Below are positions 1 to 64,000 of a stretch of DNA of 64,000 bases, piece by piece. The position numbers were made by a program, and so were the translations under genes. The notes beneath the pieces were generated by a model. It searched no databases, was not told the origin of the DNA, and saw only the letters and a program-made list of their open reading frames with translations. Positions within the stretch are counted from its first letter, which is position 1, and each line of letters opens with the position of its first letter. The stretch is from Octopus vulgaris (Eukaryota). The DNA is taken from assembly GCA_951406725.2 (NCBI GenBank), contig OX597833.1, forward strand, positions 45,694,001 to 45,758,000. The letters run 5' to 3'.

Positions 1-1280
1 TTCGCTGTGGATCCTATATATTCTTTTTTCTTCTTATTATTAGAGGTTACAGTACATTTATAAATTACATTATCTTGGTTGCAACCATTATTAACTTTAC
101 ATTTTGATTTATCTTTACATGTGCGTTTATTTAGTATAAGGTTATACTTTTTGTTTGTTATATTTCTTCCGTAGCTATCATTAATATCAATTAAATTGTT
201 ATTATAGGATTTATTTAATTTGACGTTGTTTATAGAGGATATAATATTACTAACGTTTCTTGTCGTTGAATATCCCACTCTGATAGTTTTTTTTTTTTGA
301 GAATAATTTCGAATACTCTTTATTCTTTCTAAGGGATATTTTTATTATGTTCAGAATCAGAATTTCTTTAATCAAGTTAGTTTTGATTTGGACCCCATAA
401 GGGATAATTAACCATATAATTTATTATTAATATTACTATTACTATAATTCATCCTATTATTATTGTTCATTGTCAGTGTATTCTCCGTGGGTATATAATA
501 ATTATGCATATTTCCATTCGAATTCTTTTTGGTATTATCCTTACTATGATCATTTTTATTAATATTATTTATATTTATACTTATATTATATTTATCTTTG
601 CTTCTTTCCTTATATTGTTTATTATTATCTTTGCTATTACCTCTATAGTTAGTTTGAGCATTAGTAGGATTCCTAGTATTATTATTTGGTCTGTAATTAT
701 TATAGAATTTAATTTTCGTATTATATCCGGCTTCTTTTAATACACTATTATAGTAAGGGGCATGTTTATTAAAAGTATCTATATCAGAAGATAACATGGA
801 AATTCTTTTACCTATATTTTCTATTAGTGCTTTTTTGACTGAGCTAGGATGGTTGCTATGGGCATTAATGTACTTTAGGTTCTCGTTTAATTTATGGAAT
901 GCTTGGGTTCCATTGGTTACTAAGTTTAGGTTTTCATCGTGGTAGTTAACCGCAGAATGCTCTTTCTCTATACACATATCTAGACCATCGTTCTTTAAAA
1001 AAATATATAGTTTTTTGTTTATATTTTCTAATGATCTATTAGTGCAGTTTTTTCGTTATCAGGTGTAGGTCGGGCTATAAAGACCTCCTTCTAAGTTAAG
1101 ATGTTCTAACCCAAGTTCAGATAATAGGTATATTCCTACTAAATCTGTTATTTGTGCCGAGTCTGGGCCCCCCCATCGGTATATCGAAGCAATCCCCTGT
1201 GTCCTTCCTAGCCCATAGTTTATTTTTATATCTGATTAGGGATTTCCTCGCCGTAAGTACTACATTAACTTCCTCATAGG
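1..1280 (-). mobile_element. Penelope-like retroelement remnant (RT C-terminal part plus GIY-YIG endonuclease), running off the window start
   Basis: ORF 408-977 contains YINAHSNHPSSVKKALIENIGKRISMLS, a PLE RT thumb motif. Hand translation of 1-125 (-) gives CKDKSKCKVNNGCNQDNVIYKCTV...KEYIGSTA (VIY...YIG). Frameshifts and stops are present. Confidence 0.8.
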
Positions 1281-1713
1281 AAGAGAAGGGGAATAAAATG
1301 CCAACACAAAAATAGATTTACGCATAATAAAATGAAAAATATATGAAATGATACCTCTTCCAGTATGTAATCTCTTAAACAATTAAGAGGAAGATAGTTA
1401 AACGTAGTTTTAATAGAATATATAATAGTATTAGATACCTAAAAACAAGAATAAATGAAAAGAATATTACCTTAAAAAGGATTAGACAGGCCACATATAA
1501 AATAAAATAAATCTCTAAATCTTTAACACTACAAAAAATCTAATTATACCTGAAGATAAGAGTATCTTATTATTATCTCCCCTTGAATTCAACCTCTCAA
1601 ATAATATTCGTCTTAAAGAGTAAGCACATAAATGCGAAACAAGATGGAAAAAATAATACTCAAATACCAGAGGTGGAGTAATATGCTTTATTAAAAATCA
1701 GCAAAAATATCAC

Positions 1714-1766
1714 AAAAATTGTTACTCAGAAGTTCACGTTCTCGTTCTCGTTCGTCGGACAGTTTT
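1714..1766 (-). ncRNA. Degenerate minimal type I hammerhead-like motif (PLE pseudo-LTR)
   Basis: Minus strand reads aaaactgt-CCGACGA-acg..cgt-GAAc-ttctgag-TA-acaatttt. An AATAAA lies downstream on the same strand. Confidence 0.45.
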
Positions 1767-2589
1767 GTCTGTTTATACATGTTTAAAACTTTACCTGAAG
1801 ATGGTGGATTTATGTTATGATGGAGACCCACAAAAATCTAGCCGTAAATATCAGTATTGATTGCCTGATAATTATAGTATTGTATGTTTGTCATAAAATA
1901 TTATGATATGACTATAGTTATGTAAGGTGGTATCTGATTAAAATTTCTCTACTGGGAAAGCATATACGAATGTTAGTCTTACTGAACAAATTGTATAGAA
2001 AACAGTTTTTTGATGAAAATTAGCCGACGAACAGAAATTTCAACAAAAAGCCACAAGCAGACTATGTACATATATATATATTGTTGAGAAAGCGAATACA
2101 AACGGTTTATAAACGTCTATGTACGTATTTCACATCCTTGCAAATTTTCATATTTTAGAAAGCAAATAGTATAACTATGACTTGACGGAAGCAAGACAAA
2201 GGAAAAACGTATGTGCGCGCGTATATATTTATGTACAAGCTACTGATGGATGGACAAATAAAACATTCGTGTAGAATGTGGCTTTGGGTTGAAATGGATT
2301 TCATTTTATATGTACATATCTCAAATATTCGTGTAATGAACAATTTGGTTAACAAACAAGACTCCCGAACGGATCGTATTCATATATAAAGACCTCACTG
2401 CATACCTTTATACCGCCACAAATGACAGATCTTTAGCTTAAAGCATTTTCTTATCATTCCATTAAACGATTGACACTACTGTAGAACATGGTGCCATCGC
2501 TTTACTGTGATGTATTCAATAATAATTAGAAGATATCGAAAACATTATCGAGAGTGTAAATTGATCTATTACATTGTGTAATATGATTT

Positions 2590-3032
2590 TTGTCCTTGGG
2601 TGGCACTTGTAATTTTCTATTTGCTTACTCCTAAAAATTAGGATAAATAGGTAATATTTCCTTCAAACTTTGCTTTTGTTACATTTATTCAAACCCCAAA
2701 GGATCTCTCAATACATGGCTATCATGTTCCCCCCCACTACTCCTGCATATATAATATATCAGAGGTGCATATATTGTCATCCTCTAAGAGACATGCTCAA
2801 GTGGTTATGGTCAAGCAACTGACAAGCAAATCTGTAGCATTGAGCAGAATATTTGCTATAACAATATTTCTGCTTCAGCAAGTCAGTGCTGAATCTATCT
2901 GAAATGTAATGGAAAATAGGTCCGTTTCAATACATTGATGTCCAGGTGACAAAAGCAAAGTTTGAAGGGAATAGTTGGCATTTCCTTTGATTTCTAGATA
3001 GAAGCAAATAAGAAATAACACTGACCAAAGAC
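2590..3032. mobile_element. MITE or DNA-transposon remnant with ~90-bp imperfect terminal inverted repeats
   Basis: ccttcaaactttgcttttgttac (~2660-2682) is the near reverse complement of gtgacaaaagcaaagtttgaagg (~2947-2969). tatttgctt and aagcaaata also pair. Confidence 0.55.
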
Positions 3033-3629
3033 AATAAATAAATAAATAAAAATGTTGTTACACATTGTTATCGAATACTTTTATTCTTTAAATACTTTCA
3101 GTGTTGAATGTTTTCGTTGTTTCAATACAAAAGTATATAATGAGAACAATGAATATCTTTGAAATAACGAGACTATTAATTCTCAAAAGCAGGTTAGCTT
3201 TTAGTTCATTTGACATTAATTATTCGGTCGATCAGCTGGCAATGCATATAACTACATTTTAACCCATATTTCTCAGGTATCCAACTCATATTTCTATTCA
3301 TTTGTATTATTTTTATTAGTTATTTTAAAATACAACCTTGACATTAAGTAATGGACGTTTTTAACTAGCACCCAAACGGCTGATGTTCTTTCTTTACATA
3401 TTATTTCTTTACATATTTATAGCTTTGTGCCAATGTTGAAGTCAGTATTAAGTAGAAAAGAAATATTTTAAGTGAATTAGACAATAAGCATAAACTATTG
3501 ACTGTTCTCATTATCAACACGCAAGGTCAGATTTTGCAAGGCGAAGAGAAGTCAATATAGATTTATTTTATATACCTGCAGTATATACGCACGTGTATAA
3601 GTAGGTATGCCTCTTCTATCTTTTAAATA

Positions 3630-4990
3630 TAAATCTTCCACTGAGGAGAGAGCCGGTTTCCAATAAAGATACACAGCTCCGTCTTTGGGATGTCACTAAC
3701 ATAGAAAAATTCACATTTGGAACTTGAGAAAAGTCTTGTATATTTTTACTGTTCCACTTACTGATTGCACATGTAACGTGCGAATTAGCCGGTCGATTTC
3801 TCTTTTTGAAAATCCTAGTTTATCCAGATTCTCCTTTAAGCATTTAGTAACAAAACCTGGTGTTCTAATTATTATTGGTATGAATATGAATTCATAGTCT
3901 GGATATAAAAGCTGGTGGTTTCGAAGCAGTTGTTCATAGATATCCTCTTTTTCTTTGATTTTCAAAGAGATATTTATATCTGCAGAGCAGGTAACCTCTA
4001 TGATGGTACATACCTTTGCCCCTCTGTCCCAAACAACAATATCCGGTCTGTTATGTTTACATTTGACAGAAGTTTTGACTGGAATATTTCACCAGTATTC
4101 CTTGAGTTGGTATTTATGAATGTATTCCATAACAGAGGGATTTTCTAAGTTTATTTCAGGATAGTCTTTTTTTTTTGTGGATGGCATTGTAAATTGTTTT
4201 AGCAACAACATCGTGCAGTATAGGGAGGTAGTACCGTGATTACATTTTAGGACAGCTACTAATCACATATGCGACGTCTTCCACAGAAACATGACATAAC
4301 CTACACATGCGGTTGCACCTTGGGATTACAAAAGCTTCACTGTCTCTCTTGTTCACCAGGTACATTGTGGAAATCTGTTCCTGGATTGCAACGCATAGCC
4401 TTCAAAACATGATGTGATGTAGCGGTCTTGTGTCCAAGAGAGGCTGTGCTTCGTGTCAATTCTGCCGTCTTTTTCAAGCTTCCGGGCAACATACTCATGC
4501 ATATTCATTTTTTTGTATGCTGAGTGCTTTCCATCCAGGTCTTCTCTGAGGTAAGAGAGCTCAGCTGTTTTGGGGCTGTATAGGAAATCATCAGGAAGAG
4601 AGTGCTTCTTGAGGAGTTCACTGCGAATTCGTACAATGTTGCGCACATCACTTTTCAGCACTGCGTTTATATATTTATTTTTGCTGCTGTTGTTTAGCAG
4701 GTGCTGCTTGAGAGATACCATACTGCATTCGAAGGCCGTCTGTACTGATCTCAGGCCTTTACCACCTTTGTTTCTTCTTAGGTAGAGCCTGTCAACATCA
4801 CTGCTTCTGCGGAAGTTCCCAGTTGTTGTCAGGATTTTGCGGGTTTTGATATCTATGAAGTGGATTTCCTCTACAGACCAATCAAGTATCCCAAATCAGA
4901 ACTGGTACTGCAAATGCATTGTGGGATAGTGTTTTGATGTAAGAGGAGAGTTCCGACTGCCATATTTTCCTAAGTCTGGTGCAATATTTT
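3630..4990 (-). mobile_element. Non-LTR retrotransposon 3' remnant with CCHC knuckle and restriction-like endonuclease (R4/NeSL-like)
   Basis: Minus-strand fragments: KTLSHNAFAVPVL, CRLCHVSVEDVAYVISSC, NIPVKTSVKCKHNRPDIVVWD...IIEV, KIKEKEDIYEQL...IPIII. This is the PD-(D/E)xK arrangement, with multiple stops and frameshifts. Confidence 0.75.
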
Positions 4991-6329
4991 CGGATCACTC
5001 TATCTTTGTATGTATGTACGTACTTACGTACATATGTACGTGTATGTATGTATGTATGTATGTATGTATGTATGTATGTATGTATAATATGCATACAGAT
5101 GTGTGTGTGTATGTGTGTGTGTTTTCCCGATGGGTAGAATGTCGTATTTTTCGGCCATGGTATGTAGACACTCCCTTGTCAGTAAATCGGTGACTGAACA
5201 GTTGAAAACTGCAACCAATGAAACTCTTGTTCATATAAATAAAATTATTAAGTGAGACGGAAGCAATAGCTTAATGGAATCATTTGATCGAATGACAAAA
5301 GCCCTTGCGGCATGTAATTATACTTTTTTTTTACATTCTGAGTTTAATTCCGACAGAGATTATTTTTTGCCTTTAATAATTAGAGTACAAAGGCCAAAAA
5401 ACGTCTTTGACCATGACCTGGGAAACAACTCCGAAAGGAATTTCTCAACCGTCAACTAGAACTTTTCAACTATCAACTAGAGAATTAAAAAATATTTTAT
5501 TTTTATAATATTTTTGTTATTTTTGTAAAATCTCAGAAAATAACTAAAAATTCACATTTCTTGTCAAATTATTTTGTTATATTTGTCTATCTATCCAACT
5601 GTAAACATTTTAAACATTTCACTAACATTTTGTTATAATTTGGCAAAGAGGTACATATTTTGCCAAAAATTGCTAAATTTGTTCCCACATTCTTCTTTAT
5701 CCATAACCAGAATCGTAAACTTTCTCTTGAAAATATTTCAAACTAGTCAAAGTTGAGAGTTTGACAGAGACAGATTTGGGAAGAAATACACTTGACCCTA
5801 AATCGCTGGTCAGAAGCTGGAATTTCGAAGAATCCCGTCCATATGTCCGTTCTTGCCGTCTGCTCATCCAAAACAGAATTCTCTTAAATATCCCGCTTGG
5901 TCTCAAGACGTCACTCCATTTCCCCCTTACTTCCGGAACGTCACCAACTAGTCACTAAGTTCCTTTCAGGTGCATCATCCTATGTATCACAATAATTTTA
6001 CGTGAGATAAAATAGAGTAGCTGGAAGCGATTGGCAATCCTAGATATGAATTGTTCTTTTTGTCGGTTAGTCAACAGGGAAGGCAATGCCCATTCACAAA
6101 GATGGACAGATTGCTGTAATGGAAATAGGGACAAAGGTATTCTCGAACCGAAAGTATGTTCCGAATACATGCAATAAAGTGGAATCTGCTAAGCACAAGA
6201 GCTTGACAGCAATGTTAAAATGGGTAAAGAATTAAATACATCTCCCACGGAACCCAAGTAATCGATGACAGCATTTCGTCATCAAGACACACGAGGTCGT
6301 GACAAAAATTCTTGTCATAATCTCACCAG

Positions 6330-6650
6330 ATTTAGCGGACGGAAACTGAAAGAAGCCCGTCTTATAGACACACACACACACACACACGTACTCTCTCTCA
6401 CACACACACGCACTCACACACAAGTATATATGTGTGTGTATGTCTTTGTGTGTGTGTCTTTGTACCACCACCACCGCTTTTACAACTGGTGTTAGTTTGT
6501 TTAGATTCCCTTAACTTAGCAGTACGACAAAAATTGACTGATGAAATAAGTACAAGGTTTAAACAAAAATCAAGTACTAGGGCCGATTTGTTCAAATAAA
6601 CCCTTCAAGGCGGGTGTGGCCGCAGTCGAATGACTGAAACAGGTAAAAGC
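6330..6650 (+). mobile_element. Diverged copy of the octopus-type SINE (family A)
   Basis: Shares gacggaaactgaaagaagcccgt, a CA/TG tract and the tail aaggcgg...ggccgcagtc.aatgactgaaac with the copy at 15078. Confidence 0.7.
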
Positions 6651-6892
6651 TAGAAGACCAAAAAAAAGAGTCACATACCGGTTCTATTAAGGACAACAAA
6701 ATAATTGTGTTGTTTGCCAAACTGTACTACATATTGTTGTTAAGACTACAACAGATCTATCTAGAAAATGAAGAAGAAGAAAACTAGAAGATATATATAT
6801 ATATATATATATATAAAAAAAAAAAAAAAAAAAATATATAATGTATATATATATGTATGTATATATGTATATACATATGACATATGTGTTAT

Positions 6893-6980
<88 letters not shown>

Positions 6981-7003
6981 ATTATATGTATATATGTATA
7001 TAC

Positions 7004-7058
<55 letters not shown>

Positions 7059-7559
7059 GAAGGGAGAGCGAGAGAAGGAGAGGGGAGCGAGAGAAAAGAA
7101 ACACACACACGCACACACATATATACAGGGAAAGAGAGAGGGAGAGAGAGAGAATGAGAGACAGAGAGATACATAACATATATGAGAAATGGAGCAAAAG
7201 TGGGAGAAGGTAGAGGCTGAGAACAATATCCCATAACCATGACGAAATCGATAATGGCCATTGCTTTGTAGGAAACAATAGAAACAGCTGTTACATAACG
7301 AATGGATTTGTGCTAATTTGATTTATCATAAACGGCCTGGTTCGTACATCAGGGTCTTTTTATTATGACTGTAAAAGAAAAAAAACAAAGGTTGTAAAGA
7401 GAAACGAAAGAGAAAACACAAATAAAGAAACAATTATAAAAGGACATGAATACCATTTGTTATTTATTTAAATGTGAAGAGGACTGCTTCTGTCAGCTTT
7501 TCGAGGTATGGTGTTTCGTGTGTCATTCTTCCTGCCGAGGATTTGAGTTACCCTTTGTA

Positions 7560-7626
<67 letters not shown>

Positions 7627-7788
7627 CACACAGGAGCACAAAAACTCACGCGCATATTTGAACATAGACGTCCCCACAGGCAACAAGAAGCGGACATATA
7701 TATGAACTGTATATATCTATAAACAAATATGAAAATGTGTGAGTTGTGTTTGTGGGGAGTATGTGGCTGGTTGGGTGTGTGATGTGTG

Positions 7789-7848
<60 letters not shown>

Positions 7849-9382
7849 CGTATGGAAGACCAAGTATGACATTTAGTTTTTCAATATTTATCATATTCTA
7901 AATACCACACACTTGGGATTGGGGTTTCGTGTCCAATTACAACAACTAAAAATATTTACTAACTGCTTTGAAACCTTCAATATATATATAAGTACACACA
8001 CACACATTAGGGGTGTTCTCATTTTATTTTTTTTTTTGCAATTTTTCTTCAATACAGAAACAGAGAAAGAACTGTCTTTAAACCTAGTAAATCTGGTCAT
8101 TCGTTGAAATTTAGACACCATCGACTACAAAGGCGTCACTTACTTTAAAAACAAAAATGTACTGATAAATAAATGCTAATTTTTACCGTTAATTTAACCA
8201 TTGATGATTTAAGCTTATTTGTATGGATAAAAATTAAATAAGTTGAAACATTTAAAATTAATCTTACGTACCTTTTAATAGTCTCAATAGCTTCTCTTAA
8301 TTTAAGATAAAAAACTGAATGTGTATATTAAATAAGGTAAGTCAAATCTCTAACTAGCGACCTGAGTAGGAGACTGTCCTCTCAACCAATGCACTGCTGT
8401 GGGTACCACTAGATGACGGACTTTGGTGATGATGTTATTCTACGCTTTCCGATCCATGACACTAGCATTATCATCCTTGAGGTCGAAGCACTGCGATTTC
8501 AGGTCTTCCTCAATTTGTTTCGCATGTGTCTCCTTAAGGACCAATGCCGTCTTTTCGGCACGCTGGTCCCGCCTGTCCTCTTCTACAGCGCTGAAACCTG
8601 AATCATCATCTAACAGCTCCAGGTGTTCCAAATGTGGTGTCTTCATCAGGTCCTTGGTGTTTCTCTATGTGACCGAACAATGCCAGCAGCAGCCGACCAC
8701 TGAAGACCGATGTTGTTTGGCCATGTCTGCAGAATAAGCACCGGAAGACCACCACTCCAGCTTTCGTGTGTATTAATGATCGCGAAACATATATTGTATG
8801 GCACTGAAACTTAGGCTGGTACTTGAAATAACTCAAAATGGAATCACATCTATGAGGCATTGAATTTGGTGATCGTATAATTTGGAATTTCTTCCTACTG
8901 TTTTTTTTTTGGCTATATAATCATGCAATTTCTTCAATTTTCTGGAGTTTATTTACCGAATATTCATGACGACTCGCTTCCATAAGTTTTCTTCACAAGA
9001 CTTAAATCCAAAAATTGTGCTGGACACTGTAACACTCGATTTAATTTTGTTTTAGGTGAATTCCTTGATTATTCTTCTGGCATTCTTCGCAGTTGTTATT
9101 TTGATGGGAAATCCATGACCAGGCAAAATGAATTTTGGTATATGAGAGCATATGTCAAAATCTCTATGATCTCTAGAAAGATTGTGCCGTTTATGAGGTC
9201 CTTGATTAGATGTATGAGACCAATCCATTTTCCAAACATGCAGCGCCAATCAAAGATAATACCATGATAATCCATGATAATCCATGAAAATACTACCACC
9301 ACACGCGTTTGTATGTGGACAAGCATACAAGGCATTGCATATGTGATTTGTATGTTTTGGCATACTTACCTATGTGTACAAA

Positions 9383-9447
<65 letters not shown>

Positions 9448-9611
9448 AAAGACAACGAATATAAGATAGAATAATAAGCGAGTGAAGTACGAATATATAG
9501 TGCATGTGTTTATTTGCCCCACACCCCACACAAGATCATCTCGAAATATAACAATATCTGTTTCAACACACGGTTTCACATCAGGAATCTTGCGACACAA
9601 ATTCATAAACC

Positions 9612-9654
<43 letters not shown>

Positions 9655-9698
9655 GTGTGTGTGTCCATATGTGTGTGCATACACACACATATATATAC

Positions 9699-9766
<68 letters not shown>

Positions 9767-10630
9767 GCATGTACTTATATATATAGTTGATGTCTATACG
9801 TATGTATATGCATGTACTTATAAGCGTGCTTTTTCATTGTTTTACATATTGTAATTGTAAATTTATAAATTTAGCCAAACCGTACCTGGTTTTGCAAATG
9901 CTAGTTTCATAAGATTAGTGCTGACCCAATTATCTCGGTCATATGTCTACCATTATAGGCCCGAACGTAATAGCTGCAGACGTTTCGTTAATTCAGCAGA
10001 GACGAATTTTGAAAACTTTTATTTTTGACATTATGTTAACATCTGAAACTCAACTGATATTTAGTACAGTAGACACGGTTTTATCTCTCTCAAATTATTA
10101 TGTCTATGTTGTGGCGACATTTTACGGAGACAAGTACGTTTCACTAGTATTCGTTCGTAATATGAGTGAGGATACCTTGTACGTCAGTTTGACCTTTTAA
10201 ATTTATATTTTTCAGGGTTATCATTTATCCAGAATTGTATATTATAATCTTTAGAAAACTACAACGTACCTGATTAGTATGTATACATGTATGTTGGTCA
10301 CTATTCAGTTTTGTTTCAAGATTTCTTGCCTATAGAGAAAGAGCCGGTTTCTAACGTAGATCCAAGGTCCTTCATTGAAATTTCAATATCAACAGGATAT
10401 TTTGTTTGTATGTATGTATGTATGTATGTATGTATGTATGTATGTATGTATGTATGTATGTATGTATGTATGTGCCTGTCTGTCTGTCTATCCATCCATC
10501 CATCCACCCACCTACCTACCTACCTACCTACCTACCTACCTATCTATCTATCTATCTATCTATCCATCCATCCATCCATCCATCCATGTATGTATGTATG
10601 TATGTATGTATGTATGTATGTATGTATGTA

Positions 10631-10718
<88 letters not shown>

Positions 10719-11066
10719 AACCGATCTAGTGAGTGATGACAGCTGCTTATGTGATTTAGACCATCGGTGCTAATTTCACAGAGCTTGCATAACCTGTTAT
10801 TTCAAGGTTTCTTACCTGCATCCCTATTTCTGCTGTTATTTTGTTGCTATTTCCTGTTCCTCGACTGTAAAAGTATACCTTCTAAGTGAAAACTAATATG
10901 CCATTTATCTGTGATACTATCACTTTAACACTTTCTGGTAACACACCAACGTATGAACTTCTGTTCATAAGCAAAAAGCTATCATTTGAACTAATATACC
11001 TGTTTGTTGTTCCTACACCTATCGTGGTCTTGTTTTCTGTAAGTTTGAACTATATGTGTGTGTGTT

Positions 11067-11104
<38 letters not shown>

Positions 11105-11291
11105 TACCCCACCGTCATTTTACAACTGTTGGTGTGTTTACGTCCCTGTAAACTAGCGGCTCGGCAAAAGAAACCGATATAATAAGTACTACGTATACAA
11201 AGAACAAGCCCTGGGGTCGAATTGCTCGACTAAAGGCAGTGCCCCAGCATAGCCGAGGTCAAAATGACTGAAACTAGTAAAAGAATAAAAG
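11105..11291 (+). mobile_element. SINE family A 3' module
   Basis: ggtgtgtttacgtccc...ggggtcga...actaaaggc...aatgactgaaactagtaaaagaataaaa. Confidence 0.75.
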
Positions 11292-11302
11292 TACATATAC
11301 AT

Positions 11303-11484
<182 letters not shown>

Positions 11485-11563
11485 ATATATATATATATAC
11501 ATACACATACACACACATTCACTCACACACACACATACACACACACACACACACACATATATG

Positions 11564-11620
<57 letters not shown>

Positions 11621-11621
<1 letters not shown>

Positions 11622-12236
11622 GAGGAAAACAATTAGTTTTAAATCTCTGAGCGAGAAGTAAGAAGTAACAGTACTACATAGTAAAATCTATTTGCCAACG
11701 CAAAGTGGCAGTCCTGATTAGGACGATGTTCCTGCCTTTTGTAGCCCCAAGAAAACATCTTGGGGCTAATGTCCCCACTCAGCCTTAAACGGTACCTGCG
11801 GACCATAGTTTCTGGGTTATTTCGCTTCATCGGCACATGTCCTAATCAAGACTGCCACTTTACATTGGCAAATAGATTTTACTCTGTAGTACTGTCACTA
11901 CATACTTACTTCTCGCTTAGAGATTTAAAACCAAATGTTTTCCTCTTTACGAGCTCAGTGACTGTATGTCACTTTGAAAGTAAATACCTCGAAAAGACCT
12001 AGTGCTGCTATCTCTAGCCAACGGTTATCCTGTGACGATGAAGAGAAATAACCCAGAAACCATGGTCCGCAGGTACCGTTTAAGGCTGAGTGGGGACATT
12101 AGCTCCCTTGTTCAAGATATAAGGATGCAATTGTGTGTTGGTAGCCAGCTGGAAAAGACGTATTTCTGGGGCTAAAAAAGGTAGTAACATCGTCCTAATC
12201 AGGACTGCCACTTTACGTTGGGAGAGATAGATTTTA

Positions 12237-12240
<4 letters not shown>
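11621..12240. repeat. Nested inverted-repeat (foldback) element containing two oppositely oriented hammerhead-like motifs
   Basis: Three imperfect reverse-complement pairs: 11621-11724 with 11839-11946, 11762-11832 with 12036-12106, and ~11676-11752 with ~12162-12240. Confidence 0.85.
12029..12073 (+). ncRNA. Minimal type I hammerhead-like motif with palindromic stem III
   Basis: cctgtg-ACGATGA-agagaaataaccca-GAAA-ccatgg-TC-cgcagg. The inverted copy at 11795-11839 has the core CCGATGA. Confidence 0.6.
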
Positions 12241-12331
<91 letters not shown>

Positions 12332-12352
12332 GTGCATATATATATATATGTG

Positions 12353-12390
<38 letters not shown>

Positions 12391-13139
12391 TATAGTTTTC
12401 ATGTATGTATGTTTAAATATATATATACGTTTATAATATATATATATATATATATATTCACGTATATTTGTACATATGTTTGTGTGTGCGTGTATGTGTG
12501 TGTATTCATACATGCAATATGTATTTGTGCATGAGCGTGTACATGTATGCATAAGTTTACTTCGTGCTTATTTGCACTAAAGATTCCCCCCTCCCACACA
12601 CACACACCTCTTCATAAATAAACTAACAAATAAACATAAGGCATTTAAAGTTGGAAAAGGTTGAAGTCAACAAATGCAAGACTTGAAATAGCATTTAAAT
12701 GAGACTCAAAGTACAACATCCTTGTGATGATCAATAATGATTTTACATTCAGTATGAATTGCTGCTTTTGAGTAGCTCCAGACAAGAGCTCTCTATTCGG
12801 CAGGACTTTGTGTTGCCGGAATAATATAAACAACAGTTGACTTTTGAAATACATTTTACTATTGAAAAGGGCAGTTATTGTTTTAGTATGTTCATACTGA
12901 ATGATTTACGAGTGGGATATTGAAATTTTATAACAATTTTCATTATCATGTATTCATCTTGAAAATGATGAAAAAACTATTAATTCATTTAATTATTAGC
13001 AAAATAAATAGCTTAAATCATTAAAAATGCCCTGCTATGTAATATACATACCAGTGTGTGTGTGTGTCTGTGAGTGTGTGTGTGTGTTTGTGTGTGTGTG
13101 TGTTTGTGTGTGTATGTGTGTGTTTGTGTGTGTGTGTTT

Positions 13140-13335
13140 GTCCCTCTAACATCGCTTGACAACAGATGCTGGTGTGTTTACATCCCCGTGACTTAGCGAT
13201 TCAGCAAAAGGAACCGATAGAATAAACACTAGGCTTACAAAGAATAAGCCGGTGTGGGGTCGATTTGCTTGACTAAAGGCGGTGCTCCAGCATGGCAGCA
13301 GTCAATTGACTAAAACAAGTAAAAGAATAAAAGAA
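13140..13335 (+). mobile_element. SINE family A 3' module
   Basis: catcgcttgacaac.gatgctggtgtgtttac...gactaaaggcggtgctccagcatgg...aagtaaaagaataaaag. Confidence 0.8.
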
Positions 13336-13499
13336 TATATATAAAAAAGAAAATAGTGTGTATATGTATGTATGTATGTATGTAAATATATATATATATA
13401 TATATACACATATATACATATATATATATACATATATACATATATACACGTATATATAAATATATATATATATATATATGCATATATATATATAAATAT

Positions 13500-13806
13500 A
13501 GACCCTAGTCTAGATTGCGAATCCTCTGTACCCCAGGAAGGTTCAGCTCTTTACCCGTTAAAAGCCACCGTTTACGGAATGAGGATAACAACGTAGCTTT
13601 CACACCCGTGCAACAGCCAGTCTATCGCGTGTGTTGGGTGGATCTTCAAGTTGCCACACGCGTTCTTAGTAGCTTAGAGTAAGCTCGAATTAGAGATTAT
13701 TCTTTGTAGCTAATGGCGTGTGAGTCCTGATTGGAAGAAGAAGAAGAAGAAGAAGAAGAAGAAGAAGAAGAAGAAGAAGAAGAAGAAGAAGAAGAAGAAG
13801 AAGAAA
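13500..13806 (+). mobile_element. Probable retroposon 3' end terminating in a (GAA)n tail
   Basis: A GC-richer ~235-bp block ends abruptly in a long (GAA)n run at 13734-13805. The family was not recognised. Confidence 0.35.
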
Positions 13807-14069
13807 AACAACAACAACAGCTACAACAACAAAAACAGCAATGAAAATTTAAAGAATGAAGTGTCATAAAATGATGGATGGCGGAGATGTCTCAGAATAG
13901 TTATATCTTTTACATTCTGACTTCAAATCCCGTTCTCAGGCGAATATGCCTTTCGCCTCGCAAGGATCAACAAGAATTGAAAATAGCCGCCATATAGACA
14001 TATAGCGGTGTTGTTTCGGAAGGTTATACACCCGTCTTTGCGGCCTTGTGCAGCAATTTAAAAAGCATT

Positions 14070-14212
14070 TGGTTGTATGGTAAGAAGCTTGCTTTTCAAC
14101 CACATGGTTCCGGATTCAGTGGCACCTTGGGCAAGTGACTTCTAGTATAGCCATGGGCCACTAAAGCCTTATGAGTGGATTTGGGAAACGGAAACTGAAA
14201 AAAACCCGTCGC
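14070..14212 (+). mobile_element. SINE family A 5' module, truncated
   Basis: tggtaagaagcttgct...catggttccggattcagt...cttgggcaagtg...gagtggatttgg...ggaaactgaa. Confidence 0.7.
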
Positions 14213-14297
14213 ATATTTCCTGAGCGCCATACTAATACAATTGTTCGTTTGTTTTCCACCTGCCTTCGTCTTTTGTCTATTTTCATAAAGCTTCCCG

Positions 14298-14404
<107 letters not shown>

Positions 14405-14699
14405 AGAGGGATGACTACTAAGTGGACATCCATTATGCTAGAATTCGAACCCCTATGGTCTTACCACATTGTTTTAAATTACCATATGGTTTTAAATTGA
14501 TATTAATCAAATTAATATTCAATTTTTCACCCTTATTATCTTAAATTTATACACAGACACACTCATGTATGTATGTATGTATGTATGTATGTATGTATGT
14601 ATGTATGTATGTATGTATGTATGTATGTATGTATGTATGTATGTATGTATGTATGTATGTATGTATGTATGTATCTGTCTCTTTGTGTCTGTTTGTTTC

Positions 14700-14885
14700 C
14701 CTATCACCGCTTGACAACCGGTGCTGGCGTGTTTACGTCCCCGAAATTTAGCGGTTCGACATAAGAGACCGATAGAATAAGTACCGGGCTTTAAAAAATG
14801 CGTCCTGGGGTCAACTGTTCGACAAAGGCGGTTGCTACAGCATGACTGCAATAGAATGACTTAAGCAAGAAAACGAATAAAAAAA
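14700..14885 (+). mobile_element. SINE family A 3' module
   Basis: cgcttgacaaccggtgctggcgtgtttacgtcccc...gaccgatagaataagtac...aaggcgg. Confidence 0.75.
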
Positions 14886-15077
14886 TAAATAAATAAAAGA
14901 TGCAACATTGGAGAACAACGTGGGTTTTACGATTTAAGCCAAAACCATAAAGCGCATCAACTTAGTCCGGCAGTTCTTTTATCCCACGTATGGCACGGGA
15001 GGAAAGGGGTGTAATTGAAAGAACTATTATGACGGATTTGGTTATTTAGCATCAAATAGTTAAAAATATTATGTATA

Positions 15078-15239
15078 GGCGCAGGAGTGGCTGTGTGGTA
15101 AGTAGCTTGCTAACCAACCACATGGTTCCGGGTTCAGTCCCACTGCGTGGCATCTTGGGCAAGTGTCTTCTGCTATAGCCCCAGGCCGACCAATGCCTTG
15201 TGAGTGGATTTGGTAGACGGAAACTGAAAGAAGCCTGTC

Positions 15240-15305
<66 letters not shown>

Positions 15306-15722
15306 TTGTGTGTCTGCTTGACAACCGATGCTGGTGTGTTTACGTCCCCGTCACTTAGCGGTTCGGCAAAATAGGTACTGGGCTTACAAAGAATAAGACC
15401 CGGGGTCGATTTTCTCGACTAAAGGCGGTGCTCCAGCATGGCCGCAGTCAAATGACTGAAACAAGTAAAAGAATAAAAGAGTAAAGAGAATGTATGTGTG
15501 TGTGTATATGTTTGTGTGTCTACCCAAACATCGCTTGACAACCGATGCTGGTGTGTTTACGTCCCCGAAAATTAGCGGTTCGGCAAAACAGACCGATAGA
15601 GTAAGTACTAGGCTTACAAAAGAATAAGTCCCGGGGTCGATATGCTCGACTAAAAACGGTGCTCCAGCATGGCCGCAGTCAAATGACGGAAACAAGTAAA
15701 ATGAGTAAAAGAGAAAAGAGTA
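15078..15722 (+). mobile_element. Full-length tRNA-derived SINE (family A) with internal microsatellite and tandemly duplicated 3' module
   Basis: A-box-like tggctgtgtggtaag, B-box-like gggttcagtccc and CORE-like cttgggcaagtg, followed by a (TA)n(TG)n spacer. The 3' module occurs twice (15315-15485 and 15528-15722). Confidence 0.8.
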
Positions 15723-15760
15723 GAGAGTGTGTGTGTGCGTGTTTGTGCTTGTGTGTGCTT

Positions 15761-15791
<31 letters not shown>

Positions 15792-16045
15792 CGTGCGTGT
15801 GTGTGTGCGTGTGTGCGTGTGTGCGTGTGTGTGTGCGCGCGCGCGTATTACAATTTCAGTTGCTCTGGTGCTGGAAATATATTTTGTAATATTAATTTTT
15901 TCAACGTTATCAGTTTTCCTGCGTTGACATTTCAAGGTCTCTTAGTACGGAGCCCCGTCAACATGAGACACATAGGTGGAAAGATGACAGATATATGATG
16001 TATATTTGCGTGTGCACAATATGTATATATATATATGTATGTGTA

Positions 16046-16103
<58 letters not shown>

Positions 16104-16121
16104 CATACACACACGCATATA

Positions 16122-17392
16122 TCAGGTCATCCCGTAAGTTCTGTCCGAATTTTGAATAAAGTAAATAAGTGATCAAATCTTATATTTAATTGAAATTTAA
16201 TCATCAATTTACTTTCCCTGATTATCAATGACTTCCTTCCATCTATTTACAAGCTTTTTAATCTCATCAATATAAAGCTCTTTTGGTTTCAATGCGAAGA
16301 AATCTGAAATGTCAGTTTCGACCTCCTCCTGGCTTGCGAAGGTTATGTCCCCCAAATGATTCTGTAAACTACGAAACAAATGGTAGTCTGAAGGAGCAAG
16401 ATCGGGAGAATAGGGTGGATGAGGAATTTTTCCCAACCAAGCTCTTCGATATTCTGTGATGTGATTTTTGCAGTGTGGGGTCGCGCATTGTCTTGATGAA
16501 ACATCACTCCTTTTCGATTCACTAAAGCGGGTCTTATTTTCTTCAAAGCTTGGTTCAAACGCTCTAATTGCTGACAGTAGACTTGAGCATTGATTGTTGC
16601 ATTAGGTGGTAACAATTCGAAGTGAATTACTCCTTTGCAATCTCACCAGATAGAGAGAAGAACCTTTTTCCCATGAAGTTCCCTTCTCGTTTGTGGTTGA
16701 GCTTTTTCCCTTTTACCAAGCCACTGTTTACGACGTTTAACATTTCGATACAAGATCCATTTTTCGTCACCAGTCACAAGTTTATCCAAAAAGGGTGAAA
16801 TGAATTCGCGAGTATGGAGAGGAGAGCAGATGTCAACTCGAGATTTGCGGTTACTTTTGCACAATTCATGAGGCACCCATTTTCCAAGTTTAGGAACCTT
16901 TCCAAGTTGTTGAAGATGACGATGTGTTCATCGTATGGTTTGAATTAAGCTTTATTACCAATTCTTCAACTGATAATGCAGGATTTTCTTCAAGTAATGC
17001 CTCAAGAAGCTTATCATCAAACTCAACTGGACGTCCTGTTCAATCCTCATTTTCAAGGCTGAAATCTCCACTTCTGAATCTTGCAAACCATCTTCAGCAA
17101 GTTCTTTCATTCAAGCATTCTTTCCCATAAACTGAGTGAATGCTTCGAGTCATTTCGTAGGCAGAGTTTCCTTTTGTACGCATAATGCTTTATTGCCTCA
17201 AATGCTCTTTGGATACTTCCACGTTTTAATCAAAGAAATTTTAATTCGATTATTCTGTAAATTAATATTTGATTAGTTTAAATGTACACAAATGCATAAA
17301 AATAATTTTTAATTCCATTAGACATTCTAAAATACTATTAAAGTTCATTCAATTTAAAAAAAGGTAAAATCGGACAGAACTTATGGGATGAC

Positions 17393-17396
<4 letters not shown>
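16122..17396 (-). mobile_element. Full-length (1275 bp) mariner transposon with disrupted DD34D transposase
   Basis: TIRs tcaggtcatcccgtaagttctgtccga and tcggacagaacttatgggatgacctga, flanked by TA on both sides. Motifs WVPHEL, LVTGDEKW, HQDNARPH and YSPDLAPSDYHLF lie in shifted frames, with internal stops. Confidence 0.95.
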
Positions 17397-17436
<40 letters not shown>

Positions 17437-17477
17437 CTCTCTCTCTTTTCTCCCTCTCTCTTTTTGTCACACACATG

Positions 17478-17591
<114 letters not shown>

Positions 17592-17594
17592 AAA

Positions 17595-17930
17595 GATGGC
17601 TCTGCGGCTAAGATGTTTGCTTCGTGACTATGTCGTTTCAAATTCAGTCCTACTAGTGTCTTCTGGTACAACCTCGGCCTATTTACGAGTGGATTTCGTA
17701 GATGGAAAGTGAGAGAAACCCGTCGTACACACACACATGTGTGTATGTATGTATGTATGTATGTATGTATGTATGTATGTATGTATGTATGTATGTATGT
17801 ATGCATGCATGTATGTAAGTATGTGTATGCGCGCGAGATGTGTATGCTTCTTTGTGTCTGTGTTAGTTCAACCGCAACCGCTTGACAACCGGTGTTGGCT
17901 TGTTTACATCCTCGAAGCGTAACGGGTTGC
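17595..17930 (+). mobile_element. Old SINE family A copy
   Basis: gagtggatttcgtagatggaaa...cccgtcgt, then a microsatellite, then cgcttgacaaccggtgttggcttgtttacatcc. Confidence 0.6.
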
Positions 17931-18417
17931 ATATATTTTGATAACGGAATAAGATATTCGAGAAATAATTGGGATTTTATTACTGGACTGGCTGTAATAC
18001 TTGGTAATATTCTAATTTGTGAATGAAAATACATAGAAAATAGAGCTAATGAAAGATAGCTTAAATTTGAAAGAAAACGAAACAGAAAGATCATGTTTAG
18101 CAAGAATTTTCATTTAAAGGGAAATAACTTAATGCAAACTTCAGACAAAATTCCTGTATGAGTTGTTTACCCTGTTAAAAAAAATATTAGCTGATTCTTC
18201 AACCTATCACAAAACTAGCAGAATATATTTCTCTTGCATAATAATCCTCACCACTTTTATTTTTACATTTGGGGAGGGGGGGGGGGTTATCTAAAGATTT
18301 TATTTTTTTTCCCACCTTTTATTTCTCTACTTCGTAACTTTTCCTCTCACCTACTACACTGTTTTCTTCAGTTTCTCCCATTATTTTCTCCCCTCTCACC
18401 TTTATCGCACTCACATC

Positions 18418-18498
18418 CACTAGCGTACCTACAGCAGACCCAAAAGTGTCGCGCGGGGTTCCGCCCCTACCGCCCCCCCACCCTTAGCTACGCTAGTG
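18418..18498. mobile_element. 81-bp hAT-type mini-MITE
   Basis: 13-bp TIRs cactagcgtacct and agctacgctagtg (1 mismatch). Perfect 8-bp TSD ctcacatc at 18410-18417 and 18499-18506. Confidence 0.85.
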
Positions 18499-18549
18499 CT
18501 CACATCTCATTCAATTCCACTTGCACTCCCAAACCGAACTCATTTCGTG

Positions 18550-19350
18550 GGGTAGAACTCTAGGGTATCGAATGGTATAAATTTGCATTTGGGTTTATCT
18601 TTTATTTTCTAAAACCATTCTATAGTGGCACTACTGCATATCCATTGAGCAATATTTGAGCGTGCTCTGATATGTCGTATAATATTATCTGATATGGATT
18701 TTATAATAATTCCTATTTCGCTTTTTGTGGGATTTATTACTCTACAGCTACGATTTTGCGTGAAGTTATGGTCTATAAAGGTTATAAAAGGATTTCGTGG
18801 GATAAGCTTTTCTACCTTGTCTTCTATTTTAAACTTTGTGGCTAAATTTTTACGTTAATCGAATCTACGTTAATTGAATCATAAGTGATGGGGTTCGTTT
18901 TTTTTTTTGTATGATTTAGTTATATTGTAGGTTAGTAATATGCTGTGTCTAGTTGTTTACTTCATAAATATTTTTAGTTTTATCTGCTTTAATAAAGATA
19001 TTTGTTGATGTTTTGAAAGGTTTAATGTATGTCTGTATTAAATGTGTTGAACTTGTTGGATTTTTGACTAAATTTTACATTTCTAACTAACTTTATAAGA
19101 TCGTTTTCAAATTTTTCTATGTCTTTAATATGATGTGGGTTTTTATAAGATCTAAAACTAATTGTCCTCTGCGCGAGGGCTTCACGTAAAAGTATCGAAA
19201 AAGTAGGCCTTCCATTTCATTCTCCTCGGAACATTTTCTGTTTTATCGATAAGTTGCTTGATGTATATTTTCCTTAGTGGAATAGGAAAATTTTTCAGTG
19301 GTGTCATTATTTCCTGTTTTGCTATTGTTTGTTTAGATTCTCTGTTCGTG
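18550..19350 (-). mobile_element. Penelope-like element remnant (N-terminal RT region)
   Basis: Hand translation (-): FENDLIKLVRNVKF...KNIYEV...CRVINPTKSEIGII...AQW...IEWF...KFIPFD..EFYP, with many stops. Confidence 0.65.
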
Positions 19351-19718
19351 TTTAGTGCCTGACCGGTGTTTGTTGACGCCGGAAGCTTCGATGCGTAAAT
19401 GTCAAACGATGAAAATGAGTTGTCAACACTGCATTGGTGGATATAATTTCTTTATTTGTGAATTAAGGCTACCATTTGTTTCATATTGAGGAAAGTAGAA
19501 AAATATCCTATTGTCTTAACAATTTTTCAAGCCGAACCACATGGAGGAAGGTGTTCACCTCCATTTTGGAAAACACAGCCTCGTTTAATTCGCGGAGATT
19601 CTCGTGAAGTCACATCAATAAAACAATGGGTGGCATTTTTTCAATGTTTTTCTCCCTTGGATTTGTCATTTGGGCAAATTGTTGTGTGGTCAATGTGTTT
19701 GTATTATTTTGTTTCTAT

Positions 19719-19882
19719 GACGGGCTTCTTTCAGTTTTCGGTAACCAAATCCACTCACAAGGCTTTATCGGCCTGAGGCTACAGTAGTAGAAGACACTTT
19801 CCCAAGGTACCACACAGTGGGACTGAACTCCGAACCATGTGGCTGCGAAGCAAACTTCTTACCACACATCCACGCCTGTGTC
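19719..19882 (-). mobile_element. SINE family A 5' module
   Basis: Reverse complement of the 15078 head: gacgggcttctttcagtt...aaatccactcacaagg...gggactgaac...cttaccacac. Confidence 0.75.
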
Positions 19883-20029
19883 TATGACTAATACTTGGCT
19901 ACTTCATACAAATTATGGGGCTGAGGCAGTAGCTTATTCTAGAACTACTCCTTTAGCTAATCCCAAGTCGCTGCAAAACACGTAAGATACTACGAAAAAT
20001 CAATAAAAGACACCTGCTAACGTACCTAA

Positions 20030-20520
20030 GATACAGGCAGTGGTGAGCGGTTTTACGGAGAGAAAATCGCTTACTATGTATTTCAACGCAATAAGCATTG
20101 TTTTTGTTGTCGCCTGTCGCAACTGGAAGCAAAACGAAAGAATTTTCAGTTTTGTGAGCCGCGGGGTGTCAACTCTTCTGAGAAATGGTGCCTACAAGGT
20201 GGGGGTAATGACTCTACCGAATGTAGATTTTGGTCAAGGTGTCAGCAAAAATTTTGACGCTTGTTGGTGGTTTGGTCGAGAAAGAGCAAACGGATGATCC
20301 CGAACTGATCTATTTACGATAACCTGCATCTTATGCGATACGTAAGAGAGCGAATGGGTAAAAAAAAAACCTTGATTGCGAGAGCCTGATCAATTTAGAT
20401 GAATCGAAAGTTTTTGATAAAGTCGGCAATCTTTACTTGACAGCTTTCCTTAAAGCAGCAATTTTCGGAAGCTGAATCGCAGCAGTGTACAGTGGCCTCT
20501 GATCGTTGGTCAGGACCGGT
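20030..20520 (+). mobile_element. L1/Tx1-type LINE reverse transcriptase remnant
   Basis: Decayed frame reading LINLDESKVFDKVGNLYLTAFLKAAIFG, compared with the L1/Tx1 LD.xKAFDRV motif. It is preceded by GVSTLL.. and ..KIL.. fragments. Confidence 0.55.
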
Positions 20521-21255
20521 TCATATCATGAACCTAAAAGATAAACATATATAGGAAATACCTAGATGTGGAGTAAAAACAGGATAGTATTATTATGACA
20601 TCATACGCGAAATTAGCGATGGTGCTTAGTTTATGCATTTCTTTTTCTGCTTTTTAAAAAATTTTCTTTTTTTCAAATTTGGTCTCTGCGACGTGGTACA
20701 GTGAACATAACTAATTTTACAACACGTTATCCCAAGTACAGTAGTAACATCACATATTCTGGTGATGTGCAAATTGTAGTGGAGTCTCAGCGCGCCTCTT
20801 GCTAATCGTGAAAATTGCTATCATATTCCCATCTTTTTTCTCCCCGACTTTCGCTACATTTGCCACAATGTTGCAAATCTCTTTTCAGACATATCGTCGT
20901 TGGGGGTCGACGTAATTATGGCATCAAAAGCGACAAAGTCAACATCAAAGTCTCTGAATCAAACATTGGAAATTTGAGAAATAAATAAGCTACATACAAT
21001 AAATATCTGTTAACAACAGACGTGATGTGCGTGAAACTTTATTGATCGCTGTAAAATGATCAAAATGTTCATGTTACAACCATCTTTCATTCCTATGCAC
21101 CTGTGCCAAAAATAACAGCATGTCACCATAACTTAATTTTCCTTCTCTTTTTTTTTTTTTTGTTTTTTTTTTTTGATTATTTGGTTTTTACCCTCCCAAA
21201 ATCGCAATATAAATTAAAAGTGTCAACAACTGCTTTGGTTTGTTTTTCGTTTCTT

Positions 21256-21388
21256 TCATCTCTTATTTTTCACATCTCTTATTTTTTCACATCTCTTAAT
21301 TTTCACATCTCTTATTTTTCACATCTCTTATTTTTCACATCTCTTATTTTTCACATCTCTTATTTTTCACATCTCTTATTTTTCACAT
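21256..21388. repeat. Minisatellite (cacatctcttattttt-type unit, 16-18 bp, ~8 copies)
   Basis: Tandem copies are directly visible and abut the left end of the large array. Confidence 0.9.
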
Positions 21389-21403
21389 ATATATATATAT
21401 ATA

Positions 21404-24400
21404 TCATTTTCTGTTGCACGCTGAGCTGCCGTTCGTTGTTGGCTATATGCACGGCGTACATTTCTTTGACATTAGTTTTCTGTTGCACGCTGACCTGCCT
21501 TTCTTTGTTGGCTATCTGCACGTCGTGTCTTTGGCTGTAAGTTTCTGTTGCACGTCGAGCTGCCGTTTTTGTTGGCTAACTAGACGTCGTGCATTTCTTT
21601 GGCATTTATTTTCTGTTGCACGAGGACCTGACTTTCTTTGTTGGCTATCTGCACGTCGTGCATTACTTTGACTTTCATTTTCTGTTGCACAACAAGCTGC
21701 CCTTCTTTGTTGGCTATTTACACGTAGTGAATTCCTTTGATTTTCATTTTCTGTTGCACACCGAGCTGCCTTTCTTTGTTGGCTATCTACACCTCGTGCA
21801 TTACTTTGAATTTCATTTTCTGCTGCAAGTCTATTTGCCTTTGTTGGCTATCTACACATCGTGTATTACTTTGGCTTTATTTCCTGTTTCACATCGAGCT
21901 GCCGTTCTTTGTTGGCTATCTACACGTCATGCATTCCATTGATTTTCATTTTCTGTTGCACGCTGAGCTGCTGTTCGTTGTTGGCTATCTACACGGCGTG
22001 CATTTCTTTGGCATTCGTTTTCTGTTGCACGCTTACCTGCCTTTCTTCCTTTGTTGGCTATCTACAAGACGTGCATTACTTTGACTTTAATTTTCTGTTG
22101 CACGAGGAGTTGCAGTTCATTTTTGGCTATCTACACGTCGTGCATTCCATTGATTTTCATTTTCTCTTGCACGCTGAGCTGCCGTTCGTTTTTGGCAATC
22201 TACACGGCGTGCATTTCTTTGCCATTCATTTTTTGTTGCACGCTGACCTGCCTTTCTTTGTTGGCTATAAACACGTTGTGCAAAACTTTGACTTTCATTT
22301 TCTGTTGCACGAAAAGCTGCTGTTCTTTGTTGGCTATCTACACGACGTGTATTTCTTTGATTTTCATTTTCTGTAGCACGAGGATATGCCATTGATTGTT
22401 GGCTATCTACACGATGTGCATTCCTTTGATTTTCATTTTCTGTTGCACGCCGAGCTACCGTACGTTGTTGGCTATGTACATGTCGTGCATTTCTTTGGCT
22501 TTCATTTCCTGCTGCACGTCGAGCTGCCGTTCTTTTTTTACTATCTACACGTCGTGCATTTCTTTGGCATTCATTTTCTGTTGCACGAGAGTCTGCTGTT
22601 CTTTGTTGGCTATCTACACGACGTGCATTCCTTTCATTTTCATTTTCTGTAGACGAGGAGTTGCCGTTCATTGTTGGCTATCTACACGTGGTGCATTCCT
22701 TTGATTTTCATTGTCTGTTGCACGACGTGCTTCATTCTTTGTTGGCTATCAACACGACGTGCATTCCTTGCATTTTCATTTTCTGTAGCACGAGGAGTTG
22801 CTGTTCATTTTTGGATATCTACACGTCGTGAATTCCTTTGATTTTCAATTTTGTTGCACGCTGAGCTGCCGTTCGTTCTTGGCTATCTACACGGCGTGCA
22901 TTTCTTTGTTGGCTATCTACACGGCATGCATTTATTTGACTTCCATTTTGTGTTGCACGGTGACCTGCCTTTCTTTGCCTTCTATCTACACGGCGTGCAT
23001 TTCTTTGGCATTCGCTTCCTGTTGCACGATGACCTGCCTTTCTTTGTTTGGTATCTACACGGCGTGCATTTCTTTGGCATTGATTTTCTGTTGCACGCTA
23101 GCCTGCCTTTTCTTCGTCGGCTATCTACACTTTGACTTTCATTTTCTGTAGCACGAGCAGATGCTGTTCATTTTTGGCTACATACACGTCGTGCAATCCA
23201 TTGATTTTCATTTTCTATTGGACGCTAAGCTGCCGTTCTTTGTTGGCTATCTACACGACGTGCATTCCTGTGATTTTCATTTTCTATAGCACGAGGAGTT
23301 GCTGTTCATTGTTGGCTATCTACACGTCGTGCACTCTTTTAATTTTCATTATCTGCTGCAAGTCGAGATGCCGTTCTTCGTTGGCTATCTACATGTCGTG
23401 CATTTCTTTGGCTTTCACTTCCTACTACACGTCGAGCTGCCGTTCTTTGTTGGCTAACAACACGGTGTGCATTTCTTTGGCATTCATTTTCTGTTGCACT
23501 GTGACCTGCCGTTCTTTGTTGACTATCAACACGTCGTGCATTACTTTGACATTCATTTTCTGCTGCACAACAAGCTGCTGTACTTTGTTGGCTATCTACA
23601 CGCCGTGCATTCCATTGATTTTCATTTTCTGTTGCACGCTGAGCTGCCGTTCGTTGTTGGCTATATACACGGCGTGCTTTTCTTTGGCATTAGTTTTCTG
23701 TTGCACGATGACCTGACTTTCTTTGTTGGCTATCTACACGACATGCATTCCTTTGATTTTCATTTTCTGTAGCACGAGGAGTTGCTGTTCATTTTTGGAT
23801 ATCTACACGTCGTGAATTACTTTGATTTTTAATTTTGTTGCACGCTGAGCTGCCCTTCGTTCTTGGCTATCTACACGGCGTGCATTTCATTGGCATTCAT
23901 TTTCTGTAATACGCCGAACTGCCTTTCTTTGTCGGCTATCTACTCGTCGTTTATTCCTTTGATTTTCATTTTCTGTTGCACGCTGAGCTGCCGTTCATTA
24001 TTGGCTATCTACACGGCGTGCATTTTTTTGGCATTCATTTCCTGTAGTACGCTGAACTACCTTTCTTATTTGGCTATCTACACGACGTGCATTTATTTGG
24101 CATTATTTTTCTGTTGCACGATGAATTGCCTTTCTTTGTTGGCAATCTACACGGCATGCATATATTTGACTTTCACTTTGTGTTGCACGGTGACCTGCCT
24201 TTCTTTGCCTGCTATCTACACGGCGTGCATTTCTTTGGCATTCGCTTCCTGTTGCACTATGACCTGCCTTTCTTTGTTGGCTATTTACACGACGTGCATT
24301 TCTTTGGCATTGATTTTCTGTTGCACGCTAGCCTGCCTTTTCTTCGTTGGCTATCTACACGTCGTGCAATACTTTGACTTTCATTTTCTGTTGCACGAGG

Positions 24401-27400
24401 AGTAGCCGTTCATTGTTGGCTATCTACACGTCGTGCACTCTTTTGGTTTTCATTTTCTGCTCCAAGTACAGCTGCAGTTCATCGTTGGCTATCTACACGT
24501 CGTGCATTTCTTTGGCATTCATGTTCTGGTGCACGCTGACCAGCCTTTCTTTGTTGGCTATCTACACGTTGTGCAATACTTTGACTTCCATTTTCTGTTG
24601 CACGACAAGATGCTGTTCATTTTTGGCTATCTACACGTCTGTCATTGCTTTGATTTTCATTTTCTGTAGCACGCTCAGCTGCCGTTCATTATTGGTTATC
24701 TACACGGCGTGCATTTCTTTGGCAAACATTTTTTGTTGCACGACGTGCTTCAGTTTTTGTTGGCTATCTACACGGCGTGCATTTCTTTGGCAAATATTTT
24801 TTGTTGCACGACGTGCTTCAGTTCTTTATTGGCTCTCTACACGACGTAAATTCTTTTGATTTTCATTTTCTGTAGCACGCTGAGCTGCCGTTCATTATTG
24901 GTTATCTACACGGCGTGCATTCTATTGGCATTCATATCCTGTAGTACGCTGAACAACCTTTCTTTGTTGGCTATCTACACGTCCGTCGTGCAATACTTTG
25001 ACGTCCATTTTCTGTTGCACGACAAGATGCTGTTCATTTTTGGCTATATGCACGTCTAGCTATACTTTGACTTTCCTGTTCTCTTACACGACAAGCTGCT
25101 GTTCTTTGTTGGGTATCTACACGACGTGCATTTCTTCGGCAAACATCTTTTGTTGCACGACGTGCTTTAGTTCTTTATTCGCTATCTACACGACGTGAAT
25201 TCCTTTGAATTTCATTTTCTGTAGCATGCTGAGCTGCCGTTCATTATTGGTTATCTACACGGCGTGCATATCTGTGGCAAACATCTTTTGTTGCACGACG
25301 TGCTTCAGTTCTTTATTGGCTATCTACACGGCGTGCATTTCTTCGGCAAACATTTTTTATGGCACGACGTGCTTCAGTTATTTATTGGCTATCTACACGA
25401 CGTGAATTCCTTTGAATTTCATTTTCTGTAGCACGCTGAGCTGCCGTTCATTATTGGTTATCGACACGGCGTGCATTTCTTTGGCATTCATATCCTGTAG
25501 TTCGCTGAAAAACCTTTTTGTGTTGGCTATCTACACGGCGTGCATTTATTTGGCATTAGTTTTCTGTTGCTCGATGTATTGCCTTTCTTTGATGGCTATC
25601 TACACGACGTTGATTTCTTTGAATTTCATTTTCTGTAGCATGCTGAGCTGCCATTCATTATTGGTTATCTACACGGCATGCAATTCCTTGGCAAACATTT
25701 TTTGTTGCACGACGTGCTTCAGATCTTTGTTGGTTATCTACACGGCGTGCATTACTTTAGCAAACATTTTGTGTTGCACGAGTTGCTTCAGTTCTTTATT
25801 GGCTATCTACACGGCGTGCATTTCTTTGGCAAACATTTTTTGTCGCACGACGTGCTTCAGCTCTTTATTGGCTATCTACACGACGGGAATTCCTTCGATT
25901 TTCATTTTCTGTAGCACGCTCAGCTGCCGTTCATTATTGGTTATCTACACGGTGTGCATTTCTTTGGCAAACATTTTTTGTTGCACGAGGTGCTTCAGTT
26001 CTTTGTTGGCTATCTACACGGCGTGCATTTCTTTGGCAAATATCTTTTGTTGCACGAGTTGCTTCAGTTCTTTATTGGCTATCTACACGGCGTGCATTTC
26101 TTTGGCAAACATTTTTTGTTGCACGACGTGCTTCAGTTCTTTATTGGCTATCTACATGACATGAATTCCTTTGATTTTCATTTTCTGTAGCTGCTGAGCA
26201 ACCGTTCATTATTGGTTATCTACACGGCGTGCATTTCTTTGGCTAACATTTTTTGTTGCACGAGGTGCTTCAGTTCATTTTTGGCTATCTACACGGCGTG
26301 CATTTCTTTGGTAATCATTTTTTGTTGCACGAGGTGCTTCAGTTCTTTATTGGCTATCTACACGGCGTGCATTTCCTTGGCAAACATTTTTTGTTGCACG
26401 AGGTGCTTCAGTTCTTTAGTGGCTATCTACACGTCGTGAATTCCTTCGATTTTCATTTTCTCAGCTGCCGTTCATAATTGGTTATCTACACGGCGTGCAT
26501 TTCTTTGGCAAACATTTTTTGTTGCACAACGTGCTTCAGTTCTTTATTGGCTATCTACACGACGTGAATTCTTTTGATTTTCATTTTCTGTAGCACGCTG
26601 AGCTGCTGTTCATTATTGGTTATCTACACGGCGTGCATTTCCTTGGCATTCATATCCTGTAGTACGCTGAACAACCTTTCTTTGTTGGCTATCTACACGT
26701 CGTGCAATACTTTGACGTCCATTTTCTGTTGCACGACAAGATGCTGTTCATTTTTGGCTATATGCACGTCTTGCTATACTTTGACTTTCCTGTTCTCTTA
26801 CACAAGCTGCTGTTATTTGTTGGGTATCTACACGACATGCATTTCTTCGACAAACATCTTTTGTTGCACGACGTGCTTTAGTTCTTTATTGGCTATCTAC
26901 ACGACGTGAATTCCTTTGAATTTCATTTTCTGTAGCATGCTGAGCTGCCGTTCATTATTGGTTATCTACACGGCGTGCATATCTGTGGCAAACATTTTTT
27001 GTTGCACGACGTGCTTCAGTTCTTTGATGGCTATCTACACGGCGTGCATTTCTTTGGCAAACATCTTTTGTTGCACGACGTGCTTCAGTTCTTTATTGGC
27101 TATCTACACGGCGTGCATTTCTTCGGCAAACATTTTTTATGGCACGACGTGCTTCAGTTATTTATTGGTTATCTACACGACGTGAATTCCTTTGAATTTC
27201 ATTTTCTGTAGCACGCTGAGCAGCCGTTCATTATTGGTTATCGACACGGCGTGCATTTCTTTGGCAAACATCTTTTGTTGCACGACGTGCTTCAGTTTTT
27301 ATTGGCTATCTACACGGTGTGCATTTCTTTGGCAAACATTTTTTGTTGCACGACGTGCTTCAGTACTTTATTGGCTATCTACACGACGTGAATTCCTTTG

Positions 27401-30400
27401 ATTTTCATTTTCTGTAGCATGCTGAGCAACCGTTCATTATTGGTTATCTACACGGCGTGCATTTCTTTGGCTACCATTTTTTGTTGCACGAGGTGCTTCA
27501 GTTCATTGTTGGCTATCTACACGGCGTGCATTTCTTTGGTTATCATTTTTTGTTGCACGAGGTGCTACAGTTCTTTATTGGCTATCTACACGGCGTGCAT
27601 TTCCTTGGCAAACATATTTTTTTTGCACGACGTGCTTCAGTTCTTTAGTGGCTATCTACACGTCGTGAATTCCTTCGATTTTCATTTTCTGTAGCACGCT
27701 CAGCTGCCGTTCATTATTGGTTATCTACACGGCGTGCATTTCCTTGGAAAACATTCTTTGTTGCACGAGGTGCTTCAGTTCTTTATTGGCTATCTACACG
27801 TCGTGAATTCCTTTGATCTTCATTTTTTGTAGCACGCTGAGCTGCTGTTCATTATTGGTTATCTACACGGCGTGCATCTCTTTGGCATTCATATCCTGTA
27901 GTACGCTGAACAACCTTTCTTTGTTGGGTATCTACACGGCGTGCATTTATTTGGCATTACTTTTCTGTTGCTCGATGTATTGCCTTTCTTTGATGGCTAT
28001 CTACACGGCGTTCATTTCTTTGGCATTCATGTTCTGGTGCACGCTGACGGGTCTTTCTTTGTTGGCTATCTACACGTTGTGCAATACTTTGACGTCCATT
28101 TTCTGTTGCACGACAAGATGCTGTTCATTTTTGGCTATATGCCCGTCTTGCTATACTTTGACTTTCCTGTTCTCTTACACGACAAGCTGCTGTTCTTTGT
28201 TGGGCATCTACACGACATGCATTCCTTTGATTTTCATTTTCTCTAGAACGAGGAGTTGCCGTCCATTGTTGGTTATCTACACGTCGTGTATGTCTGACTT
28301 TCATAGTTTACTGGTAGTCGAGCTCCCGTTATTCGTTGGCTATCTACACGTCGTGCATTACTTTTACTTTCATTTTCTGTTGCACAACAAGATGCTGCTC
28401 AGTTTTGGCTATATACACGTCTGTCATTGCTTTGATTTTCATTTTCTGTTGCAAGCCGAGCTGAAGTTCGTTGTTTGATATCTACACGGCGTGCATTTCT
28501 TTGGCAAACATTTCTTGTTGCACGACGTGCTTCAGTTCTTTATTGGCTATCTACACGACGTGAATTCCTTTGATTTTCATTTCTGTAGCACGCTGAGCTG
28601 CCGTTCATAATTGGTTATCTACACGGCGTGCATTTCTTTGGCAAGCATTTTTTGTTGCACGACGTGCTTCAGTTCTTTGTTGGCTATCTACACGGCGTGC
28701 ATTTCTTTGGCAAACATCTTTTGTTGCACGACGTGCTTCAGTTCTTTATTGGCTATCTACACGACGTGAATTCCTTTGATTTTCATTTTCTGTAGCATGC
28801 TGAACTGCCGTTCATTATTGGTTAGCTACACGGCGTGCATTTCTTTGGCTAACAATTTTTGTTGTACGAAGTGCTTCAGTTCTTTGTTGGCTATCTACAC
28901 GGCGTGCATTTCTTTGGTAATCATTTTTTGTTGCACGAGGTGCTTCAGTTCTTTATTGGCTATCTACACGGCGTGCATTTCCTTGGCAAACATTTTTTGT
29001 TGCACGAGGTGCTTCAGTTCTTTAGTGGCTATCTACACGTCGTGAATTCCTTCGATTTTCATTTTCTCAGCTGCCGTTCATAATTGGTTATCTACACGGC
29101 GTGCATTTCTTTGGCAAACATTTTTTGTTGCACAACGTGCTTCAGTTCTTTATTGGCTATCTACACGACGTGAATTCTTTTGATTTTCATTTTCTGTAGC
29201 ACGCTGAGCTGCCGTTCATTATTGGTTATCTACACGGCGTGCATTTCTTTGGCCTTCATATCCTGTAGTTCGCTGAACAACCTTTCTTTGTTGGCTATCT
29301 ACACGTCGTGCAATACTTTGACGTCCATTTTCTGTTGCACGACAAGATGCTGTTCATTTTTGGCTATATGCACGTCTAGCTATACTTTGACTTTCCTGTT
29401 CTCTTACACAAGCTGCTGTTATTTGTTGGGTATCTACACGACATGCATTTCTTCGGCAAACATCTTTTGTTGCACGACGTGCTTTAGTTCTTTATTGGTT
29501 ATCTACACGACGTGAATTCCTTTGAATTTCATTTTCTGTAGCATGCTGAGCTGCCGTTCATTATTGGTTATCTACACGGCGTGCATATCTGTGGCAAACA
29601 TTTTTTGTTGCACGACGTGCTTCAGTTCTTTGATGGCTATCTACACGGCGTGCATTTCTTTGGCAAACATCTTTTGTTGCACGACGTGCTTCAGTTCTTT
29701 ATTGGCTATCTACACGGCGTGCATTTATTCGGCAAACATTTTTTATGGCACGACGTGCTTCAGTTATTTATTGGTTATCTACACGACGTGAATTCCTTTG
29801 AATTTCATTTTCTGTAGCACGCTGAGCAGCCGTTCATTATTGGTTATCGACACGGCGTGCATTTCTTTGGCAAACATCTTTTGTTGCACGACGTGCTTCA
29901 GTTTTTATTGGCTATCTACACGGTGTGCATTTCTTTGGCAAACATTTTTTGTTGCACGACGTGCTTCAGTACTTTATTGGCTATCTACACGACGTGAATG
30001 CCTTTGACTTCCATTTTCTGTAGCACGCTGAGCAGCCGTTCATTATTGGTTATCTACACGGCGTGCATTTCTTTGGCATTCATATCCTGTAGTTCGCTGA
30101 AAAACCTTTCTTTGTTAGCTATCTACACGGCGTGTATCTATTTGGCATGAGTTCTCTGTTGCTCGATGTATTGCCTTTCTTTGATGGCTATCTACACGGC
30201 GTTCATTTCTTTGAATTTCATTTTCTGTAGCATGCTGAGCTGCCGTTCATTATTGGTTATCTACACGGCATGCATTTCCTTGGCAAACATTTTTTGTTGC
30301 ACGACGTGCTTCAGATCTTTGTTGGTTATCTACACGGCGTGTATTACTTTGGCAAACATTTTGTGTTGCACGACGTGCTTCAGTTCTTCATTGGCTATCT

Positions 30401-33400
30401 ACACGACGTGAATTCCTTTGATTTTCATTTTCTGTAGCATGCTGAGCAACCGTTCATTATTGGTTATCTACACGGCGTGCATTTCTTTGGCTACCATTTT
30501 TTGTTGCACGAGGTGCTTCAGTTCATTGTTGGCTATCTACACGGCGTGCATGTCTTTGGTTATCATTTTTTGTTGCACGAGGTGCTACAGTTCTTTATTG
30601 GCTATCTACACGGCGTGCATTTCCTTGGCAAACATTTTTATTTGCACGACGTGCTTCAGTTCTTTAGTGGCTATCTACACGTCGTGAATTCCTTCGATTT
30701 TCATTTTCTGTAGCACGCTCAGCTGCCGTTCATTATTGGTTATCTACACGGCGTGCATTTCCTTGGAAAACATTCTTTGTTGCACGAGGTGCTTCAGTTC
30801 TTTATTGGCTATCTACACGTCGTGAATTCCTTTGATCTTCATTTTCTGTAGCACGCTGAGCTGCTGTTCATTATTGGTTATCTACACGGCGTGCATCTCT
30901 TTGGCATTCATATCCTGTAGTACGCTGAACAACCTTTCTTTGTTGGGTATCTACACGGCGTGCATTTATTTGGCATTACTTTTCTGTTGCTCGATGTATT
31001 GCCTTTCTTTGATGGCTATCTACACGGCGTTCATTTCTTTGGCATTCATGTTCTGGTGCACGCTGACGGGTCTTTCTTTGTTGGCTATCTACACGTTGTG
31101 CAATACTTTGACGTCCATTTTCTGTTGCACGACAAGATGCTGTTCATTTTTGGCTATATGCCCGTCTTGCTATACTTTAACTTTCCTGTTCTCTTACACG
31201 ACAAGCTGCTGTTCTTTGTTGGGCATCTACACGACATGCATTCCTTTGATTTTCATTTTCTCTAGAACGAGGAGTTGCCGTCCATTGTTGGTTATCTACA
31301 CGTCGTGTATGTCTGACTTTCATAGTTTACTGGTAGTCGAGCTCCCGTTATTCGTTGGCTATCTACACGTCGTGCATTACTTTTACTTTCATTTTCTGTT
31401 GCACAACAAGATGCTGCTCAGTTTTGGCTATATACACGTCTGTCATTGCTTTGATTTTCATTTTCTGTTGCAAGCCGAGCTGAAGTTCGTTGTTTGATAT
31501 CTACACGGCGTGCATTTCTTTGGCAAACATTTCTTGTTGCACGACGTGCTTCAGTTCTTTATTGGCTATCTACACGACGTGAATTCCTTTGATTTTCATT
31601 TCTGTAGCACGCTGAGCTGCCGTTCATAATTGGTTATCTACACGGCGTGCATTTCTTTGGCAAGCATTTTTTGTTGCACGACGTGCTTCAGTTCTTTGTT
31701 GGCTATCTACACGGCGTGCATTTCTTTGGCAAACATCTTTTGTTGCACGACGTGCTTCAGTTCTTTATTGGCTATCTACACGACGTGAATTCCTTTGATT
31801 TTCATTTTCTGTAGCATGCTGAACTGCCGTTCATTATTGGTTATCTACACGGCGTGCATTTCTTTGGCTAACAATTTTTGTTGCACGAAGTGCTTCAGTT
31901 CTTTGTTGGCTATCTACACGGCGTGCATTTCTTTGGCAAACATTTTTTGTTGCACGAGGTGCTTCAGTTCTTTATTGGCTATCTACACGGTGTGCATTTC
32001 TTTGGAAAACATTTTTTGTTGCACGAGGTGCTTCAGTTCTTTATTGGCTATCTACACGACGTGAATTCCTTAGATCTTCATTTTTTGTAGCACGCGGAGC
32101 TGCCGTTCATTATTGGTTATCTACACGGCGTGCATCTCTTTGGCATTCATATCCTGTAGTACGCTGAACAACCTTTCTTTGTTGGCTATCTACACGGCGT
32201 GCATTTCTTTGGCACTATTATTTTGTTGCTCGATGTATTGCCTTTCTTTGATGGCTATCTACACGGCGTTCATTTCTTTGGCATTCATGTTCTGGTGCAC
32301 GCTGACGGGTCTTTCTTTGTTGGCTATCTACACGTTGTGCAATACTTTGACGTCCATTTTCTGTTGCACGACAAGATGCTGTTCATTTTTGGCTATATGC
32401 CCGTCTTGCTATACTTTGACTTTCCTGTTCTCTTACACGACAAGCTGCTGTTCTTTGTTGGGCATCTACACGACATGCATTCCTTTGATTTTCATTTTCT
32501 CTAGAACGAGGAGTTGCCGTTCATTGTTGGTTATCTACCCGTCGTGTATGTCTGACTTTCATAGTCTACTGGTAGTCGAGCTGCCGTTATTCTTTGGCTA
32601 TCTACACGTCGTGCATTACTTTGACATTCATTTTCAGTTGGACCCCAAGCTGCCGTTCTTCGTTGGCTATCTACACGTCGAGCATTACTTTTACTTTCAT
32701 TTTCTGTTGCACAACAAGATGCTGTTCATTTTTGGCTATATACACGTCTGTCATTGCTTTGATTTTCATTTTCTGTTGCAAGCCGAGCTGAAGTTCGTTG
32801 TTTGCTATCTACACGGCGTGCATTTCTTTGGCAAACATTTCTCGTTGCACGACGTGCTTCAGTTCTTTATTGGCTATCTACGCGACGTGAATTCCTTTGA
32901 TTTTCATTTTCTGTAGCACGCTGAGCTGCCGTTCATAATTGGTTATCTACACGGCGTGCATTTCTTTGGCAAACATTTTTTGTTGCACGACGTGCTTCAG
33001 TTCTTTGTTGGCTATCTACACGGCGTGCATTTCTTTGGCAAACATCTTTTGTTGCATGACGTGCTTCAGCTGTTTATTGGCTATCTACACGACGTGAATT
33101 CCTTTGATTTTCATTTTCTGTAGCACACTGAGCTGCCGTTCATTATTGGTTATCTACACGGCGTGCATTTCTTTGGCAAACATTTTTTGTTGCACGACGT
33201 GCTTCAGTTCTTTATTGGTTATCTACACGACGTGCATTCCTTTGGCTTTCATTTCCTGCTTCACGTCGAGCTGTTGTTCTTCGTTGGCTATCTACACGTC
33301 GTGCCTGTCTTTTGCATTCATCCTCTGTTGCACGATGACCTTCCTTTGATTTTTATTTTCTGTAGCACGCTGAGCTGCCGTTCATTATTGCTTATTTACA

Positions 33401-36400
33401 CGGCGTGCATTTCTTTGGCAAATATTTTTTGTTGCACGACGTGCTTCAGTTCTTTAGTGGCTATCTACACGTCGTGTATTCCTTTGATTTTCATTTTCTG
33501 TTTCACGCCGATCTGCCGTTCTTTGTTGGCTATCTACACGGCGTGCATTTCTTTGGCAATAATTTTTTGTTGCACGCTGATCTACTTTTCTTTGTTGGCT
33601 ATGTACACGTTGTGCATTACTTTGAATTTCATTTTCTGTTGCACGACGTGCTTCAGCTCTGTGTTGGCTATCTACACGGCGTGCATTTCTTTGGCATTAG
33701 TTTCCTGTTGCATGCTGACCTGCCTTACTTTTTTGGCTATCTACACGTCGTGCTTTGACTTTCATCTTCTGTTGCACGACAAGCTGCTGTTCGTTGGTTG
33801 CTATCTACACGACGTGCATTCTTTTGACTTTTATTTCATGCTGTAAGTCGGGCTGCCGTTCTTCGTTGGCTATCTACACGTCGTGTATTACTTTGGCTTT
33901 AATTTTCTGTTGCACGACAAGCTGCCGTTCTTTGTTGGCTACTACACGGCGTGCAATACTTTCACATTCATGTTGCACAACAAGCTGCTGTTCTTTGTTG
34001 GGTATCTACACTACGTGCATTCCTTTCATTTTCCTTTTCTGTAGCACGAGGATTTGCCATTCATTGCCGGCTATCTCCACGTGGTGCATTCCTTTGATTT
34101 TAATTTTCTGTTGCACGCCGAGCTGCCGTTCGTTGTTTGCTATCTACACGTCATGCACTTCTTTGGCATTCATTTTCTGTTACACGTTGACCCGCCTTTC
34201 ATTGTTGGCTATCTACACGTCGTGCATTACTTTAGCTAAAATATTTTGTTTGCACGAAGTGCTTCATTTCTTTGTTGTCTATCTACACGACGTGCAATCC
34301 TTTGATTTTCATTTTCTGTAGCACGAGAAGTTGCCGTACATTGTGGGCTATCTACACGTCGAGCATGTCTTTGACCTTCATTGTCTGCTGCAAGTCGAGC
34401 TGCCGTTATTCGTTGGCTATTTACACGGCGTGCATTTCTTTGCCATTCGTTTTCTGTTGCACGCTGAGCTGCTTTTCTTTGTTGGCTATTTATACGACGT
34501 TGTTCCCTTGATTTTCATTTTCTGTTGCACGCCGTGCTGCCGTTCATTGTTGGGTATCTACACGGCGTGCATTTCTTTGGCATTCATTTCTTTGTTGTCT
34601 ATCTACACGACGTGCATTCCTTTGATTTTCATTTTCTGTAGCACGAGAAGTTGCCGTACATTGTGGGCTATCTACACGTCGAGCATGTCTTTGACCTTCA
34701 TTGTCTGCTGCAAGTCGAGCTGCCGTTATTCGTTGGCTATTTACACGGCGTGCATTTCTTTGGCATTCACTTTCTGATGCACGCTGACCTGCATTTCATT
34801 GTTGGCTATCTACACGGCGTGTATTACTTTGACTTTCATATTCTGTTTGCACGTTGCGCTTCATTTCCTTGTTGGCTATCTACACGACGTGCAATCCTTT
34901 GATTTTCATTTTCTATAGCGCAAGGTGCTGCCGTTCGTTGTTGGCTATCTACACGTCGTGCATTTCTTTAGCTCTCATCTCCCACTGCCCGTCGAGCTGC
35001 CGTTCTTCGTTGGCTAACTACACGGCATTCATTTTTTCTTGCTCGAAGAGCTGTTTGCTATCTACTCGTCGTGCATTTCTTTGCCTTGTATTTTCTTTTG
35101 ACGACGAGCGGCCGTTGTTTGTTGGCTATCTACACGGCCCGCATTTCTTTGGCTATCACTTCCTGTCGTACGACGGCCTGCCGTTCTTTGTTGGCTATCT
35201 ACACGTCGTTCAATTCGTTGACTCCTATTTCATGTTGCACGACGAGCTGCCGTTCTCTGATGGCTATCTACACGTTGTGCATATATTTGGCTTTCATTTA
35301 TTGTTGCACGTCAAGCTGCCTTTCTTCGTTGGCTATCTACACACCATGCATTTCTTTGGCATTCATTTTCTATTGCACGTCGGCCTGCCGTTCTTTATTG
35401 GCTATCTACACGGCGTGCATTTCTTTAACTTTCATTTCCTATTGCACGAATACATATCGTTCCTTGTTGGCTATTTACATTTCTTTCAATCTCGTGTTCT
35501 GTTGCCCGACGAGCTGTCCTTCTTCATGCATTTCCTTGGCTTTTACATTCAACTGCCCGTCAAGCTGCCGTTGTTTTTATCTATCGACACGTCGTCAATT
35601 TCTCTGGCTTTAATTTTTGTTGCACGACGAGCTGCCGTTCTTTGACGTCGTGCATTACTTTGACTTTCATTTTCTGTCGCACGTTGAGGTGCCGTTTATT
35701 TGTTGACTATCGAAACGTCGTGCATTTCTTTGGCATTCATTTTCTGTTGCACGAAGAGCTGCCTTTCTTTGTTGGCTATCTACACGATATGCATTTCATG
35801 GGCTTTCCTGCTGCACGCCGAGCTGCTGCTTGTGTTGGATATCTACTCGACGTGTAATTTTGCCTTTCGTTTTCTGCTGCACAAGGAGCTGACGTTCTGT
35901 GTTGGCTATCTACACGCCGTGCATTTTTTGATTCTCATTTTCTGTTACACGACGAGCTGCCCTTCTTGGTTGGCTATCTACAAATCGTGCAATTCTTTGG
36001 CCTTCATTTGCTGTCGCTCAACATGCTGCCGTTTTTTGTTGGCTATGTACACGCCGTGCATTTCTGTGGCTTTTATTTTCTGTTGCACCAAGAGCTTTTG
36101 ACTATTTACACGTCCTGCAATTTTTTGGCTTTCATTTCCTGTTGCACGAAGAGCAGCCGTTTTTTTATGGCTATCTACACGTCGTGCATTTCTTTGGCTT
36201 TCATTTCCTGTTGCACGACGGCCTGCCGTTCTTCGTTGGCTATCAACACGGCGAGCATTTCTTTGACTTCAATTTTCTGTTGCACGAAGAGCTGTTGGCT
36301 ATCTACACGTCGTGCATATCTTTGACTTTCATTTTCTGTTGCACCTCGAACTGCCGTTCTGTGTTGGCTATCTATACAACGTGCATTCCTTTGGCTCGCA

Positions 36401-37290
36401 TTTCCGGTGCACGAAGGGCTGCCGTTATTTAATGGCTATGTACACGTCGTGTATTTCTTTAGATTTCATTTTGTGTTGCACGACGAGATGCCGTTCTTTG
36501 TTTACTATCTACACGTCGTGCATTACTTTGGCTTTTATTTTTTGTTGCACGTTCACCTGCCGTTTTATTTGGCTATCTACATGTCGTGCTTTTCTTCGAC
36601 TTTCATTTTCTGTTGCACGATGAACTGCCGTTCTTTGTTGACTACTTATACGTCGTGCATTTCATTGGCTTTCATTTTTTGTTGCACGACGAGCTGTCGT
36701 TCTTTGTTGGCTATCTACACGTCGTGCAATTCGTTGACTTTCATTTTATGTTGCACGACGAGCTGTCGTTCTTTGTTGGCTATCTACACGTCGTGCAATT
36801 CGTTGACTTTCATTTTATGTTGCACGACGAGCTGTCGCTCTTTGTTGGCTATCTACACGTCGTGCAATTCGTTGACTTTCATTTTATGTTGCACGACGAG
36901 CTGTCGTTTTTTGTTGGCTATCTACACGTCGTGCATTTCTTTGGCTTTTATTTTCTGTTGCTCGAAGAGCCGTTGGCTATCTACACCTCGTGCATTTCTT
37001 TGGCTTTCATTTTCTGTTGCACGACGCGAGGCCGTTTTTGTTGGCTATCTACACGTCCTGCATTTCTTGATTCTCATTTTTTGTTTCACGATGACTGCCG
37101 TTGTTTGTTGGCTATCTTCGCGTCGTAAATTTCTTTGGCTTTCATTTCCTGTTGCACGATGACCAGCCGTTTTTTTTTGTTGGCTATCTACACGTCGTGC
37201 TTTTCATTGGCTTCCATTTTTTTGTTGCACGACGAGGTTGGCTATCTTCACGTTGTGCATTTCTTTGGCTTTCATTTTCTGTTATTCTGC
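21404..37290 (-). repeat. ~16 kb tandem array of a 69-bp unit (~230 copies) encoding a degenerate 23-aa STPR-like repeat on the minus strand
   Basis: The + consensus gttggctatctacacgtcgtgcatttctttggctttcattttctgttgcacgacgagctgccgttcttt is 69 nt. ORF 22117-22671 (-) shows the 23-aa period NARRVDSQQRTAARRATENESQR. Confidence 0.95.
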
Positions 37291-37456
37291 CTGTCTGCAT
37301 TTCGTGCATTTCTTCGATGTTCGGTTGCAGATGTACATCGAACCTTCTTTCTTTGTCGATCATCTGGCAGCCGTTCGCGTTTCTTATCTTCGTTTTCTGC
37401 TGCGCGTCCTGAGTTTCTTTGGTGTTCGTGTTTTGATGCTCTTTTTTAGGAGACAT
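37184..37456 (-). pseudogene. Unique N-terminus of the repeat-protein ORF (MSPKK...), frameshifted
   Basis: ATG at 37456. Adding one A to the A-run gives MSPKKRASKHEHQRNSGRAAENEDKKRERLPDDRQRKKVRCTSATEHRRNARNADRQ, which grades into the repeat. Confidence 0.6.
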
Positions 37457-37520
37457 TTTTTGATAAGAAATATCAGTATGTAGTAGTCAAATGAAATTAC
37501 AAATGCTTATCTTGTCAGTG

Positions 37521-37725
37521 TTAGAGCTGAATTTTTGACGCTATATATACAGGAATGCAAGGCAAGGCGTTGTGTGATAGAGAAGTTGGAATGCAATCTT
37601 GGGATATTATCTTGATGTTTCTGACATCTCTTTTTATCATACCCAGGGCACCCACAATAACAGGAACAGCTCTCGCTTTAAGATGCCACATCTTTTGTAT
37701 TTCAATTTCCAGATCCTTATTTGGG
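37521..37725 (-). mobile_element. Short 3' fragment of an RLE-type (R4/Dong-like) non-LTR retrotransposon
   Basis: KDLEIEIQKMWHLKARAVPVIVGALGMI is a typical C-terminal RLE motif. Duplicate at 46101-46305. Confidence 0.7.
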
Positions 37726-38009
37726 TGTGTCAATTTGAATAACTTACTAAAAATCTAATTTGGTAGTGAAATTATTTTGCCTTCTTACTCCCTTACTTCA
37801 GATATATATATATATACCAAAATGGATTAACAAAACTCTAACTTACATCAGTTTTATCTTAAATTATCAATATGGTGTTGTTTTGAAACAATAACTGAAA
37901 ATTTAGATGAAAAACTGATTAGACTCAAAATATTATTCATATATTATCTTTTAATTGGTTAAATGAATCTTATATTATCTTTAAATTGGTTAAATGAATT
38001 TTACTCTTT

Positions 38010-39315
38010 TCAGATATTCACAAGGTGTTAATACTGAAGACTAGAGGCCAGATGTTATCCCACTTGAGCTTGTTAATTGGTACACCGAAAGAGATTCCTG
38101 TATCAGAGCTTCCAACAGTGAGAGACAGTTTAAGACCTGGGTTACTACTTCGGTTACAAAATTCCAAGGACAGAAGGAACTATACAGATTAGGTACTCAT
38201 ACATGATATAATACCCCACCTTCGCGACAGTGCACAATTCAAACCGCGAGTGATCATACAGTGTCGAACAACTGAGATAAAGCTAATGAGATTGTGGCGG
38301 AAAGTAGTGCACACATCACATGGTAAATGAAAAATGCTTTTCTACACTCATTTGATACACTGTTCGATATTTTGAGCTGCAAGTGTTCAATAGTTTTGTG
38401 TTTAAAAGAGGATTGTTCTCCCACTTGTAAGAGAGGAAATCACTCCCACATTGACTGTATTTGTCCTCCCTCGTGAAAAGAAGATACCTTTTCTAGAGCT
38501 AGATTCCATAAGCTCACCGAGGACAAAAACAGGAGGGCAAGGCAGTATGCAAATGGGCCGAACTAATTATAAAGAAATAAGAGACATATTTCTACTGAAA
38601 AAAGGAAAAAGCTTTGGTAAAGAGAGGGAAGAAAAGAAGAGAATGAAGAGTGAAGTCATGCAAAGAGAAGAACAGCACAGCCATGATGTTTATCAGTTGT
38701 TTGATAATGAAAAAAATGAAGTAATGTCAGATGAAAATTCTAAAGAATCTTCTGAAGCCATACCAAAGAGGAAAATATAATAAAAAAAAACATTTTAAAA
38801 TTTGCATTAGCTAGTATTCGTCACCATATCGAACTCCATGTTGCTGTTGAAATTGCAACTGCCGCTTGGATAGATGCAAGCCTCATCAGTCAATGGGATT
38901 CATCCTTGGTTATAGATCATAGACTGAGATATCTGATCAGCAAGAGAAAGAATTAAAAGGAGGGCTCTTCTGTCTTTTGTTTGAGGGAAGAATAGACGAA
39001 ACCAAAGTTGTGGTTGAAGTAGGTGGAATTTCCAGAAAATTTCCAGGTCTAATTAAAGAAGAGCACTACACTGTCTGCTCTGAACCTGGTGGTTAGTTTT
39101 TGTTTCATTTTACACTTGAAGCTGAATTGGAAATGAAAAAATATGCAGAGGTAATTGCTGAAAATATTTTATTCTGGCTTCAAGAGAGAAGGCTTGAAAA
39201 TTGAGTGCGAGTAATTGGTGGGGATTCAACAGCAGGCTGGAAGGGAGCTGTAATGAGTTATTTAGAGAAAAAACCTTGATAGAAGACTTATTTGGATTGT
39301 ATGTGATGAATTAAG
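38010..39315 (+). mobile_element. Decayed hAT-superfamily (hATm-like) transposase
   Basis: Fragments TLFDILSCKC...HIDCICP.REKKIPFLEL, LFEGRIDET...KEEHYTVCSEPGG and IGGDST.GWKGAVMSYLEKK, broken by stops and frameshifts. Duplicate at ~46590-47895. Confidence 0.6.
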
Positions 39316-39556
39316 CACCAATTGCGTACTGCGGTCGATCTAATCGACTGGCTCCCTCCCACCAAAAATTCGGCTCTTGAGCATAGAGGAGAAAAAAATT
39401 TGTCCATGTTGTTTGTAAATAGCGATTAAAACTTACAGTGAAAACAATAGCGATTGAACTTAAAGTGAAAACAATATTGTCTGAAAAATGAAAGTGAAAA
39501 GAATACAGAGTGAGTGAGAGATATATATATAGAGAGAACTTGCTAGTTAGACAAAT

Positions 39557-39635
<79 letters not shown>

Positions 39636-40082
39636 GACATAGATAGATAGATACAGAGAGATAGATATAGAGATGGATAGAGAAATATCTAGAGATTTAG
39701 AGAGGTAGAAATAGACAGAGATGGATAGAGAGATGTAGACGTCACTGACGCTAGAAAACTGAAAGTAAATATTTTAAAAACTCTCAAGGACGTGAATCTA
39801 ATATAAAAAACATTTTCCTGACCAATTGATATGAGAGGACAATCAATTTCTGAAAGTTATGTCGCAAAGAGTTACCTCCCTTCTTCCCGTAACCCAGGAA
39901 TGGATGTTTTCTGTCACATTGGGCCTGTTACTCATTACGTGAAAAATTTTAAGAGTCTAAAACCATCCATGAAACATTAGTAATGTATTTTCCTAGCTTG
40001 GAGAATATCAGTTGAAAAATACGGCCGTTATAATCTTTTACACACAGACACAGAGGACGGGATTCATATTATATATATATAC

Positions 40083-40141
<59 letters not shown>

Positions 40142-40234
40142 TATATTCTTTGTACCTATGTATTTATAAAACGTTAAAATATCAAACAAGAATTTGAGAC
40201 ATTTAAAATTTATCTAAAACCATAAACTAATGAA

Positions 40235-40384
<150 letters not shown>

Positions 40385-40441
40385 ATATCAATCTATCTAT
40401 CTAGCTAGCTAGCTCACTCTCTCCCTCCCTCTCCCTCTCCC

Positions 40442-40475
<34 letters not shown>

Positions 40476-40476
40476 T

Positions 40477-40692
40477 TCTTTAACTACCCACAAGGGGCTA
40501 AACACAGAGGGAACAAACAAGGACAGACAAAGGGGATTAAGTCGATTACTCGTAACTGGTACTTAATTTATCGACCCCGAAAGGATGAAAGGCAAGTCGA
40601 CCTCGGCGGAACTTGAACTCAGAACGTAACGGCAGACGAAAAACGGCCACGCATTTCGCCCGGCGTGCTAACGTTTCTGCCAGCTCGCCGCC
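40477..40692 (-). mobile_element. SINE family B (Nin-domain-like)
   Basis: ctggtacttaatttatcgaccccgaaaggatgaaaggcaagtcgacctcggcgga resembles the Nin-SINE central domain. Duplicate at ~49038-49268. Confidence 0.65.
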
Positions 40693-40753
40693 TTGTCATT
40701 ATATATATATATATATTATATATGTGTATGTTGTGTACGTATGTATGTTTACC

Positions 40754-40790
<37 letters not shown>

Positions 40791-41301
40791 TACACACATG
40801 CGCACGCACATATGCATACACATACATGTAAGTACATATGCACACACATGTACATATATATACACATATGTACATATATGTATATATAGATGTAATTATA
40901 TGTACATATAGACGACCGTATGCTCATATGAGTGTAAGAATACATGGTATGTTAGAATACTTTGTAAGCAATATCATTACACGTAATTCGTATGTACTAA
41001 TACTAAAAGTACTAAACAGCATATCCTCTCTAGAAACATGCTCCATTTAAAACATTCATATTCACACGCCTACATATCAAATGTACTTTTGGTATCCATG
41101 TCACTAAAAGGAAGTCTAATGAGTAAATGCTAATTATTTGATGGACTTTAATTAGATACTATGCTAACGAATGCCGCAAATTCATGGCATTGTTATTTGA
41201 TCTCTTGTGAAATATTACTCAAGCTACACGTTCATATGAGGATGACGGTGTGTAAATGAATGTGTTTGGAATTGGCTGTGGTCCAGGAGAGAGTCGAACG
41301 G

Positions 41302-42500
41302 AACAGACATTTCGCTGGCTTCTATCATGAGGTGTTAGGATAATGCTGCGACAGATGATAAAGAATCAGTGAGTATAGCAAAACATACACGCACACGCAC
41401 AAACACAGACTACACACGCACCGCTCAAACACAGACTACACACACACACACATATACACACACAGAGTATTATATATATATATATACGTTTATGTATTCG
41501 TTTTGCAAGATACTTGGTGTGTGGTGTGTGGGGTTTGTGTGCTTGTGTTCCATTCTAGTTTTCTATTTAGGCTAGGTTTATCTTCTACTATGTGTGTAGC
41601 TTCCGTAATTTGTCTAAGCGTTGCGTCCGTTCTGTGTGGACGAGATTTTAACTTCTATGTTGTTGAGTGGGCCCCCATGTTCTCGCTCGACGTGCTGGTA
41701 TAGCACCGATGAACTCTTCTCTTCCTTAAGTTCCCTCCAATGCTCTTTTACCCGCTCTCCTATGTTCCGTACTGTCTCCCCTACGTACCTCATTGTCTTG
41801 TTTCTGTACCGTCCCTCTGTACATCTTAGACTACATTCTTAGCTTTACAGTTTGTTAGTGGGGCTAAGTCTACATACAATACAGTCGCTATCATTACAGG
41901 AGGTTCTATTAAAAGGATAGGTTTTACCGAGTAAGGATTTGATAGGGTTACCTGGCGTTTTTACAACCTTAATTCATAGATGAATCTTGTCTAGAGCCCT
42001 TCTAAAGCGGTACGCCAGTTCGCCTCTAGGGGTGGTTCCGACGAACATGACACTCTGGATTTTGTGGCTACCATACCATAAGTTGGCCTTCCCTATTTTC
42101 TTCTTAGTCCTTTCAATGGTATTCCATGACTTGCTCCTATTGAATAGGCAAATCCCATTCTTATCGTTACGTATGATAGTTTCAAATTTCCTCATGGCTC
42201 CTTTATTTATTCTGATCCTTTCTCTATGGCTGTATCCTGAGAACTGCTTGCGGTGAACGAAGTGTTGTATGAGTCTCTTTAACTCTGTTGAGTCGCACAT
42301 GCGGGAAACATATCTCATTACTCTGATGAGGCCTGTCATCAATATATTAAGTTTAATATTGTCCACGATAGCTGAGTTCCAGCAGATCAGGTATTTGGAG
42401 GCCATAGGTTATTGCTTTTTACTCATAAGGTATTGGAATCTTATATGTATACCATTCTGCCTAAATAATGGATCTACAAATAGAATATCCCTGCGTATCT
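41302..42500 (-). mobile_element. Penelope-like remnant (RT C-terminus, GIY-YIG and degenerate 3' hammerhead-like motif)
   Basis: ORF 41974-42405 contains SVMFVGTTPRGELA. Minus-strand MRYVGETVRNIGERVKEH...LYQHVEREH lies at ~41670-41795. A degenerate hammerhead-like core lies at 41302-41336. Duplicate at ~49867-51067. Confidence 0.7.
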
Positions 42501-42554
42501 GACATCTATTTTCATTCCTCCACCTCACTCTCTATTTCGTCTCTTATCTAAATT

Positions 42555-42654
42555 NNNNNNNNNNNNNNNNNNNNNNNNNNNNNNNNNNNNNNNNNNNNNN
42601 NNNNNNNNNNNNNNNNNNNNNNNNNNNNNNNNNNNNNNNNNNNNNNNNNNNNNN
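42555..42654. other. Assembly gap (100 N)
   Basis: Run of exactly 100 N. Confidence 1.
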
Positions 42655-51119
<8,465 letters not shown>

Positions 51120-51253
51120 AACTATTGCTTAACCATCTTCTCACACCGTCTGCGATGAAGTGATATAATAAGTATCCTAGAATCAGCTATAAGACCTATT
51201 TATAAAAGTTCTAAAATCTACACAGCCTTGGTTTTTTCCTATCTCATTACGAA

Positions 51254-51299
<46 letters not shown>

Positions 51300-51388
51300 G
51301 CAGCGGCTTATAAACACCTTCCACGCTGCAATTGTTTTCGTTTCAGCACACGATCTCAGATCAAATTACTTACTATGCGAGTACATCT

Positions 51389-51533
<145 letters not shown>

Positions 51534-51630
51534 CGGGAAGCTTTATGAAAATAGACAAAAGACGAAGGCAGGTGGAAAACAAACCAACAATTGTATTAGT
51601 ATGGCGCTCAGGAAATATAAATAAAACAAG

Positions 51631-51668
51631 TCTTTAACGTTTCGAGCCTACGCTCTTCAACAGAAAGA
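51631..51668 (-). ncRNA. Minimal type I hammerhead-like motif in a PLE-type terminal repeat
   Basis: Minus strand reads tcttt-CTGTTGA-a-gagc(gtag)gctc-GAAA-cg-TT-aaaga. The flanking 51531-51618 is also present, inverted, at 14212-14300. Confidence 0.6.
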
Positions 51669-51849
51669 TACACAGAGAGAAAAAAAAACACAGAAAGAAG
51701 GAGAGAAAAAAAATGCGTGCAGTAGCTAACGAATCAACATGGCGATCTGATTTCGGCCAGAGGTCAAAGATCAAACATGAGACGCGAGAGCGAAATAAGG
51801 GGAGATAATAGGGTTGATAATAGGGTTGATAATAGGGTTGAAGGACCAG

Positions 51850-52180
51850 CTAATAGTGCGTAGGAGGGGTCTGGACGTGTGTATGTATAGGGTTGGTGTA
51901 TGTATTAGTATGTATAAGGGTGTGTGTGTGTGTGTATGAGAGAGTATTAGTGCGTAGGATTGGTCTGGACGTGCGTATGTATGGGGTTGGTGTATGTATT
52001 AGTATGTATTAGTATGTATTAGTACGTATTAGTATGTATAAGTGTGTGTGTGTATGAGAGAGTATAAGTGCGTATGCGGGGTCTGGACGTGTGTATGTAT
52101 AGGGTTGGTGTATGTATTAGTATGTATTAGTATGTATTAGTACGTATTAGTATGTATTAGTTGGTGTATGTATTAGTATG
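51850..52180. repeat. Three diverged ~100-120 bp tandem units with internal (tatgtattag)n
   Basis: agtgcgta...ggtctggacgtg.gtatgtat.gggttggtgtatgtattagtatgta recurs at ~51855, ~51950 and ~52068. Confidence 0.8.
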
Positions 52181-52337
52181 GCACATCATATATGATGTGA
52201 TGTGTAAAGTCGTGTGGTGTAGTGAGGAGAAGAGGGGGAGGGAGAAGGGGAGGGGAAGAAGAGGGGGAGGAGAGGGTGGAAGAGGAGAGGATGGGGGAGA
52301 GAGAGGAGGGGAGAAGGGGAGAGGGAGAGGAGGGGGA

Positions 52338-52403
<66 letters not shown>

Positions 52404-52732
52404 TTATATATATAACGCGGAGTAGATGAAACAGGGACAACTGAAGATGGGGAATATTCTTTATGTTGCATGTCTCGTTTCTCTGTTTCCTTTTACTGCT
52501 GTTCGAAAAAAGTTCGTTTCTATGTTTTTGTTTTTGTTCTCGTTTCTCATTGTGTTCAACGTTTTTTTTATGTCCTGTACCCATATATGCATGTATATAT
52601 ACATATATTCGTAGGTATGTACATATATATATGTATATATGCATATAGTTATATATATATGCATATGTGCGTGTGCGTGTGTGTATGTACACACACATAT
52701 ATATATATATATACATACATATATAAAAGAGG

Positions 52733-53068
52733 TAAAGACCCCCTTCGGTCATGACTGACCATGGGATTGCACATAGAAAGTTACCCTCCTAGACAGAAGT
52801 CCGGGCAAGATTGTTTATGGAAGACCAGCAGTCGCCCATGCATACCAGCCTCCCCTCTCCACGCCACCAGTGTTATCCAAGGGAAAGACAAAGGTCGATA
52901 CTGCTTGGCACCTGTGACGTCGCAACTCATTTCTACAGCTGAGTGAACTGGAGCAACGTGAAATAAAGTGCTTTGCTCAAGAACACAACACGCAGCCCGG
53001 TCAGGGATTCGAGCTCACAACCTCACGATCGTAAGCTCGACGCTCTAACCACTGAGCCATGCGCCTTC
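52733..53068 (-). mobile_element. tRNA-derived SINE family C, full length
   Basis: Minus-strand head ggcgcatggctcagtggttagagcgtc...gagctcgaatccc carries A and B boxes. A second copy lies at 54770-55084. Confidence 0.8.
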
Positions 53069-53137
53069 AAAGAAAACAAAGCAACAACACCAGACAATTG
53101 AACTACAAACAATAACTGAGATAAATAAAAGTTATAC

Positions 53138-53219
53138 TGGCAGCGATGGGATTCGAACCCACGCCTCCGAAGAGACTGGTGCCTAAAACCAGCGCCTTAG
53201 ACCACTCGGCCACGCTACC
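53138..53219 (-). tRNA. tRNA-Leu, anticodon UAG (82 nt)
   Basis: GGTAGCGTGGCCGAGTGGTCTAAGGCGCTGGTTTTAGGCACCAGTCTCTTCGGAGGCGTGGGTTCGAATCCCATCGCTGCCA. It folds into a complete cloverleaf with a long variable arm and discriminator A, and is followed by a TTTT terminator. Confidence 0.95.
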
Positions 53220-53373
53220 ACATACATATATAACATGAATACATTTATATATATAGAGTATATTGCCACACACCGATTCTTTATCATCTGTCGCAGCTTT
53301 ATCCTAACATCTGATTATATACAGCGTCTGTTCCATTCGCTGCTATCCTGGACCAAACACAGTCATTTTGGAA

Positions 53374-53424
<51 letters not shown>

Positions 53425-53438
53425 CATACATACATACA

Positions 53439-53469
<31 letters not shown>

Positions 53470-53492
53470 GTATATGCACATACACACACATA

Positions 53493-53555
<63 letters not shown>

Positions 53556-53994
53556 GCACACACATGTACATATATACATACATTTGACAGTTTAGCGTGA
53601 GATCAAATAACTATGCGATAATTTGCGACATTAATTAGCATAGTATCTAATTAGGCTCCATCAAATAATTAACTTTGTCTCATCAGACTCCCATTTAGTG
53701 ACATAGATACCATAGGACGTTTGAAATTTGGGCGTATGAGTATGACGGGATTATAGGGAGTAAGCTAAAATATAGAAAGTACATACTGTTTATACTTGGA
53801 GTATTAATACAGACGAATTTGACAGTTTGTAATGACGTAATGACATTGTTTACAAAGCATTCTAACACACTATGTACACTTACACTTATATGAGCATACA
53901 CACATCTATATGTACATATAAATGCATCTATATATACATATATACATGTGAATACACATATGTATGTATATATGTACATGTGTGTGCATATGTA

Positions 53995-54041
<47 letters not shown>

Positions 54042-54049
54042 AGTAATAT

Positions 54050-54276
54050 AATAAATACGCCCTTTTAAAGCCTAGCCAGGCTCATGGGCCCGGTTTCCCG
54101 GTTTCTATGGCGTATGTGTTCCTCAGCTTGACGGGGCGCCAGTCCATCGCAGCGTTACTGGAGTAACGTGAAATGAAGTGTTTTGCTCAAGAACTCAACG
54201 CGTCGCCCGGTCCAGGAATCGAAACCACAATCTTACGATCATGGTGCTGACACCCTAACCATTAAGCCACGCACCT

Positions 54277-54277
<1 letters not shown>
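54050..54277 (-). mobile_element. tRNA-derived SINE family D (shares its central block with family C)
   Basis: Minus-strand head gtgcgtggcttaatggttaggg...ggtttcgattcc. Shared block actggag.aacgtgaaat.aagtg.tttgctcaagaac. Confidence 0.7.
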
Positions 54278-54312
<35 letters not shown>

Positions 54313-54351
54313 GCATATATGTGTGCGCGTGTGTATGTGCACATACATACG

Positions 54352-54685
54352 TACTCTTTTACTCTTTTACTCTTTTACTTGTTTCAGTCATTTGACTGCG
54401 GCCATGCTGGGGCACCGCCTTTAGTCGAGCAAATGGACCCCAGGACTTATTCTTTGTAAGCCCAGTACTTATTCTATCAGTCTCTTTTGCTGAACCGCTA
54501 AGTGACGGGGACGTAAACACACCAGCATCGGTTGTCAAGCAATGCTAGGGGAACAAACACAGACACACAAACATATACACACATACATATATACATATAC
54601 ATATATACGACAGGCTTCTTTCAGTTTCCGTCTACCAAATCCACTCACAAGGCATTGGTCGGCCCGGGCTATAGCAGAAGACACT
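54352..54685 (-). mobile_element. SINE family A copy, 5'-truncated
   Basis: Reverse complement of the 15170-15485 sequence, with a (gagtaaaa)n tail. Confidence 0.85.
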
Positions 54686-54695
54686 CCTACGCCTG

Positions 54696-54752
<57 letters not shown>

Positions 54753-54769
54753 GTATTTAAAACATGTCA

Positions 54770-55084
54770 GAGACCTCCTCCTTCGGTCACGAATGACCAT
54801 GGGATTGCACATAGAAAGTTACCCTCTGAGGTACAAGAACGTGCAAGGTTGTTTATGGAAGACCAGCAGTCGTCCATGCATACTAGCCTGCCCTCTCCGC
54901 GCCACCGATGTTATCCAAGGGACAGGCAAAGGCCGATACAGCTTGGGACAGTGACGTCGTAAATCGATTCTACAGCAGAGTTAACTGAAGCAACGTGAAA
55001 TAAAGTGTCTTGCTAGGTCCAGGATTCGAACTCACAACCGCACGGTCGTAAGTTCGACACTCTAACCACTGAGCCATGCGCCTT
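54770..55084 (-). mobile_element. SINE family C copy
   Basis: Aligns by eye to 52733-53068. Confidence 0.8.
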
Positions 55085-55279
55085 CTCATATAACATGTAT
55101 ACATCTATATATATATACACTATATATACATAAATACGTACACACACACGTACACAGACATATTATATATATATATATATTCATGAGTTTAAGATTTTAG
55201 ATAAACTTTAAATGTCTTAAATTCATATTTAATATGTTAACGTTTTATAAATCCATAGGTACAAAGAATATATGAATAC

Positions 55280-55310
<31 letters not shown>

Positions 55311-55343
55311 TGTATGTATGTATGTATGTATGTATGTATATCA

Positions 55344-55750
55344 GGTCACTTTCGAGTGCTACTGGTAACATGTAACCCAGTACAACCTGTTGCATGGTCG
55401 GGTCGTCGGCGACTAAACCGGCAAACCCACCAGGCTTGCTTGGTGAGGAGGGTGTTTATTGGACACGCTGCGGGATGAAAAACAAAACCCGTCAAAGGGC
55501 GGAGGAACTCTTGAGAATCAACGGCCATCCAATAGATGTCTTAAGGCTGTATCATGCGCGGGGACATAGAAATAATCGGACTGAATACCAGATCGCGCGG
55601 TTAAACCACTGGGAGTGAAGGACTCCTAGCCTTTGTTAGGGCATCCTTCTAGGAGAAGGTAACTCAGGTAACTGGGATAACTCTGATATAAGTCCTACGG
55701 CTCAGTGGTTACCGATGATGTTGACTTGTTCTTCTATTCGGATTATGGCT
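55344..55750 (+). mobile_element. RTE-type retroelement 5' UTR fragment beginning with an HDV-like ribozyme fold
   Basis: agggcatccttctaggagaaggtaactc resembles the RTE 5' UTR motif. 55344-55421 fits the HDV-like P1/P2/P3/P1.1/P4 order with J4/2 CTAA. Confidence 0.5.
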
Positions 55751-55801
55751 GCTGTTGCTTAGTGAGTGGGATTGACTCAGTGCAATAAATATATAAATAT
55801 A

Positions 55802-55836
<35 letters not shown>

Positions 55837-56462
55837 GTACCAACATATGTATGTATATATTCATGCTTATATTGGTACAAGGCATAAAAAAACGTGAACA
55901 AAATGAGAAACGAGATAGGCAACATAAAGAACATTCCGTTCATCAGTTGTCCCGTTTTATCTACTCCGCGTTTAGAAGGTAGGGACAAGACGCGACTTCG
56001 TTAAAACAGTCCTTTCCGCAAAGCAAATTAAATAAGATTTTGGATTTTTTGCGGAGGGCTAAAGTGGTAACAAAAACAGGACAGTAGGACAAAACAGTAA
56101 AAACAAATGGTGAGGGTTGTTAAGCCAAGACGAGGTGAAGTGATAAATGCTGGAAAAACGAGCTTTGAGAAGAGACAGGCAAAAGCACGTTTTTTCTTTA
56201 AGAAGGAAGTGGAAAAAAGAAAGATAGGAAGCCGTTGGTCACGTGTGAGCAATGAGAGAGTCAAGGAGGAAGAGTGAGAGAGAGAGAGAGAGAGAGAGAG
56301 GGAATGGTGAATGGGAGAGGAGAGAAGAATAAGCATATCTATCTCCCTCCTCTCTTATTCTTCCTTTCTGTTTTCTCTCCCACCCTTTCCGTATTCTCCT
56401 CCTCTCCCCTTCACCGTTCCCTCTCTCTCCCTCTCACTCTTCCTCCTTGACTCTCTCATTGC

Positions 56463-56495
<33 letters not shown>

Positions 56496-56549
56496 TGTAT
56501 GTATGTATGTGTGTGTATATGTGTGTGCGTGCGTGTGCATTCGTTTGTC

Positions 56550-56745
56550 CTCTCAACCGCTTGACAATCAATGTTGGTTTGTTTACATCCCTGTAACTGA
56601 GCAGCTCGGCGAAAGTCAACGATAGGATCAGTAACAAATTAAAAAAAAAAACCTACAGAGGGTGATGATCTGTTCGACTAAAACCATTCAAAGTGATGCT
56701 CCAGCATGACCGCAGTATATTGACTGAAACAAATAAAAGACAGAA
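56550..56745 (+). mobile_element. Old SINE family A 3' module
   Basis: accgcttgacaatc...gtttacatccctgtaact...tgctccagcatgaccgcagt...gactgaaac. Confidence 0.7.
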
Positions 56746-56799
56746 GATAAAAATATGTCTGAAAATGTTTAGACAACACAGTACGTAATACTGAAATTT

Positions 56800-56850
56800 A
56801 TCAGTTGATGATGAAATTCCAACACAAGGATTCAAACTAGTTCGGCTGAT
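56800..56850 (+). ncRNA. Degenerate hammerhead-like motif
   Basis: atcagttg-ATGATGA-aattcc..ggatt-CAAA-ctag-TT-cggctgat. Stem I has 8 bp and stem III is palindromic (actagt), but two core positions are substituted. Confidence 0.4.
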
Positions 56851-56916
56851 CCCTGATTTCCTGTCCAAGAACATGTCGCTTATAAAGTCATGGATATGAC
56901 CTGTCTATTATATACT

Positions 56917-56998
56917 ACTAGCCGTGGTCAGAGTGAGGGTACGAGAAAACAGACACACAGAAAACGCACAGACAAACTGCCGTTTATATAGAGAGAGA
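56917..56998 (-). mobile_element. Internally deleted non-autonomous Helitron fragment
   Basis: Matches the 5' ~80 bp of the element at 62978-63059 (agccgtggtcag.gtgagggtac...gacaaactgccgtttatatagagagaga). Confidence 0.6.
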
Positions 56999-57698
56999 TG
57001 TTGATTAAAAGTTTTTTGACGTATTCAGTGAGGTAGTGTATAGCATTGAACCAAAATGATTTTAACGCACGGCCCTACAAGAAAAATGGGAAATTATTGT
57101 CATTTTTACCGCATTTTTAAATCGAAAACTTATGTATTTTATATTTACTCTTATTTCTAGGTTACTACAGTTATGAACACTTTCATATAAAGAAAATCAC
57201 GAATTTTCATGAAGAAGCTGAATATGTTTGGATGACGTCAGTATTTACCGTCAACAGCTGACCAATCAAAACTCATTTGAAAAAAAAAAAAAAAGACAGA
57301 AATGGAGAAAAGTAAAAAGTACAAAGGCGTGTACCATGTTGAAATTACATTTTCAAAAGCTAAATGAATTTATCCAGTCATATCAATTGTAACAAAGTTG
57401 ACGTAAATATTTTTATCACAAAAATTTACTGAACTTAGACAATCAACAAGAAAAAAAAATGTTTTACGCATAGTGTTGTGTGTATATGTATATATATATT
57501 GACAATCATATACGTTCTCATACACCTATATTATCATGCACTTACGTTTACTGATACACACACATTTCAAGAACAGTACAACTGTTTAATTCTTGCTTAA
57601 AGAAATACTGAAAGAGTACTTTTTGGAGCTTTACTCTTTCTGTATGCCGCTCTTTATGATTGAATTAATATTTCGAAAGGTCTTGCCATATATTAGAG

Positions 57699-57917
57699 CA
57701 GTGCTTTTCAAACGTTTTGCTGGAGCGGAACCCCAAGGAGACATTCCACTGGCTCGAGGAACTCCTGTGCAATAATTTAATAGTCGTATGCACACATATC
57801 TGCACAGGAGAATTAAAAATTACTGCCGATTTTAGCAGTTTTGTAACTTCTTGCGGAACCCCTGCACTGTACTGGCGGAACCCTAAGGTTCCGCGGAACC
57901 CTGGTTGAAAACCAATG
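57699..57917. mobile_element. hAT (Charlie-like) MITE, 219 bp
   Basis: TIRs cagtgcttttcaa and ttgaaaaccaatg, 8-bp TSD tattagag/tactagag, and internal ggaaccc subterminal repeats. Confidence 0.85.
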
Positions 57918-58626
57918 TACTAGAGGAAGGCAGAAAAGTGTATTGTATGGAATGTCTGAACATGGAAAAGAAACTATATCGTAATGAAAAATTTGTTCGG
58001 ATGGCTTCAGTACAGTTATGCTATAACTCAGGAACATCGAAAATATAATACAGATAGTGTTAAGCAAATAAAAGAACGGAATGGCATTGAATGCACGTCT
58101 TTCGGTAATCGGTTGATTAACACATAACGTTCAACAGTTACTTATATATGTGTAAGACTTATTATTTAGACAAAGAGGGAAGTGGAATGTACGAAGTTGT
58201 CTTTCCCTTCTATTACCGATTATAACAGAAACCATGAATCTGATTGTGTTGTCTGCAACGAGTCGTCGAAAGCCTGCATCTTTATAATAATCTACTTCGT
58301 GGTGAATTTCTTGACTTGAATGGGAGGTTCCTACTTCTAATAAAACTGATTCTAAATAAGTTACAAAAAAAAGATCATGGCTGACGTAAATCAAATACTT
58401 TGCTTCGTATTAATTAGAAATTGAGGCCCGTCTTTCTTAATACATACATCGATCCACTATACACATCGATGCATTAAAGTTAACATACATGAGAGAAGGA
58501 ATATACAGTTGACTTACTGCAACTGATTTAGTTGTTATTTAAAAACAAAGAACTTACATCATCTCCTGTCAAACTCTACACATCAGACTGTAAGAATCTG
58601 TAAGAATCAATAATAGTCATACAGAA

Positions 58627-60060
58627 ATGCCAAGCTTTTTCAGACGTATTAACCGTTTTTATTCATGTCGTTGGAGGACGTGTTACGCTTGTACTGTAGC
58701 TTTAATTCTGCTACAGTCTTTAAGAGTTGATATAAGTATGGCTTTTGTTTGCATGTTGAAAACGCCCAATCGGACAAATAATGAAAATAATTTTACACGA
58801 ACTAACGAACATTGTTCTTCTTTAAACAACCATAAAATAATGCAACATTTTGAAGGTGAGTTTGAATGGAGCAACACGTTACAATCAAATATCTTAGCAT
58901 GTTACTTTTATGGGTATATTTCAACTAATATTTTAGCTGGAATATTGGTAAACAAATATGGTGGGAAAAAAGTTCTAGGAAGCTCACTTCTCTTCGCATC
59001 ATTTCTGACCATTCTCCACCCAAGTTTATCTCGAATAAGTGGTTACTTAACAATTGTCCTAAGAATATTAACAGGTATGGTCTCGGCACCGATGTTCCCA
59101 GCAATCCTATCGCTAATGGCACGTTGGGCCCCACCATCTGAGAAAGACCTATTGATTGGTATTACTTTTACAGGTCAAGTATTGGGCAATATTGCAGGTT
59201 TTGTAATATTCGGTTACCTTTGTGAGTATGGATTTGATAATGGATGGAGTTCTATATTTTATACAAGTGGTGTAACGACGTTGATGTTTAGTTTTGTGTG
59301 GTATTATGCTGTTTACGATAATCCAGATCTCCATCCTACTATCAGCCAAGAAGAACATGCTTATTTAAACAGAACTATAATATGTGAAAGACTACCTAAA
59401 AATATACCTTGGCGACGGATGCTTTCTTCGCCTGCAATTTGGGCTATTGTTTTCGGTTTGTTTGGTTATGATTGGGGCTCCATTTCCCTCCAGGTATTGC
59501 TGCCTCTGTATTTAAAAGAAGCCTTAAACGTTAATGCAACATCCAACGGTATAATTTCCTCAGCTCCTTCGGTTGCAGAAGTCATTGTCCTACCATTATG
59601 GGGAAAATTGGCCGATATTTTGCGTTCAAAGAATTATATGTCAACTCACTCGGTGCGTGTTTTATTCCAAACCGTTGCTCTAGTTGCTTGTGCAAGTCTA
59701 CTGATTATCATGGGATACCTCAGATGTGACCAACTCATTCAAATATATATTTTCTTGTTTCTTTGTGGTGCATTCCTAGCATTTAGTTGTAGTGGAGTTA
59801 TTGCCAACAGCATTGACATTGCTCCCAGTTATGTCGGCGTAATCTTTGGACTTACTAACACAATTTGTGCATCATCAGGCAGCTTTTCTTCCTTGTTCGC
59901 AAAAGCTCTGACACCAAATGGCACACAAAGCGAATGGCAGATCGTATTTGCTTTGTATGGCGCTGTTCTTGTCTTAGGTGCAATATTCTTTGCAGTGTTG
60001 GTAAGAACAGAAATTCAAGACTGGGCAAGACCTGAGGGATTCGAACCAGAGGAAGCATGA
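58627..60060 (+). CDS. Intronless SLC17-family MFS anion transporter (sialin-like), 477 aa
   Basis: Uninterrupted ORF with ~12 hydrophobic segments and SLC17 motifs: [17 protein letters not shown]...[70 protein letters not shown]. Confidence 0.95.
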
Positions 60061-60208
60061 TATTATCGTTGTGATCTTAAATAGATGTAGGTGTATATAT
60101 ATATATATGTGTGTACATATATGTGTGTACATATATGTGTGTATATATACATATAATTTATATATACTTTATATATACTTTATATACATACATACATACA
60201 TACATACA

Positions 60209-60274
<66 letters not shown>

Positions 60275-60283
<9 letters not shown>

Positions 60284-60789
60284 GGCAGTTTGTCTGTCTG
60301 TGTATCTGTGTGTCTGTCAGGTTGTACCCTCACCCTGGCCACGGCTTTTAACCGATTCTGATGAAACTTGACATACACATAGCCCAATGTCATAATTCAA
60401 AACTAACGCAGCAAAAATTTTGAAAAGTTCCCCCAGTTCTGAAAAAAATCGATAAATTCGACATGGGGTCGAGAATCTAAGCTTTTTATTTGCAACACAT
60501 TTTCTGTTGTAGTTTTCGCAACTTGCAATCGATTTTGACCAAACTCATGGTGAAGCTTAATGTTACCCTAATAAACTTAATTCTGGCGTTAGTTTTCCAT
60601 GCAATACCTTACCATCAGAAAAAATCGATAAAATTATGCCATTTTGGGAAATCGAGTTCAAATTCAAGATGACATATTTTCAACAATATCTTTCACAAAT
60701 TGGCAGGAATTTTTTTTAAATTCACAGTGAGCATCATGTCTGCTCCAAGGGCTCTTACATACCCGCGCAATGCCGGGCTATGCTGCTAG
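60275..60789 (+). mobile_element. Non-autonomous Helitron
   Basis: 5' tatataaacggcagtttgtctg. The 3' end has a GC-rich hairpin-like cccgcgcaatgccggg followed by ...gCTAG|t. Homologous to 62677-63059 in the opposite orientation. Confidence 0.7.
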
Positions 60790-60833
60790 TGTATATATAT
60801 ATATATGTAATCTTACATTTGATACTAAAAGAA

Positions 60834-60876
<43 letters not shown>

Positions 60877-60879
60877 AAA

Positions 60880-62250
60880 ATAGTAAAGTGTGAAAAAACG
60901 ACAGAAGGCTTAAATGTTAAAAAATATATATATTTGTGTCAAAATGTCTGGAGAATATTGGAAAAATTTTTTTTTTTCCTTTCCTTAAAATGACATAATT
61001 TTAAAATTTTTAAAGAAATTACCGGTTTCGCGTGTAGCTTTTCAAATTTCTTGTGACGTTATGTTTATATTGCATGGAGTTATCGTTGTTTTTATTTCCA
61101 GGAGATTTCTAAATAAGGGGAGGTAGTGAGTGATTTCTTCCGGTGTAAGGGAGATAATCGCTTAAAAATTTTTTTTTCCTTTTCCTTGTTAATTTCTCTG
61201 TGTCAGTATGTTCGGATGGTTGAGTCTGGGTTTGTACTTTTCAATGAAGAATGTTTCCTTGTTCAGTCTCATTTGTGTTGATGATCCGAAAGCACATTGG
61301 TAAAATGGGAAGATTAAAAATTGTGGCAGTAGTTGCTTTGCGCATTTCTCAATGTGCTCACTAAAAGGTATCATTCTATATTCTGGGAATGCAATCTGTT
61401 GTCGATGCAGTGTGCACCTACGCCTGAGTGATAGTCCCGTGGAACCCACGTAGTCTTGGTGGCAGCCCGAGCATTTAATAACATAAATTATGTTTTCAGA
61501 GGCACAAGTAAAGTTAGATTTGATCTTAAATTTCTGTCCCTCTTTAAAGAAGAATTCTGATCCTTCCAATAGGTTAGGACATGTTGCACAGTTCGATCTA
61601 CCACATTTTTTTACTTTTGCATCCGTAATTTTAGAAGACAATTTTGCCTTTGTGAGAATCTTTTAAAGTGATTTAGGCTGTTTGTAGCTTTTAATGATTT
61701 GGTGTATGTTTAGAATTTCCTTTAATTTTGGGTTTTTATGAAGTATTGGTAAATTCTGGGTGATGATGGTGAAGGCTTCTTTGTTTCTGGGGTTGTATGT
61801 AGATATGTAAGGTAGTATTTTCGGGGAAGGTGTGTTGTTGTGTTGAACTTTTCTTAAAGTTTCTATGTTGATTTCTGTTGCACGTCTGATCCCATCCTCT
61901 ATGAGTTGAGCTGGGTAATGTCTGTCAATTAGGGTGTTTTTGAGTTCTTGCAGTCTAAAGTTCCTGGTATTTTGTTCTGACACTATTGTGCATATCCTTC
62001 TTGCAAGGTTGAAGGGGATGTTTGTTTTAGTGTGTCTTGGGTGGCATGAATTAAAAAGAAGGTATTGTTTGGCGTCTGTGGCTTTGTAAAAAATGTCTGT
62101 TTCTATTTTAAGGTTAATTTTTTTAATTAGTATATCCAAGAACGGGAGCTCCTTTTGGTTGTATTCCATTGTGAACTGTATATTTGGGTTTATGCTGTTC
62201 AATAGGTTTTTAAATTTTAGGAGTTTATCTATGTTTTCATTCCAGACTTT
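60880..62250 (-). mobile_element. 5'-truncated Penelope-like element (RT C-terminus plus GIY-YIG endonuclease)
   Basis: NSINPNIQFTME...LPFLDILI...YKATDAKQYL.FNSCHPRH, then CGRSNCATC...NIIYVIKCSGCHQDYVGSTG...RRRCTLH...E.FFIEKYKPRLN. One stop or frameshift lies near 61660. Confidence 0.92.
61013..61052 (-). ncRNA. Minimal hammerhead-like motif in the 3' region of the PLE
   Basis: aagaaat-TTGAAAA-gc(tacac)gc-GAAA-ccgg-TA-atttctt, with a perfect 7-bp stem I and palindromic accggt. Confidence 0.65.
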
Positions 62251-62311
<61 letters not shown>

Positions 62312-62676
62312 AAGAGAGATTCTGTCTCTTTGTTTGTCCCGCTTTCTTTCTCTCTCTTTCTTTCTCTTCTCCTTCTTCCTCTCTTTGTCTCTCATTATAG
62401 CAGAATGAATGATTTGCATTGTTATATGTTCGTGTGAGGAGTTTACAGGTTGATTGGAGATAAAATAAAGTTGGTAAATAGAATTAGCACAATAAATGAA
62501 TGAATTAAATAAAGGAAATTTAAATACAAATAAGGTAAGTTTATAGTTAATAAAAGAATGGAATACTCGTTTATAAGGTATAGATAAAGTTTTTAAAATG
62601 TGTACATATGCAAGTAGGCTTGTATACATATACACACACACGTATATGTATCCGTACGTCCGTATATATATATATA

Positions 62677-63059
62677 CTAGCAGTATCGCCCGGCGTTGCT
62701 CAGGTTTGTAAGGGAAATAACTATAAAGCATTTTTAGAGAATTATAGCCAAAAAATAGAAAAAAAATGGAAAAAAATGATGGTAAATTTTTTTTTAGTTA
62801 AAAATGGTGGAGTTGCGTCCCCTAGACAGTTTGCGGTTTGTGTTTCTAATTCTCGACCCCATGTCGAATTTATCGATTTTTTTCAGAACTGGGGGAACTT
62901 TTCAAAATTTTCGCTGCGTTAGTTTTGAATTATGACATTGGGCTATGTGTGTGTCAAGTTTTATCAGAATCGGTTGAAAGCCGTGGTCAGGGTGAGGGTA
63001 CAAGCAAACAGACACACAGAAACACGCACAGACAAACTGCCGTTTATATAGAGAGAGAT
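62677..63059 (-). mobile_element. Non-autonomous Helitron
   Basis: Minus strand: a|TCtctctctatataaacggcagtttg at the 5' end and cctgagcaacgccgggcgatactgCTAG|t at the 3' end. Confidence 0.75.
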
Positions 63060-63559
63060 ATATATACACAGAGACACACACATATAATCACACATATACA
63101 TACATCCACACGAACACACATATCCGCGCATATACGTATATACACATATACATGCGCAAATACATTAATTCGTATGCACACTCACACATACATATATGTA
63201 TATATATGTGTTTACACTTTTTACCTACCACCCCAAAGAAGAAGTTAACATAGATCTATGTTGGTCAATTAATTCCAATTAGTTAATGAAATTTTGAATT
63301 ATTTTGTCTACTCTGTAGTGTTTCAAGGAAAGTATATGTGTTTTTATCAGTTTTGGAAACTTTTGGTGTTTGAATGTGCCTACGAAAATAACTAACATTT
63401 ATATACGCATGTGTACAAGCGTACGTAAATTTAATCATAGATATATATATGTTGGATCTTGCAGGCATGAAGTGGTTTCGAACCACCATAACCAAATTTA
63501 AATTAACAGTTCAACAGAACTTTTCTCACGGTGGAACAATGGTTTTTCTCTGACAGCAG

Positions 63560-63800
63560 TTTTACATTTGCCAGATTGCCTTAGCTAGGCCGAAATAATG
63601 TCTTCACCACTTGACCCTTCTGCTTCACCAAAAGCTAGAATAGAGATATCACTGTACCATCAACGAAGCCCATTATTCTCAACAATGTGTCTATCCTACT
63701 GGATAGTTATAAAAGCAAGAACTTCCAAGCAAAAACCAAGTAGTCACTTGGTGACAACTGAGCGAGGCGGCTCGTGACGACTCAGGTTGGGAACGGACTG
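63560..63800 (+). mobile_element. Possible hAT (Charlie-like) 3' end remnant
   Basis: Ends in caggttgggaacggactg (reverse complement cagtccgttcccaacctg) followed by ctag. No partner TIR was identified. Confidence 0.3.
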
Positions 63801-64000
63801 CTAGAATCATGATCAGCATGAAGGCAGCTACTAAAGACATTGATCAACGAGAGAAATGATATTTACTCTTAGCAACTGCGAGACGACGTCCTACAACCTT
63901 GCAACTTTCACTAGCTCTAATTACAACATCATTCTATCTCTATTACTAAATAATGAAGAGAACACAAACACAAACTTTACTTCGCATGCTTTTGGATGTA

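Follow-up and report, generated by a model that had tools for sequence, protein, structure and literature searches.

The window, a 64,000-nucleotide stretch of the Octopus vulgaris genome, holds a long tandem array of a 69-bp unit (Table 1). TRF traces the 69-bp period from 21404 to about 37240-37280; wrap-around alignment cuts the array into 236 segments, or 234 units once two partial end segments are set aside, and so bears out the ~230-copy, 16-kb array described in the original prediction. Exactly 69 bp is the length of 176 of the 234 units, which gives the 23-residue period of STPR domains, and the 23-mer peptide earlier read from the minus strand is the column-majority peptide of the array. 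Like a satellite, the array is long and head-to-tail, has higher-order structure and evolves without coding constraint; satellite-like abundance, at several loci or in heterochromatin, is not seen, and all 65 genome matches of a signature 21-mer fall here. In this assembly it is thus a single-locus, satellite-like array.

Table 1. Features of the locus (window coordinates)
Feature	Position	Strand	Remarks
(AT)n run and 16-bp tandem repeat x8	21257..21403		array's end; no Helitron-family match
Array	21404..37279	minus	~234 units of 69 bp, head-to-tail, behind the ATG head at 37456
Old 3' flank, units 187-234	21404..24664	minus	abrupt end mid-unit
Re-amplified core, units 60-186	24665..33360	minus	higher-order duplications
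Largest higher-order block, 25 units	30364..32085	minus	second occurrence 27344-29066, 99% identical
Old 5' flank, units 1-59	33361..37279	minus	wrap-around alignment
RepHel head, ATG and first two STPR-type units	37280..37456	minus	homology to relatives
Helitron 5' non-coding remnant	37457..37587	minus	aligns with 12 of 13 relatives
Very high-copy repeat piece	37600..37750	minus	abuts truncated Helitron 5' part
100-N assembly gap	42555..42654		
Second copy of 34075-42554, with part of the array, the head and DNA upstream	42655..51119	minus	behind the 100-N gap

Internally the array is uneven: old flanks enclose a recently duplicated core. Stops occur in 25 units of the 5' flank and lengths that are not multiples of three in 22, with a median nearest-neighbour identity of 0.90; in the core, 88 units carry stops and the median identity is 0.986. 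The largest block recurs at an offset of 44 units (3,019 bp), and the core as a whole has been re-amplified recently, in blocks of 1.2-3 kb.

Beyond the array's end the flank is nearly unique and not Helitron; on the other side, the high-copy piece upstream of the head has contig depths that sum to 13,000-120,000 in three DNA runs; it has no Pfam match, and its translation suggests a putative non-LTR retrotransposon C-terminus. A Pfam search of 49 window ORFs and others found no host gene around the array; the ORF search of the window returned a mariner fragment, a weak GIY-YIG match, two weak matches that miss the cut-off and, 21 kb from the array, an MFS transporter. The second copy behind the gap, missed in the original prediction, is 99.04% identical to the first; its first 4,635 bases are free of differences, and almost every difference beyond them falls in a microsatellite tract or in homopolymers. 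Judged from the sequence, overlapping contig ends have likely been falsely duplicated here in the assembly. As this lies only 5 kb away, and the best core blocks are 98-99% identical, one might suppose that mis-assembly has inflated the copy number and that the near-identical core blocks are artefacts. We consider this very unlikely: the core blocks are 1-6% apart, in nested fashion and at many different offsets, whereas the duplicate shows no difference over 4.6 kb; moreover, the 107 outer units, mostly distinct, cannot be artefacts.

An ATG does stand at 37456 on the minus strand, as the original prediction had it, but the start is neither unique nor does it grade into the repeat: the same head occurs at at least 35 distinct other places in the genome, and the ATG frame runs for 90 codons, mostly outside the repeat frame, before it meets a stop. 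The head carries a one-base frame break near its start and a deletion of ~20 bp in unit 2; an A-run after codon 4-5 is one base shorter than in relatives L068 and L070. Runs carrying the labels of organisms A, B and C have gap-free contigs across the broken head; the break is therefore not private to this assembly. Upstream, at 37457..37587, the family's first ~700 bp are missing, TC end included, and in the window the family's upstream 5' stretches found nothing but microsatellite matches. Over 37240-39400, the pieces listed from one run guessed to be RNA were a diverged piece of 86 bases on the head, pieces of high-copy repeats and, upstream, a single exact contig of 202 bases.

The family to which this head belongs is one of Helitrons. 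A search of homologues for what follows the repeats, which had been proposed as a check, gave a consistent picture: the same head, a few units (~1-8 in 12 of 14 fetched copies), then Rep/PIF1. RepHel matches lie downstream on the same strand in seven of the 14 relatives, upstream in one (L080) and nowhere in six; of 1473 RepHel residues, 1268 are matched in L067, 988 in L077, 883 in L072 and 436 in L069, with smaller matches in L078 (290), L066 (140) and L073 (121). Among five relatives, DNA identity over head and Rep is 74-85%, and the family's ends, seen in relatives, are of TC type at the 5' side and CTAG type at the 3' side (CTAG intact in three of five aligned; the 3' end also occurs in the element carrying the sister array C30, discussed below). 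The window reaches 83% DNA identity to these Helitron heads and units, and this homology to a dispersed family with RepHel and Helitron ends marks the locus as a Helitron-derived fragment. It is no intact element: the three intact RepHel frames used as tblastn queries (E<=1e-3) found neither Rep nor helicase anywhere in the window, in keeping with the earlier remark that such motifs were absent. The copy thus has no Rep (HUH) plus PIF1 frame of the kind that defines an intact HLE1 element; HLE1 ends (5' TC; 3' hairpin and CTRR; insertion between A and T) are likewise missing, as are the family's own ends throughout the window, and the 3' flank stops with neither the cap unit of the family nor Rep, helicase or a hairpin-CTAG end on the 3' side. 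Fixed differences set the window unit apart from every relative sampled, so that its direct parent subfamily was not found among them, and no relative examined carries the unit as a long in-frame array. The head departs by 9.0% from the majority of the family's columns, in line with a median column divergence of 9.2% in the outer units; the array expansion is therefore as old as the head.

How far the unit itself is an STPR repeat depends on where one looks. Against Pfam STPRs, units of relative L008 score 37.5 bits (cut-off 27) and those of L011 20.1 bits, under the cut-off; of the window's own open minus-strand stretches, none of four matches at E<=1 or reaches the gathering cut-off. The Pfam comparison suggested at the outset thus succeeds for a relative and fails for the window's units. 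At E<0.01, a profile built from nine other STPR-positive stretches, eight of them from one family, picked out 6 of the 205 array pieces and none of the 205 reversed. At the residue level, the matches first noticed at E1, R6, R9 and R20 fall on residues named as conserved in the available text of PMC4856987, and the majority unit has all four (E1 in 120 of 224 units, R9 in 194 of 230). The full STPR residue pattern is nevertheless not found in the window units: T/S2, L10, M13, S14 and Y16, also named there, are missing from the window unit. T/S2 survives in 7 of 230 units, and the DNA-contact residues of FMBP-1 are nearly absent (L10 1/230, M13 0/224, Y16 0/218); T/S2 and L10 occur in some units of relatives. 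A solved-structure search with a window stretch gave no match, and a ThreeFoil match obtained with L008 was rejected as spurious. With L008 as query, none of 1081 candidates among longer proteins matched at E<=0.001, which is weak evidence.

The failure of the window stretches against Pfam and solved structures could be taken to mean that this is an ordinary 69-bp satellite whose peptide likeness arose by chance. The profile result against reversed pieces speaks against this, and the relatives, whose Helitron heads and units are directly homologous to the window in their DNA and run into Rep/PIF1, refute it; we give it a negligible chance. The proposed origin from an STPR-type coding repeat at a Helitron N-terminus stands, because relatives share the head and units and then continue into Rep/PIF1, and because L008 lies above the Pfam cut-off.

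Two descents from that coding repeat had been put forward: a relic of a giant modular nucleic-acid-binding protein, or a satellite born from coding DNA. The array as it stands cannot encode a repeat protein. Stops interrupt 130 of 234 units, 50 have lengths that shift the frame, and the longest clean run is seven units, so the copy is disrupted, as first described. The 114 disjoint pairs of nearest units have a pN/pS of 0.94 (p=0.63), with changes at the three codon positions of 198/173/168 and 25 changes involving a stop; by depth the ratio is 1.32, 1.10 and 0.80, with no constraint at any. The codon-position comparison that had been advised is thus even between nearest pairs. Measured against the column majority, third positions are slightly more variable (0.147/0.145/0.170), and pN/pS is 0.68 against 1.15 +/- 0.07 in neutral simulation; of the 25 commonest variants, 10 are synonymous against 5.7 expected (p=0.04) and three are stops. 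There are hints here of coding constraint on the differences among the earliest unit types. The same pair test in two plus-strand frames gave 0.70 (p=0.003) and 0.77 (p=0.027), values uncorrected and obtained without a transition/transversion model.

Two other Helitrons in this genome have undergone independent expansions, of ~115 x 69 bp and ~78 x 77 bp. Their units lie 1.5% and 3.3% from their own majority, against ~9% here; one array is in frame and one out. The 77-bp period of the latter, C4, shows that frame is not needed for expansion. The young array C30 has an open stretch of 892 codons scoring 250.7 bits on STPRs, and its own ATG frame closes after 63 codons; such arrays yield very long false ORFs with strong STPR scores, a warning for annotation. 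The differing ages of these expansions make a small natural series on which Helitron copying can be set against ordinary unequal exchange as the maker of arrays.

One could still imagine the locus as the remains of a once-functional giant STPR gene of ~100 units, domesticated from a Helitron to wrap DNA and later dead. The synonymous excess among the oldest variants, the equal age of expansion and head, the C30 open stretch, and the existence of host STPR proteins (described in the available text of PMC4856987) lean that way. This history is very unlikely, however: stops are 3 of the 25 common variants, nearest pairs are unconstrained at every depth, the FMBP-1 contacts have nearly gone, the C30 ATG frame ends early and C4 is out of frame, and the same text gives published STPR proteins 3-7 repeats. 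Given the stops, the neutral drift, the 77-bp period of C4 and the want of a long in-frame relative, the giant-protein half of the original prediction is unsupported; the satellite half is supported.

A different kind of function, as non-coding DNA or RNA kept for hairpin units, protein binding or a chromatin platform, is brought to mind by three near-identical units at 36680-36886 that fold as 10-bp hairpins (z=-4.7), and by the fact that more than one labelled organism has the head and the first units. Over 100 dereplicated units, however, median folding z is -0.37 (18 below -2); the apparent covariation of columns 27/60 disappears on dereplication (43/104 against 37.3 expected, p=0.13); stem columns hardly stand out in conservation (0.109 against 0.119); and neither the relatives nor the two sister arrays fold (z from -1.9 to +1.1). 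We regard such a function as highly improbable, and a hairpin-driven or structure-selected monomer is rejected on the dereplicated folding, the covariation and the non-folding relatives.

The preferred reading, to which we give a probability of roughly 0.85, is that an old Helitron, cut down to its 5' part, lies at this locus, with one of its 69-bp STPR-type units multiplied to ~234 copies that cannot yield the repeat protein, likely by neutral growth and decay. A family copy with a few units would have inserted here; early in the history of the locus one unit type would have reached ~100 copies, likely because repeats already in place slipped or underwent unequal exchange with one another, possibly while rolling-circle copying was under way; loss of the 3' part and of the 5' tip would have followed, while point mutations built up; and much later, unequal crossing-over would have doubled mid-array blocks of 1.2-3 kb, stops included. 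The 23-codon period is an inheritance from the transposase and not something selection has kept, and the locus is probably functionless. Its value is as a clean, datable satellite-like array from one codon-exact transposase unit, whose parent family is still in the genome.

A bolder proposal, which we hold to be rather improbable, makes the STPR-coding unit a built-in expansion hotspot in animal Helitrons, on which the copying of a still mobile element would occasionally run away (78-234 copies, three independent cases in one genome); young in-frame arrays could then transiently encode giant helical DNA-wrapping proteins, a route to host STPR factors and new satellites. Both would, if this were true, arise from a transposase N-terminus.

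That STPRs occur in Helitrons, and that Helitrons give birth to satellites, is already published; satellites made from an STPR-coding unit were not found in the literature searched; HELIANO Table S11 may have more on STPR placement. Among added domains, STPRs are almost confined to HLE1 (canonical) Helitrons in the available HELIANO text (PMC11417382), where unit expansion is not mentioned. The parent family resembles these elements in its TC and hairpin-CTAG ends, its Rep-PIF1 frame and its STPR-type units at the start; the window copy differs in having lost both ends and the transposase, and in its ~234 units against a handful. Another family in this genome has an intact 1727-codon frame with STPRs, Helitron_like_N and PIF1, and PF21107 appears in 24 of the 120 database homologues listed. 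With the STPRs of Bombyx FMBP-1 and ZNF821 (PF21107; available text of PMC4856987) the unit shares the 23-residue period, Glu1, Arg6, Arg9 and Arg20; unlike them, it has no Pfam match, has nearly lost Thr/Ser2, Leu10, Met13, Ser14 and Tyr16, and stands in 234 units with no open frame, against 3-7. The octopus repeat paper, in its accessible portion (PMC13282606), counts Helitrons and is silent on satellites. Satellites from internal arrays of Helitrons or Helentrons are exemplified by Cg_HINE of the Pacific oyster (PMC7492417, in part) and by DINE-TR1; a review, in the sections available (PMC12628747), describes 'intermediate' arrays that Helitron sequence flanks on a single side. Unequal exchange or aberrant rolling-circle copying are the causes put forward. 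On these accounts, the present locus is like them in being a tandem array within a decayed rolling-circle element, here with a one-sided element flank; theirs are central repeats of non-autonomous elements, often genome-wide, whereas here the monomer is a codon-exact unit of a transposase frame, at a single locus.

The original prediction had described a 69-bp repeat array, and TRF recovers that period from 21404 to ~37280; wrap-around alignment resolves 236 segments. Two of these are partial and lie at the ends; of the remaining 234 units, 176 measure exactly 69 bp. The 23-aa minus-strand peptide previously read from it is the column-majority peptide of these units. One way to understand so large an array is as the remains of a giant repeat protein. 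This reading is not supported by inspection of the units: 130 of 234 carry a stop in the STPR register (Pfam PF21107), 50 of 234 have a length that is not a multiple of three, and clean runs reach at most 7 units. Among the conserved STPR residues named in the accessible part of PMC4856987, the array units often carry E1, R6, R9 and R20 but hardly ever T/S2, L10, M13, S14, Y16, A17 or L21.

Selection was weighed in several ways. Over 114 disjoint nearest pairs of units, pN/pS is 0.94 (p=0.63), or 1.32, 1.10 and 0.80 by depth; changes at the three codon positions, the comparison that the prediction had proposed, number 198/173/168, and 25 involve stops. Against neutrality stands the ratio taken from the column majority, 0.68 vs 1.15 +/- 0.07 in neutral simulation. 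That signal was traced to a handful of very frequent variants at third positions: of the 25 commonest, 10 are synonymous (p=0.04) and 3 are stops; at columns 12, 27 and 60, one allele is the parent family's own. The typical variant has no consistent synonymous excess (medians for transitions, synonymous 0.019 vs missense 0.056; for transversions, 0.028 vs 0.019). In two plus-strand frames the pair test gives 0.70 and 0.77 (uncorrected), read as a putative side effect of mutation bias. The array is non-coding, and probably functionless.

A second perspective, also in the prediction, supposes a satellite born from a coding repeat; it is upheld by the pairwise neutrality and by descent of the unit from a Helitron. 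In the genome searched (2.8 Gb, 227 contigs), where the window occupies G000:C20:45694001-45758000, the head, that is, the ATG region before the array (query, window 36500-37500), recurs at 35 or more other places, of which the best 14 were compared. A Rep/helicase match lies 3' of the head on the same strand in 7 of the 14 (the longest covering 1268 of 1473 residues) and upstream in 1; 6 fetched relatives have none. Units number ~1-8 in 12 relatives, one has a 77-bp array, and one has no unit above threshold. Head and units are thus common to a family with a downstream RepHel frame (Helitron Rep plus PIF1 helicase), which bears out the proposed Helitron N-terminus origin. Five family copies are 74-85% identical in DNA from head to Rep. 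The family has a TC-type 5' end ~700 bp before the ATG and a CTAG-type 3' end, intact in 3 of 5 aligned copies; by the criteria in the available text of PMC11417382, it is a canonical HLE1 Helitron. The expected STPR profile match held for a relative, L008 (37.5 bits vs a cut-off of 27), but not for the window's own open stretches (0 of 4 at E<=1); another relative, L011, scores 20.1 bits. The array units descend from an STPR domain but fail STPR-domain tests.

The window copy is no longer an intact Helitron but a fragment derived from one. It keeps ~130 bp of 5' non-coding DNA plus the head, and lacks the family's 5' tip, Rep, helicase, 3' end and repeat-closing cap unit, and the prediction too had seen no Rep or helicase motifs downstream; the array breaks off mid-unit at an (AT)n run. 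It had been called disrupted, and is: near its start the ATG frame is 1 base short relative to the relatives L068 and L070, and it runs for 90 codons before closing. Gap-free contigs over the head and its junction with a high-copy repeat come from runs labelled organisms A, B and C (6, 7 and 16 other letters), so the broken head is older than this assembly's individual; the labelled organisms may be close kin. Runs X2 and X5 have array-type letters beside the head.

Growth came in two rounds, an old first expansion, the likely age of which follows, and a recent re-amplification of the core. Median column divergence in the outer units (n=107) is 9.2%, near the 9.0% of the head from the family majority; the first expansion is thus likely, on these divergences, about as old as the insertion. 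In the core, units 60-186, the median identity to the nearest neighbour is 0.986, and there are nested block duplications, for example one of 25 units offset by 3,019 bp (99%) and one of 20 units offset by 2,606 bp (98%). As 88 of 127 core units carry stops, amplification took in stop-bearing units. A signature 21-mer has 65 genome matches, all 65 at this locus.

Elsewhere in the window (table), a second copy of part of the region is identical over its first 4,635 bases, and almost every difference beyond them lies in homopolymers or a microsatellite tract. The likely cause is an overlap of contig ends that was left unmerged. The GIY-YIG match is perhaps a Penelope-like element remnant.

Features in the window and in the O. 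vulgaris genome (G000; C, contigs; L, fetched loci)
Feature	Position	Region	Remarks
C4 sister array (L070)	G000:C4:160661559-160667544	160661271-160667750	window's Helitron family
C30 sister array (L064, L065)	G000:C30:18776595-18784502	18776216-18785500	another Helitron family
Second copy of 34075-42554	42655-51119		behind 100-N gap; sequence comparison
MFS transporter	58594-60060 (+)		single 488-codon open frame; PF07690, E 1e-43
Mariner-type transposase	16346-16927 (-)		broken fragment; PF01359
GIY-YIG match	61192-61662 (-)		weak; E 0.0036, below cut-off
L039 family, example	G000:C4:115357038-115362218		
L055-L063 family, example	G000:C22:22470439		
Three STPR matches	C3:151344967-151372434		L081:4878-5399, L054; ~13.5 kb spacing
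Eight Helitron Rep matches	C29:27.64-27.83 Mb		one strand, within 200 kb

STPRs at the front of RepHel frames are a general arrangement. Another Helitron family, with at least 40 copies at 99%, has an intact 1727-codon frame of STPRs, Helitron_like_N and PIF1; PF21107 occurs in 24 of 120 among the database homologues listed; and HELIANO (PMC11417382, in the part available) reports STPRs in HLE1 Helitrons. The L039 family (at least 40 copies, 99% identity in the 5' part) has open frames of 1,687-1,744 codons in several copies and, from its sequence, is probably an active autonomous Helitron. Copy number of STPR-type repeats varies among intact elements: copies of one young family (L043, L044, L049) differ in their in-frame N-terminal repeat count. 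Units of the L055-L063 Helitron family keep R6, R9, L10, M13 and Y16, named as FMBP-1 DNA-contact residues in the accessible part of PMC4856987, which makes one ask whether the STPR factors of hosts arose by domestication of Helitrons. One of the three C3 matches, the one retrieved in full, is a 174-codon frame whose STPR units are well formed, and RepHel is not matched within 10 kb of it; the three may form a tandem cluster of FMBP-1-like host genes. The C29 Rep matches mark elements that are clustered locally or arrayed in tandem.

Two sister arrays were met along the way rather than by systematic survey, so the three expansions in this genome are a lower bound without a denominator. On C4 the head is followed by a unit of 77 bp (69+8) in ~78 copies and then by the family 3' region; this out-of-frame expansion diverges 3.3% from its own majority. 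The C30 element, a young, internally deleted Helitron, has a head, an STPR unit of 69 bp in ~115 copies (97% matches; 1.5% from its majority), a fragment of PIF1 and an end of the hairpin-CTAG type. Its ATG frame is closed after 63 codons; several frames are open over 600-1,580 codons, and one internal open stretch, of 892 codons, has a score of 250.7 bits for STPRs. A giant STPR protein would be better tested at C30 than in the window.

The anatomy and neutrality of the window array are shown; for the copying behind it, we infer that a short pre-existing coding repeat grew through slippage or unequal exchange, perhaps triggered at first by rolling-circle copying, a mechanism discussed in the available part of PMC12628747. 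The array would then have been truncated and have decayed neutrally, with unequal crossing-over acting on it recently. A hairpin-based explanation failed its tests and was rejected. No paper on arrays of an STPR-coding unit was found in a search outside which most subscription papers and Repbase notes lay. As far as the accessible parts of their sources describe them, the array works like Cg_HINE, a Helitron-born satellite (PMC7492417), and like the one-sided 'intermediate' Helitron arrays (PMC12628747).
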